Assembly (NCBI GenBank): GCA_016194745.1
Contig: JACQBA010000013.1
Span: forward strand, 256,822 to 320,821
Length of the DNA: 64,000 bases
DNA from: Elusimicrobiota bacterium
Lineage (GTDB): Bacteria > Elusimicrobiota > Elusimicrobia > UBA1565 > JACRDR01
Direction: 5' to 3'
In this document: positions 1-64,000 of the stretch, one piece after another
Layout of the letters: every line of letters starts with the position of its first letter
Position numbering within the stretch: position 1 is the stretch's first letter
Program-made: the position numbers and the translations under genes
The notes under the pieces: model-generated
The model's database searches: none
What the model was told of the DNA's origin: nothing
Seen by the model: the letters and a program-made list of their open reading frames with translations, nothing else

Positions 1-266
1 AGGATGTCGATGCGCCCCCATTTCTTCACCACGCTCGACACCCACGAGCGCGCGCCTTCCGCGTCGCGGACGTCGACCGCGTGCGCCGAGACCGGGACCC
101 GCGTCTTGCCCGCGATCTCGCGCGCGGCCGCCTCGGCGCGCTTCAAGCTCCTCGAGCAGAGGGCGACCTTGGCCCCCTCCCGGGACAGCGCGAGCGCCGC
201 CGCCTTGCCGAGCCCTTGGCTCGCCCCCGAGACGAGCGCCACACGGTCCTTGAGGTCCAAGTTCAT
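1..266 (-). CDS. Short-chain dehydrogenase/reductase (SDR), 5' part only; the gene continues beyond the window start
   Basis: Reverse translation from ATG at 266-264 gives MNLDLKDRVALVSGASQGLGKAAALALSREGAKVALCSRS...DVRDAEGARSWVSSVVKKWGRIDIL. This contains the glycine-rich NAD(P)-binding motif and the GRIDIL...NAG-type segment typical of FabG-like SDRs. Not in the ORF track because it runs off the window edge. Confidence 0.8.
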   Translation of the reverse strand, partial: MNLDLKDRVALVSGASQGLGKAAALALSREGAKVALCSRSLKRAEAAAREIAGKTRVPVSAHAVDVRDAEGARSWVSSVVKKWGRIDI

Positions 267-275
267 CGCGTCCTC

Positions 276-1064
276 CTATGCCAAAAGCTTCACTTCGTCG
301 CCGCTCGCCGCCACGCCTTCCTGCACCGTGACGGCGTACACGCCCGCGCAGCCCTCGTGCCTCTGCACCACCGTCTTGAGCACCGCGGGCGTGCTCTTCG
401 CCGTCTCCGGGTCGAGCGTGATGATGACGCAGCGCGTGTCCTTCTTCGCGACGAGCACGATCAGCTCTTGCCCGATCGCGAGCGTGCGCCCGACGAGCTC
501 GTCCTCCGCGAACGGCTCACGGTTCCACTCTATATAGAAGTTCGCCCGGAACTGGCGGTAGTCGATCGAGACGCCCGTCTCGTTCTCGAGGCGCGTCAGG
601 GTCGGGAAGCAGAAGATCGACAGCGGCCGGTCGTCCTGCATGCCCTGCTCCGAAAAGCGCAGCTCGAGCTTGCGCTTGAATCTGGCCTCGAGCGCCGCGA
701 GGAACGCGGGGTCCTCGGCGTCGAAGCGTCCCCCCTCCGGCGTCGTCACCTCGAGCTTGTAGCGGCGCTTCTGCGGGTAGCGCAGGTCCGGCTCCGGCGG
801 CTCGAGGAGGCGCGGCGTGAAGGTGACGAGCTCGGGCGCCTGCCGCGCGCTGAACCACGGGAACTCGGCCGGCTTCGTCGGATCGACGAGGGCGTAGACG
901 CGGTCGCCGGCGACGCCGGAGTACGTGACCAGCGCGCGCGCCAATTCTTCGCCGCGCATGCTCTTGAAGGGATAGCGCCGCAGATTCTTGACCCGGCCGA
1001 TCGTCTCCATCAGACCGCGCGCCTCATGCCAGCCGATCATAAGCAAAATGCGCCCCCCGCGCAA
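276..1064 (-). CDS. MOSC domain-containing protein (MOSC N-terminal beta-barrel plus MOSC domain)
   Basis: 262-aa ORF. Its architecture and conserved segments resemble YcbX/mARC-type MOSC proteins. Confidence 0.75.
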   Translation of the reverse strand: MRGGRILLMIGWHEARGLMETIGRVKNLRRYPFKSMRGEELARALVTYSGVAGDRVYALVDPTKPAEFPWFSARQAPELVTFTPRLLEPPEPDLRYPQKRRYKLEVTTPEGGRFDAEDPAFLAALEARFKRKLELRFSEQGMQDDRPLSIFCFPTLTRLENETGVSIDYRQFRANFYIEWNREPFAEDELVGRTLAIGQELIVLVAKKDTRCVIITLDPETAKSTPAVLKTVVQRHEGCAGVYAVTVQEGVAASGDEVKLLA

Positions 1065-1135
1065 GGGAAGGTGCCCGACGCGGCGCCGCGCTTGACACCC
1101 ATTCGCTGTCCTGGTACCCTGGAAGAATCGCGCTT

Positions 1136-2644
1136 ATGCAGCCCGTCTGCCTCGTCATTCCCCCGTCGGCGTTCCTGCTCGACGAACGCGTGTTCATGCC
1201 GCTGGGCATCCTGCGCGTGGCGGCGTGCCTGGAAAAGGCGGGCGTGCCGGTCGAGCTCCTCGACCTCTCGGGCATCGAGAACCCGCTCGACGTCGTGCGC
1301 GTGCACGCCGCGACGAGCCGGGCCTCCCACTTCGGCCTCACCGCGACGACGCCGCAGATGCCGGCCGCCTTCGAGATTGCCCGCGTGCTGCGCGAGGTGC
1401 GGCCCACGTCGAGGCTCATCCTCGGCGGGCCTCACGTCACCTTGGTCAACGCCGCGGTCAAAGGCGAGAGCGCCCGCAAGGGACCCGGCCGCGCGTCGGC
1501 CGCGCTCGCCAAGCTCAGCGGCGCCTTCGACACGCTCGTCGCCGGCGACGGCGAGGAGGCGGTTCTCGCGGCGATCAAGCCGGGGGCGCCGGCCTTGGTC
1601 GACGCGGACGATCCGAAATCGCCGCTGTTTTTGACCAGCGAGCGGCTCAACGCCCTGCCCTTCCCCGCGCGGCACTTGGTGGATGTGGGCTCCTACCACT
1701 ACTCCATCGACGGAACGCGCGCCCTCTCGATGATCGCCCAGCTCGGCTGCCCGTTCGAGTGCGGCTTCTGCGGAGGCCGCGAGTCGCCGATGCTGCGCCG
1801 CGTGCGCACGCGCACCTCCCACAGCATCGTCTCCGAGATGCTCGAGCTTCACCGCGCCTACGGCGTCAATGGGTTCATGCTCTACGACGACGAGCTCAAC
1901 GTCAACCGCGGCATGGTCGAGCTGATGGACCTGATCGCCAAGACCCAGCGCGAGGCCGGCGCCCAGTGGAACCTGCGCGGCTTCATCAAGGCGCAGCTCT
2001 TCACCGACGAGCAGGCCGAGGCGATGGCGCGCGCGGGGTTCAAGTGGATCCTCACGGGCTTTGAATCCGGCTCGCCCCGCATCCTCCAGAACATCAACAA
2101 GCGCTCGACGCGGGAGGAGAACACCCGCTGCCTCGAGATCGCGCGCCGGCACGGCCTCAAGGTCAAGGCGCTCATGTCGATCGGCCATCCCGGCGAGAGC
2201 GCGGAGACGGTCCGCGAGTCGCGCGAATGGCTGCTGGACGCCAAGCCGGACGATTTCGACGTGACGATCATCACGACCTACCCCGGGACGCCCTACTACG
2301 ACCGCGCCGTGCGCGACGCGAAGAAGCCCGATGTCTGGGTCTACACGTATAAAGGGAACGGAGACCGGCTGTACAGCTACGAGGTGGACTACACGAAGGT
2401 CGCCGACTACTACAAGGGCGACCCGAACGGGGGCTACCGTTCCTACGTCTACACCGACCATCTCTCGGCCGAGGAGCTCGTGGCGGCGCGCGACGGCGTC
2501 GAGCGCGACGTGCGGCGGGCGCTCAAGATCCCGTTCAATCCGAGCGCGGCCGCGCAGCGCTTCGAGCACTCGATGGGCCAGTTGGGGCTTCCTCCCCGCA
2601 TCTTGAGGGTGTCCGGCGGGCCTCGGGAGCAGGCGCGCGCATGA
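1136..2644 (+). CDS. B12-binding-domain radical SAM protein
   Basis: N-terminal cobalamin-binding-like domain followed by a radical SAM core with the CxxxCxxC cluster motif CPFECGFC. 502 aa. Confidence 0.85.
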   Translation: MQPVCLVIPPSAFLLDERVFMPLGILRVAACLEKAGVPVELLDLSGIENPLDVVRVHAATSRASHFGLTATTPQMPAAFEIARVLREVRPTSRLILGGPHVTLVNAAVKGESARKGPGRASAALAKLSGAFDTLVAGDGEEAVLAAIKPGAPALVDADDPKSPLFLTSERLNALPFPARHLVDVGSYHYSIDGTRALSMIAQLGCPFECGFCGGRESPMLRRVRTRTSHSIVSEMLELHRAYGVNGFMLYDDELNVNRGMVELMDLIAKTQREAGAQWNLRGFIKAQLFTDEQAEAMARAGFKWILTGFESGSPRILQNINKRSTREENTRCLEIARRHGLKVKALMSIGHPGESAETVRESREWLLDAKPDDFDVTIITTYPGTPYYDRAVRDAKKPDVWVYTYKGNGDRLYSYEVDYTKVADYYKGDPNGGYRSYVYTDHLSAEELVAARDGVERDVRRALKIPFNPSAAAQRFEHSMGQLGLPPRILRVSGGPREQARA

Positions 2645-3015
2645 GCGGCCGGCTCTTGGCGTCCCTCCTCCTGCTCGCGACGCTCCAATTGGCGGCCGGA
2701 CCGGTCCGCGCGCGGGATCCGCTTGCGCCCCCGGCCGACGACACGACCTTCGAGATCCTGCGCCCGGGCACCTACGTGTGCGACGTGAGCGGGCTGCTGT
2801 GCGAGGCGTGCGCCCGCGTGATCGCCGAGACGGTCTCCAAGGTCAAGGGCGTGCAGAAGGCGACGATGGATTTTCCGAACCACGAGCTCACCTTGATCAT
2901 CGCCGACAACAAGACCGTCCCGACCGCCGCGATCCTCCGCGCGCTACGCAAGGCCGCGGTCCGTGTCAATCTCGGGACCCAGTACCACCTGACCAAGGTG
3001 CGCTACGTCCCCTGA
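2641..3015 (+). CDS. Small exported heavy-metal-associated (HMA)-like domain protein
   Basis: Signal-peptide-like N-terminus (LLASLLLLATLQLAAG). CxxC metal-binding motif (LLCEAC) in an HMA-like beta-alpha-beta-beta context. Start overlaps the stop of the radical SAM gene (ATGA at 2641-2644). Confidence 0.5.
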   Translation: MSGRLLASLLLLATLQLAAGPVRARDPLAPPADDTTFEILRPGTYVCDVSGLLCEACARVIAETVSKVKGVQKATMDFPNHELTLIIADNKTVPTAAILRALRKAAVRVNLGTQYHLTKVRYVP

Positions 3016-3066
3016 CGGCCGCGGGGCGGAGTGCGGGGTAATCGCTCAATTTATTATACTCGCGTC

Positions 3067-4044
3067 ATGAAACGACACGCCTATGCGGGCGCGCTCGCGG
3101 CGCTGCTCTTCACGGGGATCGCGGCGGCCGCTCCCGCCGCACCCGCGACGAAGGAGAAGCCGAAATCCAAGGTCGGCATCCTGATCTGGAACGGGAAGGA
3201 GCCCCGGTTCGGGCTGGTCAAGCAGGCCATCTTGGACCAGCTCAAGCGCGAGGGCTTCGACCCGTCCAACACCACGTTTCTCATCGAGGACGCCGGCGCC
3301 AACAACGCCAAGAACGAGCTGTTCCTGAAAGTCATCTTGGCGGAGAACCCGGACGTGCTCGTGCCGATCGGCACGCCGGCGGCGCTCGCCGCGGCGAAGC
3401 ACGAGAAGAAGAAGCCGATCGTCTTCAGCCTGGTCTACGACCCGATCGAGTCGGGCATCGCCAAATCCTGGGAAAGCTCGGGCAACAACACGACCGGCGC
3501 GAGCACGTACGTATCGATCATCAAGTTCCTGCGGCGCGTCGAGGAGTTCATGCCGCTCAAGCGCATCGCCGTCCTCTACACGCCCGGCCAGAAGAACTCC
3601 GAGCTGCAGCTCGCCGCCGTCAGCGCGATGAAGCAGTTCACGCAATCGGACATCGTCGCGGTGCAGCTTCGCGGCCCCGTGGACGTCCCCGAGCTGGAGA
3701 CGGAGATCGGAAAGGTGAACGCGATCTTTCTGACCGCGGGCAGCACCGTCGGGATGAACATGGCCAAGATCATCGAGATCGCGGTGAAGAACAAGATCCC
3801 CACGCTGACCCACGTGGAGGACTTCGTCAACCGCGGGGCGATGCTGGGCCTCGGCGTCGACTCCGCGACGGTCGGGCGCCTGACCGGGCAAAAAGTCGCT
3901 CAGGTGCTGCGAAAGACCGATCCTTCGACGATCAAGATCGAGTATCCCGCGCCGGAACTCACGTTGAACCTCAAGACCGCCGCGGCGATGAAATACGACG
4001 TCCCTCAGGGCCTCAAGGACTGGGCGAGCAAGACGGTCAAATAG
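3067..4044 (+). CDS. ABC transporter substrate-binding protein (PF04392-like, orphan)
   Basis: Signal peptide MKRHAYAGALAALLFTGIAAAAPA followed by a periplasmic binding-protein-like fold. No cognate permease or ATPase adjacent. Start chosen at the internal Met with a signal peptide (ORF track start 3031). Confidence 0.6.
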   Translation: MKRHAYAGALAALLFTGIAAAAPAAPATKEKPKSKVGILIWNGKEPRFGLVKQAILDQLKREGFDPSNTTFLIEDAGANNAKNELFLKVILAENPDVLVPIGTPAALAAAKHEKKKPIVFSLVYDPIESGIAKSWESSGNNTTGASTYVSIIKFLRRVEEFMPLKRIAVLYTPGQKNSELQLAAVSAMKQFTQSDIVAVQLRGPVDVPELETEIGKVNAIFLTAGSTVGMNMAKIIEIAVKNKIPTLTHVEDFVNRGAMLGLGVDSATVGRLTGQKVAQVLRKTDPSTIKIEYPAPELTLNLKTAAAMKYDVPQGLKDWASKTVK

Positions 4045-4059
4045 CGGACGTTCGTCCGA

Positions 4060-4782
4060 CTACCAGCCCATGTCGTCGTCGACGATGGGGCGCACGATCA
4101 AGTCGTCTCCCTCGAACGACAGCGAGACGCGCGCGTCCGGGAGCGCGGCGATCTTCTCCCTCTTGTCGACGGCCTGGGCCTGCACAAGCACCGCCTGGAT
4201 GCCGAAGCGGGTGTCCTTCATGAACACGAGCGACGGTCGGCCGGCCGATTGGAAGAGTTCGCGCTGATAGGTGACCCGCCAATCCACGCCGATCGAGTCG
4301 AGCGGAACGCCGGTCGCGTAGATCGCCTTCTCGACCTCGCTGACGGAGATCGAGCGGACCACCGAGGCGCCGGCCGCGTCGCGGCTGAAGACGAAGGAGT
4401 AGCTCCGCTGATCGAAGCGGACGTAGAAGGGACCGCCCTTGAGCGGAGCCCGTTTCGCCGCCTTGGAGCGCGCGAGCGCCGAGAGACTCGCGGCGAAGGC
4501 CGGCCGGTGGGCGTTGCCGCCCTGTTTCAGCAGGACGATCTGTCGGTCCTTGTCGCGGCTGTACTGAAGGGAAACGTGGTACTGCTCGCCGCCGAGCTCG
4601 ATGAGGAGAGGCGTCCTTCGGAACTGCTGGAGGATCTTGAACGCGCGGATGCGGAACTCCGCGGGCCGCTGGCCGACGACGCGCGTCAGGGCCGGCACGG
4701 GCAACTCGCTCAGCTCGACGGGCATCGCGGCCTGCGCGCCCGCGGCGAACATCATGGGAACCAACCAGAGTCTACCGTTCAT
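4060..4782 (-). CDS. Hypothetical secreted protein
   Basis: Internal Met MNGRLWLVPMMFAAGAQAA gives a signal peptide. The upstream part of the 343-aa track ORF is low-complexity and probably not coding. Confidence 0.45.
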   Translation of the reverse strand: MNGRLWLVPMMFAAGAQAAMPVELSELPVPALTRVVGQRPAEFRIRAFKILQQFRRTPLLIELGGEQYHVSLQYSRDKDRQIVLLKQGGNAHRPAFAASLSALARSKAAKRAPLKGGPFYVRFDQRSYSFVFSRDAAGASVVRSISVSEVEKAIYATGVPLDSIGVDWRVTYQRELFQSAGRPSLVFMKDTRFGIQAVLVQAQAVDKREKIAALPDARVSLSFEGDDLIVRPIVDDDMGW

Positions 4783-5005
4783 GAACTCCTCCTGCGTCGC
4801 CCTCCGACAGCGCGGAGATGATACCACAGCGTCCGACAGCACGACCCCGACCGAACGGGTCACGTACGATCCGGGGCGAAGGACCCAGATTGGTTCAGCC
4901 CCATTGCAACGCTCCCGGTAGGCCCTTGGTCCGTATTCGAGAACGAGCCGCCCGGAGTATGATACGTGCCTGACGTCGGCATACGACTGAACCAGGAGAC
5001 CTGCC

Positions 5006-5563
5006 ATGAGATCGCCTCTGCCGCTGAGCCTCGCGCTGTCGCTGCTCGCTCCGCTCGCCTTCGCCGACGCCCCGGCCAAAGGCAACTTCAAATGGGAGTC
5101 CTTCGCGGGGAACTACGGCTTCGGCGATTGCCGGAACAGCCCCGGGCCGATCTGGGGAGACGGCTCCAACATGCACTACATCGTGGCCTATCCCTTCACC
5201 GACTATACCGTCAATCCCGCCAAAGTGTCGCTGGTCTTCATGCGCGTCAACCACACGAACAACCCGATCGGACTCGACTGGACGTTCGAGTACGTCAATC
5301 AGGGCCCTCAGGCGCGTCGGCATCCCGAGACCGGCGCCGTGATGACGTCCTTGGAGAGCTACGCGACGACCGACGGCATCTATGGGATGATGAGCTGGGA
5401 CAACCCCGGCAACCAAGGATTCTCCACGCTGCAGCTTTGGATGAACGCCGGCGTCGTGACCTACGAGATGCGCCAGAAGACCGACTCCGACCCCGAAGTC
5501 CGCGTCGAGCGCTGCACGTTGATCAAGATGAAGAAGGACGACTCAGGCCGAGACGCCGACTAG
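5006..5563 (+). CDS. Hypothetical secreted protein
   Basis: Clear signal peptide (MRSPLPLSLALSLLAPLAFADA) and a non-repetitive 185-aa product. No recognisable domain. Confidence 0.55.
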   Translation: MRSPLPLSLALSLLAPLAFADAPAKGNFKWESFAGNYGFGDCRNSPGPIWGDGSNMHYIVAYPFTDYTVNPAKVSLVFMRVNHTNNPIGLDWTFEYVNQGPQARRHPETGAVMTSLESYATTDGIYGMMSWDNPGNQGFSTLQLWMNAGVVTYEMRQKTDSDPEVRVERCTLIKMKKDDSGRDAD

Positions 5564-6598
5564 CTCCGAGAGAAAATCCGCGCCGAAGGCCTGCGACGGC
5601 GCGTAGGCGCCGGGAGCGATCGTCCCCTCCAAGACGCGGCACGCCGCGCGAAGCGCCGCGTCCGCCGTGACGGAATACCCGTTGGGCGTCACCGCCGTCC
5701 TGACGGCGCGACGACCCGATCCGTCGACCGCTTCCGCCCAGATCTCGTAGCGATGCTTCTCGCGCTCCGCCCTCGTCGGGCCGCGCACGGTCCGCTCGAT
5801 GCCGCGCTGGATCAGGCGCTGGACGGCCGGCGTGGCGAGGAGAGGCTTCAAGTACTTGGAGCCTCGGATCAAGGCGACGATGGTCGGCGCGATGCAGATG
5901 TACGTCTCGATATTCGGGATGCCGGTCGAGTAGAACGCGGAGGCGAGGTCGGCCCACGGCGCCATCACCGCCTTGCGCCGCCCGAGAGGGAAGTCGACGA
6001 CCCTCGTCCGGTATGCGGCCGGGACCGACATAAGCCGGCCGTCCTTGCGCACGAGCCCGCCCGCGTGCAGGCCTTCGGTCAGAGTCTTGAACGAGCCCGG
6101 GCTCGGCGGCCCCGCGATGTGGATCGCGAGCGTGAGATGGGTCGCCTCCGGCAACTCGCGTTTGAGCGCGGCGGCGAGGCAGTCCGTCGGGACGACGTCG
6201 AATCCGACGCCCGGGATCGCCACGATGCCCCGCTCGCGGCACGCCTCAGGACGCGAGAGGATCCGCTCGAAGACCCGGATCTCCCCGGCGATGTCGAGGT
6301 AGTGGACGCCCGCTTGGAGGCACGCCTTGAACATCGGGCGGCTCGTCGCGGAGAAAGGCCCCGCGCAGTGGAGCACCGCGCCGACGCCGTCGAGCTGCGG
6401 AAGGATCGTGCCGGGCGCGTCGCACGGGAACACGCGCGTGTCGAAGCCGAGCGCCTGTCCCAGCGCCGCGACCTTCGCCGGGTCCCGTCCGGCAAGAATC
6501 GGCCGCAGCCCGCGGCGCGCCGCCTCTTCGGCGACCAACGTCCCGCTGTAGCCCGTCGCGCCGTAGACGAGCAGACGCCGGGCGGCCGAATCCATCAT
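5543..6598 (-). CDS. Saccharopine dehydrogenase NADP-binding family oxidoreductase
   Basis: N-terminal Rossmann motif LLVYGATGYSGTLVAEEAARRGL and the overall architecture of the saccharopine dehydrogenase-like / trans-acting enoyl reductase family. Confidence 0.8.
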   Translation of the reverse strand: MMDSAARRLLVYGATGYSGTLVAEEAARRGLRPILAGRDPAKVAALGQALGFDTRVFPCDAPGTILPQLDGVGAVLHCAGPFSATSRPMFKACLQAGVHYLDIAGEIRVFERILSRPEACRERGIVAIPGVGFDVVPTDCLAAALKRELPEATHLTLAIHIAGPPSPGSFKTLTEGLHAGGLVRKDGRLMSVPAAYRTRVVDFPLGRRKAVMAPWADLASAFYSTGIPNIETYICIAPTIVALIRGSKYLKPLLATPAVQRLIQRGIERTVRGPTRAEREKHRYEIWAEAVDGSGRRAVRTAVTPNGYSVTADAALRAACRVLEGTIAPGAYAPSQAFGADFLSELVGVSA

Positions 6599-6644
6599 CG
6601 GCCGTATCGTAGCGAATTGCCGCGCTAGGCGTCAGCGCGGATCG

Positions 6645-7058
6645 TCAAAGACGGCGGCCGCACGCCCAGCAGCCCATCGGATTGCGCACGTGCCTGCGGA
6701 ATCCGCAGCCCTGCGCCCAGCTCGCACAGACCGCTTCGCTGGGTCTGCCGCCGAAGGAGTAGCAGCCGGGCATGCTCGGGTCCTCGACGCCGGGGCAATC
6801 GAAGCCGCTGCGCGCGGGGCGCCGACAGTCGATGAGACCGAGCGTGCAGAGCATCGCGTCGGAGGAGAGTCCTCCCGCGAGCGTCACGCGCGCCTCGCGC
6901 TCCTCGGCGACGCGCCTGGCGAACGCGTCGAACGCCGGCTGCGCGGACTGTTCCAGGACGACGGCCGCTTCCGCGAGAGACGGGTGCGCCGACGCCCCGC
7001 TGGCGCCGAGAATCGAGAAAAGAGATGCGGCCAACGCCGATAGGACGATGCGTTTCAT
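6645..7058 (-). CDS. Small secreted cysteine-rich protein
   Basis: Signal peptide MKRIVLSALAASLFSILGASGASA. 10 Cys concentrated in the C-terminal ~70 aa (CTLGLIDC...CPG...GC...C...GCG...GCWACG). Confidence 0.5.
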   Translation of the reverse strand: MKRIVLSALAASLFSILGASGASAHPSLAEAAVVLEQSAQPAFDAFARRVAEEREARVTLAGGLSSDAMLCTLGLIDCRRPARSGFDCPGVEDPSMPGCYSFGGRPSEAVCASWAQGCGFRRHVRNPMGCWACGRRL

Positions 7059-7214
7059 GTTGCCTCCGGTACGCTCCGGACAGGATACAACCGCGTCCGA
7101 GCGACACCAAGAGGCCTTGGCCTCATGGCCGAGTAGTGATTCCGCTCCAGAAATCGTCGCGGCGCCGGAAGCGGGACCGAGGAACTCCCGTTTCCGACGC
7201 CGCGGCGCGGGTCT

Positions 7215-8336
7215 CTAGTCCCGCGAGGACGGCGCCGGCTCCGTCTCGCCCGGAGCGGAGCCCGGAGGCGGCGGGATCGACTCCGGCTGCGGCGGCGCGG
7301 CCGAGGGCGTTACCTCGGCGGCCGCGGGCGAAGCGGGCGCGTCCAGAGGGTTGCCGTCCGCGTCGAAGACCGCGAACGTGCCGTCCTTGAACTCGGCGAG
7401 GATCTGCAGCGGTTTGCCCGACGCGCCGCCGCCCGTGAACCGCGCCTTCTCGATGTCGCGCCCGATGAACTTGAGCAGCACGGGCTGCGCGCCCGAGCTG
7501 TCGTAGAGGAACGCGTCGCCGAAGGAGCCCGCGATCTGGATCGACCGGCGCCCGTCCGGGCTCTTCCACCCCCCGGACGCGGCGGCCTTGGGCGCTTCGA
7601 CCGGAGGCGCTTGGACTTCCGGATGCTTCACCGTCACGACGCCGCCGTCGTAAGGGTAGTAGCTGTTGTCGACGTAGACATAGACGACGCCCGCGGGACC
7701 CGGCCACCACCAGCGGCCCCCCCACCAGTAGACCCATCGGGAGAAGCGGACGTCCCACCACCACCAATAGCCGGAATGATAGCGCGTCCAATAGAACCGC
7801 GGGCCGTGGTAGAACCCGTACCAATGCACGCGATGGCGGTCGTAGTAGTGCGCGTAGCGCACGCCGTGGTCATGATGCCAATAGTACCGGCCTGGCGCGA
7901 CCTCGATCCGCTGCTGGACGGCGATGTTCGACACGACGGCCTTGTTGTTGATCACGACCGAGTGGTGCGAGGGCGGATGGACGGCCTCATGCTGCCGGAT
8001 GCGCGCGCCGGCGTTATCCGTCCGCGGCGACGGGACGCGGCGATGATCGCGCACGACTTGCGCCGGGTCCGAGATCACCTTGGGCTGCGGGACGCGGACG
8101 CGGCGCATCTTCATCACGACGGGCGCCTCCGCGCTCCTCCGGCGTTCCGGCTCGGCGAAGCGCTGCCCCGGCGCGGCGCCGACGGCCGCGCCGGAGGCCG
8201 CTTGGACAGGGGCCCGGCTCCCGTGCCCGCGCCTCCAGCCTCCGCCTCCCTCCTTTTCCTTCGCGAACGCGGGCGACGCCGCAGCCATCAGCGGAGCAGC
8301 CGCCACGAGCGCCGCTCTCAGAAATCGATGGAACAT
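7215..8336 (-). CDS. Secreted protein with an extreme Trp/Tyr/His/Arg-rich core and Pro-rich C-terminus
   Basis: Signal peptide MFHRFLRAALVAAAPLMAAASPAFA. Central segment GRYYWHHDHGVRYAHYYDRHRVHWYGFYHGPRFYWTRYHSGYWWWWDVRFSRWVYWWGGRWWWPGPAG. Start chosen at the Met giving a signal peptide (track ORF extends to 8381). Confidence 0.6.
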   Translation of the reverse strand: MFHRFLRAALVAAAPLMAAASPAFAKEKEGGGGWRRGHGSRAPVQAASGAAVGAAPGQRFAEPERRRSAEAPVVMKMRRVRVPQPKVISDPAQVVRDHRRVPSPRTDNAGARIRQHEAVHPPSHHSVVINNKAVVSNIAVQQRIEVAPGRYYWHHDHGVRYAHYYDRHRVHWYGFYHGPRFYWTRYHSGYWWWWDVRFSRWVYWWGGRWWWPGPAGVVYVYVDNSYYPYDGGVVTVKHPEVQAPPVEAPKAAASGGWKSPDGRRSIQIAGSFGDAFLYDSSGAQPVLLKFIGRDIEKARFTGGGASGKPLQILAEFKDGTFAVFDADGNPLDAPASPAAAEVTPSAAPPQPESIPPPPGSAPGETEPAPSSRD

Positions 8337-8521
8337 TAGTACTCCTCCTCGGGGCGAGCCGTGGTGGCCTATCGCTCCCACTATTAAGACGCGCGGGACG
8401 GAATTCGGTTTAGCCCCGGCCGCCTGCCTTCATGCAACAGCGTTTGGGCATTTCACTCCACGCATTCTTAGTGCCTTCGACTCAGGTTGTTCGCGCGGCG
8501 ACGACGCTATCCTTCCTATAT

Positions 8522-9478
8522 ATGGCTCCCCGCGCCGCCCTAGCGCTCGTCGCCTCGCTCTGCCTCGCGTCGAACCAGGCGTCGGCGTCGGACGAGCCTG
8601 GCCGGCGTGAGGCTTCCGCGGCCGCGGAGCCCAAGTCTCCGCTCGAGAAAAAGCGCGGCGAGACGCTGGCGAAGCTCGACGAGAGCCGATGGCTGCTCGC
8701 GCGCCAGCGGGAGCAGAAGGTCGGGCGCGCCTACGCCGACATCGCGGTCTCCATCATGGAGGCCAAGGACGAGGCGGCTCTCGACGGGATGGGGCCCATG
8801 CTCGACTGGTTCCACCGGCGCGCCATCGTCGGCGCGGGCATGAGCGGCTTGCCGCCGCGCGAGATCGAGCGGGTCAAGGCTAGCCAAGCCGCCGCCATCG
8901 AGGAGATGGAGAGGCGCAAGATCGGCGGCCAGGCGAGCTGGCCGCGCGACACGGCGCTGCGCCCCCCGGTCGATCCCAAGGATTTCTACGGCGTCACCTC
9001 GCCCTTCGACCCCAAGCGCAAGCACCCGCTGTCCAAGATCGAGACGCCCCACCTCGGACTGGACGGGCGCGCGCAGAGGCCCGTGCCGATCCGCGCCTCC
9101 GCCGACGGCTGGATCATCTTCACCGGCATGGACCCTCTCGACCCGAAGCACGGCAACCGCGTGATCGTCCGCTATGACAACGGGATGTTCGGCTCCGTGT
9201 CGCACTTGAGCCGATTTCCCGCCTACATCGGCAGCGTCGTCTCCTCACAAAAGTCGGTGGGCACGAAGTTCGGACAACTCCCCGCGCCGGTGCGGGTGCG
9301 CGAGGGGCAGATCATCGGCTACTCCGGCGCGACGGGCGGCGTCAACGGACCGCACTGGCACGCCGAAGTCGGCACAAGCCCGCGCGGCGGCCGGTTCGAC
9401 CCGGAAGGGGCCTACCCGAGCCTTCCCCCCCTGCGGCCCCACAGCGGCTCGCTCACCGCGAGCGAGAAGATCCCCTAA
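8522..9478 (+). CDS. M23 family metallopeptidase (LytM-like)
   Basis: Signal peptide MAPRAALALVASLCLASNQASA. M23 catalytic motifs HLGLD ... HWH (GPHWHAEV) in the C-terminal half. Confidence 0.8.
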   Translation: MAPRAALALVASLCLASNQASASDEPGRREASAAAEPKSPLEKKRGETLAKLDESRWLLARQREQKVGRAYADIAVSIMEAKDEAALDGMGPMLDWFHRRAIVGAGMSGLPPREIERVKASQAAAIEEMERRKIGGQASWPRDTALRPPVDPKDFYGVTSPFDPKRKHPLSKIETPHLGLDGRAQRPVPIRASADGWIIFTGMDPLDPKHGNRVIVRYDNGMFGSVSHLSRFPAYIGSVVSSQKSVGTKFGQLPAPVRVREGQIIGYSGATGGVNGPHWHAEVGTSPRGGRFDPEGAYPSLPPLRPHSGSLTASEKIP

Positions 9479-9680
9479 GTCCTCGGCGTCAAGAAATCCC
9501 GGCCCGTCGTCCAAAGAGTCCCGTCCCGGAGTAGGTCCTTTTCCTCCGCGCGGGTTTGGCCCGAATGCCTCATCCCTCGGGCGCGCCGTTCGCGCTATTA
9601 TCCTATCCGCCGTCGGACTCATCTTGGAGGGAAGTTCGTCGCGTTGGCGTTCGCCTGCGGAGGGCGCGCCGCGGCGGTCC

Positions 9681-9694
9681 GCACCTGCTATAAT
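9681..9694 (+). promoter_or_regulatory. Extended -10 promoter element (TGnTATAAT) upstream of tRNA-Val
   Basis: GCACCTGCTATAAT. A perfect TATAAT at 9689-9694 with TG at -15/-14, 14 nt upstream of the tRNA 5' end. Conspicuous in a ~68% GC background. Confidence 0.45.
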
Positions 9695-9708
9695 TTCCGG
9701 ACGGCAGC

Positions 9709-9784
9709 GGGCCGTTAGCTCAATGGTTAGAGCACCGTCCTTACACGACGGGGGTTGGGGGTTCGAGTCCCTCACGGCCCACCA
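9709..9784 (+). tRNA. tRNA-Val (anticodon TAC), encoded CCA
   Basis: Cloverleaf read by hand: acceptor GGGCCGT/ACGGCCC, D-stem GCTC/GAGC, anticodon stem CCGTC/GACGG with loop CTTACAC, T-arm GGGGG-TTCGAGT-CCCTC, discriminator A then CCA. Confidence 0.9.
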
Positions 9785-9805
9785 CTTTCGATCCTAGGAA
9801 CGCCC

Positions 9806-10174
9806 ATGAAGGTCATCGTCTACGAATACGCGAAGTGCTCCACGTGCCGCAAGGCGCTGAAGTTCCTCGATGAGCGCGGCGTCGCCTACGACGCGAGGCC
9901 GATCGTCGACGCGCCGCCGACGCGCGCGGAGCTCTCGCGGATGCTGGGCCACGTCGGCGGCGACGTCCGCCGGCTGTTCAACGTATCCGGCGAGCTGTAT
10001 CGCGAGATGAAGCTGTCCGAGAAGATGAAGACTATCTCGCCCGACGAGGCGATCGCGCTCCTCGCCAAGCACGGCAAGCTCGTGAAGCGCCCTTTCGTGC
10101 TCGTCGACGCCGCCGCGGGCCTCGTCGGCTTCGACCCGAAGGCGTGGGCGGCGCTCTTCCCGATACAGCGCTAG
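9806..10174 (+). CDS. ArsC/Spx-family protein (YffB-like arsenate-reductase fold)
   Basis: MKVIVYEYAKCSTCRKALKFLDERGV... with the CxxC in the N-terminal thioredoxin-like fold, about 120 aa. Internal Met chosen just downstream of the tRNA. Confidence 0.75.
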   Translation: MKVIVYEYAKCSTCRKALKFLDERGVAYDARPIVDAPPTRAELSRMLGHVGGDVRRLFNVSGELYREMKLSEKMKTISPDEAIALLAKHGKLVKRPFVLVDAAAGLVGFDPKAWAALFPIQR

Positions 10175-10223
10175 ACGCCCGCGCCCGCCGCGCCGCCGCC
10201 GTCCGCCCGGGCGCGCCTCGGCG

Positions 10224-10237
10224 GCACCTGCTATAAT
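10224..10237 (+). promoter_or_regulatory. Second copy of the extended -10 cassette GCACCTGCTATAAT, immediately upstream of the PilZ gene
   Basis: Exact 14-nt repeat of 9681-9694, with ~30 nt of flanking similarity. TATAAT at 10232-10237 is only 6 nt before the ATG at 10244, implying a leaderless transcript. Confidence 0.4.
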
Positions 10238-10243
10238 CCTCGC

Positions 10244-10609
10244 ATGGGCTCGGACCAGCGCGCGGCCGTGCGCGCGAAGACGCAGGCGACCGTCCACGTC
10301 TGCTACATGACGGCGGACGGAAAGCGGGAAGGCGACGGGCGCATCGCCGACGTCTCGCGCACCGGCATGCGCTTCTTTACGGAGTACCGGGTCCGCGCCG
10401 AGACGCGGCTCGTCCTGAAGCTCCACTTCCCGCGCTCGTTCCATCGTCTCCCCCTGTCGATCAAGGCGACGGTCGTCCGCTGCGAACCGCAGGAGAACGG
10501 GCCGCTGTTCAACGTCGCGTGCCGGTTCGATAGCCAAACCGGCGAGGCCACCGCCCGGCTCACGCAATTCGTCGGCTGGCTCCTGACCCACGACCCGTCT
10601 CCTCAATAA
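10244..10609 (+). CDS. PilZ domain protein (putative c-di-GMP receptor)
   Basis: N-terminal RxxxR (RAAVRAK) and DxSxxG-like (DVSRTGMRF) motifs of PilZ domains. 121 aa. Confidence 0.7.
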   Translation: MGSDQRAAVRAKTQATVHVCYMTADGKREGDGRIADVSRTGMRFFTEYRVRAETRLVLKLHFPRSFHRLPLSIKATVVRCEPQENGPLFNVACRFDSQTGEATARLTQFVGWLLTHDPSPQ

Positions 10610-10716
10610 CGCAGGTTCATGGGCCTAAAGGCCTATACGCGGCGGGCGCGCAATGCCCAGGCTTTCGTCCCTCGCCGCGCCTACACTAGGGCGGATAGGA
10701 GGACTCACTAACCATC

Positions 10717-11172
10717 ATGAGCAGCGCTCGTGCGGCGATGTTGGCTTTTGCGATTTTGGCGTCCGCCGGCCGGCCCGCCTCGGCCATCCAGGTCTTCGAC
10801 AACGCCATCAGCACCGTGCAGCGCATGTTCCACCGCTCGTGCGCGACGCCCAAGCGGACGGGCCTCTCGGAAAAGGGCCTAGTGGCCGTCGAATACGAGG
10901 AGACCGAGCGGCAGCTCCTTCAGGTGCTCGCCCGCATCCGCGCCCAGGGAGGCGCGAGCCAGGCTGATTTCATCCTCGCCGCCGGCCCCTCGCCCGACGA
11001 AGTCGTCCGGAATTTTCTACGAGAGAAGCTCGCCCGCCTCGAGCAGCACCCGGCCCTCAACCCGGCCGCGATCCGCGTGATGCCGTCCGGCAACCGGGTC
11101 GTGGATATCGAGCGGCTCCGTCTCGTCGACGGCGTCGACTACCAAGTCGACTCCTGCCTCGACGGCCGTTAG
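10717..11172 (+). CDS. Hypothetical secreted protein
   Basis: Signal peptide MSSARAAMLAFAILASAGRPASA. No recognisable domain. Confidence 0.45.
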   Translation: MSSARAAMLAFAILASAGRPASAIQVFDNAISTVQRMFHRSCATPKRTGLSEKGLVAVEYEETERQLLQVLARIRAQGGASQADFILAAGPSPDEVVRNFLREKLARLEQHPALNPAAIRVMPSGNRVVDIERLRLVDGVDYQVDSCLDGR

Positions 11173-11176
11173 CGCT

Positions 11177-12463
11177 CTAACGCTTCGTCAGACTCCCGTC
11201 GAGCCTCGGCGCCTGGCTCGTCTTCGCCAGTTCCACCGCGAAGGCGACCGCGAGCTTGGCGAAGGGAACCGCGTGGCGCGAATCCCCGCCGGCGTTGGCA
11301 AGCGTGTCGTCCTCGGTATGGATGTGCTGGTTCATCGAGCCCTTCTGCGATTCGAAGGCGGCCGACGCCGGGAACCCGGCGCGGTGCCACGAGGCGTGGT
11401 CCGAACACGCGTAGCCGCAGCGGATGCCGATCGAGCGCGTGCCGCTGTAGGCGTCGACGAGCTTGCCCAGGAAGGCGGTCAAGGACGCGTCGGTGTAGTC
11501 GCCGAGCAGGTAGACATTGTCCCCCGAGCTGTTCAAGTTGGTCATGTCGTATTGGATGACCCCGACGACCTTCTTGCCGGAGTAGCTCGCCGCGATCTCC
11601 TGCGAGCCGCGCAGGCCGATCTCCTCGGCCGCGTAGCCCATGAATTGGACGGTGCGCTTGGGCTTGAACCCCGCCTGCGCGAGGACCCGCAGAGCCTCCG
11701 TGATCGTCGCGATCCCGGACGCATTGTCGTCGGCGCCCGGGGCGCGCACGTTCTCGTCGCCCCAGCCGCTCAAGTTGATCGAATCGAGATGCCCGCCCAG
11801 GACGACGAACTCATCCGGCGACTCCGTGCCCGGGATGGTCAAGATGACGGACGGCTGCTTCCAGCCCGAGTGCGCGACGTAGCGCACGGTCGCGCCCGGC
11901 AGGTTCGCCGCGAGCTCCTGCCAGCGCGCTCCGATCCAGCGCGCGGCGTCGACGCCGGCGCTCGATTGGTAGTAGCGGTTCTGAAAGGCGGCCAGCGTCT
12001 CGATCGTCGAGCGTATGCCCGCTTCCTTTACGTTGGGAAGCACGGGCGAAAGCCACGCGCCTTGGTCGACGGTGAAGGGCCCGGCCGGCGCCGCGCCCTC
12101 GGGCGGGTCCGACAAGTCTCGCTTGGCGTCGTCCAGCGTGCGGTGCGCGAAGAAGCCGCCGCAGCGATGGAATCGCTCGTGCATGTGGCGGGAAATCTGC
12201 GGCAGCGAGGCTTCCGACACTTGGTAGATCGCCGCGCGGCCGCTCTGCGCGAGCGGCGCGCTCATGAGGAAGCCCGCCGCTTTGAGGGAGACGACGTCCT
12301 CGGTCGCGACCGAGATCCACGTCGAAGGGCCGTCTTGAGGATGCGCCGAGGTCTTGAGGCCGATCGCCGGGATCGAGACGCCTTGATCGAACCCGGGACC
12401 CTCCGCCGCGTAGGATGAGAGCGCAAAAAGACAAAAGCCCGCCGCCAGGACGTGCTTAGACAT
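11177..12463 (-). CDS. M28 family aminopeptidase
   Basis: Signal peptide MSKHVLAAGFCLFALSSYAA. M28 metal-ligand blocks (HLDS..., GADDNASG, EE..., DYTD..., final H) resemble Vibrio/Streptomyces leucine aminopeptidases. Confidence 0.85.
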   Translation of the reverse strand: MSKHVLAAGFCLFALSSYAAEGPGFDQGVSIPAIGLKTSAHPQDGPSTWISVATEDVVSLKAAGFLMSAPLAQSGRAAIYQVSEASLPQISRHMHERFHRCGGFFAHRTLDDAKRDLSDPPEGAAPAGPFTVDQGAWLSPVLPNVKEAGIRSTIETLAAFQNRYYQSSAGVDAARWIGARWQELAANLPGATVRYVAHSGWKQPSVILTIPGTESPDEFVVLGGHLDSINLSGWGDENVRAPGADDNASGIATITEALRVLAQAGFKPKRTVQFMGYAAEEIGLRGSQEIAASYSGKKVVGVIQYDMTNLNSSGDNVYLLGDYTDASLTAFLGKLVDAYSGTRSIGIRCGYACSDHASWHRAGFPASAAFESQKGSMNQHIHTEDDTLANAGGDSRHAVPFAKLAVAFAVELAKTSQAPRLDGSLTKR

Positions 12464-12569
12464 GACACCTCCCTCCAATTTCCTAGGCCCTAAGACCTAG
12501 TCCGCACCCAGGTCCTATGGTCCATAATTTTTACGTTTCTGTCAACAAGTTCTGTGCTATTCTTGGCCC

Positions 12570-12974
12570 ATGAACCCACGGCTCATCACGCAGTACAGCG
12601 TCTTCATGGCGAACAAGCCGGGCTCGCTCGCGCGCCTGGCCCGCCTGTTCTACGAGCGCGGCGTGAACATCGTCGGCATCGCTTCGGAGGTCCGTGACGA
12701 CACCGGCATGGTGCGCATCGCGCTCGACACCCAGGACGTCTGCTCCGACATCCTCTCGAAAGCCGGCTTCGCGAGCGTCGAGACCCGTCTCCTGTCGGTC
12801 GAGCTCGAGGACAAGCCGGGCCAGCTCCACCGCATCGCCCAGATCCTCGGCGACGGCGGCGTCAACATCACGACCGTCTACGGCACCGCGCTCGTCGGGC
12901 AGAACACGGGCCGCCTCCTGTTCGCCGTCGACGACGCGAACCGCGCGCTCGACATTTTGAAACGCACCTCGTGA
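12570..12974 (+). CDS. ACT domain pair protein
   Basis: Two tandem ACT-like beta-alpha-beta-beta-alpha-beta units (SVFMANKPGSLARLARLFYERGVNIVGIAS ... LSVELEDKPGQLHRIAQILGDGGVNI). Confidence 0.8.
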   Translation: MNPRLITQYSVFMANKPGSLARLARLFYERGVNIVGIASEVRDDTGMVRIALDTQDVCSDILSKAGFASVETRLLSVELEDKPGQLHRIAQILGDGGVNITTVYGTALVGQNTGRLLFAVDDANRALDILKRTS

Positions 12975-13024
12975 CTCGTTTACCCCTGGAAAAAAAATCC
13001 CGAGGGGTGTATACTGCAAACGTC

Positions 13025-13198
13025 ATGAAGAAGAAAAGCCGTCCGGCTTCCGCTCCGAAAAAGTCCCGAACTGCGGCGAAAGAATTCTATCCGGATAACG
13101 ACCCCGAGTGGGAGCATCTGGAAGAGCGCTACAGCACGATCGGCGACGACATGCGGAAGCTGGCGAGCCTCCTGACGCCCGCTACGGACATCGAGTAG
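13025..13198 (+). CDS. Small hypothetical protein (Lys-rich N-terminus, acidic C-terminus)
   Basis: 57-aa ORF MKKKSRPASAPKK...EFYPDNDPEWEHLEERY. TATACT -10-like hexamer upstream. No homology recognised. Confidence 0.3.
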   Translation: MKKKSRPASAPKKSRTAAKEFYPDNDPEWEHLEERYSTIGDDMRKLASLLTPATDIE

Positions 13199-13270
13199 CG
13201 GCCTTCGGCCAGCCGAGCCCCCGAACCGCATCCGCACCGCGGGCCGGTTCCCGTTCCTTCCTTTAGATCA

Positions 13271-14320
13271 TCATCCGTACGGCGGCAGCAGGCGCCTGAA
13301 CCCGTGCGCCAGGACGATCGCCAGGAAAATCGCGTTGCGCGGGGCGATGAGGGGCCAGGCGATGGGCAGCTCGCCCGCAGTCCCCGTCTCGGCGACGGCA
13401 TGCAGGCGCCCTCCGAGCGCCCGGACCCACTCCGTCGAGCGCGGCGACTCGCAGATGCCGGACAGCCACTCCTTCGGGACGCCTTCCGCGCCGACGGCCG
13501 CGCCGCACAGCCCGCCGCAGACGGCCCCCGTCGTATCGGAATCCCCGCCGAGGGCGATCACCCGCGTCAGGCTTTCCTTGAGATCGAAGGGAGACCGCAG
13601 CCACGCCCACAACGCGGCCGGAACGGTATGGTAGACGTACCCGGAGACGCCGTTCGCAAATCCCATCCGCGCCACGAACGCGGCGTCCTCCCGCTCCTCG
13701 ATCGCGGCGAGCCACTTCATCGCCTCCGCATCCCCTTCGAGGACTCCCGCGAGCTCGGCCATGAGCTCCGGAGCCGAAAAATCCGCCGGACCGTGCGTCG
13801 CGCCGTAGCGCGCCGCGACGGCGACCGCGAGCGCTCCGCGTTCGGCGCGCGGATCGGTGTGCGTGAGGAGCGTCGAGGCGCGCACGTACGCGCGAAGCGC
13901 CGCGTCGTCGCCGCAGGCGAGCCCCAGGACAGGCGCCCGGATCGCGGGGCCGTTGCCCGCCGAACGCACGCCGCTGCGAGCCGCCGGGAACCCCATCCAA
14001 AGCTTGAAGATCGACCGCAGCGTCGCGAACCCGATCCCCGCGGGAAGTCCGAGGAACCAGAACCGCAGCTTCCAGCCGAGCGCCGACGCGAAGCGGCCGG
14101 CGTCCGCGGGATGCGCGGCGAACGCCTGCGCCGTGAAGCACGCGAGCTCCGTGTCGTCGCTGGTCATGCCGCGGCCGAAGACGAGCGCGTGCCGCAGCTC
14201 GCGGCCGAACATCCTCTCGGCGCGTCTAGGCGAAAGCCCCTCCCGCGGCAGACCGAGCGCGTCCCCCGCCATGAGGCCGAGCAGGCAACCTTGGAAGCGC
14301 GAGACGCCGGGGATGTCCAT
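13271..14320 (-). CDS. ADP-ribosylglycohydrolase family protein (DraG/ARH-like)
   Basis: N-terminal GCLLGLMAGDALGLP and DDTELA metal-binding motifs characteristic of ADP-ribosylglycohydrolases. Start at the internal Met MDIPGVSRFQ. Confidence 0.8.
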   Translation of the reverse strand: MDIPGVSRFQGCLLGLMAGDALGLPREGLSPRRAERMFGRELRHALVFGRGMTSDDTELACFTAQAFAAHPADAGRFASALGWKLRFWFLGLPAGIGFATLRSIFKLWMGFPAARSGVRSAGNGPAIRAPVLGLACGDDAALRAYVRASTLLTHTDPRAERGALAVAVAARYGATHGPADFSAPELMAELAGVLEGDAEAMKWLAAIEEREDAAFVARMGFANGVSGYVYHTVPAALWAWLRSPFDLKESLTRVIALGGDSDTTGAVCGGLCGAAVGAEGVPKEWLSGICESPRSTEWVRALGGRLHAVAETGTAGELPIAWPLIAPRNAIFLAIVLAHGFRRLLPPYG

Positions 14321-14421
14321 CGAGCCCGGAGAGTTTACGCCAATCGGGGGGGAAGGCTCAAGGGCCCGGAGCGATCCTGCCCCTTGGGCCCACCCGCCGT
14401 CGCCCGGCAACGGGTATACTC

Positions 14422-14955
14422 TTGGAAATGAGACTCTTTACCGCGCTGCTCGTCCTCGCCGGGCCCGCGTCCGCCGCCGGACCGGAGTTCATGCCGGTCG
14501 CGCGGCACAACGCGCACACCGCCGTTTTCTGCCCGGACGCGGAGGACGGCCAGATCTGCAAGATGAGCCACCGGGACGCCGAGCGCTACTGCAAGGACAT
14601 CATCGCGGAGCTACCCACGACGCGCGACTTCGGGCGGCTGGCGCAGGCCAACGGCTCGAAAGGCTTGCTCGAGGTGGCCGACGTCAAGAAGCTGCCGGGC
14701 GGCGTCCCGCCTCCCGGCTACTACCTCGTCGACTCGCACGACGGCGACACGTTCTACTTCAACAACGAGGGCTACCGCGCCCCCGAAGGACTTCTGGGCA
14801 CCGAATCCTTCTGGACCGCCTCGATCGTGACGAACAAGACCGAGTACGCGCATGTCTATTACGGAAAGCTCGGCGGAGGCGGCGGGACTCCCGAAGAGCA
14901 CAAGCGCAGCCATCCGCACGCCGTAGTCTGCATCCGCCGCGATTTGCTACAATAA
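14422..14955 (+). CDS. Secreted DUF1566-like (Lcl C-terminal domain) protein
   Basis: Signal peptide MEMRLFTALLVLAGPASAAG. Elements ELPTTRDF, FWTAS, and a C-terminal HAVVCIRRD resembling the DUF1566 'vRCVR' ending. Confidence 0.5.
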   Translation: MEMRLFTALLVLAGPASAAGPEFMPVARHNAHTAVFCPDAEDGQICKMSHRDAERYCKDIIAELPTTRDFGRLAQANGSKGLLEVADVKKLPGGVPPPGYYLVDSHDGDTFYFNNEGYRAPEGLLGTESFWTASIVTNKTEYAHVYYGKLGGGGGTPEEHKRSHPHAVVCIRRDLLQ

Positions 14956-14967
14956 CGCTCTACCCAC

Positions 14968-15046
14968 GGGGTCGTGGTGTAGCCTGGCCTAACACGCCGC
15001 CCTGTCAAGGCGGAGACCGCGGGTTCAAATCCCGTCGACCCCGCCA
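14968..15046 (+). tRNA. tRNA-Asp (anticodon GTC), encoded CCA
   Basis: Acceptor GGGGTCG/CGACCCC, D-arm GTGT-AGCCTGGCCTA-ACAC, anticodon stem CCGCC/GGCGG with loop CTGTCAA, T-arm GCGGG-TTCAAAT-CCCGT, discriminator G then CCA. Confidence 0.9.
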
Positions 15047-15132
15047 GTTTTTTTCGAAAACAAAAGAGTCCATCGACGCGCTTATCGCCGTCAGGGTTCG
15101 CCGCTGGACTCGCGCCGTCCAGTAGGATATTC

Positions 15133-17535
15133 TTGGGTGTGGCGCAGACGCTTCCGATCTCCCCCTTCCGCGACCGAATCCTAGGCGAGTTGACCCGCGC
15201 CGGCTGCCTGCTCCTGAGTGCCCCGACCGGCAGCGGCAAGTCCACGCAAGTCCCGCAGTTTCTCCTCGACGCGCCCGGAAAGACCCTCGTGCTCGAGCCC
15301 CGGCGGCTGTCGGCCCGGAGCCTCGCCGCCCGCGTGGCCGCGGAGACGCGGACCGAACTCGGCGGAAAGATCGGATACCAGGTGCGGTTCGACAGCCGCT
15401 GCGGCGCCGCGACCTCCGTCCTCTTTCAGACCTACGGCCTCTTCCTCCAACGGATGCTCTCCGATCCACGGCTGCCGGGCGTGGGAGCGGTGCTCCTCGA
15501 CGAGTTCCACGAGCGGAGCTTGGATTGCGACCTCGCCCTTGCGTGGCTCAAGCGGCTGCGTCTCGAGCGCCGGGAGCTCAAGCTCGTCGTCATGTCGGCG
15601 ACCCTCGAGGAGGGAGCGCTGTCCCGCTACCTTCCCGACGCCGCCCGCCTGGACGTCCCGGGCAGGTTGTTTCCCGTGGACATCCGCCATCGCCCCGCCG
15701 GGCCGCGCGACGATCCGGCTCAGGGAGCCCTCGCCGCCCTCCGGGACTTGGAGCGCGAAGGCCTCGACGGCTCCGTGCTCGTCTTCATGCCCGGAATGCG
15801 GGAGATCCGCCGCGGCCTCGAAGTCCTCGGTCCTTTCTGCCGCGAGCGCGGCCTCGAGCTGCTCGGGCTTCACGGCTCGATGGAGCCACGGGAGCAGGAC
15901 CGCGTCCTGTCCCCTTCCGAAAAAAAGCGCGTCATCGTCGCCACGAACGTCGCCGAGACCGGCCTGACGATCCCGCAGGTGACGATGGTCGTCGACAGCG
16001 GGCTCCACCGCGTCGCCGGTTACGACGCGGCGCGCGGCATCAACACGCTCTACCTCGCCCGGATCAGCCTCGCCAACGCGGATCAGCGCGCCGGCCGCGC
16101 CGGCCGGACCGCGCCCGGCCGCTGCGTGCGCCTATGGTCGAAGGCGGACGAGACCGGGATGCCCGAGAGCCTCACGCCCGAGATCGCGCGCCTGGAGCTT
16201 GGCGGCTTGCGGCTCGCGGCCTCGTCGTTGCCCGAGGAAGTCGATTGGCTGAGCGTCCCGCCGGCGGCGGCCTGGGAGGAGGCGCGACGCGTACTCGAGT
16301 CCTTGAAAGCCGTGGACGCCTCGGGCCGCGTCACGCAAAGGGGCCGAGCGCTCCTGGCGTATCCCTCCGCGCCCCGCGTCGCCGCGGTGCTCGAGGACGC
16401 GCGCTCCCTCGGGGCCGGCGCCTTCGAGCGGGCATGCGCCATGGCCGCCGTCTTCGAGACCTCCGACCAACTCCGCCGGGAGCAGGGCGCGGACCTGACG
16501 GCGCTGGCCGACGACCTCCTGAGCGGCGCGGGCGATTTTCCCCGCGAGACCGGCGACGTCCTTCGCCAGCTCAGGCGGTCGGTCGAGCCCGGCCCGAAGG
16601 GAACCCCGGCGCCCAAAGGCGCCCTCGAGCGCGTCTGGCTGGCCGCGTTCCCCGACCGGCTCGCCGCGCGCGAAGGCGAGGGCGCGTACTACCGCTTGGC
16701 GAACGGGCGCGGCGCTCTATTGGCCGTCAAGAAAGACCCTCCGGCCTTGATCTTGGCCCTCGATATCCGGGAACGCGCGGGCGGCGGCCGGGCGCGGGAA
16801 GTCGGGGTCCAGCTGTACCTCCCGGTCGCGGCCGAGACGGCGCTGAGCGTCTTCGCCGACGAGTGCGCCTGGACGAAAGTGTCCGAGCTCGACGCGCGCC
16901 GGCAGCGCGTCGTCACCGAGGAGCGCCTGATGTTTCGCGGCCTCGTGCTGGATCGCCGCGCACCGCGCAAGGACGACCGCGAGGCCTCCGCCGAGATCTG
17001 GGCCGAGAAATTCGCCTCGGGCGAGCTGGAGCACCCCGGCCTCGACGAGCGGGCGCGCCAGCTCGTCGTGAGGATCGGGCTCATGCGCAAGTTCTATCCC
17101 GACATGGGCTATCCCGAGATGAGTTTGGACGACTGGCTCCTGATCTACGGAGAGGTTTGCGGCCGGCGGACGCGACTCAAGGACATCGAGCGGGTCGCCC
17201 TGCTGCCCCACATCGAGAGCTACCTCGGGCCGGCCCTGGCGGGATTTTTGGCCCGCAGACTGCCGCCCACCCACGCGCTGCCCTCCGGCAAGACCGGCCG
17301 CTTCACCTACTACGAATCTCAGCCCGCGGAGCTGAAGGCGCGACTGGGCGACTTCATCCGGATGCACGGGACCTTGAGCCTCTGCGACGGCCGCCTCCCG
17401 GTCTCTTTCGATATCCTCGGACCGAACCATCGGACCGTGCAGAAGACGCAGGATCTCAGCTCGTTTTGGAAGAACACGTATCCGGCCGTGAAAAGGGAAA
17501 TGCAGCGCCGCTACCCGAAGCATCCGTGGCCTTAG
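15133..17535 (+). CDS. hrpB: ATP-dependent RNA helicase HrpB (DEAH-box)
   Basis: Walker A APTGSGKST, DEFH box (LLDEFHERSL), SAT motif and helicase C-terminal/HA2 region. 800 aa, typical of HrpB. Confidence 0.9.
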   Translation: MGVAQTLPISPFRDRILGELTRAGCLLLSAPTGSGKSTQVPQFLLDAPGKTLVLEPRRLSARSLAARVAAETRTELGGKIGYQVRFDSRCGAATSVLFQTYGLFLQRMLSDPRLPGVGAVLLDEFHERSLDCDLALAWLKRLRLERRELKLVVMSATLEEGALSRYLPDAARLDVPGRLFPVDIRHRPAGPRDDPAQGALAALRDLEREGLDGSVLVFMPGMREIRRGLEVLGPFCRERGLELLGLHGSMEPREQDRVLSPSEKKRVIVATNVAETGLTIPQVTMVVDSGLHRVAGYDAARGINTLYLARISLANADQRAGRAGRTAPGRCVRLWSKADETGMPESLTPEIARLELGGLRLAASSLPEEVDWLSVPPAAAWEEARRVLESLKAVDASGRVTQRGRALLAYPSAPRVAAVLEDARSLGAGAFERACAMAAVFETSDQLRREQGADLTALADDLLSGAGDFPRETGDVLRQLRRSVEPGPKGTPAPKGALERVWLAAFPDRLAAREGEGAYYRLANGRGALLAVKKDPPALILALDIRERAGGGRAREVGVQLYLPVAAETALSVFADECAWTKVSELDARRQRVVTEERLMFRGLVLDRRAPRKDDREASAEIWAEKFASGELEHPGLDERARQLVVRIGLMRKFYPDMGYPEMSLDDWLLIYGEVCGRRTRLKDIERVALLPHIESYLGPALAGFLARRLPPTHALPSGKTGRFTYYESQPAELKARLGDFIRMHGTLSLCDGRLPVSFDILGPNHRTVQKTQDLSSFWKNTYPAVKREMQRRYPKHPWP

Positions 17536-17676
17536 GGCACGCCGACGACCCGCGGGGGTCCCGAGCGGTGTTTCCACACAGACTGTTCGACAATATCAGG
17601 TTTCGATCGTCTGAAACTGATAGAATAGTCTTGCACGCGCGGCACCACCCCCTCCATCCGGCGCGATAACCAAACC

Positions 17677-19029
17677 ATGGGCTTTTCCGTCTTCAACTTC
17701 GACCCCCGCATCTCCGCCGGCATCCGCGCGCTGGGATACACGTCACCCACGCCCATCCAGGCTCAGTCAATCGCTCCGATACTCCAAGGCCGCGACGTCA
17801 TGGGGCTCGCGCAGACCGGCACCGGCAAGACCGCGGCGTTCGCGCTGCCCATCCTCCAGCGTCTGCTCTCGGGCCCCCGCGGCGTCACGCGCGCGCTGGT
17901 CCTCGCGCCGACGCGCGAGCTGGCCGACCAGATCCAGGACGCCTTCCGCGACCTGGGCCGGCAGACGGGACTGCGCAGCGCGACGGTCTACGGCGGCGTC
18001 GGCGCCGGCCCTCAGATCAGCTCGCTGCGAAACGGCGTCGAGATCATCGTGGCCTGTCCCGGACGCCTGCTCGACCATCTGCAGCAGGGAGCCTTCAAGC
18101 CGTCGCGCCTCGAGGTCCTCGTTCTCGACGAGGCCGACCGGATGTTCGACATGGGATTTTTGCCCGATATCCGCAGGATCCTCAAGCATCTTCCCGCGCA
18201 CCGGCAGACCTTGCTGTTCTCGGCCACGATGCCGGACGACATCCGCAAGCTCGCGCACGAGGTCCTGCGCCAGCCGATCACCGTTCAGGCCGGCCACACC
18301 GTGCCGCTGGCAACGGTGACCCACGCCCTCTACCCCGTCGTCGAGCACCTCAAGTCCGCGCTGCTGACGAAGCTGCTGGAGCAGACCGGCGGGACGTCCG
18401 TGCTGATCTTCACCCGCACCAAGCACCGGGCCAAGCGGCTCGCGCAGCGCCTCAACGAGCAGAACCGGGACGTCACCTGCCTGCAGGGAAATCTCTCGCA
18501 GAGCCAGCGCAAGGCCGCGCTTGAGGGCTTCCGGGAAGGCCGCTTCAACATCCTCGTCGCCACCGACATCGCCTCGCGCGGCATCGACATCTCCCAGATC
18601 ACGCATGTGATCAACTTCGACATCCCCGACACGACCGAGGCCTATACGCACCGCATCGGACGCACGGGCCGCGCGGCGAAGACCGGCGACGCCTTCACCT
18701 TGGTCACCCAGCAGGACGAGGCGATGGTGCGCGACATCGAGCGAGCCATGGGCGTCCGGCTCGAGCGCCGCAAGATCGAGGGCTTCGATTATTCCGCCAA
18801 GCAGCCCGCCGGGACGCCGCAGGGCGGACAGCGAGGGCGACAGCCCGGACACGGACATGGGCACGGGCACCACCATCCCAAGAAGACCGCCCACGCGCCG
18901 CAGCCTTCGCGCCCGGCCCACTCGTCCCATGCGGCAGGCGGCCCGGGTCATTCCACGCCGGCGGCCAAGCCGGCGAGCGGCTTTCACGGGCGATTCGGCC
19001 GGCTGCGGTCCCGCAGGCGCCGCCGCTAG
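17677..19029 (+). CDS. DEAD-box ATP-dependent RNA helicase (RhlE-like) with a His-rich basic C-terminal tail
   Basis: Q motif, AQTGTGKT, DEAD (VLDEADRM) and SAT. C-terminal GHGHGHHHPKK... tail. Confidence 0.9.
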   Translation: MGFSVFNFDPRISAGIRALGYTSPTPIQAQSIAPILQGRDVMGLAQTGTGKTAAFALPILQRLLSGPRGVTRALVLAPTRELADQIQDAFRDLGRQTGLRSATVYGGVGAGPQISSLRNGVEIIVACPGRLLDHLQQGAFKPSRLEVLVLDEADRMFDMGFLPDIRRILKHLPAHRQTLLFSATMPDDIRKLAHEVLRQPITVQAGHTVPLATVTHALYPVVEHLKSALLTKLLEQTGGTSVLIFTRTKHRAKRLAQRLNEQNRDVTCLQGNLSQSQRKAALEGFREGRFNILVATDIASRGIDISQITHVINFDIPDTTEAYTHRIGRTGRAAKTGDAFTLVTQQDEAMVRDIERAMGVRLERRKIEGFDYSAKQPAGTPQGGQRGRQPGHGHGHGHHHPKKTAHAPQPSRPAHSSHAAGGPGHSTPAAKPASGFHGRFGRLRSRRRRR

Positions 19030-19038
19030 ACCGTCGGG

Positions 19039-19950
19039 ATGCATCCGCGCAACCGGCACTCCGGCCGGTACGACTTCGAAGCGCTCGCGAGGAGCGTCCC
19101 GGAGCTCGCTCGGTTCGTCAGGCCGAACCCGTCCAACGAGAGCACGATCGATTTCGCCGATCCCGCGGCCGTCAAGACGCTCAATTGGGCGCTCCTGAAG
19201 ACGTACTACGGCGTGGACCATTGGGATCTTCCACCCGGCTACCTTTGCCCGCCGGTTCCGGGGCGCGCGGATCACGTCCACTACGCGGCGGACCTGCTGG
19301 GCGAAATCAACGACGGGACGGTGCCGCGCGGGAAGAGCGTGCGCGTGCTGGACGTCGGCGTCGGCGCCAATTGCATCTACCCCATCATCGGCCGGGCCGA
19401 GTACGGCTGGCGCTTCGTGGGTTCCGAAATCGACGCGGTCGCGGCGGCCTGCGCGAAGACGATCGTGGGCGCGAACGCCTCGCTCTCGAACTCGGTCGAG
19501 GTGCGGCCGCAGCGCCCGCCCCGCATCTTGGAGGGGCTACTCGAGCCCGACGAACGGTTCGACCTGACTCTTTGCAATCCCCCGTTCAACGCGTCCGTCG
19601 ACGATGCCGACGCCGGCGCCAAGCGCAAATGGAGCAATCTCGGCCGCGCGGAGACCGGTAAGAACTTCGGCGGCCAAGGAACGGAGCTGTCGACGCCGGG
19701 CGGCGAAGCGGCGTTCGCGTCGCGCATGATCGCCGAAAGCGCGGCCCTCGGCGCCCAGGTCCTGTGGTTCTCGACCTTGATCTCGAAGTCGGCCAACTTG
19801 CCGGGCGTCCAAAACGCGCTTGGCCGGGCGAGGCCCGCCGACACGCGGACGATCGCGCTGTCTCAAGGCCAGAAGAAGAGCCGGATCGTCGCGTGGACCT
19901 TCCTCGACAAGAAGCGGCGGGACGAATGGCGCCGGCGGTGGACCCGTTAG
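19039..19950 (+). CDS. rlmF: 23S rRNA (adenine1618-N6)-methyltransferase RlmF
   Basis: The NPPF (CNPPFNAS) methyltransferase motif and overall RlmF/YbiN-like sequence. Confidence 0.8.
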   Translation: MHPRNRHSGRYDFEALARSVPELARFVRPNPSNESTIDFADPAAVKTLNWALLKTYYGVDHWDLPPGYLCPPVPGRADHVHYAADLLGEINDGTVPRGKSVRVLDVGVGANCIYPIIGRAEYGWRFVGSEIDAVAAACAKTIVGANASLSNSVEVRPQRPPRILEGLLEPDERFDLTLCNPPFNASVDDADAGAKRKWSNLGRAETGKNFGGQGTELSTPGGEAAFASRMIAESAALGAQVLWFSTLISKSANLPGVQNALGRARPADTRTIALSQGQKKSRIVAWTFLDKKRRDEWRRRWTR

Positions 19951-20789
19951 GGCGCCGTGAAGTTCATGATTCCCGGGGTATCGATCCACGTCGAGCCCGC
20001 GGGACCGGGGATCAGCACGGCCCCCGTCGTCGTGTGGCGGCCCATTCCGCTCCTCGCGTTGACCGCGCCGACGCGGCCGGCGGTGTCGTCGCGCAGAAGC
20101 CGCCGCAGGAGCGAGGTCTTGCCGACGCCCGAATTCCCGCAGAACGCCACGGTCTTGCCGCGCACCAGCGCCTCCAGGGCCTGGACGCCGTCGCCGATCC
20201 GCGCGCTGCATTCGAGCACGGTGACGCCGGTGGACGCGTACGAATTCCACGGCCGCGCCGCGCCCGGCGCCAAGAGGTCCGCCTTGTTGACGCAGAGTGC
20301 GACGGGGATGCTCTGGGCGCGCGCCGCTCCCATGAACCGGTCGACGATGCCCGGCGAGAACTCCGGATCGCGCGCCGCGGCGACGACCACCAGCAGCTCG
20401 ATGTTCGCGACGATGACGTGCAGGATCGGGTTGCGCGCGTTCGGGGCGGTGCGCACGAGGCTGTTTCGCCGCTCGCACCGGTGGACTACGACGCCCGCCT
20501 CTACCTTGACGCGGTCGCCAACGCAGACCGGGGACCGCTCGCGTCCCGGCCCTCGCGACGCGAGCGTCGCCATCCGATAGCCGCACAAGACCGCGTCGGC
20601 CTGCCCGTCGAGACGCACCGCGCTTTGGTTGGGGAACAGTTCTACGACCGTCGCGTTGCCTTCGTCCGGCCCGAGGACGATCGCCCGGCCCTCGAGCGGC
20701 TTCTTGGCCTCGCGCTTGGGCCGCGGAGCGCGTTGGACGTCGTCATCGTCGTCGGCGCTGCCGGAGTCGAATCGATCTTGAGGTCTCAT
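19947..20789 (-). CDS. rsgA: Ribosome small-subunit-dependent GTPase A (RsgA/YjeQ), C-terminally short
   Basis: N-terminal OB-fold region, then circularly permuted GTPase motifs NKADL (G4), GNSGVGKTSL (G1), DTPG (G3). The protein ends 10 aa after G3 with no Zn-finger. Start at MRPQDRFD. Confidence 0.75.
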   Translation of the reverse strand: MRPQDRFDSGSADDDDDVQRAPRPKREAKKPLEGRAIVLGPDEGNATVVELFPNQSAVRLDGQADAVLCGYRMATLASRGPGRERSPVCVGDRVKVEAGVVVHRCERRNSLVRTAPNARNPILHVIVANIELLVVVAAARDPEFSPGIVDRFMGAARAQSIPVALCVNKADLLAPGAARPWNSYASTGVTVLECSARIGDGVQALEALVRGKTVAFCGNSGVGKTSLLRRLLRDDTAGRVGAVNARSGMGRHTTTGAVLIPGPAGSTWIDTPGIMNFTAP

Positions 20790-20872
20790 GGGAGATTTCG
20801 CGACTACTCCACCATGATACCATCTCCGGACCGGAGACAGGTTTTCAATCTTACTCGACGAGCGCCGCGCGA

Positions 20873-21301
20873 CTAGGGCCAGTTCGCGCCTTCGTCGATC
20901 CAGCGGGTGAGGACGCCGACGTCCTTGGCCGACAGAGGCTTCCACGTCTCCCCTTTCTTGGGCATCGGCATGGCGTCGATCTCCTTCTCGTCGTCCTTGC
21001 CGCCCGTTCCCTCCGGGCGCGGGACGGGGCCGGCGAGCAGCTTGACGAGCAGGCTGCCCTTGCCGTTGCCCGGGACGATCGCGGCGCCGCTGCGGCCTCC
21101 GCTCATCGCGCCCGTCTTGTCGTCGAGGCGGAGCTTCGCCGCGGCCTTCTTCTTCGGCTTCTTCGGATTGAGGCCGTGGCATTGGATGCAGTTGGCCTTG
21201 AAGATCGGTTCGACATCCTTCTTGAAGTCGACCTTCTTGTCCTGCGCGGACGCGAGAGTGCCCGTCAACGCGACGCACAGCGCCGCCGTCACGATCTTCA
21301 T
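20873..21301 (-). CDS. Planctomycete-type cytochrome c (PSCyt1-like), exported
   Basis: Signal peptide MKIVTAALCVALTGTLASA. Heme-binding CIQCH. Downstream G...SGAAIVPG...S motifs as in the PSCyt1 domain. Confidence 0.65.
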   Translation of the reverse strand: MKIVTAALCVALTGTLASAQDKKVDFKKDVEPIFKANCIQCHGLNPKKPKKKAAAKLRLDDKTGAMSGGRSGAAIVPGNGKGSLLVKLLAGPVPRPEGTGGKDDEKEIDAMPMPKKGETWKPLSAKDVGVLTRWIDEGANWP

Positions 21302-21314
21302 TGAGGCCTCCATA

Positions 21315-21854
21315 TCAGGGGTGAACTCGGCGAAAGCCGGCGCTCGGCACCGACTTCCAGACTTTCTGCGGCTTCTCCGTCAGTGAGCTCATGTTCTTCA
21401 AGAACAGCGCGATCTTCCACAGCTCCGTCTCGGACAGCGCCTCGCGGAAGGCCGGCATGCCCGTCATGCGGATGCCGTGCTGGATCGTCCAGAAAATCTC
21501 GCCGTCCTCCCAATCCTCGACCCCGTATTTTGCGAATTGAGGCGCCTTCTGGTAAAGCCCCTGGGCGATGTGGGACGCCGTCCCGTCGGACGCACCGTGG
21601 CAGACGGCGCAGTCGACGGCGTAGAGTTGGATCCCTTCGACGAGGTTCTCGTCCGTTTCCGCCACCGGGTTCGGCCCCTTGGGCGCGCCGCGCCAGATCG
21701 CGGACTTGAGCGCCTTGCGCGCGATCCACTTCTCCCAGCGCGGCGGCTTGGCGTCGGCGTGGGCGGGGAGCCGGCCGCTCGCCGCCGCGAAATAGCCGGC
21801 GGCCGCGAGCGCCGCGAGCGTGCCGAGGACCCCGATCAATATGCCTTTCGTCAT
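21315..21854 (-). CDS. Monoheme c-type cytochrome, membrane-anchored/exported
   Basis: N-terminal TM/signal MTKGILIGVLGTLAALAAAGYF. Single CAVCH heme-binding motif. Met ligand region HGIRMTGMP. Confidence 0.7.
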   Translation of the reverse strand: MTKGILIGVLGTLAALAAAGYFAAASGRLPAHADAKPPRWEKWIARKALKSAIWRGAPKGPNPVAETDENLVEGIQLYAVDCAVCHGASDGTASHIAQGLYQKAPQFAKYGVEDWEDGEIFWTIQHGIRMTGMPAFREALSETELWKIALFLKNMSSLTEKPQKVWKSVPSAGFRRVHP

Positions 21855-21897
21855 GATCCGTCCATATTTTACTTTAGAATGACGCCGCCGCGCCGCT

Positions 21898-22599
21898 CTA
21901 GAGGTCCGCGGCGCCGAGGAGCGGGGACTTCGCGTGCGCCGGCTCCGCGGCGGCGATGCGCAGCGCGATCGCGGCGCACGCCACCGAAAGGAGGATCCAC
22001 GCGACGCCCCAGACCTTGGCGGGGACATGCGTCAGATCGGCGAGATAGCTCGCGTCCGACTTAATGGAGCGCGTGATGACGTCCGACCAGATGTCCCACA
22101 CCGCGTACAGGCAGGAGGTGAGGCCAACGACTTTGAGCAGCAGATCGTTCATCCATTCCTCGAGCCATCGGCCGCACGCGAGCAACGCGGCCGACGCGGT
22201 CAAGCCGAACAAGAATCCGAAGCGGGTGCGCACGTACCAGAGCGTCACGATCCCCAGGACGGCGCCGAGCGCGAAGGTGATCTGCCGGTCGTAGCGCGTG
22301 CGCGCCGCCGCGACGAGGAGGACCGAGCCCCAGAGCATGCTGCCCAAGTATCCCGCCGAGTAGATGAGAAACAGCGAGCCGCCGTGGCACCAGGCGAGCC
22401 CGCCTTCCTGCGCGACGAGCTCGATGTGGTCGAGGGAACCGCCGGTCAGGATGGCCGCGGCCCCGTGGCTGATCTCGTGGAAAAACACGACGAGGATCCG
22501 GAGCGGCCAGACGAACTTGCTGTTCCAAAAGAAACCGACGACGAGGACGATCGCCAAGAGCTGCGCGAGCATCCTGCCATTCGCCTTCTCGTCCGTCAT
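21898..22599 (-). CDS. M50B-like integral-membrane zinc metallopeptidase
   Basis: HEISH (HExxH) in the first TM region. Multiple predicted TM helices. Similar to the Peptidase_M50B family. Confidence 0.6.
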   Translation of the reverse strand: MTDEKANGRMLAQLLAIVLVVGFFWNSKFVWPLRILVVFFHEISHGAAAILTGGSLDHIELVAQEGGLAWCHGGSLFLIYSAGYLGSMLWGSVLLVAAARTRYDRQITFALGAVLGIVTLWYVRTRFGFLFGLTASAALLACGRWLEEWMNDLLLKVVGLTSCLYAVWDIWSDVITRSIKSDASYLADLTHVPAKVWGVAWILLSVACAAIALRIAAAEPAHAKSPLLGAADL

Positions 22600-22703
22600 C
22601 GTGGTCTCATGAATCAGCGCGGCTTAGGACGATAGCGTACCCCCGCATCCGGCGCGGGGCAAGGGGGTCTTGATTAACCCGCGCCGTCTGCTACCCTTAC
22701 GGC

Positions 22704-23600
22704 ATGTCGACGTTTCGGCCGGCGCTCGCGCTCTCTTGCGCGGCACTCCACGTCTTCGCGCTTCACCTGAGCGCCAAGACGCCGACGCTCGAGGCGCCGT
22801 CGATGAGCGCGTCCGCGCGCGCCGCGTTCGAGCAGCAATGGCGGGACAAGGGCGACGAACGGCGCGTCGCGGCCAAATGGCTCGAGGGCGGGACACTGCT
22901 GGTCGTGGCGGAGCCCGACGTCGATCCGGCCGTCGCGGCCAAGATAGTCGAGGGCGTGCGCGCGCAGCTCGCGGAGCTCGGCGCCCGCCGCTTCGGCGTG
23001 GAGACCGTCCCGCCGCCCACGGTGCTCGAGCCCTTCCCGTGCGTCCAGGGCGGAATCATCAGCAAGGCATGCTTCGAGAAGCGAGTGCGGTCGTATCGGA
23101 ATTCCGATGCGCGCTTTGCCCGCTCGGTCGTCTACTACCTGACGAACGCCGCGATCGACCGGCTGCCCCGCGACTTGGGCGGCGGACATTCGGAGGGCCC
23201 GCCGGCCGGCACCGCCTCCTACTCCGACGGCTGGATGCTTCAGAGCTTCTATTACCGCGCGGCGCATCAAAAGACGGACCCCACGCTCGCCCGCTACGGC
23301 GGCATGGAGTTCTCGATCCACAGCCTCGAGCACACGGCGCGCCACGAGCTGGGGCATCTCCTCGGCCTCCCGCACCACGAGGCGCTCGGCAACCCGGGGT
23401 TTCCGGAGGCGCTGCCGTGCAATAAGTGCACCCATCGAGGATCCGGCGCGCACCGGATCGCGCACGCGGAGTGCCTTATGACGTGCGGCTCCGGCGACGA
23501 CGAGTGGTTCCATCGCGAGACCTTCGGCAAGGGCTTCGGCCTGTGCGAGAAGTGCCGCACGGCCGCCGTCGCCTATCTCCGCGGACTCGAGGGCCGCTGA
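22704..23600 (+). CDS. Secreted metzincin-like zinc peptidase with a C-terminal Cys cluster (archaemetzincin-like)
   Basis: HELGHLLGLPHH (HExxHxxGxxH), followed by CNKC ... CLMTC ... CEKC. Signal-peptide-like N-terminus. Confidence 0.65.
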   Translation: MSTFRPALALSCAALHVFALHLSAKTPTLEAPSMSASARAAFEQQWRDKGDERRVAAKWLEGGTLLVVAEPDVDPAVAAKIVEGVRAQLAELGARRFGVETVPPPTVLEPFPCVQGGIISKACFEKRVRSYRNSDARFARSVVYYLTNAAIDRLPRDLGGGHSEGPPAGTASYSDGWMLQSFYYRAAHQKTDPTLARYGGMEFSIHSLEHTARHELGHLLGLPHHEALGNPGFPEALPCNKCTHRGSGAHRIAHAECLMTCGSGDDEWFHRETFGKGFGLCEKCRTAAVAYLRGLEGR

Positions 23601-23604
23601 CGCC

Positions 23605-24057
23605 ATGACGAGCACGGCCGGCAACATCGAGAACGTCGCGAGGCTGATCCAACTCGCCGTCGCCCCTATCTTCCTCCTCACCGCCGTCGCGACGACGCTC
23701 ATGGTGCTGGCGGGACGTCTCGCCCGCATCGTGGACCGCGGCCGCGTGCTCGAGCGAATCGCTCCCGTGGAGCGCTCGCCCCACAAGGACGAGCTCCTCC
23801 AGCTCGAACGGCGCGCCCACATCATCTACCGCGCGTTGACGCTCGGGGTGACCGCGGCCATCCTCGTCTGCCTTCTCATGACCGCCGCGTTCGTATCCGA
23901 GCTGGCCGGCTTTCACGCAGGACCCGCGGTCGCGGTGCTCTTCATCGGCGCCCTCTTCGCCTACACCGGGTCGCTCGTCTGCCTCTTGCGCGAGGTGTTC
24001 TTCGCGGTCGGGAGCTTCCAGCTCGGGATTCACCCCGGACCAAACGCCGCCTCCTAG
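23605..24057 (+). CDS. DUF2721 family membrane protein
   Basis: 150 aa, two hydrophobic segments separated by a conserved charged helix (RIVDRGRVLERIAP), as in DUF2721. Confidence 0.6.
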   Translation: MTSTAGNIENVARLIQLAVAPIFLLTAVATTLMVLAGRLARIVDRGRVLERIAPVERSPHKDELLQLERRAHIIYRALTLGVTAAILVCLLMTAAFVSELAGFHAGPAVAVLFIGALFAYTGSLVCLLREVFFAVGSFQLGIHPGPNAAS

Positions 24058-24109
24058 CGATCCGTAGGACCCGGGATCATCGGCCGGGGGCCCGTGATAG
24101 AATCGGGCC

Positions 24110-24886
24110 ATGATGCGCCGATCCTTCGCCTCGCTGTTGGCCGCGGCGACGCTCCTCGGGGGCGGCCCCGCGCGCGCCGAGCTCGAGAACGCCGTCTACG
24201 GAGGCCGCGCGCCGGGCGCGACGGGATATCGCAGGTCGACCGTGGCGATCATGCTCTCCCCGGGCGACTATCAGCCGATGATCCCTTGCACGGGCGTCCT
24301 CATCGCCCCGAACCTCGTGCTCACCGCGGCGCACAATTTCGACGGCGCCCATCAGCCGGTCTCCGTCGAGTTCTTCGACGACGAGGGCCGATCGAGGGCG
24401 ATGCGGCAGGTCACGGGCAAGCGGCTTCACGCGGAATACAAGGACGACGCCTACACGAACGACATCGCCGTCGTGTCCTTCGCGGGCTCCCTGCCTACCG
24501 GCTACGCGGCCGCGGACTGGTCCAAGAACCCGGCCGAGCCCGCGGTCGGCGACTCGATCACCCTCGCGGGCGCGGGCCTCACCCAAAATAAGAGCTACGA
24601 GGGTTTGAGGATCGGCACCATGAAGGTCGACGGCACCTTCCCCAGCCATCGATTGTTCTCGGGCGCGCCGGACGAAACGAAGGCGAGCGGCTGCTCCGGG
24701 GACTCCGGCGGTCCCGCTTATAAAGGAACGGCCGAAGCGCCGGTCATCGTGGGCCTCGTCGCGGCCGGCCAATACAAGGATTGCTCCAACTTCGGCTGGG
24801 TGGGATTCACCGCGGTCGCTCCCTACAAGGAGTGGATCGAGACGGCGATCGCGGAACTGGGCGCTCGACCGGCGCCCCCTCGATGA
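24110..24886 (+). CDS. Trypsin-like serine protease (S1 family), secreted
   Basis: Signal peptide. Catalytic triad contexts TAAHN (His), NDIAV (Asp), GDSGGP (Ser). Confidence 0.85.
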   Translation: MMRRSFASLLAAATLLGGGPARAELENAVYGGRAPGATGYRRSTVAIMLSPGDYQPMIPCTGVLIAPNLVLTAAHNFDGAHQPVSVEFFDDEGRSRAMRQVTGKRLHAEYKDDAYTNDIAVVSFAGSLPTGYAAADWSKNPAEPAVGDSITLAGAGLTQNKSYEGLRIGTMKVDGTFPSHRLFSGAPDETKASGCSGDSGGPAYKGTAEAPVIVGLVAAGQYKDCSNFGWVGFTAVAPYKEWIETAIAELGARPAPPR

Positions 24887-25512
24887 CGGCCGCGGCGCGC
24901 CTCCTGCTCGCGGCGGTCCTGGTTTCGGCACCGAACGCCGCGCTCGCCGAGGATGGGATACGCAGCATCGAGGACGGGCTGCCCCCTCGCGCGGTCGAGC
25001 GCCTGCGCGCGCGCATCGATGAGCGCTTGCGCTGGATCCACGCCCTGATGAAAACGCTCCGCCTGGACTACGAGATGCCGAGCGTCCGCCCCGAGATGCA
25101 CCTCGTCTCGCGCGCATGGGTGCTGGCGCACGAGCGGGAGGTGTGCTTCTCCTCGGCCTCCGCCGAGGAGATCCGCGCCTGCTCGAGCCGCGTCTTCGGC
25201 TGGATCGACGACGATCGAAGAATCTACGTGGTGCGCGGCGAGGACGTCCCGTCGACCGAAGGGCTCCCCCCGATGCGGGATTTCCCGGTCGAGTTGTGGG
25301 TCGAGATGACGTGGACGCACGAGCTCGTCCATTTCATCCAGCTCGAGCGCTCCGAATGGAAGCCGACCACGCTGCCGTGCGACACCCTGTACAAATGGGA
25401 GCACGAGGCGTTCCTCATCGCGGCGCAATGGCTTCACAGCCTCCAGAACGCCGACGCCGAGCGCATCAACGCGGTCTTTCGCGGGCAGCTTCCTCGTGCA
25501 CGCTGTTCGTAA
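24883..25512 (+). CDS. Secreted HExxHxxQ (DUF4157-like) putative zinc metallopeptidase
   Basis: Signal peptide MTAAARLLLAAVLVSAPNAALA. WTHELVHFIQLE matches the HExxHxxQ signature of DUF4157. Start overlaps the stop of the S1 protease (ATGA at 24883-24886). Confidence 0.55.
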   Translation: MTAAARLLLAAVLVSAPNAALAEDGIRSIEDGLPPRAVERLRARIDERLRWIHALMKTLRLDYEMPSVRPEMHLVSRAWVLAHEREVCFSSASAEEIRACSSRVFGWIDDDRRIYVVRGEDVPSTEGLPPMRDFPVELWVEMTWTHELVHFIQLERSEWKPTTLPCDTLYKWEHEAFLIAAQWLHSLQNADAERINAVFRGQLPRARCS

Positions 25513-25608
25513 CCCCGCCGTGATCCCGCCGGGCCCGAATTGAACCGCGCCCTTCGGCCCACGGCCCCGTGGGACCTTCGCCTCATACGGATTTCTCCGT
25601 CCTGAGGT

Positions 25609-27072
25609 ATGATGTCGTCCATGGAAAATCCGAGCCATCCCTTCGCCTACCGCCTCCGCCGCGCCCTCAACTGGATCCCCCTCGGCCTCGCGTACGCCTT
25701 CTTCTACATGGGGCGCTACAACTTGACCGTCGCCAAGAGCGCCTTGGGAGACGCCCTGATGTCGAAGGCGGAGTTCGGCACGATCTTCGCGGTCGGCGCG
25801 TGGGCCTACGCCCTCTCCTTCGTCGCGACGGGCCCGCTGACGGACCGGCTCGGCGGCCGCCGCGCGATGCTCGTCGGCACGGCCGGGACCATCGCGGTCA
25901 ACACGCTCATGGGCCTCGCGCTCTACGGCATCACGCAGTGGCATTGGCCGCTCTCCATCTTCTGGACGTTCACGGGCCTCTACGCGCTCAACATGCACTT
26001 CCAGAGCTACGGCGCGGCGGCCATCGTCACGGTGAAGGCTCCGTGGTTCCACGTCCGCGAACGCGGCACGTTCTCCACGATCTTCGGCGCGATGATCACG
26101 CTGGGCATCTACTTCGCCTTCGACTGGGGCTTCGCCATCGTCTCGGCGACGCGCGCCAAGGCGCCCAAGGACCTCGGCTTCTGGGGCGGCGCGTTCAAGT
26201 CCATCCTCGGCACGGGCGGCGCGGCCGTCGACCAGAACTGGTGGCTCTTCTTCACGCCGGCGATCCTCATGTCCGCCTGCTGGATCGCCATGTACGCCTA
26301 CATGCGCGACACCCCCAGCCAAGCCGGCTTCGCGGACTTCGACACCGGAGAGGAATCGGTCTCGGGCGACGGGCAACGCCTGCCGATCCGCCAGGTGTTC
26401 CTTAAAATCGTCACCCACCCCGTCCTCATGGTCGTCTGCGGGATCGAGTTCTGCAGCGGCATTCTCCGCAACGGCATCATGCACTGGTACCCGCTCTTCG
26501 CGGCCGAAGTCGGCTTCAAGAAGACGTTCGTCATCACCCAGAATTGGGGGCTCATGCTCCTCATCGCCGGCCTCGGGGGCTCGTTCCTCACCGGCTGGGC
26601 GTCCGACAAGTTCTTCCAGTCCCGCCGCGGGCCGATGGCCTCGATGCTCTACGCGCTGATGATCGCCTCGGTGGGCGTCATGGCCTTCACGCTCAGCGGC
26701 AACGTCTGGTTCGCGGGCGCGGCGACCTTCCTCATCTCCCTGTCGGTCATCGGCGTGCACAGCATTCTCTCCGGCACCTCGACCGCGGACTTCGGCGGCG
26801 CCAAGAACGCTGGCGCGGCCGTCGGCATCGTGGACGGGATGGTCTATCTCGGGACCGGCATCCAGTCGGTCGCGATCGGCTCCCTCGCCCCGGTCGGCGA
26901 GGCGGCGAAGAACCCGAACAACTGGTTCTGGTGGCCCGTCTTCCTCGCGCCGTTCGCGGTCGTCGGCTTCGGCCTCTGCCTCAAGATCTGGAACGCCGCG
27001 CCGAAGATGAAGGCCGCGCGCGCCACGCCGGCGCCCGCGCCGGAGCCGCTGGCCGAGCCCGTCGCCGCGTAA
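25609..27072 (+). CDS. MFS transporter (organophosphate:Pi antiporter-like, GlpT/UhpT-type)
   Basis: 12 predicted TM segments with MFS signature regions. Similarity to sugar-phosphate antiporters. Confidence 0.8.
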   Translation: MMSSMENPSHPFAYRLRRALNWIPLGLAYAFFYMGRYNLTVAKSALGDALMSKAEFGTIFAVGAWAYALSFVATGPLTDRLGGRRAMLVGTAGTIAVNTLMGLALYGITQWHWPLSIFWTFTGLYALNMHFQSYGAAAIVTVKAPWFHVRERGTFSTIFGAMITLGIYFAFDWGFAIVSATRAKAPKDLGFWGGAFKSILGTGGAAVDQNWWLFFTPAILMSACWIAMYAYMRDTPSQAGFADFDTGEESVSGDGQRLPIRQVFLKIVTHPVLMVVCGIEFCSGILRNGIMHWYPLFAAEVGFKKTFVITQNWGLMLLIAGLGGSFLTGWASDKFFQSRRGPMASMLYALMIASVGVMAFTLSGNVWFAGAATFLISLSVIGVHSILSGTSTADFGGAKNAGAAVGIVDGMVYLGTGIQSVAIGSLAPVGEAAKNPNNWFWWPVFLAPFAVVGFGLCLKIWNAAPKMKAARATPAPAPEPLAEPVAA

Positions 27073-27113
27073 GTCCGCCGGAAATTGCTAGGATCGTCTC
27101 CCTCGAGACGATC

Positions 27114-27899
27114 ATGCTCGCCCGAAAGGACCAGGCCGAAGCCGCGCCCGAAGCGCCCCCGCGCCGCGTCGGCGCCAGGACCTTCTTGGCGTTCGCCGCA
27201 GCGGCGTTGCTCGCGCTCAACTTCGCCGTCCAGATCGGCCGCAAGCCGACCGAGCTGCTGCGCTTCGCCGGCTTCGGCGGCGGCAAAGCACCGCGCGACA
27301 CCTGGCGCGCGTTCGGCGATCAATTTCGCGAGCACGCGACCGACATCGTCACGCCGGATTTCCTCGCCGCGCTGACGCAGGTCGAGAGCTCGGGAAATCC
27401 TCTCGCCAGCCCGGGCTGGACCTGGCGCTGGACGACGGACCCCTTCAGGCTGTACGGGCCGGCCTCGAGCGCCGTCGGCCTGCTCCAGATGACCGACGGC
27501 AACTACGACCGAGCGAAGACGCTCTGCGTGAAGGACGGCCGCGTCGCCCGCGCCGGTCCGTGGCTCGACCCGGACGCGTGCAGGACGACCGCCTTCTACT
27601 CGCGGCTCGTCCCGTCCGACTCGATCCAGATGACGTCCGCGTTCCTGGACGTGCACGTCCGCAAGACCGCCGCCGCCGCGTCGGCGCGCCTGCCGCTGCG
27701 CCGAAAACAAGAGCTGGCCGCCGTCATCCATCTCTGCGGCCCCGAGAAGGGTCCGGCGTTCGTCCGCGCCGGCTTCGACCCGGACGCTCTCGGGCGGTGC
27801 GGGAGCCAGCCCGTCGGGTCCTACGTGCGGCTCGTCATGAAGCACCGGCTCGATTTCGAGCGATTGGCCCGCCCGGCGGCGGCGCGCCGTTCCTTCTGA
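27114..27899 (+). CDS. Lytic transglycosylase (SLT domain) protein
   Basis: N-terminal TM. LTQVESSGNP matches the catalytic E-S motif block of SLT domains, followed by LLQMTD. Confidence 0.65.
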   Translation: MLARKDQAEAAPEAPPRRVGARTFLAFAAAALLALNFAVQIGRKPTELLRFAGFGGGKAPRDTWRAFGDQFREHATDIVTPDFLAALTQVESSGNPLASPGWTWRWTTDPFRLYGPASSAVGLLQMTDGNYDRAKTLCVKDGRVARAGPWLDPDACRTTAFYSRLVPSDSIQMTSAFLDVHVRKTAAAASARLPLRRKQELAAVIHLCGPEKGPAFVRAGFDPDALGRCGSQPVGSYVRLVMKHRLDFERLARPAAARRSF

Positions 27900-28290
27900 C
27901 GGCGGAAATCCGGCCTACGCCTCCCCGGCGCAGACAGCCGGACGCAGCTCGCGCCGCGCGGCGAGCGCGATGGCGGCGAGGAACATGAAGGCGATGCCCG
28001 CCGATCCCTTGCGGGAGCGATGGGACTGGTCGTTCGTCGGGAAGGCGCTGCGGATGGACGGCGGGGGCACGTCGTGCGTGACGACGGTGCAGGCCTCCGG
28101 GGGGCGGCAAGCGCCGGGCCCCAGGCCCGAGGCCCCGGCCGCGCCGGCATGCCCGGCTAGACTCAAGAACAGCGCCCACTGCATCCGCCTCGCCGCCGCT
28201 TTTCGGATCATCGCCGCCTCCTGTCCATCCATGGGTGTAGGATGCCGGAGCGGCCTATGGAGTGCCGGAGCGAATTTTAACGACTTTCTA

Positions 28291-28319
28291 TTGACACATC
28301 CTGCCTTTGCTCCCATACT
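28291..28319 (+). promoter_or_regulatory. Sigma70-like promoter for the sensor kinase gene
   Basis: TTGACA (28291-28296), 17-nt spacer, CATACT (28314-28319), about 55 nt upstream of ATG 28376. Confidence 0.4.
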
Positions 28320-28375
28320 TTGCGCGTGACCCGTTCTCGACGACCGTGAGGATCCGCACCCGCTTCGGGTTGGCC

Positions 28376-30160
28376 ATGAGCGGCGTGGCGGCGGCTAGCT
28401 TTCTATCCGCCTGGTTCGTCTCGTCCTTGGTCTCCGCCAACGTCATCATGGACATGCAGCGGGAGGTGCAGCGCCGGTCCGCGGGCGCCCTCGGAGCGGC
28501 CGCGGCGGCCGCGCTTCGGCCCGGCGCGACGCCGACCGACGTGCTGCGGCAGTTCGTCCGCTTTCTGCCCGCCGTGGCGCCCAACGTCGAGTACGCCTAC
28601 GTCGAGGCGGCGGACGGGAGCATCCTGATGCACACGGACCCCGCCGCCGAGCGGAGCCCCAAGGGCGCCTGGAATCCGGCTCCGGGCACCGCCGACTTCG
28701 CGAAGGCCGCCTCGGACGCCAAAGGTACCGTGGCGACGGCCCACGTGGGCGCGCCCGCCGATCTGGACGCCTTCGTCGCGCGCCGCGTCCGGAGCATCCT
28801 GCTGCCGTCCATCGTCTTGTTCGGCGCGATCGGCGCCGTCATGAGCCTCATCCTGGGCTTCGGCCTCTCGCACCTGATGGTGCGCCCGATCGCCCGGCTC
28901 GCCGAGGCGGCGGAAGAGGTGGGGCGCGGCGACCTCGCGGTCGAGGTGCCGGTCGACTCCTCCGACGAGGTCGGCGAGTTGTCCGGCCGCTTCAACGACA
29001 TGGTCGAGCGGCTGCGCTCGCTCGACGAGATGAAGGCGAAGTTCATCGCGAGCGTCTCCCACGATCTGCGCAGTCCTCTCGCGGCGATCAAGATGTCGCT
29101 GGATTTCCTGCTGCGGGACGATGCGGACAGCGACAAGATCCTGCCGCAGCACCGGCGGACGCTGGCGACCGTCGTGGACGGAGCGTCCCGGCTGAGCGTC
29201 TTCGTCTCCAACATCCTCGACGCCGCGAAGATCGACGCCGGCCGCATGGATTACCGCCTCGAGCCCGTGCGCCTGGAGACCGTCGCCCGCCGGCTCGAGG
29301 AGCTCTACGCGGCCGCCGCGCGGGAGCGCCGGATCGACGTCGATCTTTCGGTCCCGGCGGACCTTCCACCCGCGCTCGCGGACGCGGAGCGGCTCGAGCG
29401 CGTGCTGGCCAATCTCCTCTCCAACGCGCTCAAGTTCACCGGGCCCGGCGGCACGATCCGCCTGCGCGCCCGTTCGGACGGCGGCGGGCTCCTGCTCTCG
29501 GTCTCCGACACGGGCGAAGGCATCCCCGCGGAGGACCTGCCGCGGCTGTTCAAGCCGTTCGAGCAGGCGCACGGCGATGGCCGGGACGCTTCCGGCCGGC
29601 ACGGGACGGGCCTCGGGCTCTACATCGTGAAGGACTCCGTCGAGTCGATGGGAGGGACAGTCTCCCTCGAGTCGACGTACGGCAAGGGGACCACGGTGAC
29701 GGTCCGCCTTCCCGCGGCGGGCGCCGCGCCCGCGCCCGCGGGGCCGCCTCCGTCCGGAACGGTCCCGCCCCGGCCCCGGGCGGGCCGTCCCGCCAAGGTG
29801 CTCGTCCTCGACGATGATTACGCCTCGGCGGAGATCCTCAAGCAGATCCTGGAGTCGAAGGGCTACGAGCCGGTCGCGAGCCGCGACGGGCGCCGCACGC
29901 TGGAACTCGCGCTCCGGGAGAAGCCGGACGCCATCGTCATGGACGTGCAGTTGCGAACGGCGGGCGGCGTCGACATGATGCTCGCGCTGCGCGAGAACGC
30001 GGCCACGTCCAAGATCCCCGTGCTGCTCTGCTCCGCCGCGCCCGACCTGCGGGAGATCGAGCCGGCGCTCGCGGCCGGGGCGTCCTGCTTCCTGTCGAAG
30101 CCCGTGCAGGCCATGGAGCTCGACTTGCGCATCCGCGAGGCGTTGTCCGGAGGATCATGA
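28376..30160 (+). CDS. Hybrid sensor histidine kinase/response regulator (2 TM, HAMP, HisKA, HATPase_c, REC)
   Basis: H-box SVSHDLRSPLAAIK. N/G boxes in the HATPase region. C-terminal receiver with DD...D...K (KVLVLDDD ... MDVQL ... SKP). The track's TTG start at 28307 lies inside the predicted promoter, so ATG 28376 is preferred. Confidence 0.85.
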   Translation: MSGVAAASFLSAWFVSSLVSANVIMDMQREVQRRSAGALGAAAAAALRPGATPTDVLRQFVRFLPAVAPNVEYAYVEAADGSILMHTDPAAERSPKGAWNPAPGTADFAKAASDAKGTVATAHVGAPADLDAFVARRVRSILLPSIVLFGAIGAVMSLILGFGLSHLMVRPIARLAEAAEEVGRGDLAVEVPVDSSDEVGELSGRFNDMVERLRSLDEMKAKFIASVSHDLRSPLAAIKMSLDFLLRDDADSDKILPQHRRTLATVVDGASRLSVFVSNILDAAKIDAGRMDYRLEPVRLETVARRLEELYAAAARERRIDVDLSVPADLPPALADAERLERVLANLLSNALKFTGPGGTIRLRARSDGGGLLLSVSDTGEGIPAEDLPRLFKPFEQAHGDGRDASGRHGTGLGLYIVKDSVESMGGTVSLESTYGKGTTVTVRLPAAGAAPAPAGPPPSGTVPPRPRAGRPAKVLVLDDDYASAEILKQILESKGYEPVASRDGRRTLELALREKPDAIVMDVQLRTAGGVDMMLALRENAATSKIPVLLCSAAPDLREIEPALAAGASCFLSKPVQAMELDLRIREALSGGS

Positions 30161-30855
30161 AAGGCAAGAAAGGAGTCGTGCTGGTAGTCGACGATGACCC
30201 GATGATCCGGGAGATGCTCGAGCCCGCCCTCAAACAGGCCGGCTACGAGACACGCATGACGTCTAGCGCGGACAAGGCGTTCGCCGTCCTCAGGTCGGGA
30301 CCCGTGGATATTCTCATTCTCGATATCGTGCTGCCGGGGATCGACGGGATACAGATGCTCGGCCTCTTGAAGAAGGACGCGGCTACGGCGGGGCTCCCCG
30401 TGCTCATGCTGACGAACCAAGTCTCCGAACGCAGCAAAGTGTCCGGCTTGAAGACGGGCGCGGACGACTACGTGGTCAAGCCCTTCTCGATCCACGAGCT
30501 CCTGGCCCGGGTCGAGGCCCTGCTGCGGCGATCGCAGCGCTCCGGCCGCATGGACGCCGTGCTCGAGGCGGGAGGGATCGTCATGAACATCGACGCGCGT
30601 TCCGTGACGGCGAACGGCAAGAAGGTCGACCTGACCGTCATCGAGTTCGACCTGCTGGCGCTCCTGATCCGGCGGGAAGGAAACGTGCTCTCCTACCAGG
30701 CGCTTTCCGACGCGATGTCCGAAGGCGCGCGCATCATGACGTCCGAGTCGGTCTACAACCACGTCAAGAACATCCGCGCGAAGCTGGGGGGCGCCGGAAA
30801 GCGCATCGAAACAGTCCACGGCATCGGCTACAAGTTCGACCGCGACGCGAAATAA
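30157..30855 (+). CDS. OmpR-family response regulator (REC plus winged helix)
   Basis: VLVVDDD ... DILILDIVLPG ... KP receiver. C-terminal trans_reg_C (winged-helix, IGYKF). Start overlaps the kinase stop. Confidence 0.9.
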   Translation: MKGKKGVVLVVDDDPMIREMLEPALKQAGYETRMTSSADKAFAVLRSGPVDILILDIVLPGIDGIQMLGLLKKDAATAGLPVLMLTNQVSERSKVSGLKTGADDYVVKPFSIHELLARVEALLRRSQRSGRMDAVLEAGGIVMNIDARSVTANGKKVDLTVIEFDLLALLIRREGNVLSYQALSDAMSEGARIMTSESVYNHVKNIRAKLGGAGKRIETVHGIGYKFDRDAK

Positions 30856-30861
30856 CCGCGG

Positions 30862-31977
30862 TTACGGACGAGGCTCGATCAGCCGGATGTTGTCGACGGG
30901 AGCGGGAGCGGCGGGAGGCTGCGCCGGCATTTCATCCTCTCGTCGAGTCGTAACGCCGGGCGTCCGCACCGGTGCCCGCTCCTGAGGTTCCCGTGTTTCC
31001 TCTCGCGGAGGGCCGTCCCGATTGGCCACCGTCCGGTTGCGAATTTCATCGGGACGCTCCGGATGCGGCCTGAGGACCTCGCGGCTGCCGACGTCCCTCC
31101 TGGATCTTTCCACCGTCGCCTTCTGCTCGGCCGCTCTCTTGAGCGCCTCGGCTGCCGCGGCCGCCTCGGCCTCCGTGACCTGCCTTTCCAAAATCGTTTC
31201 GTCCTTAACGAAGCCTCCGTACACCTCCTCGGCCACTTGGCTCTTGGCCAGCGCCGCGCGCGGAATCTTCACCGCCACGGCTCCGGAGATCGTCGGGACT
31301 TTCGCCGTCTTCTGCGGGACGGCCGCGGCATTCTCTTCGAGCAGCGCGCGGTTCTTGAGGAAGGCGCCCACGCCAAAACTATTGCCGGCGTCCTGCGTGC
31401 TGACTGGGAAATCGAGCACTGTAGTCGGCCGGCGCGATCGCGCGGAAGCCGTCGCCTTCACCTGCGCGGACTTCCCCCCCGGCACCGCCGTTCGGAGCGT
31501 CCGCGCCGAAGGAGCTTCGCCCGATGTCGCCACGCTCGAGTTCATCGACCACGCCGCGGCCGTGCGTTTTTCGCCCGGGAGCGGCACGGAAATACCGTCG
31601 AGCGAGCGGGCTTGCCGCCCCTCCGCAGAATCCGACGCCCCGGCGACCGGCCTTCCTGTAACTTCGACGCCATGGACGAATCGGACTTTCTTGCGCTGCA
31701 AAGACCAATAGTCGCGCCCGACGCGCGAGCCGCTGAACAAAAAGGCAGTGCGCGTCCCCGCCCGCCCGGCCCACTCGCTCAGCGCGAAATGGACGCGCCG
31801 CGCCAGCGCGAGCCCCTCGGAAAGGGGCGTATTCCACCAGGTCGCGGCCGAAGGAGCCCCGCGCGTAGCGAGGGCGATCAGCCTCTTGTGATTGGCGGCG
31901 GTGACGACAAACAGCAATGCAACGATAAGCGCCGATAAATAAAAGACTTTTTTACCACTGGAGGATGATCCGAACAT
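30862..31977 (-). CDS. Hypothetical membrane-anchored protein with Pro/Glu/Arg-rich C-terminus
   Basis: N-terminal TM VFYLSALIVALLFVVTAA. No recognisable domain. Its stop is part of a 12-bp palindrome shared with the convergent regulator gene. Confidence 0.45.
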   Translation of the reverse strand: MFGSSSSGKKVFYLSALIVALLFVVTAANHKRLIALATRGAPSAATWWNTPLSEGLALARRVHFALSEWAGRAGTRTAFLFSGSRVGRDYWSLQRKKVRFVHGVEVTGRPVAGASDSAEGRQARSLDGISVPLPGEKRTAAAWSMNSSVATSGEAPSARTLRTAVPGGKSAQVKATASARSRRPTTVLDFPVSTQDAGNSFGVGAFLKNRALLEENAAAVPQKTAKVPTISGAVAVKIPRAALAKSQVAEEVYGGFVKDETILERQVTEAEAAAAAEALKRAAEQKATVERSRRDVGSREVLRPHPERPDEIRNRTVANRDGPPREETREPQERAPVRTPGVTTRREDEMPAQPPAAPAPVDNIRLIEPRP

Positions 31978-32058
31978 AGGCTTTCAAGGCCTATTCGCCT
32001 TGTCGGAGTATAACAGGGGCCCCTGGCCGTTTCAAGTGTCCTGCCGACGAATATCGAG

Positions 32059-32087
32059 GCCCCCGAAAGAGGAGAACCCTCGGGGGC
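32059..32087 (-). terminator. Stem-loop (8-bp GC stem) downstream of the paralog-array operon; possible terminator
   Basis: GCCCCCGA-13 nt loop-TCGGGGGC. No clear U-tract. Confidence 0.25.
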
Positions 32088-32112
32088 CTCCAGATAATCC
32101 GCACGGTCTTCC

Positions 32113-32730
32113 TCAACGCACCGGAACCTTCACAAGCTCGACATTGGGTCCGTCGATCACCACCGAGACATAGTACTTGTAGCCCGGGTCCGGCGCCTTG
32201 AAATTCCCCACGAGGCGCCCGTATTCCCTGACGTCGCCCGTCACCTCGTCGATTTCGACGCTGCGCTTCTTGACCTGCTCCGACAGACGCAGGTAGTCCG
32301 CCAAGGTCCCGTCGCCGTATTTCACCCGGACGATGCGCCCGCCGTCACCCGTCAGCTCGCTTTGGACTTTCTCCGCCGCGCTTTGGAATGCGGCGCCGCG
32401 CGGATCGGGCCCGAGCTGCAGATGCAGGTTCCCGCGGAAGACGCCGTCCTTATAGATGCCGACCGACTTGCACCTGCAGTCCGGAGTCATCGTGGCCGGC
32501 CCGAACCGCACCCTGTAGCGCTCCTCCAGAGCGTCCAACACGTCCTTTATGATCAAAGCCTGCTGGTGCGCCCCTCTTGCGTCCTCTAGGCGTTCCGGCA
32601 TCCGTCGGCCCAAATCCTTGGCCGCGTCCATCACTCGGGGCTCTCCGCCGTCCGCCCTGGTTCCGAGCGCCGAAAGGACCGCGCCTGCGATCACCATCCA
32701 AGTGCTAGGCTTCATCGTGCCTCCCCTCAC
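32113..32730 (-). CDS. Secreted protein of unknown family, paralog 3 of a tandem triplet
   Basis: Signal peptide. Shares TPDCxCKSVGxY, DPRG, YGDGxLADYLRxS and EVTG blocks with 32727-33332. Confidence 0.6.
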   Translation of the reverse strand: MRGGTMKPSTWMVIAGAVLSALGTRADGGEPRVMDAAKDLGRRMPERLEDARGAHQQALIIKDVLDALEERYRVRFGPATMTPDCRCKSVGIYKDGVFRGNLHLQLGPDPRGAAFQSAAEKVQSELTGDGGRIVRVKYGDGTLADYLRLSEQVKKRSVEIDEVTGDVREYGRLVGNFKAPDPGYKYYVSVVIDGPNVELVKVPVR

Positions 32731-33332
32731 TGTCGTCGCGTCGGGATCTTCAGGAACTCGATGTCCTTCCCATCATCGTTTACCGACACCCAGTAGCGAT
32801 AGCGACCGATCTCATCCTTGAAGTTGTCCACGACCTGACCGCGCTGCGTGATCTCTCCCGTGACCTCGTTGACGCCGATCTTGTTGTCCTCCCGCTTCAT
32901 TGCCCCGGAGATGCGAAGGTAGTCGGCCAAGCTCCCATCCCCGTACCGCAGGGAGACGAATTCGGCGCCGCTCCGGCTGCTCAGGTGTCGTTGGAGCTGA
33001 TCGGCCCATTTCTGAAAGTCCGTCCCGCGAGGATCCTGCAGAAGTTCCAAGTGAACGTCTCCGAGGAACTCCTTGCCTCTGTAAAGACCCACGGACTTGC
33101 AGGGGCAGTCAGGCGTAGTCGTAGGCTCACGGAACGTGATCCCGTACCGGTCTTCCAGCGCCTTGAACACGTCCCGTTCAGGCCGGAGGAGCTGGCGTTC
33201 CCGCCTCAGGTCCTCTCGACGCGTTCTCAATCGTTCGATCGCCCCGGCGCCGCGCGTCTCCGCGCTGGCCTCGCTCTCCCAGAAGACTCCCGCGGACAAC
33301 AGTACCGCCGTGATCCAAAGCACGCGCATCAT
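32727..33332 (-). CDS. Secreted protein of unknown family, paralog 2 of a tandem triplet
   Basis: Signal peptide MMRVLWITAVLLSAGVF. Conserved blocks shared with 32113-32730. ATGA overlap with the downstream paralog. Confidence 0.6.
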   Translation of the reverse strand: MMRVLWITAVLLSAGVFWESEASAETRGAGAIERLRTRREDLRRERQLLRPERDVFKALEDRYGITFREPTTTPDCPCKSVGLYRGKEFLGDVHLELLQDPRGTDFQKWADQLQRHLSSRSGAEFVSLRYGDGSLADYLRISGAMKREDNKIGVNEVTGEITQRGQVVDNFKDEIGRYRYWVSVNDDGKDIEFLKIPTRRQ

Positions 33333-33333
33333 G

Positions 33334-33795
33334 TTATCGCCTCCTGCCGCATTCCTGAATTCCGGTACGCGGGTTCGCTACGCAATCGACGTCCTGTCGC
33401 TCGGAACCCTGCCGGCGCTCGAGCTCGAGCTTCTCCCTAGCCTTGCGATTGAACAAGTCCTCTATTTTGGCGGTCCAATTCTCCATTCCTCCGGGGCCCC
33501 CGGGGGAGTAGTACGAACGGATGGTTCCGACGTATTTTCCATCCTTGTGGACCTCGAGCATGGCGCACTGGCAGCCGGCCTCGTAGGTTGTCGGTTCTAT
33601 GAGCTTTATCCCGAACTTCTCCTCGAGAGCTCGACGCGCTTTCATCGTATTCTCCCTTTGCTCGTGTTCCGATTGGACCCGTTTCCCAAGTCTATTGGTC
33701 AATTCTCCGATCGGTTCGGCGGCGTACGCCGCTCCCGACAAGAACACCGCCGCCGCGATCGCCGCCACCTTCTCGTTCCAGGAATTGCGTGTCAT
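33334..33795 (-). CDS. Secreted protein of unknown family, paralog 1 (N-terminal module only)
   Basis: Signal peptide. ALEEKFGIKLIEPTTYEAGCQCAMLEV aligns with ALEDRYGITFREPTTTPDCPCKSVGLY and ALEERYRVRFGPATMTPDCRCKSVGIY of the neighbours. Confidence 0.55.
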   Translation of the reverse strand: MTRNSWNEKVAAIAAAVFLSGAAYAAEPIGELTNRLGKRVQSEHEQRENTMKARRALEEKFGIKLIEPTTYEAGCQCAMLEVHKDGKYVGTIRSYYSPGGPGGMENWTAKIEDLFNRKAREKLELERRQGSERQDVDCVANPRTGIQECGRRR

Positions 33796-33901
33796 GAGTC
33801 CTCCTCTCCAGCGCTAATCGGAGGATGCCCGTCCTGGTCAAGGATTGCCGGAGTGGTTTTTAAGTTTTTTTTAAGACGCGGCCGGGGAGGCCGATGCGGC
33901 G

Positions 33902-34552
33902 CTAGTTGACCGGAGCCGGAGGAACGGGCTGCTGGCGCTCGATCTCCTGCTTCAGGCGCTCCATCACGCGCTGGGCATGGCCGTCTTCCAAGTAAGGATC
34001 GTGCAGGAGGATGTTCATCGTCCCGTCCTCGTTGTACTTGAAGATGCTCTTGATCGGGACGAGGGCGTCCTCGGGCATCTTGTCGAAGGGGGCGGGCAAG
34101 TCCGCCTGCCGCAGGTTCATGCGCTTGTACATGAAATCGCCGGGCTCGCCGAAGTTGTCCCAGGAATAGGCGTTTTGGAGCGCGTTCTGGACGTCGCGCC
34201 GCTTCAGGAAATCGAGGAACGCCTGAGAGTTGTCGTCAGGTCCGCCCGTCGCCTTCATCATGCGGAACTGGAACAAGCGCCACGCGCCGCTCCCGTCCCA
34301 GGCGTACTGCGCCGAGTCGAGCACGAAGGGGCCCATCCGCGGGTCCCGCGCGCCCATCTTGGCGTCCTCGCGCCGCGTATCCCCGAGCGTCAGCATGAAC
34401 AACTCGGTTCTCCGCGTCGGCCCGCCGACGGGCGTCACGCTCCGCCACCCGTAATGGTGGATCGCCAGAGGAAACTCCTCCGGAGAGAAAGGCCGGGGCG
34501 CGGCCCACGCGGAGGCGGTCGACAAGAGCAGGCACAGCGAAATGAATCTCAT
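33902..34552 (-). CDS. Hypothetical secreted protein
   Basis: Signal peptide MRFISLCLLLSTASAWAAP. No recognisable domain. Confidence 0.5.
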   Translation of the reverse strand: MRFISLCLLLSTASAWAAPRPFSPEEFPLAIHHYGWRSVTPVGGPTRRTELFMLTLGDTRREDAKMGARDPRMGPFVLDSAQYAWDGSGAWRLFQFRMMKATGGPDDNSQAFLDFLKRRDVQNALQNAYSWDNFGEPGDFMYKRMNLRQADLPAPFDKMPEDALVPIKSIFKYNEDGTMNILLHDPYLEDGHAQRVMERLKQEIERQQPVPPAPVN

Positions 34553-34719
34553 ACGCGGAGGATATCGAAATCTACGCCGGTACCGCATCCGCCGATCGGC
34601 TCCCGCCGCCGAAGGGCCGAAGACCCACGATCTTGCGGCGCCGTGACGGCCCCGTGACGCGGTATTGACGGTTTCCGTTTATCCTGATAGACTCAGAGCG
34701 GTCCCGCTTTCCTTATAGA

Positions 34720-35697
34720 ATGACATCTTGTGGCAGATCGTGGGCATTGGCCGCCGTACTATCCTGGGCGTCGGCTACGGCTATCGCGCAGGTGAAAGCC
34801 GCTCCCAAACCGACGAACGCGCCGACCGATCTTGTCATCATCTTCGACACGAGCGGGAGCATGGGCGACCGGCTTCCCGCCGGACGCAAACTCGACATCG
34901 CCAAGGCCGCGATGTGGAAGTTCGTCGACGCCTTGCCCAAGAGCGTCAACGTCGGCCTGGTGCGCTACAGCGACTACAACGACTGCGGCGCGAAAGTCGT
35001 ATCGCCCATCATGAAATCTTCGCCCGAAAACCGCGCCCAGTTGAGGTCCGCCATCGCCTCTCTGCGCGCCTACGGCAACACGCCAATCGGCGCCTCCCTG
35101 CGGCGCGCGACCGAGCTCCTCGAATCCTCGAAGGGCAAGAAGCGGATCGTCGTCATGACCGACGGCGAGGACACCTGCAACGAGGCGGAAGTGGGGCGCG
35201 CCTCGGACGAGGCGTGGAAAAAAGGGATCAAGGTCTACGCGATCGGCTTCGCCTTCGGCGCGCTTCCCAGCAAGACGCTGCGCCGCATCGGCATATACAA
35301 GGACGCCAACGACGACGCGCAGCTCGCTTCCGTCTTCGCGGACATCAAGAAATCCCTCGAGCGGGAACCGGGCAAGTTCGACGAGGGCAGGCGCGACCCG
35401 GCTCTCGCCGAAACCCCGCCGGTATCGCTCAAGGGCAAGAGCGGCGCCTTCAGATCGTCGGGGCCTCACGCGGGCAAGCTGTTCAAGACGCTGCAGCTCA
35501 ATTCGTCATACGAGCACCGGTTCGACGAGAACGACCGGTTCACGGTGCTCGAGCACGGCTACCACGTGCTGTTCAACGAGCAGGAGTACATGGTGGACAA
35601 GGTCGAGGTGATGCGCGTACGGCTGGAGGAAAAGTTCAGCTTCATCTACGGCGGCGTCGAGGGATTCGTTTTCGCGCAGGACGTGACGGTACGATAG
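34720..35697 (+). CDS. Secreted von Willebrand factor type A (VWA) domain protein
   Basis: Signal peptide. MIDAS residues DTSGSM ... T ... MTDGEDT. Confidence 0.8.
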   Translation: MTSCGRSWALAAVLSWASATAIAQVKAAPKPTNAPTDLVIIFDTSGSMGDRLPAGRKLDIAKAAMWKFVDALPKSVNVGLVRYSDYNDCGAKVVSPIMKSSPENRAQLRSAIASLRAYGNTPIGASLRRATELLESSKGKKRIVVMTDGEDTCNEAEVGRASDEAWKKGIKVYAIGFAFGALPSKTLRRIGIYKDANDDAQLASVFADIKKSLEREPGKFDEGRRDPALAETPPVSLKGKSGAFRSSGPHAGKLFKTLQLNSSYEHRFDENDRFTVLEHGYHVLFNEQEYMVDKVEVMRVRLEEKFSFIYGGVEGFVFAQDVTVR

Positions 35698-35722
35698 CGA
35701 GGGACTAGGGAGGCATTCAACC

Positions 35723-36448
35723 ATGTGGGCAAGGTTCACCAGGCTAATACGAGCGTTCGCCGGCTTCTTCATCAGCACGATGGAGGACCCGAAGATGATC
35801 CTCGAGCAGACGATGCGAGACATGCAGGACAAGATCCCCGTCATGAACCAGGGCTTGGCCAAGGCGCGCGGCGGGATCATCATGCTCGAGAACGAGGCGA
35901 AGCAGTATGAGCGCGAGGTCGCCCTCCTGACGGCCAAGATCAAGGCCTGCGTCCAGAACAAGGAAGAGAGCCTCGGCGCCCAATACGCGATCCGCCTCAA
36001 GAAGACGCAGGAAGCGCTCGCCCGCAACCGCGAGCAAAGCGCCGCGGCCAAAGCCGGCTACGAGTCCCTCTTGAAGATGAAGGAGAAGTTCATGCGCGAG
36101 ATGAAGGCCAAGACCGAGGAGGCGATGGCCGCCATCCGCGACGCCGAGGCCTCGAAATGGAAGGGCGAGCTCGCCGACGTCTTCGAGCAGTTCGAGGTCG
36201 CCGGTGTCGACGCCACCTACGACGAGATGCTCGGCAAGCTCCGCCAGAAGAACGTGGAGGCCGAGGGGCGTCTCGCCATGGCCGCCGACAGCATCGACTC
36301 CAAGGCCATCGAGATCGACGAGAAGGCCGAGACGCTGGAAGGCAAGGAACTCTTCAAGCAGTTCCAAATGGAGATGGGCGTCGCCGACTCCGGCGACGGC
36401 AAGAAGGAAGAAGGCAAGAAAACGATCGGCATGAAGGAGAAAGAGTAA
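35723..36448 (+). CDS. PspA/IM30 (Vipp1) family protein, ESCRT-III-like
   Basis: N-terminus MWARFTRLIRAFAGFFISTMEDPKMILEQTMRDMQ matches the PspA/IM30 start (amphipathic helix plus EDPEKMLEQ...RDM). Long coiled-coil remainder. 241 aa. Confidence 0.8.
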   Translation: MWARFTRLIRAFAGFFISTMEDPKMILEQTMRDMQDKIPVMNQGLAKARGGIIMLENEAKQYEREVALLTAKIKACVQNKEESLGAQYAIRLKKTQEALARNREQSAAAKAGYESLLKMKEKFMREMKAKTEEAMAAIRDAEASKWKGELADVFEQFEVAGVDATYDEMLGKLRQKNVEAEGRLAMAADSIDSKAIEIDEKAETLEGKELFKQFQMEMGVADSGDGKKEEGKKTIGMKEKE

Positions 36449-38158
36449 ATGGAACTCAAGCTCGGCGGCAAGATCGCGCTGCTTCTCGTCATCCTGGGCC
36501 TCGGCCTCGGAGCCCTGTACAAATTCGGCCTGATCTCGGGCACCGGATTGCCCGGGAGCGGAGGCGCCGGAGCGGCCTCCCCCATCAAGAAGGAGACCCT
36601 CGACAAGATCCGCAAGGGCGAGGAGACGCCCACCACGGCGAAGAACTACAACTTCGTCGCCAAGCAGTCGATCACCGAGGTTAAAGGCACGAGCAACTAC
36701 CAATTCAAGGACAAGACGGTCGTCTTCCCGATCAACATCTGGGGCGGCTGGGCTCCCATCATCGCGGCCAACAACGGCTTCGGCCCGAACAAGGACTCGC
36801 TGTTCTTCAAGAACTACGGATTCCTGGTGGACTTGAAGCTCATCGACGACCCGGTCGCGGCGCGCGACGCCTTCGCCTCCGGACAGTCCCACGTCCTATG
36901 GGGTACGCTCGACATGATCGCGCTCTTCGCGCCGGGCCTGTCGCGGGACTCGCGTACCACGCCGATCGTCTTCCAGCAGATCGACTGGTCGAACGGCGGC
37001 GACGGCATCGTCGTCCGGGCGCACATCAACGAGGCGAAGGACCTGCGGGGCAAGACGATCGTGCTCGCGCAGAACTCGCCCTCGCACTACTACATCCTGA
37101 GCGTGCTGACGGACGCGGGCATCTCGCCGTCGGAGGTGAACTTCAAATTCACGGCGACCGCCTTCGAGGCCGCCAAGGCCTTCGTCGACAACGCCGGGAT
37201 CGACGCCTGCGTATCCTGGGCGCCGGACATCTACAACATCGTCGACGAGAAGTACGGCGGCAAGAAGGGCGGCGTCCAAGGGGCGCGCCTGCTGACGACG
37301 ACGCGCGACGCCTCCCAGCTCATCGCCGACGTGTGGGCGGTGCGGGCCGACTTCGCGCGGGACCACAAGGACATCGTCAAGGGACTCGCGGCCGGGATCT
37401 TCAAGGGCTACGACCTGGTCAAGCAGGACGGGCCCAAGATCGCGGCGCTGATGGCGAAAGGCTTCGGCGTGTCGGTGGACGAGGCGAAGTCCATGATGAT
37501 GGACGCCCACCTGACCAATTACCTGGAGAACAAGAAGTTCTTCCTCGACAAGGACAACCCGGCGAACTTCGCGCGCACGTGGGCGGCCGCGAGCTACGTC
37601 TACAAGGCGTACGGCGCCATCGGCACGCCCACGCGGGCCGAGGAGATCGCCGACACGACGGTCCTCGGCGAGCTCGACGGGCAGTTCCCGCACCACAAGG
37701 ACGAGTACATCCCGGCCTTCAACAAGGTGAACATCTCGCGCATGAAGCTCGAGAGCCAGCCTATTCTGACGAAGTCCGTCATGATCTCGTTCCCGCCCAA
37801 CCAGTGGGCGCTCGACCGCAAGTACGACCAGAACATCGACAACGTGCTCGAGGAGTCCGCGAAGCTCTCGGGCAAGTTCGCCGCCGCGCGCATCGTGATC
37901 GAGGGCAACGTGGACACGAGCCGCAAGATCGAGTTCCAGCGCGAGGGGCCGCGCGTGTTCAAGGAGATGTCCTTGGCCGTGCAGGAGCTCAGCGAGAAGC
38001 GCGCGGAGTCGGTCAAGCAGGCGATCGTGAACAAGTTCAAGTTCAACCCGAACAAGCTCGCCGTGATCGGCAACGGCTGGGACAACCCGGCGTCGCTGAC
38101 CGACCACACGAAGAACCGCCGCGTCGAAATCAAGGTCTATCCGCCCGAGGCCGAGTAG
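36449..38158 (+). CDS. Membrane-anchored ABC substrate-binding protein (NMT1/NitT-TauT type) fused to a C-terminal OmpA-like domain
   Basis: N-terminal TM KIALLLVILGLGLGALY. NMT1/SsuA-like binding fold. C-terminal ~110 aa with OmpA-C-like blocks (LSEKRAESVKQAIV ... NRRVEIKV). ATG immediately follows the PspA TAA. Confidence 0.7.
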   Translation: MELKLGGKIALLLVILGLGLGALYKFGLISGTGLPGSGGAGAASPIKKETLDKIRKGEETPTTAKNYNFVAKQSITEVKGTSNYQFKDKTVVFPINIWGGWAPIIAANNGFGPNKDSLFFKNYGFLVDLKLIDDPVAARDAFASGQSHVLWGTLDMIALFAPGLSRDSRTTPIVFQQIDWSNGGDGIVVRAHINEAKDLRGKTIVLAQNSPSHYYILSVLTDAGISPSEVNFKFTATAFEAAKAFVDNAGIDACVSWAPDIYNIVDEKYGGKKGGVQGARLLTTTRDASQLIADVWAVRADFARDHKDIVKGLAAGIFKGYDLVKQDGPKIAALMAKGFGVSVDEAKSMMMDAHLTNYLENKKFFLDKDNPANFARTWAAASYVYKAYGAIGTPTRAEEIADTTVLGELDGQFPHHKDEYIPAFNKVNISRMKLESQPILTKSVMISFPPNQWALDRKYDQNIDNVLEESAKLSGKFAAARIVIEGNVDTSRKIEFQREGPRVFKEMSLAVQELSEKRAESVKQAIVNKFKFNPNKLAVIGNGWDNPASLTDHTKNRRVEIKVYPPEAE

Positions 38159-38167
38159 GCGGCGCTC

Positions 38168-38974
38168 ATGATGCTGGCCCCCGTGCAGTTCAAGATTCGG
38201 GGCGACTCCGCCCCGAGGAGCCGTTTCCTCCTCGGGGCGGCGAGCGTCACGATCGTCCTGCTGCTCTGGTGGCTGCTGACGGCGGGCGAAAGCGTGGAGA
38301 CGCGCTACCTCAGCCCGCAGATTCTTCCTAACCCGGTGGAAGTGCTGCAGTCGTCGGGCTCCCTGTACACGGAGCGCAACCTGACGACCAGCATCGCCTA
38401 CAGTTTCTTCCGGACCACGGTCGGCTTCCTCATCGCGGCGCTCATCGCGGTGCCGCTCGGGATCCTCATGGCGTCGTTCACGTCCGTGCGGGACTTTTTC
38501 CGCCCGCTCAGCACGATCGGCGGCTACATCCCGATCGCAGTGCTCGTCCCGCTGACGCTGTCGTGGTTCGGGCTCGGGGAGAAGCAAAAGATATTATTTC
38601 TCGCCATCGCGACGTTCGTGATGCTCCTGCCGCTGATTGTCAACGCCATCGACCAGGTGGACGACGTCTACCTGCAGACGGCCTACACGCTCGGCGCCAC
38701 CCCGTGGCAGACCGTCTTTTACGTGCTTGTCCCGGTGGCGCTCGTGGGGATATACGACTATCTCTGCTTGACCTACGGCATCGGCTGGGGATACATCATC
38801 CTCGCCGAGGTCATCGACGCGCGCTTCGGCCTTGGGAGCCTCATCATCACGTCCCAGCGTCGGGGCCCGTACGAGCACGTCTACGCGGTCTTGATCGTGA
38901 TCATACTCATCAGCATCTTGATCAACAACGCGCTCGCGTACGTCGGCAAATGGCTGTTCCCCTATCGAGAGTGA
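38168..38974 (+). CDS. ABC transporter permease (NitT/TauT family, BPD_transp_1)
   Basis: Six TM segments with the EAA-like loop, 268 aa. Confidence 0.85.
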   Translation: MMLAPVQFKIRGDSAPRSRFLLGAASVTIVLLLWWLLTAGESVETRYLSPQILPNPVEVLQSSGSLYTERNLTTSIAYSFFRTTVGFLIAALIAVPLGILMASFTSVRDFFRPLSTIGGYIPIAVLVPLTLSWFGLGEKQKILFLAIATFVMLLPLIVNAIDQVDDVYLQTAYTLGATPWQTVFYVLVPVALVGIYDYLCLTYGIGWGYIILAEVIDARFGLGSLIITSQRRGPYEHVYAVLIVIILISILINNALAYVGKWLFPYRE

Positions 38975-38976
38975 CC

Positions 38977-39876
38977 ATGGACCTTCGCGGAAAGATCGGC
39001 GGCGCCGTCTCGAGGATCCGCGGGCTGTTCGCCCGGCCGGAAGCGCCCGCGCAGGACCCGGCGCGGTTCGCCGCCTACTCGGACACGTCGATCCCGGTGA
39101 TCGAGTGCAAGAACGTCACCAAGATCTTCAAGGATCGCCGCACCGGCAAGGAATCGATCGCGCTCGAGAACGTGTCGTTCACGATCGAAGATCTTCCCAA
39201 TATGGGCGAGTTCATCACGATCCTCGGCCCCTCGGGCTGCGGGAAGAGCACGCTGCTGAACATCATCTCCGGCCTGGAGCCGCACTACCCGCAGACCAAG
39301 GGCGAGGTGAAGGTCAAGGGCGCCCCGGTGGCGGGCCCGGGCTCCGACCGCGGCATGGTTTTCCAGAGCTACTCCTCGTTCCCGTGCTACACCGTGCTCG
39401 AGAACGTCGCGTTCGGGCTCATGCTCAAGGGCGCGCCGGAGAAGGAGCGCGAGGACATCGCGGCGGATTGGATCAAGAAGGTTAAGCTCGCCGGATTCGA
39501 GCGGAAATACCCCAAAGAGCTCAGCGGCGGCATGCGCCAGCGTGTCGCGCTCGCCCGGACGCTCGCGGTCAATCCGAGGATCGTTCTCATGGACGAACCC
39601 TTCGGCGCGCTCGACCGCATCACCCGCTGGGAGATGCAGGACCTCCTCATCGAACTATGGGAGAAGGTCCAGGCGACCGTGTTCCTCGTGACGCACGACA
39701 TCCCCGAAGCGGTGTATCTGGGCGACCGGCTGTTCTTGATGACGCCGCGGCCCGGCCGCCTGACCGAGATCGTGAAGCTCCCCCGGCCCACGGAGAAGGC
39801 CGCCGAGATGCAGCGCACCTCCCGCTTCGCGGAGACCGTCAACGAGATCAGCCGCAAGGTGGAGTCGATCCACTAG
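38977..39876 (+). CDS. ABC transporter ATP-binding protein (NitT/TauT family)
   Basis: Walker A GPSGCGKST, signature LSGGMRQRVALAR, Walker B IVLMDEPFGALD, H-loop VTHD. MVFQ...FPCYTVLENVAFGL is typical of SsuB/TauB-like ATPases. The track ORF start at 38563 is a frame run-on through the permease, so the real start is ATG 38977. Confidence 0.9.
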   Translation: MDLRGKIGGAVSRIRGLFARPEAPAQDPARFAAYSDTSIPVIECKNVTKIFKDRRTGKESIALENVSFTIEDLPNMGEFITILGPSGCGKSTLLNIISGLEPHYPQTKGEVKVKGAPVAGPGSDRGMVFQSYSSFPCYTVLENVAFGLMLKGAPEKEREDIAADWIKKVKLAGFERKYPKELSGGMRQRVALARTLAVNPRIVLMDEPFGALDRITRWEMQDLLIELWEKVQATVFLVTHDIPEAVYLGDRLFLMTPRPGRLTEIVKLPRPTEKAAEMQRTSRFAETVNEISRKVESIH

Positions 39877-39879
39877 CCC

Positions 39880-40704
39880 ATGGCCGACAAGATCAACTAC
39901 GTCAAGGAGGCGTTCAAGCGCCAGGAGAACCTGATCACCCTGGCCGGACTGGGCGTCGCCGGCGTGGCGTTCAATGCGGGATTCCTCCTCTTGGGCGGCG
40001 CCCTCGAGCTGGCCTATCTCTGGCTCATCTCGTCGAATCCGCGGTTCCAGCGCGTCGTGAATTCCGAGAAGAGCCAAGCCCGCCTGCGCTTCGACCAGTC
40101 CGAGAAGGACAAGCTCGCCGCCGCCCTGCCGATGAACGAGCATCGCCGCTTCCAGGAGCTCCAAGGCGTGCGCCAGCGCGTCTACGAGGCCTGGCAGGCC
40201 CGGGACGCGGTCACACAGTCGCTCCTGCAGCCGAGCGTCGACAAGCTGGACTACCTTTTGGATACTTTCCTGCGCGCCCAAGTGACCCTGCACCACATGC
40301 GGTCCCACCTGGCGTCCAGCGACCGGGCGTTCCTTCAGAAGCAGGCGCAGATGATCGAGGCGGAGATCGCGCGGGGGCTCACGGACAAGGTCCGCGAGGT
40401 GAAGGAGCGCAACTTGGACATTCTCAAGCAGCGCCTGGCGAAGCTCCAGAAGCTGCAGGAGGACCAGGAAATCGTCAAGACGCAGCTCGATACCCTCGAG
40501 AACGCGATCAAGTTCGTGAGCGACCAGTCCGTATCGCTCACGGATCCTCAGCAGATCACGGGCCAGATCGACCGGGCGGTCTCCGAGGTAGGCGACACGG
40601 AGCGCTCTCTGCAAGAAGTCGAATCGTTTCTCGGCATGCAGGAAGGCGTCGACAAGAAACAGGAGGGCGCGGCGCGGCAGCAGGCGCAGCAGAAACAAGA
40701 ATGA
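39880..40704 (+). CDS. Membrane-anchored coiled-coil protein, unknown function
   Basis: One N-terminal TM/hairpin (LITLAGLGVAGVAFNAGFLLLGGALELAYLWLI), then ~200 aa of predicted coiled coil and a Gln-rich tail. Confidence 0.55.
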   Translation: MADKINYVKEAFKRQENLITLAGLGVAGVAFNAGFLLLGGALELAYLWLISSNPRFQRVVNSEKSQARLRFDQSEKDKLAAALPMNEHRRFQELQGVRQRVYEAWQARDAVTQSLLQPSVDKLDYLLDTFLRAQVTLHHMRSHLASSDRAFLQKQAQMIEAEIARGLTDKVREVKERNLDILKQRLAKLQKLQEDQEIVKTQLDTLENAIKFVSDQSVSLTDPQQITGQIDRAVSEVGDTERSLQEVESFLGMQEGVDKKQEGAARQQAQQKQE

Positions 40705-42407
40705 GCCTCGAAGGATATCCCGGCTGGGCGAAGGACCTGGCGGACCGCTACATGAGCGGAGCGTCGTCGCTGTTCTTGATCTACGGGAACGTCAACGACT
40801 GGGTGCCCCTGCGCGAGGGCGGCAAGGTGCGCTTCGTGTCCCTGCCCGAGTTCCTCAAGACCGCGGTCTTCGGCAAGCGGGAGATGGTCCTCCAGTACGA
40901 CCAAGGCAGCGGCATCACCATGAGCCGCGACATGGTCACCGATTTCTACAAGGTCGTCGAGGCGATGGACGCCGCCGCCGGCACCGGCTACGCCAAGCGC
41001 CTGCCGAAGGCTCCCGCCGAGGCCCTCGCGGTGATCGACCGCTACCTGCGCACCCGCGCCTCGGCCAAGGGCGGCACCGCGGCCATCATCGACTACGCCC
41101 ACATGGTGGCGCCGCGTAGCGACGTCCAGTTCATGAGCCAGGAGGATTTCCGGACGATCATCCTTCTGCAGAAGTGGGCGAACGATCCGGAGCTCTCCCG
41201 CTCCGACGTGACGATCGCGCTGGTGACCGCGAACCTCCAGGACTTGAACGAGGCGATCATCAACAATCCGTTCACCTCGAAGGTCGAGATTCCGCTCCCC
41301 GACGAAGCCGAACGGCTCGAGTACATCCAATCCACCGCCCTTCAGGTCAAGTACGAAGGCCTGACGCCGGAGACCTTCGCCCGGCAGACGAACGCGCTGT
41401 CGCGGGTCGACATCGAAGTCATCCTGCGCGAGGCGCAGCGGGTGGGCAAGCTCGACCTGGGCTTCGTCGCCAAGAAGAAGAAGGAACTCATCGAGAAGTC
41501 CTGCTTCGGTCTGCTCGAGTTCCTGGAGCCGCGGGCGACCCTCGATGCGGTCCAGGGACAGGGCGCCGCCAAGCAGCGCTTGCGCGAGGACATCGAGCTC
41601 ATCAAGAAGGGGCAATGGGACGCGCTGCCCATGGGATACCTGTTCTGCGGCCCGGTCGGCACGGGCAAGACATATCTCGCGACCTGCGCAATCGGCGAAC
41701 TCGGCGTGCCCTGCGTCCAGCTCCTTAATTTCCGCTCCAAATGGGTCGGAGCGACGGAAGGCAACCTCGAGAAGATCCTGCTCACGCTGCGCGCCCTCGG
41801 CCCGGTCGGGGTCATCATCGACGAGGCCGACGCCTTCATGGGCAGCCGCTCGCAGGACGGCGACAGCGGCACGTCCAACCGCATCTTCGCCCAGTTCGCG
41901 AGCCAGATGGGAGACACCAAGTACCGCGGCAAAATCCTATGGTTCCTCCTGACCTGCAGACCCGACCTGCTTCCCGTGGACATCAAGCGGCAAGGACGCG
42001 TCGAGATCCACATCCCCCTCTTTTATCCGCAGACCGACGCCGAGAAGGGAGAACTCTTCGTGGCCATGTCGAAGAAGCAGAAATGGCCGATCGACGCCAA
42101 GGACGTCGACCCCTCGAGCTTCAATGGCAAGAAATTGTCGGGAGCCGACATCGAGGCCATCCTCGTCAGCGCCAAGCGCAAGAGCCTCCTCGACGGCGAC
42201 GCCAAGGAGAAGAAGCACTACCTGAAGCTCGCGGCCACGGACTTCATCCCCGCGACGAGCTCTTCCGAGGTCCAATACCAGGAGCTCGCCGCGGTCGTGG
42301 AATGCACGGACCGAGGCTTCCTCCCGGAGATCTACCGGAAGGCCGACCGCCTCGAGCTGCTCAAGGAGTTCAACCGCCTCAAGCTCGTCCTCGGAGAGGC
42401 CGCATGA
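40701..42407 (+). CDS. AAA-family ATPase (classical clade) with a degenerate N-terminal AAA-like domain
   Basis: C-terminal domain has Walker A GPVGTGKT, Walker B VGVIIDEADAF and second region of homology TCRPDLLPVDIKRQGRVEIHIPLFYP. The N-terminal ~270 aa lack a P-loop but keep an AAA-like segment (TIALVTANLQDL...FTSKVEIPLPDEAERLEYI). ATGA overlaps on both sides. Confidence 0.8.
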   Translation: MSLEGYPGWAKDLADRYMSGASSLFLIYGNVNDWVPLREGGKVRFVSLPEFLKTAVFGKREMVLQYDQGSGITMSRDMVTDFYKVVEAMDAAAGTGYAKRLPKAPAEALAVIDRYLRTRASAKGGTAAIIDYAHMVAPRSDVQFMSQEDFRTIILLQKWANDPELSRSDVTIALVTANLQDLNEAIINNPFTSKVEIPLPDEAERLEYIQSTALQVKYEGLTPETFARQTNALSRVDIEVILREAQRVGKLDLGFVAKKKKELIEKSCFGLLEFLEPRATLDAVQGQGAAKQRLREDIELIKKGQWDALPMGYLFCGPVGTGKTYLATCAIGELGVPCVQLLNFRSKWVGATEGNLEKILLTLRALGPVGVIIDEADAFMGSRSQDGDSGTSNRIFAQFASQMGDTKYRGKILWFLLTCRPDLLPVDIKRQGRVEIHIPLFYPQTDAEKGELFVAMSKKQKWPIDAKDVDPSSFNGKKLSGADIEAILVSAKRKSLLDGDAKEKKHYLKLAATDFIPATSSSEVQYQELAAVVECTDRGFLPEIYRKADRLELLKEFNRLKLVLGEAA

Positions 42408-43105
42408 GCCTCGGCGACTGGCTCGACAAGTACGTCATCAGCATCGGGCCGCGCAAGGACGCGCCGCCCTCGGGCGAGGTGGACCTTTCCGAGATCGGCC
42501 TCAAGGCGGACGGCAAGATGGATGCGATCGCGGCTCAGGTGGACGAGTCCAAGCTGCGCGCGGTCCCCGGCTTGGACACCCCGTTCCAGAAAATTTACGA
42601 CGCCGCCCGCATCGCCGTGCCCGAGCACAAGTTCACGGTGGAAAAGATCGGCGAGATGCTCGCCCATCCTAAGCTCGCCTCCCTCGCCCGCGAGGCCAAG
42701 GCCGCGGCCGTCCTCGTCGCCCTCGACGCGCAAGGCGTCTCCATCAACAGCGTCCTCGAGGACGCCGTCAAAAAGGACCGCGCGCTCGACATCTTCGAGA
42801 AGGTCCAGCGCGACCACCTGAAGCAGTCGGTGCAGGCCAAGGAGGAGGAAAACCGGCGCCTCGTCGAGGAGATCGAGAAGGTCACGCGGGAGAAGCAGAA
42901 GCTCATCGAGGACAACAAAAAGGCCATCGTCGACATTCAGGCGAAGGCGGCAGACTGGCTGGAGCGGAAGCGAGCCATGGAAAACAACCTCCACGAGATC
43001 GTCCAGCATTTCACGACGGACAATCCGATCACGATCGAGGCGATCGAACTGCCCGCGGCCACGGTAAAGATCACGGACCTCACCCAGCCGAAGAAGGGCT
43101 CATGA
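42404..43105 (+). CDS. Hypothetical protein (C-terminal coiled coil)
   Basis: 233 aa. Translationally coupled to the AAA ATPase gene. No recognisable domain. Confidence 0.55.
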   Translation: MSLGDWLDKYVISIGPRKDAPPSGEVDLSEIGLKADGKMDAIAAQVDESKLRAVPGLDTPFQKIYDAARIAVPEHKFTVEKIGEMLAHPKLASLAREAKAAAVLVALDAQGVSINSVLEDAVKKDRALDIFEKVQRDHLKQSVQAKEEENRRLVEEIEKVTREKQKLIEDNKKAIVDIQAKAADWLERKRAMENNLHEIVQHFTTDNPITIEAIELPAATVKITDLTQPKKGS

Positions 43106-43701
43106 GCGAACAGGCGTCCCCGGTCTTCCCCTCGAAAGGGCACTACCTCGTCGGTTCCCGCCGCGCGGCGCGCGTGGGCGAGACGCCTCTCGACGATCTC
43201 GTGGAAATCTGGCAGCGCGTGACGTCCAGAGTCGTCAAGTACGGCTTCAAGATCGCCTACGAGGACCTCGAGCCGCCCAGGACGGGCATCTTCGACGGAC
43301 ACCGCATCGTCATGGACCCGGACGTCGGGTTCGAGATGCAGTGCTTCGTCCTCCTCCATCTCTTCGGGCATTCCGTTCAGTGGGTCGCCCCCTCCTTGGA
43401 GGCGAAGCTCGCGGCGATCACCGACACCAAGGACAAGGGACGATTCATGGAGGCGCTCAAGGCCTACGAGTTCGAGGCGGCGCGCTTCGGCCTCCAACTT
43501 CTGCGCGAGGCGGACGTCGATGGCATAGACCAGTGGTACAGCGACTTCGTCCATACAGACTGGCGCTACGTCGAGCGCTATTACGAGACCGGCTCGATCC
43601 CCCCGTGGACGTCGTGCGTCGTGACCGGCGCCGCGCCGATCAAGCCCCTCGCGATCCCGCCCCTCAAGCACCGAGCCGTCGAAGTGCGCTTCGCTTTCTG
43701 A
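43102..43701 (+). CDS. Hypothetical protein
   Basis: 199 aa. ATGA overlap upstream and TGATG overlap downstream. No recognisable domain. Confidence 0.55.
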   Translation: MSEQASPVFPSKGHYLVGSRRAARVGETPLDDLVEIWQRVTSRVVKYGFKIAYEDLEPPRTGIFDGHRIVMDPDVGFEMQCFVLLHLFGHSVQWVAPSLEAKLAAITDTKDKGRFMEALKAYEFEAARFGLQLLREADVDGIDQWYSDFVHTDWRYVERYYETGSIPPWTSCVVTGAAPIKPLAIPPLKHRAVEVRFAF

Positions 43702-44396
43702 TGAGCCGTCCCTTCCTGCGGTTGCGGGCGATTCTCTTCCGCTCCCGAGGCATGCTGACGGTGGTCGGCGTATGGTTCGTTCTCGGATTCCTCGGGTTCC
43801 ATTTCGGCGGCGGACTCGATTGGCGGGATTCGTTCCTGTCCGCCATCTACTTCGAGGTGCAGCCGGACAATTTCAGCCAGGGCTACGCCTTCTGGGGTCA
43901 GTCCATGCTTTTCGGCTTCGTCGTCGCCGCGCTGCTGCGGGAGACTCAAGAAAATCACACGGAGAGGTGCCGCGTCATGTCCGGCTTGATGAAGAACCAC
44001 ACGATCATCGTCGGCTTCACCCACCTAGGGAGCCGGCTCGTCGACCACTGCATCGCCAACAAGATCCCCTACGTGCTGATCGAGAAGGAAAAACGGCTCG
44101 TGGACGACCTGATCCGGGCCAACGAGCCGGTCATCGTCGACGACGCCCGCTCGCGCGACGCCCTGCCCAGCGCGAACATCACGCACGCGCGCCGGGTGAT
44201 CATCGCGGCCAACAACATCGAGACCGCGCTGGTGGTCACCAAGAACGCGCGCGACGCCAATCCGTCCTGCCGGATCGCCGCGCGCTGCGCCATCGACGAC
44301 CTTGTCGGCGTCCTGGAAAAGCTGGGTGCGGACCGCGTCTACTTGGCCTCGCTCGCCGCCTTCAATGAGCTGTCTCAATTCCTGGACGAATCCTGA
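43701..44396 (+). CDS. Ion-channel-like protein: two TM segments plus a cytoplasmic RCK/TrkA-N domain
   Basis: Two hydrophobic helices with a re-entrant-like segment. Then GxGxxG-type Rossmann TIIVGFTHLGSRLVDHC...VLIEKE of TrkA-N/RCK domains. No canonical TVGYG K+ filter. Confidence 0.6.
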   Translation: MSRPFLRLRAILFRSRGMLTVVGVWFVLGFLGFHFGGGLDWRDSFLSAIYFEVQPDNFSQGYAFWGQSMLFGFVVAALLRETQENHTERCRVMSGLMKNHTIIVGFTHLGSRLVDHCIANKIPYVLIEKEKRLVDDLIRANEPVIVDDARSRDALPSANITHARRVIIAANNIETALVVTKNARDANPSCRIAARCAIDDLVGVLEKLGADRVYLASLAAFNELSQFLDES

Positions 44397-44406
44397 CGCC
44401 TAGACG

Positions 44407-44841
44407 CTAGACGTGCGCGGCGAAAGACACGCGCCGGACGACCTCTCCGGCCTTGCGGGGAGTGGTTTTGAGAGCGATGTCCGCCTGAGACACGATGCCG
44501 ACGCAGCGTCCGTCCTCATCGACGACGGGCACCCGACGGATCTGGTTCTCCTCGAGCAGCCGGCAGCATTCCTCGATCCCCGTTTCCCGCGTCACGGTGA
44601 CGCAGTCGTTGGTCATGCAGTCCCGCGCCTTGGCCTGCTTGGCGTCGACGCCGCGGGCGACGACGCGGCATGCGATGTCGCGGTCGGTGATCACGCCGAT
44701 CGGACGCATAGAACTCTTGCCGTCCACCACAGGGATCTCCCCGCAGTCGTGGTCGCACATCATCCGCGCGACGGCCTGAACGTCGGTATCCGCGGTGCAG
44801 CACGCCGGATTCTCGGTCATGACGTCCTTTACATGTTGCAT
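44407..44841 (-). CDS. CBS domain pair protein
   Basis: Two CBS motifs (VKDVMTENPACCTADTDVQAVARMMCDHDCGEIPVVD ... IRRVPVVDEDGRCVGIVSQADI). Confidence 0.8.
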   Translation of the reverse strand: MQHVKDVMTENPACCTADTDVQAVARMMCDHDCGEIPVVDGKSSMRPIGVITDRDIACRVVARGVDAKQAKARDCMTNDCVTVTRETGIEECCRLLEENQIRRVPVVDEDGRCVGIVSQADIALKTTPRKAGEVVRRVSFAAHV

Positions 44842-45042
44842 TGGGCCCTCCTACCCATAGTATAGCCCCGCCGACATGTACGTCGTGTAATAGTTTCGCG
44901 CAGCCATGGGCGCTTCAAAATAAAGTGACCCCCCCGCCATAGGGTCGCGGGCCGAATGGAACTACAGTTAAAGGAAGGCGCAACGGCACGCTGCGTGCGC
45001 CTGTCGGACGACGCACCCCGGACACCTTAAGGAGGCTCCACC

Positions 45043-45474
45043 ATGGCTATGGCGCGCAAACCAAGACAAAGAAACGACGGCAAGCGGCGATCCCCGGCGG
45101 CATCCGACCGAGACGGGGAGCAACTCCAGCGCGAGACGCAGCAGGCGCGGCTCCGCCTGGACGACGATCGGGACAAACTGGAGTATCGCGGCCGGGAACC
45201 GCATCACTTCGGGACGACCGGACTATCCGAGCGGGACCGCTACGAGCCGTTGGGAAGCTATCCTGAGGGGCGCGGGATCGATTTTCCGGAAGATCGCGGC
45301 CCCAATGCCGGGGAGGACCTTTCCGACGACCGCCGCAGCCTCTTGCATCAGGGCCTTGAATACGGCGGACGCCAGCCCAGTGAAAAGGGCATCGAGGAGA
45401 AGACTCCGGACCGCCATGCCCGGCGAACGCCCTCCAAGCGCGGGAACGAGGGCAAGGCTCCTCGAGGCCGCTGA
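45043..45474 (+). CDS. Highly charged, probably disordered protein (Arg/Asp/Glu-rich)
   Basis: Perfect Shine-Dalgarno AAGGAGG 7 nt upstream of the ATG. Composition-biased 143-aa product. No homology recognised. Confidence 0.4.
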   Translation: MAMARKPRQRNDGKRRSPAASDRDGEQLQRETQQARLRLDDDRDKLEYRGREPHHFGTTGLSERDRYEPLGSYPEGRGIDFPEDRGPNAGEDLSDDRRSLLHQGLEYGGRQPSEKGIEEKTPDRHARRTPSKRGNEGKAPRGR

Positions 45475-45531
45475 CGGAGATCGAATCGGCGGGGCGGCGA
45501 CGCCGTCCGCCCCGCCGTCCTCCCCCCGCCC

Positions 45532-46626
45532 ATGGCCCCCACCGATCGCCGCGCGTCGACCTTGTCTCTAGCGGTCCTGCTCTTCGTCGTCGGCCTCCTG
45601 TTCCTCACCATGGTGTCCCCGTTCGTGCTTGCCCTTTCGATGGGCGCGCTCGCCGCCACGCTGACCCACCCGATCTATCGAAGGCTCGAGCGCCTGCTCG
45701 GCCCGCTGACGTCCGCCGCCCTCGTCGTCGCGGGACTGACGGTGCTCGCGGTAGGGCCGCTATCGGTGTTCGCCGCGATCGCCCTCAAGGAAGGCCGGGA
45801 GCTTTTCTCGCAACTCACCAAGGACGGGGCCGGCGTCTCCCCGTCGGCGTTGGCGGCGAGCGCGGCGCGCCGATTCCCCCTGCTTCGTACGATCGGAGGC
45901 CCCGAAGACATCGAGCGCGGCGTGAGCGGGTTTCTTATGGCAAGTGTGAGTCAACTGAGCGAGGAGGTCCTCGCGAGGTTCAGCGGCGTGCCGGAAGCCG
46001 CGCTCCAAGGGCTCCTGGCGCTGATCTCCTGCTTCTTTTTCCTCATGGAAGGAGAGCGGCTCTTGGATTGGGCGTTCGCACGCATCCCGCTGGCGGCAGA
46101 GCCGCGCCGGTCCGTGCTTGACGCGCTTCGAGACGGGGTGAGGTCCTCGATCCTGGCGGCGTTCGCCGCGGCGCTGGCGCAGACCCTCCTGCTGCTCCTC
46201 GGATTCGTCGCGCTGGGCATCCCCGGAATATTCTTCGCCGTCGGCGTGTCCTTCGTGCTGTCATGGCTTCCCATCATCGGATGCTCCCCGGTCTGGATCG
46301 GGGCCTCCGTCTACCTCTTCGCCCAAGGCGCGACGGGACGCGCAATCGCCATGCTCTGCATCGGGCTGGCGACGAGCGTCGTCGACAACATCGTGCGGCC
46401 GCTGGTCTTGAAGGGCCGCGGCGACATCCACCCGCTGCTCGGATTCGTCGCGATACTGGGCGCGATCCGGCTCTTCGGCGTCGCCGGGGTGTTCCTCGGG
46501 CCCGTCGTCGCGACCTTGCTCATCGCGCTGCTGGACGCCATTCCGCCGCCACGAACCGAATCGGACGACTCGACGCGCCGCGGCCGAGGAGAAGCCTCCC
46601 GCGCCGAGGCGCTCGAGCCGCCCTGA
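45532..46626 (+). CDS. AI-2E family transporter (UPF0118/PerM-like)
   Basis: About 8 TM segments with the AI-2E architecture and a charged C-terminal tail. Confidence 0.8.
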   Translation: MAPTDRRASTLSLAVLLFVVGLLFLTMVSPFVLALSMGALAATLTHPIYRRLERLLGPLTSAALVVAGLTVLAVGPLSVFAAIALKEGRELFSQLTKDGAGVSPSALAASAARRFPLLRTIGGPEDIERGVSGFLMASVSQLSEEVLARFSGVPEAALQGLLALISCFFFLMEGERLLDWAFARIPLAAEPRRSVLDALRDGVRSSILAAFAAALAQTLLLLLGFVALGIPGIFFAVGVSFVLSWLPIIGCSPVWIGASVYLFAQGATGRAIAMLCIGLATSVVDNIVRPLVLKGRGDIHPLLGFVAILGAIRLFGVAGVFLGPVVATLLIALLDAIPPPRTESDDSTRRGRGEASRAEALEPP

Positions 46627-46630
46627 CGGA

Positions 46631-47068
46631 TCAACTGTACTGATCGCTCAGGCGAGCCAGCGCCATGGCGCCGACCATGAGCCCGAAATCTCGAAGAGCG
46701 ACATCGAAGAATCCGGGCAGGAGCAGCATATTCACGATGATGCCGGCCAGCCAGACCGCCACCACGCGCGCTCCGATCCTCGGGTTGAACGCCACCAGGA
46801 TGCCGGCCGCGATTTCCACGATCCCGACCATCCTCATCATGAGCGCGAGACGGCCGCCGAAGAGGGACAGATACGCCGGCGACGCGTACATGCTCCAGTC
46901 CACGAGCATGTTGAAGAACTTGTCGACGCCGGCGACGATCGGCAGACCCACGAAGCCCGCGTACAGCAAGGAGAACGCCTGATACCCCGGGTTCGTGCCC
47001 CCCGCGGCGCGCCCCATGCGCTCACCCTCGACGGCTCGCTCCCTGCCCAGCGTGCTCTGCATCGCCAT
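46631..47068 (-). CDS. DoxX-like small membrane protein (start uncertain)
   Basis: Four hydrophobic helices in ~130 aa with DoxX-like composition. Alternative starts at 47062 or 47017. Confidence 0.45.
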   Translation of the reverse strand: MAMQSTLGRERAVEGERMGRAAGGTNPGYQAFSLLYAGFVGLPIVAGVDKFFNMLVDWSMYASPAYLSLFGGRLALMMRMVGIVEIAAGILVAFNPRIGARVVAVWLAGIIVNMLLLPGFFDVALRDFGLMVGAMALARLSDQYS

Positions 47069-47313
47069 AAACGCCTCCCTGCCGTACATCGGCACACTCT
47101 TAGGATACCTCGCGCGCGAGGCGCCCGACCATCGAGTCGTCGCAACGGAATGATGTCCGCTCCGTGACTCAGAGGACGGCCGGCGCGTCACACGGCCGTC
47201 AAACAAGAATTACGAGGACGTCACTGGCGGTTTTCTATCATTCTCTTTACGCTTGAGCACGGTCCGCGAGCCTGGCACTTGCGGGTCGAAAGCTCGGGGA
47301 ATAAACTATTGCT

Positions 47314-48935
<1,622 letters not shown>

Positions 48936-48939
<4 letters not shown>

Positions 48940-50804
48940 TGACTCGACACGCCATGCTCGCGCTGGCCGCCCGCGTCTTCAAGGCGTGGCTCGCCGTCTG
49001 CGTCGCCGCGTTCGCCTTCTCGCTCTTGTGGCCCGAAAACGTGGCGTTGCCCGTCCGGTTCCTCCGCGAGTTCGCCGAAGTCACGTTGCTCGTGCTCGGC
49101 ACGCTGCTCGCCGTGCACTGGTCGATGCGCCACCTCATCCAGCAGCTCGCCGACTGGATGCGCCTGACGCGGACCGGGCAGACCGTCGCACCGCCGCCGG
49201 CGGTGCCCCAAGGCCTTCTCGCGCCGCTCGTCGAGGAGGCGGCGACGATGGCGCAGAGCTTGTCGCGGGCCCAGTCCTCCGCCGAGCTCGAGGCGCGCCT
49301 GCGGCTTCAGGCCGACTCGCTGTGGACCGCCGAGCGTCTCCGCGAACAGGTCAAGGCGAAACTCCAAGGGAGGTCGCTCCTGGTGGTAGGCAATCGCCAG
49401 CCCTACCGGCACGTCCGGCGCGGCGGCGCGGTGACCTTCGAGATGCCGGCAAGCGGCCTCGTGACCGGCCTCGAGCCGGTCCTGCGCGCCTGCGGCGGCA
49501 CCTGGATCGGCCAGGGAGACGGGAACGCGGACAAGGAGACCGCCGACGAACACGGCCGCTTGCGGGTACCGCCGGATGATCCGCAGTACGTCCTGCGGCG
49601 AGTCTGGCTCAGCCCCGAGGAGGAAGCGGGCTTCTATTACGGCTTCTCCAACGAAGGCCTGTGGCCGTTGTGCCATATCGCGCACACGCGCCCCGTGTTC
49701 CGCGCGGCGGACTGGGAGCATTACCAGGCCGTCAACCGGAAATTCGCCGAGGCCGTGCTTGAGGAGATCGTCAATCTCGAGGAGCCTTTCCTATTGATCC
49801 AGGACTACCACTTCACGCTGCTCCCGCGGATGATCAAGGAGCGCCGCCCGGACGCCCGCGTGGCTCTCTTTTGGCACATCCCCTGGCCCAATGCGGAGGC
49901 ATTCGGCATCTGCCCTTGGCAAACGCAGCTGCTGTCGGGAATGCTCGCCTCCGACATCGTCGGCTTCCACACCCAATACCACTGCAACAACTTCCTGGAC
50001 ACGGTCGACCGCGTCGTCGAATGCCGGATCGACCGCGAGCATTTCTCGGTGCAGCGCGGCTCGCACACCGCGTACGTAAAGCCGTTCCCGATCAGCGTGG
50101 CGTTTTCCGAGCCGGTCCCGGGCCGGTTCGACCGCGCGCGGGCCCGCGCGATCGTGAAGGAGAAGACCGGCGCGTCGGCGCCGCTCCTGGCGGTCGGCGT
50201 CGACCGGATGGACTACACGAAGGGCATCGCCGAGCGCTTCCGCGGCGTCGAGCGGTTCTTGGAGAAGTACCCCCGCTACATGGGCAAGTTCTCTCTCGTG
50301 CAACTGGGGGCCCCCAGCCGCACCAACATCCAGGCCTACGGACGGTTCGTGAGCGAGATGGAAGCGGAGGCGCGCCGCATCAACGAGCGCTTCGACACCG
50401 AGGATTGGCAGCCGATCGTGCTGGTCGAGAAGCACCACAGCCACGAGGAGATACTCCCGTTCTACCAAGCCGCCGACGTCTGCATGGTCACCTCGCTGCA
50501 CGACGGCATGAACCTCGTCGCCAAGGAGTTCGTCGCCGCGCGCGAGGACGACCGCGGCTCCCTGATCCTCAGCCGGTTCACCGGCGCGGCACGCGAGCTG
50601 CAGGACGCGCTCCTCATCAATCCCTACGACGCCGAGGACACCGCCGAGGCGATCCGCGCCGCGGTCGAGATGAGCGAGACGGAACAAGCCCTGCGGATGG
50701 TCCGGCTGCGCAGGACCGTGCGCGAGAACAACGTCTATCGCTGGGCGGCGAACCTGATCTCGGAACTGGCCGCCGTCCGGCTCGACATCGCCGTCCGCAG
50801 ATAA
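48936..50804 (+). CDS. otsA: Alpha,alpha-trehalose-phosphate synthase (OtsA, GT20) with a ~175-aa N-terminal membrane extension
   Basis: The GT20 core aligns from [10 protein letters not shown] (compare E. coli OtsA RLVVVSNRIAP) through [10 protein letters not shown]. The N-terminal extension has two predicted TM helices. ATGATG overlap with the treS stop. Confidence 0.85.
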
Positions 50805-50826
50805 TCGCCGCTGCTAGGAGGCAGCC

Positions 50827-51603
50827 ATGGCCGCCCGAATACCCGCGACAAGACGCGTCCTGTTCCTGCTGGACTTCGACGGCACCTTGTGCAAAACGGT
50901 CCCGCGGCCCGAGTTCGCGAAGCTGCCGAGGACGCGGCGCGAATTTCTCGCCCGGCTCAACCGCGACCGGCACACCCTGGCGATCATCACCGGCCGTTCC
51001 TTGCCGGACATCCGCGAGAAGGTCGGCCTCGCCGGCATCTACTACGGCGGCGACTTCGGCCTGGAGATCCACGGCCCGAGATGCCGCTTCCTGCATCCCG
51101 AGGCGCCGAGATGCCGTCCCCTGCTCAACACGATGTATCGCCGGCTGTCGGAACTCGTCCGGGACATTCCCTTCGCGTGGGTCGAGCGCAAGCGCTGGAG
51201 CCTCACGGTGCACCACCGGCGCGTCCAGCCGCGCGACCTGCGCCGGCTGAGAAAACGCCTTGCCGACGTTCGCGAGAAGCCGGTCTTGGGACTGAAGTGG
51301 AAGCGGGGGATCCAATGCTGGGAAGTCTGCCCCGACATCGCCTGGGACAAAGGCAACGCGGCTCTCCTGCTGTGGCACCGCCTGGGCAAGCCCTATGCCA
51401 TCGCGATCGGCGACAACGTGGCCGACAAGCCCATGTTCCACGCGGTCGCGGACAAGGGACTCGCCCTGAGCGTCGGCAAGCGTCGGATCCCGCCGGCGTC
51501 GCGCCGCATCAAGAGCGTGCCGGAGGTCTACCGGTTCCTCGCGCGGCAGATCGCGCGCAAGGAGCCCCACGCGCTCCGGCACCCGCTCAACGGCTCGAAC
51601 TGA
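50827..51603 (+). CDS. otsB: Trehalose-6-phosphate phosphatase (OtsB, HAD family)
   Basis: HAD motif I LLDFDGTL. Motif III/IV region (GDNVAD). Size and context match OtsB. Confidence 0.8.
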   Translation: MAARIPATRRVLFLLDFDGTLCKTVPRPEFAKLPRTRREFLARLNRDRHTLAIITGRSLPDIREKVGLAGIYYGGDFGLEIHGPRCRFLHPEAPRCRPLLNTMYRRLSELVRDIPFAWVERKRWSLTVHHRRVQPRDLRRLRKRLADVREKPVLGLKWKRGIQCWEVCPDIAWDKGNAALLLWHRLGKPYAIAIGDNVADKPMFHAVADKGLALSVGKRRIPPASRRIKSVPEVYRFLARQIARKEPHALRHPLNGSN

Positions 51604-51637
51604 CCCGCCCTCCCGGCCGCCGAGCGGGAGACGGGTT

Positions 51638-51666
51638 CCTGTTGTCCCGACAGGGCGATCTTTATT
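51638..51666 (+). terminator. Possible intrinsic terminator after otsB
   Basis: Hairpin CCTGT-tgtcccg-ACAGG followed by gcgaTCTTTATT. Confidence 0.35.
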
Positions 51667-51793
51667 AGGATGCGCCTATCGCCCGGGCAGGCGGGGGCCG
51701 GCGGCGCTGGATCGCGCGACCCTCAGGACGCATTCGCCGGCTTGCGGCGGGATTCGGGCTCGACTGAGTCATCCCACTCGCAAAGAGGATTCC

Positions 51794-54100
51794 ATGATCA
51801 GGTTCCCCGCATTGATCGCCGCAGTCGTCGTCGCCGCCTCTCCCCTGGCCGCGACCCCTCCCATGGACGAGCTCCGCGACGCGCCGGCGGCGAAGCCGGC
51901 GCCCGCGGCGGCGGTCATCCGGATCCCCCGACGCCCGACTACGCAGCGCCCCGCGGTGCTCGATCGCCGGATCGAATCCAAGATCGAGCAGCTGCTCAAG
52001 CGCATGACGCTCGAGGAGAAGCTCGGCCAGCTCCAGCAGCTGGGCGACGACGGCAAGGGCGGCCACATCGAGGCCGCCAAGAAAGGCCGCCTCGGCTCGA
52101 CCCTCAGCATCTCCGGAGCGGCCAAGCTCAACGAGATTCAGCGGGCGAATATGGAGCATTCGCGGCTCAAGATCCCGGTCCTTTTCGCCCACGACGTGAT
52201 CCACGGCTTCCGGACGATCTTCCCGATCCCACTCGGCGAAGCTGCGATGTGGGATCCGGAGGCGGCGGAGAAAGCGTCCGCCGTCGCGGCCGCCGAGGCC
52301 GGCGCGGCCGGCTTGCGCTGGACGTTCGCCCCGATGGTGGACATCGCGAGAGATCCCCGCTGGGGGCGCATCGCCGAAGGCGCCGGCGAGGATCCTTACC
52401 TCGGGGCGGCGATGGCGCGGGCCCGCGTCCGGGGCTTCCAAGGGAGCGATCCTTCGGCTCCGGACAAGCTCCTCGCGTGCGCCAAGCATTGGATCGGCTA
52501 CGGCGCCGCCGAAGGCGGACGGGACTACAACTCCACCGACATGTCCCTACGCACGATGCGAGAGATCTATTTCCCTCCTTTTAAAGCCGCGGTCGACGCG
52601 GGCGTCGCGACGTTCATGAGCGCGTTCAACGACCTCAACGGCGTCCCGTCGAGCGGCAACGCCTTCACGCTCACGCAGGTCCTCCGCGGCGAGTGGGGGT
52701 TCACGGGCTTCGTCGTCAGCGACTATGAATCGGTACGCGAGCTGATCCCGCACGGCTTCGCGAAGGACGCGGCCGACGCGGCGCGGCTGGGGCTCGCGTC
52801 CGGCGTCGACATGGAGATGGTCAGCCGCACGTACGCCGAGAACGCGCCCAAGCTCCTCGAGAAGGGCCTCCTGTCCCAGGCGGCCATCGACGAATCCGTG
52901 CGGCGCGTGCTGCGCCAGAAGTTCCGCGCGGGCGTCTTTGAGCGCCCCTACGCCGACGAGGCGGCCGAAAAGACCGCCTTCCTCAAGCCGGAGTACGTGC
53001 GTCTGGCGCGCGAGAACGCGGCCCGCTCCTTCGTCCTCCTGAAGAACGAGAAGGGCCTGCTGCCGCTCGAGGGTCCCGGCCGCACGATCGCGGTGATCGG
53101 CCCGCTCGCGGACGACGCGAGCGCGATGCTCGGAACGTGGGCCGGCGAAGGCAAGAAGGAAGACGCGGTCACGATCCTGCAGGGACTCAAGTCCGAGGCT
53201 CCCGCGGGGACGAAGATTCGCCACGCCAGGGGCTGCGACGCGGACTGCAAGACGACCGACGGGTTCGCGGCGGCCGTCGACGCCGCGAGGAATGCCGACG
53301 TGGTCGTCGCCGTGGTCGGCGAGACCGGAGACATGAACGGCGAAGCGGCGTCGCGGAGCACGCTGGACCTGCCCGGACGGCAGCTCGAGCTCGTCCAGGC
53401 CCTCCACGCGACCGGCAAGCCCGTCGTCGCGGTGCTCGTCAACGGCCGGCCCCTGACGATCGGCTGGCTCGCGGAGAACGTGCCCGCCATCCTCGAGACG
53501 TGGCACGCGGGAGTGCAGGCGGGGCCCGCGGTCGCCGATGCGCTGTTCGGCCGCGTCACTCCCGGCGGAAAGCTGCCGGTCACTTTCCCGCGCACGGTCG
53601 GGCAGGTGCCGATCTACTACAACCAGAAGACGACCGGGCGGCCGCCGACGATGGACGACTGGGTCAAGGAGCGCTACGTCTCGCGCTATCAGGATTTGCC
53701 GCTCGGCCCTCTCTACGAGTTCGGCTTCGGCCTGAGCTACACCACCTTCCGCCTTTCCGACTTCGCGCTCAGCGCGACGTCCATCAAGCCCGACGGGCGC
53801 ATCACCGCGAAGGTCGCGGTCGAGAACACCGGCGCGCGCGACGGAGACGAGGTCGTGCAGCTCTATATCCGCCGGCCCTCCGCGAGCGTCACGCGGCCCG
53901 TGCGCGAGCTCAAGGGCTTCAAGCGCGTCTCGCTCAAGCCGGGCGAGACGCGCGAGGTCGCCTTCGACCTCGGCCCCGCGGACCTGGGCTTCCTCGGCCC
54001 AAACCTCGAGTTCGGCGTCGAGCCGGGGATCGTCGAAGCATACGCCGGCACGAGCTCGTCGGGCGGGCTGAAGGCGTTCTTCGAGATCGTCGCACGGTGA
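51794..54100 (+). CDS. Periplasmic beta-glucosidase, glycoside hydrolase family 3 (BglX-like)
   Basis: Signal peptide. GH3 N-domain (LEEKLGQLQQ, KIPVLFAHDVIHGF) with catalytic Asp region (GFVVSDYE). GH3 C-domain and Fn3-like tail. Confidence 0.9.
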   Translation: MIRFPALIAAVVVAASPLAATPPMDELRDAPAAKPAPAAAVIRIPRRPTTQRPAVLDRRIESKIEQLLKRMTLEEKLGQLQQLGDDGKGGHIEAAKKGRLGSTLSISGAAKLNEIQRANMEHSRLKIPVLFAHDVIHGFRTIFPIPLGEAAMWDPEAAEKASAVAAAEAGAAGLRWTFAPMVDIARDPRWGRIAEGAGEDPYLGAAMARARVRGFQGSDPSAPDKLLACAKHWIGYGAAEGGRDYNSTDMSLRTMREIYFPPFKAAVDAGVATFMSAFNDLNGVPSSGNAFTLTQVLRGEWGFTGFVVSDYESVRELIPHGFAKDAADAARLGLASGVDMEMVSRTYAENAPKLLEKGLLSQAAIDESVRRVLRQKFRAGVFERPYADEAAEKTAFLKPEYVRLARENAARSFVLLKNEKGLLPLEGPGRTIAVIGPLADDASAMLGTWAGEGKKEDAVTILQGLKSEAPAGTKIRHARGCDADCKTTDGFAAAVDAARNADVVVAVVGETGDMNGEAASRSTLDLPGRQLELVQALHATGKPVVAVLVNGRPLTIGWLAENVPAILETWHAGVQAGPAVADALFGRVTPGGKLPVTFPRTVGQVPIYYNQKTTGRPPTMDDWVKERYVSRYQDLPLGPLYEFGFGLSYTTFRLSDFALSATSIKPDGRITAKVAVENTGARDGDEVVQLYIRRPSASVTRPVRELKGFKRVSLKPGETREVAFDLGPADLGFLGPNLEFGVEPGIVEAYAGTSSSGGLKAFFEIVAR

Positions 54101-54264
54101 TCCGGCGCGCGTCACCCGTCCGCTAGGTCTCCAACATTTTAGGGGCCCTAGGGCCTAGACCCGCAACGTCATCGGCCCACGGCGGAAGGGGTCCATTGTT
54201 GAACGCATAGGTCCCGCGAGACCTCCCATTTCAAAAGCACGCGCGTTGTATACTTCCGTCCGCA

Positions 54265-56187
54265 ATGATTGCAGGGGGGATTGCGCGCATGAGAAAACTC
54301 GCTTCGTTCGTCGCCGCCGCATGTCTCGTACTGTCGAGCGCCCCGCCAGGCGCTGCGCAGCGCGCGCCCATCGAGACCCGAGCGCCGTCGACCTCCGGAG
54401 CGATCCCCGTCGTCTTCCAGCCCGCGGCCGCGTCCCTTTCGCTGAGTCTCTGGGGCTCCGGCCTCGAGGCGACCACGTCGCTGCCGCTCGACGCGGGCGG
54501 GCTCGCCGCGGCTCCCGCCGCGCCTCTCGGCGCGCTCTCGCTGTCCCCGGCCTTTCCGCCGTCCCTGACGTCGTCCCTCGCTTCGGCTCCCGCCGCGCCT
54601 CTCGGCGCTCCCGTCGCCGCGCTGCGCTCCCAGGCTCCGGCGCCCCACGCGGGGCCCTCGCTCGATGCGCTGCCGGCTCTCGGCTCCCTCGAGCGCGCGG
54701 TCGCGCCCTCGGGCGGCTCCTCCGGCGTAGCGTCGCGGTCGCCGGAGTCCGGCCTCGCGGCGCCATCGGAGTTCTTCGACGAAGCGGCGGTTCGCGGCAA
54801 GACGCTGCTCCTGGTCGGCACGCGCGCGTCCCGAGAGTTCATCCTGAACGAGACGGTCCGCGTTTCGAAGAAGCTCGGCCTGAACCTGGTGCTGCTCGAT
54901 CGTCCCGAGGACCGCGCGCATTCGGCGCCGCATGTCCCGGAGGCCAATTTCATTCCCGCCCCGATCGACGACCGCACCGCCCCGACGATCGCCTCCAACG
55001 CGGCAAGGGTCGTGGACTTCGCGAGGAATTCCGCGGTCGACGCCGTGATCTCCTTCAGGAGCCACCATGCGAAGCTCACGGGTGAGATCGTCGACCGGCT
55101 GCGCGCGCGCGGGGTGGCCAAGCGCGCCGTGGTGACCGCCGATACCAAGCCCCTCATGCGCGAGGCGGTCAACGCCAAGGTGCCCGAACAAAGCGTGCCG
55201 TTCCGAAGGATCACGAGCGTTGAGGAAGCTCGTCGCGCCTACGCCGAGCTCGGCGGAGGGAAATTCATCCTCAAGACCGTTCAAGGCGAGAACAGCCGCT
55301 TCCTCGCGACCGGCCTCGATTCCGCCGAGGCGGTCGCCGCCGCCTACCGGCGCATGGACAAGGCCGTCAGCGCCTTCGCCAAGCAGCACCGCGAGACCTC
55401 GAGCATCTTCAACCGGCATCCGGGGATATTCATGGAGCGCGAACTCGAACCGGTCCCCGGCACCAACGAAGTGTCCGTGGAGGTCGTGATGCAGCGCGGC
55501 AAGGCCGCCATCGCCGTCGTCTCCGACACCCTCAAGATCGGCAAGAAGGACGAGCTGGCCGGCGCGAGCATGACGTTCCCCTCGCAGCTCGGCCGGGACA
55601 TGCAGAAGGCTTTCGTCGCGGCGGCCGAGAAGGCCCTGAACGCCGTCGGAATCCTGGAAGGCAACGCGCGCATCGACATGATGATGACCAAGGACGGAGC
55701 GCGCGTCATCGAGATCAACCCCTACCTAGGAGGCTCGGCGGTGCACACCGCGGTGCTGCTCCAGACGGGCGTCAGCCTCATCGAGCAGGGCATCCGCGCC
55801 ATCCTCGGGCTCAAGGTCGAGCCCATCGGAGAGCCGCTGGTCGTCGTGGATTACCGCTTCGCGGCGTCGGCGGCCGACGGCACGCTCGAGGCCGTCGGGG
55901 GATTCGACGACGCCCGCGGGTCTCCCGGCGTCCAGCACCTCCAGATGCTCAACGAGATCGGCGACTCGGTGACCGCGCCCGTCGACAACGGCTACGAGGA
56001 AAACTCGGAAATCATGGCCGTGGGCAAGGACTTCCCGGAGGCGCGAGGCAGGAACGTGAAGGCCCTCGGCAAGCTCAGGCTGTACATCCGAAAGGCGGAC
56101 GGCACTCTCCTCGAGCAGAAAGCGGATTACCTGCAGCCCGGCGGCTCCGACTCGACGAAGGCCGTCTCGGGAATCCCCGGGCGCTGA
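54265..56187 (+). CDS. ATP-grasp domain protein with signal peptide and low-complexity Ala/Pro/Ser-rich N-terminal region
   Basis: Signal-peptide-like MRKLASFVAAACLVLSSAPPGAAQ (alternative start 54289). About 150 aa low-complexity. Then an ATP-grasp fold with VIEINPYLGGS. Confidence 0.65.
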   Translation: MIAGGIARMRKLASFVAAACLVLSSAPPGAAQRAPIETRAPSTSGAIPVVFQPAAASLSLSLWGSGLEATTSLPLDAGGLAAAPAAPLGALSLSPAFPPSLTSSLASAPAAPLGAPVAALRSQAPAPHAGPSLDALPALGSLERAVAPSGGSSGVASRSPESGLAAPSEFFDEAAVRGKTLLLVGTRASREFILNETVRVSKKLGLNLVLLDRPEDRAHSAPHVPEANFIPAPIDDRTAPTIASNAARVVDFARNSAVDAVISFRSHHAKLTGEIVDRLRARGVAKRAVVTADTKPLMREAVNAKVPEQSVPFRRITSVEEARRAYAELGGGKFILKTVQGENSRFLATGLDSAEAVAAAYRRMDKAVSAFAKQHRETSSIFNRHPGIFMERELEPVPGTNEVSVEVVMQRGKAAIAVVSDTLKIGKKDELAGASMTFPSQLGRDMQKAFVAAAEKALNAVGILEGNARIDMMMTKDGARVIEINPYLGGSAVHTAVLLQTGVSLIEQGIRAILGLKVEPIGEPLVVVDYRFAASAADGTLEAVGGFDDARGSPGVQHLQMLNEIGDSVTAPVDNGYEENSEIMAVGKDFPEARGRNVKALGKLRLYIRKADGTLLEQKADYLQPGGSDSTKAVSGIPGR

Positions 56188-58239
56188 TTACTTCTTGAGG
56201 GAGGCGGGCGGCGCCCCGCCGCGAAGGTTCTTGGCGAGCCGAAGGTATCCGTACGCCATCGCGGTCGCGCCCGCGCCGACGAGCCAGAACGCGCCCGTAC
56301 CGAAGAGCTGGAAGAGGGCGCCCCATAGAAAGAAGCTGATCGCGTACGAGGAATAGGTCAGCGTGCGCTCGGCCCCGATGATGCTCGCGGCCTTGTCCTC
56401 CGGCATCTGGTCCGACATCATCGAATCCAGGTGCGTCAGCGCCACCTGCGCCGTAAGCCCGATGAGCAGGAGCGCCGGAGTGACCCAATAGACGGGCCAC
56501 GTGATGATCGTGAACAGGTACGCTTGGTTCACGAACGCCCAGGCGCCCAGGAGAGCCGCCGCGGAGAATTTGAGGGACAGCTCGGCTCCCCGTACCAGCA
56601 TCTCCTCCTGCTTAGCGGCCTTGGCCGCCTTTTCCAGAGTCTCCGTGCGCTTTGAGATATGGCGCGCCACTGCGAACATGACGAACGCCGCGGCGATCGC
56701 TCCGATGCCGTAGACGCCCGTGAGCGCCGAGGACACGAGCGCGGCCTTCTGGAGCACGCCGGCCGCGGCGAACACGCCGAACGCCGTCGCGGTGATGTAG
56801 TAGAGAGTGTAGAAGAAGTTGTTAATCATCACCTTGCCGACGAAGTACCGCCGCAGGGACGGGCTGCCGAACAACCCGTCGAAGCCCTCGCGGAAGGACG
56901 TCTTCTCCAGGGCGCTCGCCGAAGGGCCCGGCAACCGCACGAAGAAGGCGATAAGCGCCGCCACGGCGAAGAACACCGGCGCCGCGTAGACGACGGAACC
57001 GAATCCGAAGACGACGATCAGCCAGCCGGCGCCCAGCGTCGAGAACACCGTCCCGTACTCCACGAAGTCCCGGATCGTCCCGAAGTAGGTGTTCTGCACC
57101 TTGTTCCCCTTGAACCACGCGACGCGGAGCGTCTGCTCGGCGACGCGGTTGACCGAGTGGACGAGGATATCGGCGATGAACAGGGCGGCGAGCGCCATGA
57201 TCGGGATCGTCTGCGAGACGGGGTCGAACAGGAAGGCGACCGCCGTCCAGATGCCGGTGCGCGCGATCAATCCGGTCCGGTAGATGCCCCCGACGCCGAA
57301 GCGCTTGACGAGCGGGCCGCCGACGAAGGCGCCGATCGCGTAGGCGACGTAGCTCGCGGCCGCGATGGAGCCGACGATCAAGAACCCGTACGGCGCCAGC
57401 GGGTTGGCAAGCTGCGGGATGACGAGGCCGATCGATTCGACGGCGACTTGGATGAGGATGAAGCTGGAGAAAAAGCTGAGGACGTTCGTCGTGAACACCG
57501 AGCGCGGCTTGACGGGGCCGTCGTCTCCCTGTGTCCCCGTCGCGGGCAGCGCGGCGCGCGCGACTTGTGGCGATTCGGCCTGCGGGGCGGCCCCTGCGAC
57601 GGGCGCAAGGCCGCCGCCGGCCGCCGCGCGGCCTTCGGCCGAAGTGCCCGGCGTCTCCGGCGCGGCGTCCTTGGAGCGGATGCCGTGATAGAGATCGGAG
57701 AGGACGCGAGAGCCCGCCAGGCCCGAAGGGTCCGCGCCGAGCGCCTTCGACGCGCTCGCCCCGGTCGAGGACAAGGCCGCCGCGGCTCCTCCGCCCCATC
57801 GCTCCAGACCCGCGTCCGCGGGCGCAGCGCCGGCCGGCGGCGGCGCCAGTCTCGCGGGCAGCGCGGCGGCCGCGGCGGCCGCTCCCGTCTGCATGGACGC
57901 GGCGCTCGGCGACGCCGCGCCCCCGAGGCGTCGGACCGGAGAGGAAAGCTCGAGCGAACCGAAGGCTCCCGCCGGCGAGGCGGGAGACAGCGACAAGACC
58001 GCCGCCTCCGAAAGCCCGAGTCCGGGCGCGGCCAAGCCGAGACCCGTAGGACCGAACGAGAAGGCATCGAAGCCGACGAGACTTCCAGCGGCGAATGAGG
58101 TTAAGGAAAAGCCCTTTGACGAATTGGCCGGGGCGACCTCTACCGCGACCGGGCGCACCTGCGTCCACCCCGTACCCGGCGCGGCGCCGATCGAGATCGC
58201 CACGACGGCCGCCAGCCAACGCTTGCCTTTCGCCATCAT
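56188..58239 (-). CDS. MFS transporter with a ~250-aa low-complexity Ala/Gly/Ser/Pro-rich N-terminal extension
   Basis: Signal-peptide-like start MMAKGKRWLAAVVAISIGAAPGTG. About 12 TM in the C-terminal ~430 aa. Convergent and abutting the ATP-grasp gene. Confidence 0.7.
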   Translation of the reverse strand: MMAKGKRWLAAVVAISIGAAPGTGWTQVRPVAVEVAPANSSKGFSLTSFAAGSLVGFDAFSFGPTGLGLAAPGLGLSEAAVLSLSPASPAGAFGSLELSSPVRRLGGAASPSAASMQTGAAAAAAALPARLAPPPAGAAPADAGLERWGGGAAAALSSTGASASKALGADPSGLAGSRVLSDLYHGIRSKDAAPETPGTSAEGRAAAGGGLAPVAGAAPQAESPQVARAALPATGTQGDDGPVKPRSVFTTNVLSFFSSFILIQVAVESIGLVIPQLANPLAPYGFLIVGSIAAASYVAYAIGAFVGGPLVKRFGVGGIYRTGLIARTGIWTAVAFLFDPVSQTIPIMALAALFIADILVHSVNRVAEQTLRVAWFKGNKVQNTYFGTIRDFVEYGTVFSTLGAGWLIVVFGFGSVVYAAPVFFAVAALIAFFVRLPGPSASALEKTSFREGFDGLFGSPSLRRYFVGKVMINNFFYTLYYITATAFGVFAAAGVLQKAALVSSALTGVYGIGAIAAAFVMFAVARHISKRTETLEKAAKAAKQEEMLVRGAELSLKFSAAALLGAWAFVNQAYLFTIITWPVYWVTPALLLIGLTAQVALTHLDSMMSDQMPEDKAASIIGAERTLTYSSYAISFFLWGALFQLFGTGAFWLVGAGATAMAYGYLRLAKNLRGGAPPASLKK

Positions 58240-58417
58240 CGAAACTCTATTCTACTCCCGACCCGGCCGGGAACCTAGAGCCGAAGGGCCCACCCCTTGG
58301 CCAGGAAACACCCCCTAAGCGATTAGGTCCCTGGGCCTCTCATAGGGCGGGCGTCCGGCGCGTGGATCCCCGCCGCCCGGGCTTGACGGCCTCGGCAAGT
58401 CCCCTCATACTTGCGAC

Positions 58418-59923
58418 ATGTTCCTCGTCTGGCTCGCCGCGTGCGCGCTGGCGGCCTTGTTCGTCCACGATCGCTGGTTCTCCGGAGACAACATCCTCCG
58501 GAACTTTCCAGTGCTCGGCCGATTTCGCTATTTCCTGATCGAGATCGGCCCGGAGCTGCGCCAATACATCGTCGCGGGAAATCACGAGGAGCTTCCGTTC
58601 AACCGCGAGGAGCGCGATTGGATCTACCGTACCGCCCGCGGCGAGAACAACTACTTCGGCTTCGGGACGGACGACCAGCTCTACAACATCGGCTACCCGG
58701 TCATCAAACACGCGGTCTTCCCCCATGGCGAGGTCGGATTTACGGCCTCGATCCACGACAAGCTCCACGAAGTGCCCTGCGCGAAGACGCTCGGCGAGAT
58801 CCGGGACCGCGCGAAGGCCTGGCGCCCGCGCTCCATCGTCAACATCTCGGCGATGTCGTTCGGCGCACTGGGGGCGCACGCGGTCGAGGCGCTCAACCGC
58901 GGCGCCAAGACGGCGGGCTGCTACCACAACACCGGGGAAGGCGGCATCTCGCCGCACCACAAGCACGGCGCCGACGTCATCTACCAGATCGGGACCGGGT
59001 ACTTCGGATGCCGAAATTTGGACGGGGGCTTCTCCATGGACAAACTCCTCGAGACCCTGGGCGGCTGCCCCCAGGTGCGGGGCATCGAGATCAAATTGTC
59101 TCAAGGAGCCAAACCCGGAAAGGGCGGCGTACTGCCCGGAGCGAAGGTGACCGAGGAGATCGCCGGCATCCGCGGCGTGCGCGCCGGCACGGACTGCGTG
59201 AGCCCGAACAACCACGGCGCTTTCCGGGATATCCGGGGCATGATCGCCTTCATCGAGGAGATCGCGGCGGCGACCGGGCTGCCGGTGGGCATCAAATCGG
59301 CAGTGGGGCACACCGGATTCTGGCGGGAGTTGGCGGCCGCCATGCGGGAGGGAGGAAAGGGCCCGGACTGGATCACGATCGACGGCGGAGAGGGCGGCAC
59401 CGGCGCGGCGCCGCTGACCTTCGCCGATCACGTGTCGCTTCCGTTTCGCGTCGCTTTCCCCCGCGTCTACAAGGAGTTCCTCGATGCGGGCGCCGCCGAC
59501 AGGACCGTTTGGATCGCGAGCGCCAAGCTGGGCTTTCCCGATCGCGCCATCGTGGCGTTCTGCCTGGGCGCCGACCTGATCAACATTGCCCGCGAGGCGA
59601 TGCTGTCCATCGGCTGCATCCAAGCCCAGAAATGCCACACGGACTTGTGCCCCAGCGGCGTCGCCACGCACAGCGCCTACCTGCAGCGGGGCCTGGCCCC
59701 CGAGGTCCAGTCCCAGCGGTTCGCGCGCTTCTGCCAGTCCTTCCGCAACGAGCTTCTCGCCGTGACGCACGCCTGCGGCTACGAACACCCGTCTCAATTC
59801 ACCGCCGAGGACGTCGAGGTCAGCGCAGGCCCCGGCCAGTTCAAATCCCTCCGAGAACTGTACGGCTACACGCCCGGCCGGACCTGGTCCGGGATTGCGG
59901 GCTGGGGCGTGTCAGCCGCCTGA
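58418..59923 (+). CDS. FMN-binding glutamate synthase family protein (GltB domain-2-like)
   Basis: N-terminal TM. Conserved glutamate-synthase central-domain blocks (IKLSQGAKPGKGGVLPG, GGEGGTGAAP, DLINIAR...C...C). Confidence 0.85.
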   Translation: MFLVWLAACALAALFVHDRWFSGDNILRNFPVLGRFRYFLIEIGPELRQYIVAGNHEELPFNREERDWIYRTARGENNYFGFGTDDQLYNIGYPVIKHAVFPHGEVGFTASIHDKLHEVPCAKTLGEIRDRAKAWRPRSIVNISAMSFGALGAHAVEALNRGAKTAGCYHNTGEGGISPHHKHGADVIYQIGTGYFGCRNLDGGFSMDKLLETLGGCPQVRGIEIKLSQGAKPGKGGVLPGAKVTEEIAGIRGVRAGTDCVSPNNHGAFRDIRGMIAFIEEIAAATGLPVGIKSAVGHTGFWRELAAAMREGGKGPDWITIDGGEGGTGAAPLTFADHVSLPFRVAFPRVYKEFLDAGAADRTVWIASAKLGFPDRAIVAFCLGADLINIAREAMLSIGCIQAQKCHTDLCPSGVATHSAYLQRGLAPEVQSQRFARFCQSFRNELLAVTHACGYEHPSQFTAEDVEVSAGPGQFKSLRELYGYTPGRTWSGIAGWGVSAA

Positions 59924-60019
59924 CACCGCTGACAATCCCGGTCTTGACTTCCGAGACTATTCCACGTATATACATGTCGAGACGGCATGCAGTGAAGTTG
60001 ACGGGAATTTTTCCTTTCT

Positions 60020-60385
60020 TTGACCATGGCGAAAGTGCTAATTATTGATGATTCTCGCCTCACCCGGGCGATGATCAAGAATATGCTGAAAAGTCTGGGA
60101 CACGAGATCGTCGGCGAGGCCGAGGATGTCCCTCAAGCGCTTGATTTCTTCAAATCCCTCTCGCCGGAGGCCGTGACGCTCGATATGGTCCTTCCGAGCG
60201 GCTCGGGCCTGGATATCCTGCGCGCGATCCGCGCTCAGAACGCGACGACGCGCGTCATCGTCGTCACTGCCAGCGGCCAGGACGGCATCGACCGCCAAGT
60301 GATGGAGCTAGGCGCCAACGCCGTCATGCACAAGCCGTTCACGCCCGACGAATTTAAATCCACCATACACAAGACTTTGGCTTGA
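60020..60385 (+). CDS. Single-domain response regulator (CheY-like)
   Basis: VLIIDDS ... LDMVLP ... KP receiver motifs, 121 aa, no output domain. Confidence 0.85.
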   Translation: MTMAKVLIIDDSRLTRAMIKNMLKSLGHEIVGEAEDVPQALDFFKSLSPEAVTLDMVLPSGSGLDILRAIRAQNATTRVIVVTASGQDGIDRQVMELGANAVMHKPFTPDEFKSTIHKTLA

Positions 60386-61014
60386 TGAGCCTGCCCCCCC
60401 CGGAATCCCTCACTAAGCATGAGCAGGACTATTTTCAAAAGCTCATCGAAGCGAGCGTCGAAACGAGCATGCAGTCGATGGCCAAGCTCACGCAGCGAGA
60501 TTGGTCCATCACGTCCGTCGGCCTGACCGACGGCCATACGCAGGACTTTCTAAAGATCTTCGAGAGCCAGCAAGGAGTTCATTCCGGCGTCCAGCTCTGG
60601 TCGAAGGGATCGTACCCGCTCCTGTTCCTCCTCCTATTCTCGCCGAAGAGTTCCGCGGCCCTGACGGCGGCGTTGAGCAGCATCTATCAGCTCGAGTTGA
60701 GCGAGGCAGCTTTGTCGCGGAAGCTCGTCCTTGAGGAAGTGGGCAACATCATCATCAGCTCCTTCTTGAAGCGGCTGGCGAATACGCTCAAGCAGACGAT
60801 CCTGACGACGACGCCCGCCTATCTCGAGGGAAGCAAGAAAGAGCTGCTCACCGCCACGATGGCTTCCCTGGGCGGACGAAAGGGAACGGGCGAGCACGCC
60901 GTAATGGTGCACATCGGCATGTCGTCCGCGAGCCTTTCCGCGGACTGCGATTTGATGATTCTGGCCGATCCGGCCTGTCTAAGACAGCTGGTGATGGAGT
61001 GCAGCGGACAATAG
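60382..61014 (+). CDS. CheC-like CheY-P phosphatase
   Basis: 210 aa. The second half aligns with B. subtilis CheC (LEEVGNIIISSFLKRLANTLKQTILTTTP vs ELGNILAGSYLTALADLTKLQLYPSVP; GEHAVMVHIGM vs GEHAIVVDTSI). ATGA overlap with the CheY-like gene. Confidence 0.65.
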   Translation: MMSLPPPESLTKHEQDYFQKLIEASVETSMQSMAKLTQRDWSITSVGLTDGHTQDFLKIFESQQGVHSGVQLWSKGSYPLLFLLLFSPKSSAALTAALSSIYQLELSEAALSRKLVLEEVGNIIISSFLKRLANTLKQTILTTTPAYLEGSKKELLTATMASLGGRKGTGEHAVMVHIGMSSASLSADCDLMILADPACLRQLVMECSGQ

Positions 61015-61018
61015 GAGG

Positions 61019-61984
61019 ATGCGAATGTTGAAGAAGATCGCCGTGTTGGTCGCAGCCGCATTGTTTACTGGTGGACTTCGCGCGCCCGCGTACGCCTGGG
61101 AGCCCGGGGATACGGTTGAGCTCGTGGTGCCTGCCGCCAAAGGCGGCGCCGACGCGATGATCCGCGCGATCGCGGACATCATCGAAAAGAACAAGCTGAC
61201 CAAGCAGAAAATCGTCGTGGTCAACAAGCCGGGCGGCTCCGGAGCCGAGGGATACCTCTACATCAAGGGCAAGCCTGGAAGCGACACCTTGGTGATCACG
61301 CTCTCGAACATCTTCACGCTGCCCGTCACGATGGGCACGAACTTCAAGTGGGACGAACTCACGCCCCTGGCGCGCATGGCCCTCGACCCGTTCATACTGT
61401 GGGTCAATGCGGACACGCCGTACAAGAAAGCGGACGACTATCTCGCGGCGGCGCGCGCCGAGTCCGGCAAGTACAAGATGGGAGGCACCGGGGCCGCGCA
61501 GGAGGACCAGATCGTGACGGGCCTTCTCGAACAGTCCTCCAAAGCGAAGTTCGTTTACGTCCCCCTCAAAGGCGGCGGGGACGTCGCGAAGGCGCTCGCG
61601 GCGAAGGAGATCGACTCTTCGGTCAACAACCCGTCCGAGGCCGAGGCGCTTTGGAAGGAAGGCAAGGTGAGGCCTCTTGGTTTGTTTTCCTCCAGCCGTA
61701 TGACGCTTCCTGCCTGGAAAGACGTCCCGACGATGAAGGAGCAGGGGCACAACGTCGAGTACGTGATGATGCGCGGCATCTTCGGCCCTCCCGACATGAA
61801 GCCGGAAGCGGTGAAGTACTACACGGCCCTTCTTCAAAAGGTCGCCAAGACGAAGGAGTTTCAGGACTACCTGATCAAAAACGGCCTTCTGAACGCCTAC
61901 ATCGCCGATAAGGAGTTCAGGACGTGGGTCGCGGAACAGGACGACATGCACCGCAAACTCCTGGGGACCCTGGGCCTAAAGTAA
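61019..61984 (+). CDS. Tripartite tricarboxylate transporter substrate-binding protein (TctC/Bug family)
   Basis: Signal peptide. Bug-family fold, about 320 aa (ELVVPAAKGGADAMIRAIADI ... KPGGSGAEGY). Confidence 0.8.
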   Translation: MRMLKKIAVLVAAALFTGGLRAPAYAWEPGDTVELVVPAAKGGADAMIRAIADIIEKNKLTKQKIVVVNKPGGSGAEGYLYIKGKPGSDTLVITLSNIFTLPVTMGTNFKWDELTPLARMALDPFILWVNADTPYKKADDYLAAARAESGKYKMGGTGAAQEDQIVTGLLEQSSKAKFVYVPLKGGGDVAKALAAKEIDSSVNNPSEAEALWKEGKVRPLGLFSSSRMTLPAWKDVPTMKEQGHNVEYVMMRGIFGPPDMKPEAVKYYTALLQKVAKTKEFQDYLIKNGLLNAYIADKEFRTWVAEQDDMHRKLLGTLGLK

Positions 61985-61987
61985 GGG

Positions 61988-63556
61988 ATGCAGATTCTCG
62001 AAGGACGGAACCACGTCTTCACGCTCAGGCTGCTGGCGGCCGGCCTCCTCATGGCCGCCACCCTGAGCGTGACGACGGTTCTGACCGTCTATTACCATAA
62101 GATCCTTTCCGACGCGGTGTACGCGGCCTTCTTCCAAAGCAACGACGATATCCTCGGGGGCGTCGGCAAGACGGTGACGGTGCCCTTGGCCACCTTCGAC
62201 CTCGACACGGTCGGGCGAATCGTGGTCAAATCCGCCCAGTCGAACTCCGCCACCCTCGTCGCCCTCGGTGTCACGGATTCCGTGGGCATCCTCCAAGCGG
62301 CGTACCCGAACAAGGAAGCGGTCGAGAGGCTGATAAAGGACGCCGACAAGGCGAAGGCCTGGGGCGCTCTTCGCAAATTCGAGAACGGCGAACTGCTCGT
62401 CCTGTCGGCGCCGATCGAGAGCAAGCGCTGGGGCCAAAAAGGCGAAGAGAACACCGTCGTGCTCGGAAAGGTGGTCGGGGCGTTTTCCACGAGTTCCGTG
62501 CGCGCCTCGATGCGAGCGACGCTGTTTCGGACCCTGTTGATTCTCATCCTATGCTCCGGAATCGTGATCAGCCTGTCGTATTGGGCCCTGCAGCGCCTCG
62601 TCGTCGAACCCATCCGAGCGTTGGCGGACCGCATGAAGGTCATGGCCGACGGGCGGCTCGACATGGCGGAGCGCTCGTTCGAACACCGGACCACCGAGGA
62701 GATCATGGTATTGTCGGACGAGATGCGGACCATGGCGACGACGCTCTCCAATCTCGTGCGGACCGTGCAGGGCACCGCCGACCAGCTGGCCGACTCCTCG
62801 AAGAATCTGACCGCGATCACGCAGCAGTCCTCGACCAATCTAGGCCAATCCGTCGACGTGATGAACCAGGTCGCGCAGACCACGGGCCAGGTGGCGCAAA
62901 GCGCGCAGCTCGTGGCCACGGCGACCCAGCAGGCGGGCAACAACGCGCAGGAAGGCGGCCGCCTCGTCACGCAGGTGGTCGACAAGATGAAGCAGGCCCA
63001 AACGTCCGTCGAGGGTGCCGCCGGCTTCATCCACGAACTCGGCAAGCGCTCGGACCAGATCGGCAAGATCGTCGACGTCATCACGCGCATCGCCGACCAG
63101 ACGAACCTGCTCTCGCTCAACGCCGCGATCGAGGCCGCGCGCGCCGGAGAGGCGGGCCGGGGATTTGCGGTCGTCGCCGAGGAGATCCGCAAGCTCGCCG
63201 AAACTTCCGCCGACAGCACCCAGCAGATCACCAACCTGATCCATGAGGTGCAGGCGCAGACGAGCAAGGCGATCGAGAGCACGGAGCGCGGCAACCTCGA
63301 GTTCCGCGAGAGCTACGAGCTCACGCTCCAGGCGTCCAAGATTTTCGCGGAGATATCGCGCGAGGTCCATCAGATCAACTCGCAGATGACGAACGTCGCC
63401 TCGAGCACGCAGCAGGTGGCCGCGTCCACCCAAGAGATGACCGCATCGGGCGAAGAGCAGTCGGCCGCCATCGAGCAGGTCGCCACCAACGCAACGGAAC
63501 TTTCGGAGATCGTGCAGAAGCTGAGATCCATCGTCGCGAAATTCAAGACAAACTAA
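61988..63556 (+). CDS. Methyl-accepting chemotaxis protein
   Basis: Two TM segments flanking a ~150-aa periplasmic domain. HAMP. MCP signalling domain with highly conserved core ([32 protein letters not shown]). Confidence 0.9.
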
Positions 63557-63566
63557 TGGGGGTTCC

Positions 63567-64000
63567 ATGACTCGACGAGACATTGGGGTTTGCGGAGCGG
63601 CGGCGTTCCTGCTGGCCGCGAGCGTCGCCTGGACTGAGACGGGCGTGATGGACAAGGAGATCCTCATCGGCTCCTGCGCGGTCCTCGACGGTCCGACGAA
63701 GTTCCTCGGCACGGAGACCGTGCGCGGCGCGAAGCTCTACTTCGACCACATCAACTCCCAGGGCGGGGTGAACGGACGCAAGCTGAAGCTGGACTCCAAC
63801 GACGACGGCTACGAACCGGACAAGGCCATCAACTGCTTCAAGAAGCTGGAAAGCGACGGCGTCTTCGCGGCCGGCTTCTTCGTCGGGACTCCGACCGCGG
63901 CCAAATACGCTCCGATGGCCAAGACCGCGAAGATCCCGATCCTAGGCTTCTTCACCGGAGCCCAATTGCTGCGCGAGCCCTTCCAGCGTTACATCATCAA
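63567..64000 (+). CDS. Branched-chain amino acid ABC transporter substrate-binding protein (LivK-like), 3'-truncated by window end
   Basis: Signal peptide MTRRDIGVCGAAAFLLAASVA. Peripla_BP_6 N-terminal blocks (IGSCAVLDGPTKFLGTETVRGAKLYFDHINSQGGVNGRKLKL). GGGGG-rich RBS upstream. Not in the ORF track because it runs off the edge. Confidence 0.7.
   Translation, partial: MTRRDIGVCGAAAFLLAASVAWTETGVMDKEILIGSCAVLDGPTKFLGTETVRGAKLYFDHINSQGGVNGRKLKLDSNDDGYEPDKAINCFKKLESDGVFAAGFFVGTPTAAKYAPMAKTAKIPILGFFTGAQLLREPFQRYII

Follow-up and report, generated by a model that had tools for sequence, protein, structure and literature searches.

Three tandem, predicted exported paralogues from an Elusimicrobia genome form an apparently undescribed and extremely rare CxC protein family

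Three adjacent genes of an Elusimicrobia MAG, here called pA, pB, and pC, encode paralogous proteins which, judging from sequence, make up an extremely rare family, not described before, of predicted exported proteins with a conserved CxC pair. The functional reading that we favor, at a probability of roughly 0.3, is that the pair would provide a periplasmic dithiol/disulfide or soft-metal site, perhaps completed across a pA/pB/pC hetero-oligomer. The genes lie on a 386-kb contig (locus tags HY078_11690 and HY078_11695) and were analyzed within a 64-kb window, which here means the whole stretch of DNA under study.

The ORF listing of the window placed the genes in a row and in the same orientation on the minus strand. 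This confirmed the three consecutive minus-strand genes described in a first-pass annotation of this DNA, with ORFs at 33334 to 33795, 32727 to 33332, and 32113 to 32730. The array, with its translation signals and the inverted repeat that follows it, is laid out as follows.

33809 to 33800, minus strand: ribosome binding site of pA, GGAGAGGAGG
33334 to 33795, minus strand: pA, ORF of 153 aa (NCBI MBI3549693.1), with a signal peptide, a charged helix, an N-module with CQC, and a short basic tail
33345 to 33340, minus strand: ribosome binding site of pB, AGGAGG, within the last codons of pA
32727 to 33332, minus strand: pB, ORF of 201 aa (HY078_11690), with a signal peptide, a charged helix, an N-module with CPC, and a C-module
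32726 to 32720, minus strand: ribosome binding site of pC, GGGGAGG, 4 nt 5' of the ATG at 32715
32113 to 32715, minus strand: pC, ORF of 200 aa (MBI3549691.1), with a signal peptide, a charged helix, an N-module with CRC, and a C-module
32051 to 32095, minus strand: hairpin after the pC stop codon, a 14-bp, GC-rich inverted repeat with no clean U-tract

Reading of the sequence gave one strong Shine-Dalgarno site per gene (three of three genes). The reported 1-nt spacing of pA and pB was reproduced, with the pA TAA at 33336 to 33334 and the pB ATG at 33332. A 4-nt overlap that had been reported between pB and pC was not upheld. It arises only with a GTG start at 32730, which gives the longest pC ORF (32113 to 32730, 205 aa), and reading of the sequence revealed no comparable Shine-Dalgarno site for that GTG. 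Because GGGGAGG stands 4 nt before the ATG at 32715 and two independent public gene calls begin pC at an ATG and give 200 aa, the start codon of pC is most likely ATG 32715, leaving an 11-nt gap between pB and pC. The spacing of the genes, the ribosome binding site in front of each, and the hairpin downstream together suggest that pA, pB, and pC are probably a single transcription unit. The hairpin (RNA fold of −41.3 kcal/mol; z of −2.1) is the probable end of this unit, and a promoter-like TTGAAA-17-TATACT is found at 32035 to 32007, ahead of the gene that comes after pC. GC content by codon position followed the order GC3 > GC1 > GC2 in pA, pB, and pC, which supports them as real coding genes, and GC3 was 0.71 to 0.82 in the array versus 0.86 to 0.95 in the neighboring conserved genes.

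Signal peptides were judged by inspection and from a Kyte-Doolittle hydropathy profile. All three N termini, which had been annotated as signal peptides, do display the expected n-, h-, and c-regions: a basic n-region, a hydrophobic h-region of 14 to 15 residues, and small residues at −3/−1, with predicted cleavage sites AYA↓A, ASA↓E, and TRA↓D for pA, pB, and pC, respectively. By inspection, none of the three has a lipobox cysteine. We infer Sec-type export into a diderm periplasm. After the signal peptide and before the N-module, each protein has a charged segment that is predicted to be helical. The modules and their cysteine codons were mapped as follows.

33445 to 33645, minus strand: N-module of pA, residues 51 to 117 (alignments A2 and A3; HMM match of 95 bits)
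33565 to 33573, minus strand: CQC codons of pA, C75 and C77
32976 to 33176, minus strand: N-module of pB, residues 53 to 119 (alignment A3), predicted by AlphaFold2 as helix, three strands, helix, with a core pLDDT of 53 to 81
33099 to 33107, minus strand: CPC codons of pB, C76 and C78, at a predicted loop-to-strand junction
32730 to 32975, minus strand: C-module of pB (alignment to pC)
32347 to 32547, minus strand: N-module of pC (alignment A3 and HMM match)
32470 to 32478, minus strand: CRC codons of pC (sequence and Cys positions)
32116 to 32346, minus strand: C-module of pC (alignment to pB), with motifs YGDGxLADYLR, EVTG, NFK, and YxYxVSV

The N-module has the consensus ALE-x-(R/K)-(Y/F)-G-(I/V)-x-(F/L)...C-x-C...(Y/H)-(R/K)-(D/G)-G-x-(F/Y)-x-G. 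The conserved CxC pair noted earlier is indeed present in every copy (CQC, CPC, and CRC). It constitutes the sole cysteine pair of pB and of pC; pA also has C138 and C149 near its C terminus. The C-module of pB and pC is predicted to be beta-rich. It could not be aligned to the N-module profile, and derivation of the C-module from the N-module by internal duplication was rejected on that basis.

The three proteins are true paralogues. In a pairwise search, pB and pC were 44% identical over 166 aa (E of 5e-47). With the signal peptides removed, E values were 5e-6 for pA-pB, 1.4e-6 for pA-pC, and 2e-47 for pB-pC, and the Smith-Waterman scores of all three pairs were above those of all 2000 shuffles; identity among the three ranges from 25 to 44%. 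The paralogy proposed in the first-pass annotation was therefore significant in formal alignment (E of 2e-47 to 5e-6) and beyond all of the shuffles; the limit set for the similarity was an E value of 0.01, and pA matched pB and pC at E of 1e-6 to 5e-6. The modular layout proposed at the same time also stood. The N-module is common to all three proteins in alignments and HMM matches, and pA was detected by a profile (A5) made from pB, pC, and one distant relative, with pA itself left out; the C-module belongs to the two longer members, pB and pC, only. What pA has in common with them is the N-module alone, about 60 residues, and alignment without signal peptides found no significant similarity of the pA tail to the C-module. 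A family HMM search of the 64-kb window found no additional copy. At the DNA level no repeats were found between pA, pB, and pC, which indicates that the duplications are old, and recent duplication or gene conversion was thereby ruled out.

The surroundings of the array were compared with those of related loci. Upstream on the same strand is an exported orphan at 33902 to 34552 (216 aa as called, also given as 228 aa), which was considered as a fourth paralogue and dismissed (hhalign E of 0.15, insignificant). Downstream are a membrane-anchored, low-complexity protein of 371 aa and a convergent pair encoding a hybrid histidine kinase and an OmpR-type regulator. To the right, a divergent operon of six genes encodes a VWA protein, PspA, a substrate-binding/OmpA-like fusion, an ABC permease, an ABC ATPase, and a 916-aa AAA+ protein. 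This VWA-PspA-ABC-AAA+ operon is kept in six other Elusimicrobia MAGs, with amino acid identities of 83 to 88% for the fusion, about 76 to 81% for PspA, and 58 to 67% over the full length for VWA. Two of the related loci have about 8 kb of upstream sequence, and there it holds unrelated genes, with no homologue of pA, pB, or pC, of the upstream orphan, of the 371-aa downstream protein, or of the two-component system. Since these MAGs keep the operon and the array is missing from both loci whose upstream sequence is long enough, the array is an accessory, lineage-specific insertion that lies outside the conserved VWA-PspA operon. Its GC3, lower than that of the neighbors, fits this status. The accessory character assigned to it earlier is thus borne out by its variation among related genomes, but its proximity to VWA/PspA, which had been offered as a pointer to its role, is not: the adjacency is not conserved, so position establishes no functional link.

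The family was found to be extremely rare. Approximately 15 billion predicted proteins were searched, and the family came to five proteins, pA, pB, and pC plus two distant relatives. Word-index searches with pB, the three-protein alignment, or a 7-module alignment as the query returned pA/pB/pC only, or nothing, from 5.8 billion protein clusters. Among 1.84 billion representatives searched exhaustively by HMM, nine matched at E ≤ 1e-3, and three of these were pA, pB, and pC. P0004 (254 aa; E of 4e-8) has a signal peptide, is lipoprotein-like, and carries three tandem modules, the first without CxC and the other two with it. P0009 (241 aa; E of 7e-4; hhalign 95.8%, E of 8e-9) contains a single module, in which the cysteine motif is CNC, and lacks a signal peptide. 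Both are credible distant relatives as judged from these matches. A 2951-aa protein, P0007 (E of 1e-4), was also among the nine. P0008, a repeat protein rich in Cys, has a CPC-KV-I-F-RDG motif, and the match of its CPC-containing hairpin was ambiguous (hhalign 51%); P0005 and P0006 were rejected as low-complexity repeat proteins. All family members are singleton clusters. P0004 and P0009 come from two unrelated metagenomes, their gene neighborhoods have nothing in common with the pA-pB-pC locus, and no conserved gene neighborhood was found across the three module-bearing loci. The three copies strung together in P0004, a single protein of another organism, show that the module is an independent unit, and P0009, which has no signal peptide, shows that its occurrence is not limited to periplasmic proteins. 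The CxC motif was also sought in 185,579 species genomes, where the pattern matched 17 times but identified no relative, and a motif scan of metagenome contigs found no family member, its sole match being a FecR_C domain (L011).

The same searches bear on two alternative views of the array. In one, the proteins would be diversified inhibitor or immunity proteins, each directed against a different exported enzyme or toxin, in an array enlarged through duplications and subject to diversifying selection; fast divergence and a patchy distribution would follow from this. Tandem small exported paralogues with only 25 to 44% mutual identity, the absence of the array upstream of the operon at the two informative loci, and the atypical GC3 all fit such a history. 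However, no toxin, secretion-system, or polymorphic-toxin gene adjoins the array, PADLOC and PHROGs gave no match to family members, tblastn against phage and plasmid records gave no match at E ≤ 1, and viral contigs contained no family member. Relatives were thus absent from the phage, plasmid, viral, and defense-model sets, where cargo of phages, plasmids, or defense islands would be expected to have them, and we regard the inhibitor/immunity explanation as quite improbable. In the other view, pA, pB, and pC would be non-functional, decaying or spurious ORFs of a high-GC genome. The lack of homologues in related genomes and a GC3 below that of the neighbors could be read in this way, but the retention of frame, signal peptides, Shine-Dalgarno sites, and motifs at 25 to 44% identity requires long-term purifying selection, the codon-position pattern is that of coding genes, and two unrelated metagenomes contain distant relatives. 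This explanation is extremely improbable.

Next to rarity, the question is whether a known family accounts for the proteins. Sequence searches of Pfam, NCBIfam, PHROGs, PADLOC, and PDB with the members and with the family consensus gave no valid match. The first-pass annotation had not recognized the family, and this agrees with the searches: no well-characterized domain was matched in any of these collections, and the exhaustive HMM search yielded the three proteins and two relatives. The NCBI name of pC, "DUF1163 domain-containing protein," was traced to DUF1163 (PF06651), which pC residues 58 to 92 match over 35 of 68 profile positions with 21.0 bits, a score identical to the gathering threshold. 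DUF1163 did not match pA, pB, P0004, P0009, or the consensus sequences at E ≤ 1 to 10, and in the literature searched it occurs in one Arabidopsis paper only. With half a profile covered and no other member matching, the name was rejected as a threshold artifact. DUF6927, sCache_like, MetW, and WH_Rok were sub-threshold noise in profile-library scans; DUF6927 (PF21992), for example, was obtained with pA only (14.3 bits, E of 0.039, versus a gathering score of 27 bits) and did not match the consensus. Marginal PDB matches to a lipocalin and a CBS domain (E of 0.2 to 0.3) were likewise rejected.

Some resemblances to periplasmic sensory modules were considered as well. FecR_C (PF16344) and STN are small periplasmic alpha/beta modules, as the N-module is predicted to be, and a local helix-strand match was obtained between "DVFKALEEAYGVTFKF" and "DVFKALEDRYGITFRE" (hhalign 84.7%, 24 columns) with the pattern-selected sequence L011. 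FecR_C differs in having no CxC, and in the poor models of the N-module the strand order after the helix may depart from the beta-alpha-beta-beta-alpha-beta order of FecR_C/STN. The FecR_C/STN profile matched neither the members nor the consensus, and the family HMMs did not match L011; since the scan that produced L011 was pattern driven, it was rejected as a relative, and the FecR_C resemblance is a lead only. PepSY and PAS/Cache modules, like the predicted N-module, pass from a helix into an antiparallel sheet and can likewise be repeated in tandem, and the D/E-x-TG-E/D turn of the C-module recalls PepSY. For sCache_like and PAS-like folds the structural matches were weak, and PAS/sCache-like (PF16736) gave neither a profile score above the cut-off nor a significant structural match. 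It is conceivable that the proteins contain a divergent periplasmic module for protein-protein interaction or ligand binding, of a known fold class (STN/FecR_C-, PepSY-, or PAS/Cache-like), and act as accessory sensors or regulators for the adjacent hybrid histidine kinase/OmpR-type regulator or the PspA envelope-stress operon, with the CxC being incidental; we consider this unlikely.

AlphaFold2 was run twice, with alignments of 5 and 7 sequences, and produced poor models (pLDDT of 47 and 51). The core of the N-module was the best-modeled part, at a pLDDT of 53 to 81, and its topology is predicted with low confidence to be helix, three strands, helix. The CxC falls at the predicted junction of a loop and strand 2, which begins at residue 76 of pB in model 1. 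Ahead of the module, pB residues 24 to 63 are predicted to form a long helix. A Foldseek search with the models gave no match at E ≤ 1e-3, and structure prediction, which had been proposed as a check on the family, thus assigned no known fold.

The best documented parallel for the CxC is the periplasmic curli accessory protein CsgC, whose own invariant CxC, placed where a loop runs into a strand, forms a redox-active disulfide (E0' of −139 mV; PMC3173608). Like CsgC, the family members would be small Sec-exported proteins with a CxC, although export is here predicted from sequence. Across the family the CxC is nearly invariant, being present in pA, pB, pC, P0009, and two of the three P0004 repeats, and predicted signal peptides occur in pA, pB, pC, and P0004. 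Several differences were also apparent. CsgC is all-beta and Ig-like, whereas the N-module is predicted to be alpha/beta, its strands flanked by helices; CsgC has a nonpolar residue (L/V) between the cysteines, and this family has P, R, Q, or N there; and CsgC is encoded in a curli operon, whereas there is no curli context here, with no CsgC or curli Pfam match in the proteins or the scanned neighbors. The analogy to CsgC is therefore one of motif. As the defining features of the families considered, the CsgC-like CxC aside, were not found, the sequence family is new, and novelty is claimed for it only.

A working mechanism can be outlined from this analogy and from the features of the proteins. 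pA, pB, and pC would be soluble periplasmic or envelope proteins in which the CxC is an exposed pair and the functional site, either a reactive dithiol/disulfide that takes part in thiol-disulfide exchange, as does the CxC of CsgC, or a pair of thiolates that would bind a soft metal (Cu(I)/Zn). A reactive or ligand role rather than a structural one is suggested by three observations: a fold cannot be stapled by two cysteines only two residues apart, the module persists in a P0004 repeat that has lost its CxC, and no other cysteines exist in pB and pC. Diverged paralogues that are tightly packed and probably coexpressed may act jointly, possibly as a hetero-oligomer in which the CxC pairs of two subunits would face each other, and the C-modules of pB and pC may supply partner or ligand specificity. 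Only the gene arrangement points to hetero-oligomerization.

The close packing and probable cotranscription of the paralogues would also suit structural envelope proteins that form a covalent homo- or hetero-oligomer through inter-chain CxC disulfides, for example by way of their charged N-terminal helices, and have no catalytic or metal-binding role. The long helix predicted ahead of the pB module and the lack of a distant intrachain partner for the pB and pC cysteines could be accommodated in the same way. On inspection, however, the helix is highly charged and its heptad pattern is weak, P0009 retains a CxC without a signal peptide and so would reside in a reducing compartment, and the source lineage may be anaerobic. 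A purely structural oligomer is a doubtful explanation, and a periplasmic dithiol/disulfide or soft-metal site remains our preferred reading of the CxC. In a bolder form, which we regard as decidedly unlikely, the CxC module would be a new fold-level domain, and an inter-module center for metal or redox chemistry would be assembled from cysteine pairs of different paralogous subunits or, as in P0004, of successive repeats.

Uncultured lineages commonly contain exported orphan families, and no surprising mechanism is indicated yet. The present value of the analysis is the documentation of an orphan family that is genuine and has five members in ~15 billion proteins, the correction of a misleading DUF1163 database name, and the placement of the array as an accessory insertion beside, and not part of, a conserved Elusimicrobia VWA-PspA-ABC-AAA+ envelope operon. 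An inter-module center, if real, would be a periplasmic cofactor or redox relay that works through thiols, of a type not described before and specific to a few uncultured lineages. Periplasmic proteins with thiol-based chemistry are few, and a CxC module that proved to be a new domain for redox or metal binding would join them as a further building block and define a new Pfam-type family.

The following features concern the CxC-module family.

Window 32113-32715: pC, one of the three paralogous exported proteins (MBI3549691.1; NCBI name, "DUF1163 domain-containing protein")
Locus L003, 2993-3757: P0004, a distant relative
Metagenome locus L011, 1463-2548: FecR_C domain in an anti-sigma factor of the FecR type

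In Pfam, pC scored 21.0 bits against DUF1163, which is exactly the gathering threshold, with half of the profile covered, and the match was repeated by no paralogue of pC and by no consensus. DUF1163 was found only for Arabidopsis in the literature searched. The DUF1163 name is probably a threshold artefact that was propagated into nr.

P0004 carries three CxC modules in tandem behind a signal peptide with a lipobox-like VVSC. Next to its gene are genes for HU, for a histone-fold protein (CBFD_NFYB_HMF), and for a 342-aa protein without a Pfam match. The ambiguous match from the HMM search, P0008, is a Cys-rich repeat protein of 753 aa with a dockerin-like C terminus and the repeat unit W..(D/N)CPC(R/K)KV.I(F/Y)RDG. 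Comparison of this repeat with the CxC hairpin of the module gave an hhalign probability of 51%, and the likeness may reflect convergence or a very distant link. The paralogue pB and the FecR_C domain have DVFKALEEAYGVTFKF in common; a pattern scan turned up this match, which is therefore selection biased.

Four features flank the array in the window.

28307-30855, plus strand: hybrid histidine kinase and OmpR-type response regulator
30862-31977, minus strand: 371-aa protein (351 aa in the shorter NCBI call)
33902-34552, minus strand: upstream exported orphan (called length, 216 aa; longest ORF, 228 aa)
34720-42407, plus strand: VWA-PspA operon (counterparts in L005 to L010)

The upstream orphan contains RRDVQNALQNAYSWDNFGEPG, which is similar to the module helix ERDVFKALEDRYGITFREPT; against the CxC-module family, its hhalign E value of 0.15 was not significant. 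The orphan may represent a fourth, very ancient paralogue from which the CxC has been lost. GC3 was 0.71 to 0.82 in the array genes (32113-33795), compared with 0.86 to 0.95 in flanking conserved genes, a difference consistent with either horizontal acquisition or weak selection on codons.

The 371-aa protein, without a match to any family, combines an N-terminal membrane anchor with a long low-complexity Ala/Arg/Pro-rich region (net charge, +16), and its gene has a promoter-like site of its own (32035-32007). In its longest ORF, the kinase spans 617 aa and has the domain order HAMP-HisKA-HATPase-receiver. Its gene overlaps the regulator gene by 4 nt; the pair is convergent with the array side, and the related loci examined lack it.

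The operon encodes VWA, PspA, a fusion protein, an ABC permease, an ABC ATPase, and a 916-aa AAA+ protein. The 569-aa fusion protein is unusual, joining an NMT1/SsuA-like substrate-binding protein to an OmpA-like domain. Six other Elusimicrobia MAGs keep the operon, with 83 to 88% amino acid identity in the fusion protein, and it may represent a so far undescribed PspA-linked envelope system.

Follow-up and report, generated by a model that had tools for sequence, protein, structure and literature searches.

The operon type studied here has already been predicted from genomes. Ravi et al. (mSystems 2024, PMC11237479; section 18, Table S3 and Text S2.2) described a gene string composed of PspA, a PBPB+OmpA binding protein, a permease, an ABC ATPase, a "divergent Snf7" and a tandem AAA+ protein with an inactive N-terminal copy, giving OGG56892.1 of Candidatus Handelsmanbacteria as an example, and proposed that it carries out ATP-dependent, Vps4-like membrane remodelling tied to solute transport. 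The same study reported the PspA-AAA dyad in Firmicutes. Reviews still hold Vps4-like ATPases to be absent from bacteria, and we found no experimental study of this PspA/AAA/ABC operon type in the literature.

Other described systems share parts of this composition. In the classical Psp (pspF-pspABCDE) and Lia (liaIHGFSR) systems, a PspA effector is accompanied by a small membrane protein partner, and in E. coli the AAA+ enhancer-binding protein PspF binds PspA. In archaea and eukaryotes, ESCRT-III with Vps4/CdvC pairs a polymer of the ESCRT-III superfamily with a classical-clade AAA ATPase bearing an aromatic pore loop, and the archaeal "Meth_adaptin" ESCRT loci (Makarova et al., mBio 2024) link an ESCRT-III/AAA module to the solute-binding protein of an ABC importer. 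The importers TauABC and SsuABC belong to the NitT/TauT family.

The locus analysed here lies in a window of 64,000 nucleotides from an Elusimicrobiota MAG and consists of ten genes, g1 to g10. Across g2-g7 it matches the string of Ravi et al. in content and order and shares its proposed logic, so that the suggestion in an earlier note on this DNA of a candidate undescribed system does not stand; both the string and the Vps4 analogy are already in that study. The locus differs in that a VWA gene precedes this string and g8, g9 and g10 follow it; Ravi et al. give only "X(s)" 5' of PspA and make no mention of g8, the VWA partner or the C-terminal PspA tail described below.

A tightly packed operon

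The ten genes are co-directional open reading frames on the plus strand (34720-44396), with the same coordinates as in the earlier note, and reading the sequence confirmed every junction. The genes g1 and g2 are separated by 25 nt, g2 and g3 abut (TAA followed directly by ATG, 36446-36451), and gaps of 9, 2 and 3 nt separate g3/g4, g4/g5 and g5/g6, respectively. The downstream junctions are ATGA overlaps (g6/g7 at 40701, g7/g8 at 42404, g8/g9 at 43102) and a TGATG (g9/g10, 43699-43703). The block is a real, tightly packed operon, bounded on the minus strand by a divergent gene at its 5' side (33902-34588) and a convergent CBS-pair gene at its 3' side (44407-44841). A TG-extended, sigma-70-like promoter match (TTGACG-17-TAGACT; plus strand, 34665..34693) occurs 27 nt 5' of the g1 ATG; it is a weak match to the consensus, with 2 such sites found against 1.2 expected from shuffles. 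A terminator-like hairpin (plus strand, 44443..44462), likewise only a weak consensus match, occurs 47 nt past the g10 stop codon.

Protein components

All earlier domain calls (VWA, PspA/IM30, binding protein with OmpA, permease, ABC ATPase, AAA and RCK) were reproduced. The second gene (g2; 35723..36448, plus strand, 241 aa) encodes a genuine PspA: it matches Pfam PspA_IM30 (PF04012; 8.9e-12, 45.5 bits against a cut-off of 33.9), and its family profile aligns with solved Vipp1/PspA across positions 1-199 (E 3e-13), making it a full-length homolog. Its N-terminus forms an amphipathic helix, and its C-terminus extends into a tail particular to this subfamily and ending K-T-I-G; the tail sits past the portion aligning with solved PspA/Vipp1 and is conserved wherever the AAA ATPase adjoins. 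We regard this tail, speculatively, as a candidate recruitment motif; as a flexible C-terminal tail with a conserved short end motif it is analogous to the MIM of ESCRT-III, although g2 falls in the bacterial PspA/Vipp1 branch and not in the Snf7 branch.

The AAA protein (g7; 40701..42407, plus strand, 568 aa) is built in tandem, a feature that the earlier note did not mention. Its C-terminal half is of the active, classical-clade type (Pfam AAA 3.1e-23, residues 314-439) and carries a Walker A motif (GPVGTGKT, 317-324), a pore loop (KWVG, 347-350), a Walker B motif (IIDEAD, 372-377) and Arg fingers (R430, R433). The Walker motifs, W348 and G350 of the pore loop, T418 and both Arg fingers are invariant among 16 homologs of 45-74% identity. 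By its sequence, the C-terminal AAA domain is catalytically competent. The N-terminal half is AAA-like and degenerate, lacking Walker motifs; in an hhalign comparison of the two halves (E 0.0064), its IIDYA aligned to IIDEAD.

The nearest solved relatives of g7 are the D2 domains of Cdc48/p97/VAT. The assignment to the classical clade, with an intact translocating pore loop, stands. Since no MIT domain was detected, two AAA-like halves are present, and the Cdc48, PAN and IteA models all outscore CdvC on g7, the protein is not specifically Vps4-like. It also differs from PspF, a sigma-54 enhancer-binding protein, in being of the classical-clade unfoldase type; the earlier note left PspF out of account when it denied the canonical psp operons an AAA ATPase.

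Directly upstream, g6 (39880..40704, plus strand, 274 aa) encodes a membrane-anchored, all-helical protein with a TM hairpin (residues ~15-52) followed by a helical domain that is presumably cytoplasmic. It matched no Pfam family. Ravi et al. (PMC11237479) labelled a protein of this type a TM-anchored "divergent Snf7", a published view that the earlier note had not taken up; we could not reproduce this assignment, as repeated comparisons detected no ESCRT-III/Snf7 similarity. As a small membrane partner of PspA, the protein may be an analogue of PspB/C or LiaI. No PspB, PspC, PspF, LiaI/F or Toastrack domain was detected in the ten operon products.

The ABC importer is encoded by g3-g5, all on the plus strand. 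The binding protein (g3; 36449..38158, 569 aa) combines an N-terminal TM anchor, a periplasmic binding domain of the TauA/SsuA/NMT1 type (Pfam NMT1 3.8e-6) and a C-terminal OmpA-like domain of the peptidoglycan-binding type (Pfam OmpA 5.5e-9), its nearest solved chains being E. coli TauA (3.9e-10) and Omp38. This architecture points to a protein fixed in the inner membrane with a tether to peptidoglycan. The permease (g4; 38168..38974, 268 aa) is TauC/SaoP-like (Pfam BPD_transp_1 1.2e-20; NCBIfam TauC 1.7e-29, under the equivalog cut-off), and the ATPase (g5; 38977..39876, 299 aa) is TauB-like (Pfam ABC_tran 5.7e-30; NCBIfam TauB 1.1e-68, 231 bits against a cut-off of 357). The three subunits thus match the TauA/SsuA, TauC and TauB models, but all of these scores, including those of g3 against NCBIfam binding-protein families, are far under the equivalog cut-offs, and the anchored OmpA-like fusion sets g3 apart from TauABC/SsuABC. 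The "Meth_adaptin" loci, to which the operon is likened by gene linkage, differ in lineage, binding-protein family (ProX as opposed to TauA-like) and accessory genes.

The first gene (g1; 34720..35697, plus strand, 325 aa) encodes a secreted VWA protein (Pfam VWA 1.3e-19). Its N-terminus resembles a signal peptide, its MIDAS motif (DTSGS, T, D) is complete, and its C-terminal ~110 aa form an uncharacterised domain. At the other end, g8 (42404..43105, plus strand, 233 aa) encodes a protein of unknown fold with neither a Pfam nor a PDB match, in which an N-terminal motif, W-[YLV]-x-x-[YF]-[VIF]-[VI]-S, and a C-terminal motif, F-x-T-[ED]-N-P-I-T, flank a variable linker and a helical or coiled-coil region. 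The zincin-like g9 product (43102..43701, plus strand, 199 aa), which matched no Pfam family, has invariant H-L-F-G-H and Y-E-x-E-A motifs, the former without the catalytic Glu. The last gene (g10; 43701..44396, plus strand, 231 aa) encodes a protein with two TM segments and an RCK/TrkA_N domain on the cytoplasmic side (Pfam TrkA_N 3.8e-20), and its filter region, EVQPDNFSQGY, lacks the canonical K+ selectivity filter.

Conservation across related loci

Examining 83 related loci revealed the g2-g7 core, its genes variously rearranged, in Elusimicrobiota, Acidobacteriota, Planctomycetota and deltaproteobacterial MAGs. With dozens of genomes in several phyla carrying it, the linkage is not due to chance. 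The grouping of PspA, the AAA ATPase and the binding protein-OmpA fusion was found in relatives, bearing out the view that this is one conserved system and not a random neighbourhood. The order is g1-g2-g3-g4-g5-g6-g7-g8 in Elusimicrobia, g8-g2-...-g7 in Acidobacteriota and g2-g7-g1-g3-g4-g5-g6 in Phycisphaerae; in one locus (L053) the ABC block is inverted. Myxococcota have a looser variant in which g7 lies ~7 kb from PspA, the binding protein is short and without OmpA, and the ABC arrangement differs.

Among the 42 loci whose sequence extends 7 kb or more to either side of g7, the neighbourhood included g2 in 32, g6 in 33, g3 in 30 and g5 in 34, and g2-g7 dyads also occur on their own (L054, L072, L074). 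PspA and the AAA ATPase together form the smallest unit that recurs, and no other pairing persists so well from phylum to phylum, a persistence predicted by the idea of ESCRT-III plus a Vps4-like remodeller. Seven of the 42 loci have g7 with none of g2, g3 or g6 nearby, which counts against PspA remodelling, as do the distance between g7 and PspA in Myxococcota, the lack of specific Vps4 likeness in g7 and the absence of detected Snf7 similarity in g6.

Strong matches to g1 within the system come from two phyla, Elusimicrobia (L081, L082) and Riflebacteria (L003), with marginal ones in Phycisphaerae (L069, L077; E about 4e-4 in the first phmmer round). Homologs of g8 are found 3' of g7 in Elusimicrobia (L081-L083) and 5' of PspA in ~20 Acidobacteriota loci, so that g8 is a conserved accessory component in two phyla; its conservation had gone unremarked. 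The closest relatives, L081 and L082, share g1-g8 only, g9 and g10 being missing there. The closest relatives of g9 itself are usually stand-alone genes elsewhere, rarely linked to the system, and g9 is probably a lineage-specific add-on. For g10, no homolog was found in the 83 loci; it falls outside the conserved system and looks lineage-specific, and the RCK channel should therefore stay out of the mechanism. The machine is accordingly smaller than the ten genes originally claimed.

A possible mechanism and its alternatives

We consider it reasonably probable that the operon combines a polymer of PspA, a membrane-binding repair protein of the ESCRT-III superfamily, with a dedicated tandem AAA+ unfoldase, a helical partner anchored in the membrane and an importer resembling TauABC. 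PspA would use its N-terminal amphipathic helix to bind the inner membrane from the cytoplasm and polymerise there, as solved PspA/Vipp1 homologs suggest, at a site that g6 may mark or nucleate by means of its TM hairpin and helical domain. A g7 hexamer would then grip a flexible tail, most plausibly the K-T-I-G tail, thread it through the KWVG pore and extract subunits, leading to polymer turnover or remodelling as by Vps4 on ESCRT-III. The g8 product may act as a conserved adaptor or regulator, and the importer, with the periplasmic VWA protein in some lineages, could couple this activity to a solute near the envelope or to cell-wall status. That Ravi et al. (PMC11237479) arrived at the same operon and logic is an independent prediction in favour of remodelling.

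The proximity of g7 to Cdc48/VAT D2, the higher scores of PAN and FtsH models over CdvC, the overlapping membrane-anchored g6 gene just upstream and the loci in which g7 has no PspA nearby would also fit a role in the quality control of membrane proteins, as an extractor akin to Cdc48, Msp1 or an FtsH without protease, with g6 and perhaps g8 as adaptor and with PspA merely sealing the bilayer during or after extraction, not serving as substrate. We judge this the likeliest of the alternatives, though unlikely in itself: PspA-g7 dyads exist without g6, the PspA tail motif is conserved wherever g7 adjoins, and the system has no conserved peptidase, g9 being rarely linked and devoid of the catalytic Glu. 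Also unlikely, and ranked below it, is that the ABC module mainly senses and transduces signals instead of importing a nutrient or osmolyte, the peptidoglycan-tethered binding protein reporting cell-wall or periplasm status to cytoplasmic PspA/AAA. The unusual triple architecture of g3, the low equivalog scores of all transporter components and the periplasmic VWA partner in several lineages speak for such a sensor; however, g4 and g5, their motifs intact, are normal subunits of a type-I importer, and Myxococcota make do with the short binding protein and another ABC arrangement.

That a sulfonate/taurine importer, a PspA stress gene, an AAA chaperone and a channel were simply packed together by genome streamlining, with no joint function, is very unlikely. 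Overlaps and tight junctions are usual in compact high-GC genomes and g9 and g10 seem unrelated additions, but rearrangement and inversion have left the g2-g7 linkage standing in at least four phyla, and proteins with the architecture of g3 or of the g6 family are essentially confined to this context. Least probable of all is a role in anti-phage defence or abortive infection, with the membrane being manipulated upon infection. The G+C of the region is below that of its surroundings, flanks are non-syntenic among relatives (with phage-like genes in L081 and L082), g7 matches IetA/IteA models, and a PHROG family has the length of g7 and much of its span. Yet the PADLOC matches reflect generic ATPase similarity, no PADLOC model matched g1, g2, g3, g4, g6, g9 or g10 and g8 drew only marginal matches (E >0.003), and the system is a widespread and stable feature of Acidobacteriota and Myxococcota. 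Within the PspA-remodelling operon that we favour, g9 and g10 look like lineage-specific passengers at a plastic 3' end.

Operon organization and prior description

The ten plus-strand open reading frames at 34720-44396 were read again from the sequence, and their starts, lengths and junctions all agree with the earlier note. The VWA gene (g1) is separated from the PspA gene (g2) by a 25-nt gap, the TAA of g2 abuts the ATG of g3, gaps of 9, 2 and 3 nt follow g3, g4 and g5, ATGA overlaps join g6 to g7, g7 to g8 and g8 to g9, and a TGATG overlap joins g9 to g10. Upstream of the block lies a divergent gene on the minus strand (33902-34588), and downstream a convergent one for a CBS-pair protein, also on the minus strand (44407-44841). 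There are weak consensus matches to a sigma-70-like element 27 nt upstream of g1 and to a terminator-like hairpin 3' of g10. The domain calls made from the sequence alone were likewise all reproduced by Pfam and NCBIfam: VWA in g1, an NMT1/SsuA/TauA-like binding domain plus OmpA in g3, BPD_transp_1 in g4, ABC_tran in g5, AAA in g7 (residues 314-439) and, by Pfam, TrkA_N in g10 (3.8e-20). Neither database gave a family for g6, g8 or g9.

This operon type has been predicted computationally by Ravi et al. (mSystems 2024, PMC11237479; bioRxiv posting 2020), who noted that bacterial PspA is occasionally found with a two-AAA+-domain protein whose N-terminal AAA+ is inactive, that longer operons combine PspA with a TM-anchored Snf7 homolog and this two-domain ATPase, and that an analogy with Vps4 can be drawn. 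Their gene string (PspA, PBPB+OmpA binding protein, permease, ABC ATPase, TM helical protein, tandem AAA) equals g2-g7 in order. The core of the finding had therefore already been described, computationally, and the claim that the ten genes form an undescribed PspA/AAA/ABC/RCK envelope system falls. No experimental study of the PspA-tandem AAA pair came up in the literature searches. What is new here is the recognition of g8 as a conserved component, of the VWA protein g1 as a recurrent partner and of a K-T-I-G tail in this PspA subfamily, together with the exclusion of g9 and g10 from the system and the failure to reproduce the Snf7 label of g6.

Conservation of the system across phyla

A search with a 16-sequence alignment of the g7 family (A1), run on one genome per species, returned 80 loci, which span Elusimicrobia, Riflebacteria, Acidobacteriota, Myxococcota (including cultured Corallococcus and Myxococcus), Bacteroidota/Rhodothermales and Planctomycetota; 3 more Elusimicrobia loci were added through close-homolog look-ups. 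Homologs of g1-g10 were placed on all loci by tblastn and envelope-trimmed HMMs. In Elusimicrobia the order is g1-g2-g3-g4-g5-g6-g7-g8, and in about 20 Acidobacteriota loci it is g8-g2-g3-g4-g5-g6-g7. Phycisphaerae and some deltaproteobacterial MAGs carry g2-g7-(g1)-g3-g4-g5-g6, Riflebacteria carry g7-g2-g3-g1-g3-g3-g4-g5, and Myxococcota have g2, a short g3 and g6, with g7 about 7 kb off. Three loci (L054, L072 and L074) hold the g2-g7 dyad only, and a fourth (L053) has the ABC block in inverted orientation.

Presence was counted in the 42 loci where g7 has 7 kb or more of sequence on each side. The most frequent neighbors there were g5 (34/42), g6 (33/42), g2 (32/42) and g3 (30/42), followed by g4 (21/42) and g8 (17/42); g9 occurred in 5/42, g1 in 4/42 and g10 in none (0/42). 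The linkage of PspA, AAA ATPase and binding protein, whose recurrence the earlier note had proposed as a check, is thus found in several phyla in permuted orders. Because it survives rearrangement across phyla, this is strong evidence that the g2-g7 linkage reflects joint function, and the minimal unit is the PspA-AAA pair. The flanks of the g1-g8 block show no synteny among relatives.

A REC-HisKA-HATPase hybrid sensor kinase overlaps the g7 stop codon, in the place of g8, at one Elusimicrobia locus (L002:3482-5029), and a kinase of the same type lies 3 kb downstream at another (L082) as well; both hint that some lineages have the system under two-component control.

One contig with most of the system (g3-g4-g5 and g7 homologs at 42-53% identity) is classed as viral (L087, IMG/VR contig IMGVR_UViG_3300029286_002355, 186 kb, 38% G+C at the locus), and phrog_8638 (568 positions) matches g7 residues 142-530. 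This single contig looks bacterial, and its viral classification may reflect mis-binning of a bacterial contig or the flank of a prophage; a viral origin of the system was rejected.

A PspA protein with a conserved C-terminal tail

The g2 product is a PspA/IM30 protein, as first proposed: it passes the Pfam model PspA_IM30 (PF04012; 45.5 bits against a cut-off of 33.9, E = 8.9e-12, residues 2-205) and is colinear over its full length with solved PspA and Vipp1. Positions 1-199 of its family profile (A3) align to Vipp1 residues 2-200 (E = 3e-13), PspA chains were matched too, and the alignment takes in the N-terminal amphipathic helix alpha0. The last ~40 positions are left unaligned by solved PspA and Vipp1. 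They hold a tail (36380-36445), common to the PspA proteins that are linked to the tandem AAA ATPase, made of F-x-x-E-M-G, a variable linker of ~12-25 residues and a terminal K-T-I-G, which becomes K-x-L-G-P in the Planctomycete-type loci. The tail motif is present in L003, L054, L072, L074, L081, L082 and other loci, dyad-only ones included, and in its sequence it resembles a MIM-like recruitment motif.

Classical Psp and Lia systems have PspB/PspC/PspF or LiaI/LiaF/Toastrack partners, and the operon described here differs in lacking them: Pfam and NCBIfam detected none of these domains in the ten operon products, and Pfam matched none in the ten flanking ORFs.

A tandem AAA ATPase closest to Cdc48 D2

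The g7 product carries a Walker A motif (GPVGTGKT), pore loop 1 (KWVG, 347-350), a Walker B motif (IIDEAD), sensor-1 T418 and R430/R433. The Walker motifs, pore loop, T418 and R430/R433 are invariant in alignment A1, whose homologs are 45-74% identical. Vps4 has the pore loop KWMG. The aromatic-hydrophobic-Gly motif expected of a Vps4-like pore loop is accordingly present and invariant, and g7 has the aromatic pore loop, Walker A, Walker B and arginine fingers in common with Vps4 and CdvC. The MIT-like N-domain that had also been envisaged did not appear: residues 1-275 matched no Pfam family, even at E up to 10, and instead aligned weakly to the AAA core. In a comparison of the two halves of g7 (hhalign E = 0.0064), IIDYA of the N-half stands opposite IIDEAD, and there is no Walker A. 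The N-half agrees with the published 'inactive AAA' copy, and the C-half is a classical AAA domain with its motifs intact. Vps4 and CdvC, by contrast, consist of a single AAA cassette plus MIT, whereas g7 is two-part with no detected MIT.

The closest solved relatives of g7 are the D2 domains of Cdc48/p97/VAT. Its top 60 PDB matches comprise Cdc48/p97/VAT, AFG2, NSF, NVL and Rix7, and Vps4 is absent among them; the NCBIfam models rank in the order CDC48 (74.6 bits), PAN (63.1), IteA (61.5), then CdvC (53.4) and FtsH. Given the invariant motifs, the proximity to Cdc48 D2 and the weakly AAA-like N-half, g7 is a plausible substrate-threading unfoldase and, as judged from its sequence, lies outside the Vps4 family.

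Membrane-anchored and accessory components

Clustered at 50% identity, the large and uniform g6 family still counts 1639 representatives. In the AF2 model of g6 (pLDDT 80.8, pTM 0.60) six helices come after a TM hairpin (about residues 15-52), and the positive-inside rule places both predicted termini in the cytoplasm. Ravi et al. label the membrane-anchored protein of these operons 'divergent Snf7'; this label could not be reproduced for g6, in which no route that we used detected Snf7 or PspA similarity.

In the g8 product (42404-43105; also L081:9078-9719 in a close relative and L047:4234-4905 in an Acidobacteriota example) the conserved ends are W-[YLV]-x-x-[YF]-[VIF]-[VI]-S at the N-terminus and F-x-T-[ED]-N-P-I-T at the C-terminus; between them lie a variable linker and then a helical region. 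With an HMM built from envelope-trimmed sequences, g8 was found to accompany the system as a conserved gene in two phyla, its position in the operon differing between them. No assignment was found for it in Pfam, PDB or PHROG.

The importer genes g3-g5 match TauABC/SsuABC importers at the family level only, far below the NCBIfam equivalog cut-offs (TauA 46 of 490 bits, TauC 103 of 342, TauB 231 of 357), and the closest solved binding protein to g3 is E. coli TauA. A complete MIDAS motif can be read in the sequence of the VWA protein g1, whose relatives are generic VWA proteins.

The variable 3' end of the operon

In the closest relatives (L081 and L082) the operon ends after g8. No homolog of g10 was found in any related locus, and its candidacy as a conserved component was rejected. 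MthK/Kch-type 2TM-RCK K+ channels carry a TVGYG-type filter; g10 has the RCK/TrkA_N domain but lacks the filter, the loop between its hydrophobic segments reading EVQPDNFSQGY, and Pfam gave no Ion_trans_2 match.

The g9 product (43102-43701) has a predicted zincin-like fold with HLFGH, not HExxH, and no Pfam family. It has more than 1100 homologs, the best 120 listed being 62-71% identical, and is far closer to them than the other operon products are to their non-Elusimicrobia relatives. Two close homologs, sampled at three loci, are stand-alone genes in unrelated contexts at all three; one sampled homolog adjoins an M16 peptidase gene. In six Acidobacteriaceae loci g9 is convergent and directly 3' of g7. 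A role for g9 as active protease partner in an FtsH-like split system found no support, as the catalytic Glu is absent and the sampled homologs stand alone.

Since the operon of the closest relatives has neither gene after g8, g10 lacks homologs in the related loci and g9 stands alone in the sampled contexts, we regard both as lineage-specific additions outside the machine. The ten-gene boundary is lost with them, as is the claim of novelty; the logic of the earlier interpretation stands.

A model for PspA remodelling

The reading with the best support is that already published, here in a sharper form. Gene content, motifs and conservation are observed directly, whereas each interaction is inferred. 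A PspA polymer would form on the cytoplasmic face of the inner membrane, with g6 positioned at the site as a membrane-anchored helical partner. The g7 unfoldase would extract or recycle PspA subunits, probably via their conserved flexible C-terminal tail, and g8 would assist as a conserved accessory. The peptidoglycan-tethered TauABC-like importer, joined in some lineages by the periplasmic VWA protein, may tie this process to envelope-proximal solute or wall status. That the whole works as a functional ESCRT-III/Vps4 analogue in several phyla, with g6 recruiting PspA, g7 disassembling it via K-T-I-G and the ABC importer gating the cycle, seems to us possible but somewhat on the doubtful side.

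Several rivals stand beside this model. The ATPase g7, with its Cdc48-like motor domain, might extract membrane proteins, PspA being a bystander; the ABC module might act as a sensor; or the operon might be a mosaic of unrelated modules, to be set against a linkage that persists through permuted gene orders. A defence function would draw on the PADLOC matches, but these reflect generic ATPase similarity only (g5 to mad3 and other ABC-like models, g7 to IetA and TRIP13), apart from two marginal matches of g8 (E = 0.003-0.005), and a partner such as IetS is absent. A known anti-phage system was accordingly rejected, the similarity being confined to the ATPase core.

The PspA remodelling model bears on an open question, the disassembly and recycling of ESCRT-III-type polymers (PspA, Vipp1) in bacteria. 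According to a 2025 review, a Vps4-like ATPase 'appears absent in bacteria' (PMC7619361), and in Makarova et al. 2024 ESCRT systems that contain Vps4 as well as ESCRT-III are restricted to archaea and eukaryotes (PMC10936438); both papers state the opposite of what the operon suggests. If true, the ESCRT-III/Vps4 analogy would contradict the review's statement that bacteria lack Vps4-like ESCRT-III regulators, and the system would be the first ATP-driven PspA remodelling cycle. We regard this operon family as the best genomic candidate for a bacterial Vps4-like activity. Because a published prediction was rediscovered, the value of the analysis lies in a hypothesis sharpened and trimmed (g9 and g10 out, g8 in) and not in a discovery. 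The system is under-appreciated, and its presence in tractable, cultivable myxobacteria (Myxococcus, Corallococcus) opens the idea to direct genetics and reconstitution, with the PspA tail motif, the g8 family and the VWA partner as handles for mutagenesis.

Genomic surroundings

G+C content in the window is about 0.68 (0.68-0.70 over most of it), and about 32000-48000 it is mostly 0.62-0.64; this region may be horizontally acquired or variable. The four minus-strand ORFs at 32113-34588 are essentially without Pfam family, apart from one borderline DUF1163 match, and no counterparts of them were found beside the system in relatives. No tandem repeats were found in the window. The CBS-pair gene and, further downstream, a plus-strand gene for an AI-2E family transporter (45532-46626) are ordinary genes with no evident tie to the system. 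The sole Rfam/ARAGORN matches in the window are tRNA-Val(TAC) at 9709-9784 and tRNA-Asp(GTC) at 14968-15046.

Follow-up and report, generated by a model that had tools for sequence, protein, structure and literature searches.

A Solute-Binding Protein with a Predicted Peptidoglycan-Binding Domain in a PspA, ABC Transporter, and AAA+ Gene Cluster of an Elusimicrobiota Bacterium

In the genome of an Elusimicrobiota bacterium (GenBank assembly GCA_016194745.1), a gene that joins a solute-binding protein (SBP) to an OmpA-like domain directly follows a gene for PspA. What does such a protein do in this place: serve uptake of a solute, or a structural or sensing task in the cell envelope? Here, we report a computational analysis of this gene, SBP/OmpA, and of its neighbors in a 64,000-nucleotide window (contig JACQBA010000013.1, forward strand, positions 256,822 to 320,821; coordinates below are those of the window). 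The product is probably a periplasmic solute-binding protein with an OmpA-like peptidoglycan-binding domain, putatively tethered to the inner membrane.

Neither the architecture nor the operon is new. Both were published in silico, from domain architecture, by Ravi et al. (mSystems 2024; PMC11237479), with OGG56892.1 of Candidatus Handelsmanbacteria as the example, an OmpA-less version in Archangium gephyra, and an operon of PspA, SIG+PBPB+OmpA, permease, ABC ATPase, a membrane helical protein (named SIG+TM+Snf7; the counterpart of X1 below), and an inactive-AAA + classical-AAA protein. A paper on PSP phylogenomics (PMC9239133) makes no mention of a PspA/SBP-OmpA/ABC/AAA+ operon. With the protein already described, its value lies in the system that it marks.

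Gene and operon

The open reading frame (ORF) lies at exactly 36449 to 38158 (plus strand, 569 amino acids [aa]), contains the motifs LSEKRAESVKQAIV and NRRVEIKV, and encodes a protein identical to NCBI MBI3549697.1 ("OmpA family protein [Elusimicrobiota bacterium]"). An AAGGAG Shine-Dalgarno sequence precedes the ATG by 9 nt. The preliminary description of this DNA had placed the gene straight after PspA with zero gap, which is what we found: the PspA stop codon TAA (36446 to 36448) directly adjoins the ATG. It had also proposed a search for the same fusion in other genomes, and full-length homologs (48 to 86% identity) were found in many phyla, which makes SBP/OmpA a genuine gene instead of an ORF that arose by chance in GC-rich DNA.

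The cluster comprises the following features.

34665 to 34693, plus strand: candidate sigma-70-type promoter (TTGACG, 17-nt spacer, TAGACT), a consensus match only, 5' of the first cluster gene
34720 to 35697, plus strand: secreted VWA-domain protein, a lineage-specific accessory (Pfam VWA, E 1.3e-19; signal-peptide-like N-terminus)
35723 to 36448, plus strand: PspA/IM30, ESCRT-III superfamily (Pfam PspA_IM30, 45.5 bits; cut-off, 33.9)
36449 to 38158, plus strand: SBP/OmpA fusion gene
38168 to 38974, plus strand: ABC permease, BPD_transp_1, TauC/SaoP-like (Pfam, E 1.2e-20; NCBIfam TauC, E 1.7e-29, under the equivalog cut-off)
38977 to 39876, plus strand: ABC ATPase, TauB-like (Pfam ABC_tran, E 5.5e-30; NCBIfam TauB, 231.6 bits)
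39880 to 40704, plus strand: X1, membrane hairpin and long helical domain (AF2 pLDDT 80.8, all helical)
40701 to 42407, plus strand: AAA+ ATPase, C-terminal half Cdc48/p97 D2-like (Pfam AAA, E 3.1e-23, residues 315 to 440)
42404 to 43105, plus strand: X2, coiled-coil accessory (start overlaps the AAA+ stop codon)
43102 to 43701, plus strand: X3, 199-aa protein, uncertain operon member (start overlaps the X2 stop codon)

From PspA to X3, stop/start overlaps (the AAA+ ATG likewise overlaps the stop codon of X1) or gaps of 0 to 3 nt indicate one transcription unit. The six genes from PspA to the AAA+ ATPase were recovered likewise by independent gene calls on a 2.36-Mb contig. A sigma-54 (PspF-type) promoter, as in classical psp operons, was considered and rejected; no consensus match was found near the operon, and the window-wide count equaled the chance expectation. 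An anti-phage defense system was rejected as well, as PADLOC yielded generic ABC (mad3) and AAA (IetA) similarities only.

The family profile of the operon's PspA matched Vipp1/PspA structures (E 3e-7). As read from the translations, the permease keeps an EAA-type coupling loop, and the ABC ATPase has intact Walker A (GPSGCGKS), signature (LSGGMRQR), Walker B (LMDEPF), and H-loop (VTHD) motifs. The AAA+ protein carries Walker A GPVGTGKT and Walker B IIDEAD, also from translation, and its C-terminal domain, a classical AAA domain, matched Cdc48/VAT D2 in the PDB (E 2e-28), while its residues 1 to 300 had no Pfam match.

X1 was published as an ESCRT-III/Snf7 relative. This was not reproduced here, though not disproved. 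In a profile-profile comparison (hhalign), X1 and the PspA family of the operon scored a probability of 0.8%, none of 26 members scanned had a Pfam match, with no Snf7 or PspA match at E<=1, and Foldseek with the AF2 model returned nothing at E<=0.001 (best ESCRT-III match, CdvB2; E 0.13).

Distribution and conservation

The gene order PspA, SBP/OmpA, permease, ATPase, X1, Cdc48-like AAA+ is conserved in at least 10 phyla. Gene context was inspected at 80 loci, all from metagenome-assembled genomes (MAGs), with carriers that include Elusimicrobiota, Acidobacteriota, Planctomycetota, Riflebacteria, and Fibrobacterota. Downstream of SBP/OmpA, the permease was found in 74 of the 80, the ATPase in 68, and X1 and the AAA+ gene in 57 each, core genes being missing mostly at contig ends; upstream, the ORF matched the PspA profile in 60/69. 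When the ORFs flanking the 80 loci were clustered, nothing common emerged outside the six-gene core except a second SBP/OmpA paralog (8/80; those identified belong to the Riflebacteria/Ozemobacter group). Synteny with PspA, X1, and the AAA+ gene persists in relatives at about 30% identity, and X1 is also present in the distant locus L086.

The preliminary description called the architecture uncommon. In absolute numbers this stands, with a relative encoded in 349 of 185,579 species genomes and 194 family members among 1.84 billion cluster representatives (E<=1e-30); as a description of a conserved, multi-phylum family published before, it does not. Between Elusimicrobia and Acidobacteria, SBP/OmpA is 48 to 50% identical, the AAA+ protein 37 to 40%, and PspA and X1 about 25%; conservation of SBP/OmpA is close to that of the permease and ATPase and far above that of the cytoplasmic partners. 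The carriers are MAGs of poorly studied phyla (80 loci). Any biochemistry would be the first for this system.

Domain architecture

The three-part architecture proposed in the preliminary description (hydrophobic N-terminus, NitT/TauT-type binding fold, and OmpA-like C-terminus) was borne out.

36461 to 36523, plus strand: N-terminal hydrophobic helix, aa 5 to 25, candidate uncleaved signal-anchor (AF2 helix; apolar-run statistics)
36626 to 37678, plus strand: periplasmic binding-protein domain, aa ~60 to 410, NMT1/SsuA/TauA-like
37754 to 38155, plus strand: predicted OmpA-like peptidoglycan-binding domain, aa 436 to 569

Pfam NMT1 (PF09084) matched residues 119 to 326 (27.4 bits; curated cut-off, 20.5), and the two-lobed binding fold is superposable on TauA/SsuA at about 20% identity.

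An absent OmpA-like fold would have refuted the proposal; it is present by both profile search and structure comparison. The Pfam check placed OmpA (PF00691) at residues 448 to 556 with 36.7 bits (curated cut-off, 27.2), rising to 40.0 bits with the C-terminus alone as the query. The SBP/OmpA family profile matched OmpA-C of Acinetobacter baumannii (3td3; E 1.7e-16), and the C-terminus has the alpha/beta fold of OmpA-C/Pal/MotB-C. In 3td3, the counterparts of D489 and R518 are the D of IEGHTD and the R of LSLARA, and NRRVE aligns with NRRV. D489, R518, and N556-R557-R558 were invariant in 58 aligned sequences. In A. baumannii OmpA, the diaminopimelate of peptidoglycan is held by an Asp/Arg pair, D271 and R286, and D489 and R518 occupy these contact positions in SBP/OmpA.

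Among known systems, TagL/TssL (type VI secretion) and the MotB/PomB stators are inner-membrane-anchored OmpA-like proteins. SBP/OmpA differs from them in placing a whole 350-residue solute-binding domain between the putative anchor and the OmpA-like domain, and in having an ABC transporter, PspA, and an AAA+ ATPase for partners instead of a secretion system or motor.

N-terminus and topology

The N-terminus is likely an uncleaved membrane anchor, as judged from its sequence. In the AF2 model, residues 5 to 25 form one unbroken helix, followed by a disordered linker (aa 26 to 60; pLDDT <50 at residues 29 to 47). The apolar run is 16 aa long (18 to 19 aa in 86/115 homologs) and ends in an aromatic belt, then R/K-D, with a linker of 30 to 60 aa next. 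Such anchor-type N-termini form a class apart from signal-peptide-type ones: apolar runs measure 16 to 19 versus 11 to 14 aa, a Y-[YF]-F-[RK]-D interface motif is conserved in the anchor type, and the distance from Met1 to the FPIN motif is 80 to 120 versus 50 to 54 aa. The linker is deleted in four relatives with a canonical cleavable signal peptide and missing only in that type. Distant relatives carry lipoboxes or a kinase-linked transmembrane (TM) segment, which are other membrane tethers.

These observations all argue against a cleaved signal peptide, a question of topology that is independent of function and an outcome that we regard as rather unlikely. After cleavage, a soluble periplasmic protein would be left, held by peptidoglycan alone and forming no bridge between membrane and wall, which is equally unlikely in our view. 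Cleavage is favored by semi-conserved small residues immediately before the aromatic belt (AGA, GGA, GLGA), which in SBP/OmpA itself take the small-x-small form (A/G-x-A/G), and by the SIG annotation of Ravi et al. (PMC11237479). It is also favored by canonical cleavable signal peptides in 4/120 close homologs and apparently in two more (P0089 and P0094), which mean that members of the family can do without a membrane anchor.

Binding site and ligand

TauA and SsuA of Escherichia coli, from NitT/TauT importers (PDB 6ssy and 2x26), share with SBP/OmpA the two-lobed fold and an adjacent TauC-like permease and TauB-like ATPase. They have neither the putative N-terminal anchor and its linker nor the C-terminal OmpA-like domain, and the SBP/OmpA operon, unlike theirs, is not one for sulfur assimilation.

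The proposed ligand comes from an alignment of the sequence with that of TauA, which is about 20% identical. In it, three contacts are kept and invariant (Glu106 as D185, Trp176 as W257, and Asp205 as D294), whereas the glycines that contact the sulfonate are replaced, also invariantly, Gly61 by P135 and Gly79 by D155. Thr132 corresponds to P211, inside an invariant SPS motif, and Gln30 falls outside the alignment. Because the amine-contacting residues of TauA are conserved and the sulfonate-contacting glycines are not, the ligand is probably not a sulfonate. The retained acidic pair and Trp, together with the replaced glycines, suggest that the binding domain would capture a small solute that bears a primary amine or an ammonium group.

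The same data bear on the simplest account of the gene, an ordinary SBP for taurine, alkanesulfonate, or nitrate uptake with PspA nearby by chance and the OmpA domain as minor decoration. NCBIfam equivalog scores were far below cut-off for TauA (NF008553; 46 versus 490 bits) and for a putative urea-transporter SBP (TIGR03427; 56 versus 333.9 bits), and the score against the SsuA family model was 47.2 versus 163.5. On these scores and the altered sulfonate-contact residues, a taurine, sulfonate, or urea binding protein was rejected. With PspA/X1/AAA+ synteny across the phyla noted above and in relatives at about 30% identity, and no TauD/SsuD-type genes in the operon (Pfam), ordinary uptake of this kind is very unlikely.

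Function

The preliminary description favored a structural or sensing role over uptake. It passed over the permease (TauC-like) and ATPase (TauB-like), both complete and directly downstream, which make SBP/OmpA look like the receptor of a working importer and weaken that preference; a sensing role is possible, given distant relatives that are kinase-fused or lie beside a nucleotide cyclase. We hold it narrowly probable that SBP/OmpA is the dedicated receptor of the downstream ABC transporter and a fixed part of a six-gene envelope module. The reading of Ravi et al. (PMC11237479) agrees with this explanation, and the lipoprotein variants among distant relatives were counted in its favor, the module being membrane-tethered there too.

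In such a module, the N-terminal helix would export SBP/OmpA and remain in the inner membrane as its anchor, a disordered linker of about 35 residues would let the folded part reach the cell wall, and the OmpA-like domain would, like those of MotB and TagL, attach reversibly to peptidoglycan. The captured solute would be handed to the permease for ATP-driven import. PspA and X1 may stabilize or remodel the membrane at its cytoplasmic face, with the AAA+ ATPase recycling both, so that the module would link membrane maintenance to the uptake of one specific solute where wall and membrane meet.

Several observations count against a receptor of an importer. With its C-terminus held by the wall, the receptor may not come near enough to the membrane for docking on the permease, and wall attachment would be poorly compatible with shuttling to it; a sensing or gating model suits this geometric tension better. 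Neither within the operon nor next to it is there a conserved gene for catabolism or assimilation of an imported solute (80 loci), and the N-terminus may be cleaved, given the small residues before the aromatic belt and the published SIG label. Some distant relatives lack ABC genes and stand in signaling contexts. One (P0260) is a Ser/Thr kinase with an unambiguous TM segment, and the SBP+OmpA module forms its ectodomain; another adjoins genes for a nucleotide cyclase and a small GTPase on a contig without ABC genes.

These two relatives, the poor fit of wall attachment with shuttling, and the strict co-inheritance of SBP/OmpA with PspA, X1, and the AAA+ ATPase and not with metabolic genes favor a sensor or tether over an importer. 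A doubly attached protein would report a periplasmic ligand, peptidoglycan state, or membrane-wall distance, which we regard as possible but not probable. As tentative is the accompanying view of the ABC proteins as mainly a transducer that controls PspA and X1 assembly at the cytoplasmic face, with the AAA+ ATPase resetting it and import incidental or absent. A signal-peptide SBP/OmpA paralog (L012) is an orphan outside any transporter operon, among unrelated neighbors (TMEM43-like, HMGL-like, and a branched-chain amino acid ABC ATPase), and fits this reading also. Against it, the permease belongs to the ordinary subunits of type I importers (BPD_transp_1), the ATPase most resembles TauB, and an extra output domain is found in neither. 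The kinase fusion, moreover, comes from one metagenomic sequence, at 31% identity on a 4.9-kb contig.

Also against a sensor, Gram-positive bacteria and archaea commonly tether the SBPs of true importers to the membrane, as lipoproteins, TM-anchored proteins, or permease fusions such as OpuA. There, as predicted for SBP/OmpA, a tether and a flexible linker keep the receptor beside its importer at the membrane. These SBPs are without a wall-binding domain, and the SBP/OmpA carriers belong mostly to diderm phyla, in which soluble binding proteins are the usual form.

A bolder reading makes SBP/OmpA the periplasmic input arm of an envelope-spanning, ESCRT-like repair machine that reads ligand or wall-membrane spacing, which we consider doubtful. 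Also doubtful is its proposed working, by which the receptor, tethered to wall and membrane alike, would gate the ABC engine, this engine would nucleate PspA/X1 polymers at the cytoplasmic face, and a dedicated Cdc48-like AAA+ ATPase would recycle them. If this were true, the AAA+ protein would be the bacterial functional counterpart of Vps4 on ESCRT-III. A 2025 review of bacterial ESCRT-III (PMC7619361) describes a Vps4-like ATPase as seemingly missing from bacteria. In hundreds of species, the operon sets a classical-clade AAA+ ATPase beside PspA and adds a transporter that has a predicted wall-fixed receptor. If the parts cooperate, recycling of PspA polymers, a relay from periplasm to PspA, and the identity of the solute become testable.

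Accessory genes

Compared with the operon of Ravi et al., the window has the same six genes in the same order, with domain architectures that match outside the Snf7 part assigned to X1 and the N-terminal AAA part assigned to the AAA+ protein, both accounts being in silico. In the Elusimicrobia version, the secreted VWA protein precedes the six genes and X2, X3, and a TrkA-N protein follow them; its SBP N-terminus, a signal peptide in the published account, is by the evidence above better taken as an uncleaved anchor. X3 had only a weak match to DUF6782, a putative metallopeptidase (Pfam scan, E 0.016), and was conserved in none of the other loci (80 loci). X2 was found in only 3/80 loci (tblastn); in L086, the distant SBP/OmpA gene has an X2 homolog on its upstream side (E 1e-11). 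The VWA gene precedes PspA only in Elusimicrobia (80 loci); in another locus, L084, a VWA gene follows a distant SBP/OmpA relative.

SBP/OmpA, the 569-aa protein under study (a hydrophobic N-terminus, an NMT1/SsuA/TauA-like binding domain and an OmpA-like C-terminus), is encoded by the third gene of a tight plus-strand cluster whose genes overlap or lie 0 to 25 nt apart.

Genes of the cluster (window coordinates)
34720-35697, +, secreted VWA protein
35723-36448, +, PspA
36449-38158, +, SBP/OmpA
38168-38974, +, TauC-like permease
38977-39876, +, TauB-like ATPase, catalytic motifs intact
39880-40704, +, X1, membrane hairpin (aa 15-52) then long helices, no annotated family
40701-42407, +, AAA+ ATPase
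42404-43105, +, X2, coiled-coil protein
43102-43701, +, X3, 199 aa
43701-44396, +, TrkA-N domain membrane protein, start overlapped by X3

The coordinates of the SBP/OmpA frame and its motifs (LSEKRAESVKQAIV and NRRVEIKV) were exact in translation, and the absence of an intergenic gap to PspA was borne out, the PspA stop codon (TAA) abutting the SBP/OmpA ATG; an AAGGAG ribosome-binding site lies 9 nt 5′ of that ATG. The same sequence is deposited at NCBI as MBI3549697.1 ("OmpA family protein [Elusimicrobiota bacterium]", 386-kb MAG contig). Pfam placed NMT1 (PF09084) at residues 119-326 (27.4 bits; curated cut-off, 20.5) and OmpA (PF00691) at residues 448-556 (36.7 bits, or 40.0 bits with the C-terminus alone; curated cut-off, 27.2). 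An AlphaFold2 model, built on an alignment of 58 homologs, was confident (mean pLDDT, 89.5; pTM, 0.84).

Segments of SBP/OmpA in the AlphaFold2 model
5-25, N-terminal helix
29-47, disordered stretch
about 60-410, two-lobed alpha/beta domain
before 436, short connector of lower confidence
436-569, compact alpha/beta domain

The family profile matched the Acinetobacter baumannii OmpA C-domain (3td3; E, 1.7e-16), with IEGHTD, LSLARA and NRRV aligned, and at these positions D489, R518 and N556-R557-R558 were invariant in 58/58 aligned sequences. The OmpA-like C-terminal fold, on which the preliminary description chiefly depended, is therefore present. In OmpA-like domains the diaminopimelate of peptidoglycan is bound by an Asp and an Arg, to which D489 and R518 correspond.

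The N-terminus was judged by comparison of 115 full-length relatives. Near the N-terminus, the longest apolar run was 18 to 19 aa in 86 of them and 16 aa in 20, SBP/OmpA of the window included; it mostly ended in an aromatic belt, Y-[YF]-F (L-Y-K-F in the window's protein), followed by R/K-D, and anchor-type relatives had 80 to 120 aa from Met1 to the first conserved motif of the binding domain. Textbook cleavable signal peptides (apolar run of 11 to 14 aa, A-x-A and then Q-E) occurred in four relatives, which two further relatives resemble. Cleavage is rather unlikely for SBP/OmpA. In its favour, small residues (A/G-x-A/G) regularly stand just before the aromatic belt, and this N-terminus is marked "SIG" by Ravi et al. 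(PMC11237479). Against it, the linker was lost in exactly the four analysed signal-peptide relatives (Met1 to FPIN, 50 to 54 aa), giving two N-terminal classes, and in more distant relatives the module's tether is either a lipobox cysteine or a TM segment that follows a kinase domain. The pattern across relatives speaks for an anchor that stays uncleaved and carries a tether.

The fusion recurs in other genomes; with one genome scanned per species, 349 encoded a relative. An exhaustive search of 1.84 billion cluster representatives (50% identity) gave 194 matches at E≤1e-30 and 947 at E≤1e-10, with both domains present in 78 of the best 150. Synteny was counted over the 80 best loci of the species scan, all from MAGs and labelled Acidobacteriota (the majority), Elusimicrobia, Wallbacteria, Planctomycetota, Fibrobacterota, Riflebacteria/Ozemobacter, BRC1/Sumerlaeota, Fischerbacteria, Calditrichota, Deltaproteobacteria/Desulfatitalea and Gammaproteobacteria. 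With the window's proteins as tblastn queries, the common order was [PspA], SBP/OmpA, permease (74/80), ATPase (68/80), X1 (57/80), AAA+ (57/80), misses falling mostly at contig ends; a PspA profile recognised the gene directly upstream of SBP/OmpA in 60 of 69 loci. The same six genes came out of independent gene calling on a 2.36-Mb contig, and the flanks of the 80 loci held no further conserved gene beyond this core. VWA, X2 and X3 are lineage-specific, and of the 80 loci only those of Elusimicrobia have VWA ahead of PspA. Between phyla, SBP/OmpA (48 to 50% identity) has a level of conservation close to that of the permease and ATPase and far above that of PspA and X1 (about 25%) or AAA+ (37 to 40%).

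X1 is a conserved family, always positioned between the ABC ATPase and AAA+ genes; its assignment as a divergent Snf7 protein by Ravi et al. was not reproduced by hhalign, Pfam or Foldseek. The active half of the AAA+ protein is closest to Cdc48/p97 D2 (E, 2e-28), and no family was detected in its N-terminal ~300 aa. X3 weakly matches a putative metallopeptidase family (DUF6782; E, 0.016). The N-terminus of the VWA protein resembles a signal peptide, and the protein carries DTSGS, a MIDAS-like motif.

Comparative genomics had already brought this architecture and its context to light: Ravi et al. (mSystems 2024) described "longer operons" of PspA, a membrane-associated Snf7-like protein and a two-domain AAA+ ATPase, among them the OGG56892.1 operon (Table S3) with the gene order of the window, and proposed peptidoglycan as the binding partner of the OmpA domain and a transported solute as that of the PBPB domain. 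The window holds one more member, from an Elusimicrobiota MAG, and differs in its extra accessory genes. New here are the confirmation of both folds by structure, the finding that the wall-binding residues are invariant, residue-level divergence from TauA, the two N-terminal classes, the reach and limits of synteny, and the unreproduced Snf7 assignment. No experimental study of any family member was found in the literature. According to a 2025 review (PMC7619361), bacteria appear to lack a Vps4-like ATPase; the AAA+ protein here is of the classical clade and co-inherited with PspA in 57/80 loci, and the system bears on the regulation of bacterial ESCRT-III-type proteins.

SBP/OmpA scored far below the NCBIfam equivalog cut-offs of the TauA, SsuA and putative urea-transporter models. 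TauA ligand contacts (PMC6906117) were mapped via profile alignment. Those to the taurine amino group persist as invariants of the family (Glu106 as D185, Asp205 as D294), as is Trp176 (W257), reported to contact the MES morpholino group; the sulfonate-holding backbone glycines are replaced by invariant P135 and D155, and Thr132 maps into an invariant S210-P211-S212 motif. With low confidence, these residues suggest a small non-sulfonate solute that bears a primary amine or ammonium group.

Relatives at about 30% identity still adjoin parts of the system. One pair of loci (L086/L087) carries an X2-like gene, SBP/OmpA, permease, ATPase and an X1 homolog (E, 3e-42); the X2 homolog (L086, 1020-1631; 31% identity; E, 1e-11) is upstream of the distant SBP/OmpA gene, so X2 may be a mobile accessory part. 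At L084, an AAA+ gene (58% identical to the window's) is followed by an amine-oxidase/FAD-family gene (1211-2671), SBP/OmpA and a VWA gene; the gene between AAA+ and SBP/OmpA may bear on the amine-ligand idea. Another relative from the exhaustive search, P0286 (969 aa), has two tandem binding domains before its OmpA-like C-terminus (RGHADP, LSQQRAESV, NRRVEF).

The analysis establishes two folds, a motif for wall binding, a full type-I ABC importer encoded alongside with its catalytic motifs intact, and conserved coupling to PspA, X1 and AAA+. We propose that SBP/OmpA would be exported and probably stay anchored in the inner membrane, the linker extending its folded part to the wall, which the OmpA-like domain would bind reversibly; the binding domain would load a specific solute and serve the adjacent permease, and PspA and X1 would act on the membrane from the cytoplasmic side and be recycled by the AAA+ ATPase. 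Such a transport-coupled function is the somewhat favoured reading. Its main rival, a sensor/transducer or tether for wall or envelope state which receptor and ABC proteins would serve rather than net import, is a lesser though real possibility. It draws on signalling architectures among distant relatives: P0260 (L083, 1443-4190; 915 aa; one metagenomic sequence) joins a Ser/Thr kinase, a TM segment and SBP plus OmpA, by its domain order an apparent sensor kinase with the module as ectodomain, and P0174 has a nucleotide cyclase and a small GTPase as neighbours, on a contig that lacks ABC genes. Two further points favour the rival: no metabolic partner gene is conserved, and docking on a membrane permease is geometrically difficult for a wall-bound receptor. 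Plain nutrient uptake is very improbable. The preliminary description is confirmed in its observation and partly supported in its interpretation.

Elsewhere in the window, a histidine kinase and an OmpR-type response regulator (28307-30855, +; by eye) lie ~4 kb upstream of the operon; such pairs occurred near it in only 3/80 loci. Three tandem paralogous genes (32113-33795, -; 205, 201 and 153 aa; the second 40% and the third 19% identical to the first) have hydrophobic signal-peptide-like N-termini and an invariant C-x-C, and an apparently convergent CBS-domain-like gene (44407-44841, -; judged by eye) was seen. Rfam and ARAGORN searches across the window returned only tRNA-Val(TAC) (9709-9784, +) and tRNA-Asp(GTC) (14968-15046, +).

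Flank clustering gave eight loci in which a pair of SBP/OmpA paralogs brackets PspA (including L021, L032, L053 and L066); those identified belong to the Riflebacteria/Ozemobacter group. A second paralog in a Planctomycetia MAG (L012, 7342-8952; same MAG as L011) has a canonical cleavable signal peptide without the linker and sits between unrelated neighbours, away from any transporter or PspA operon.
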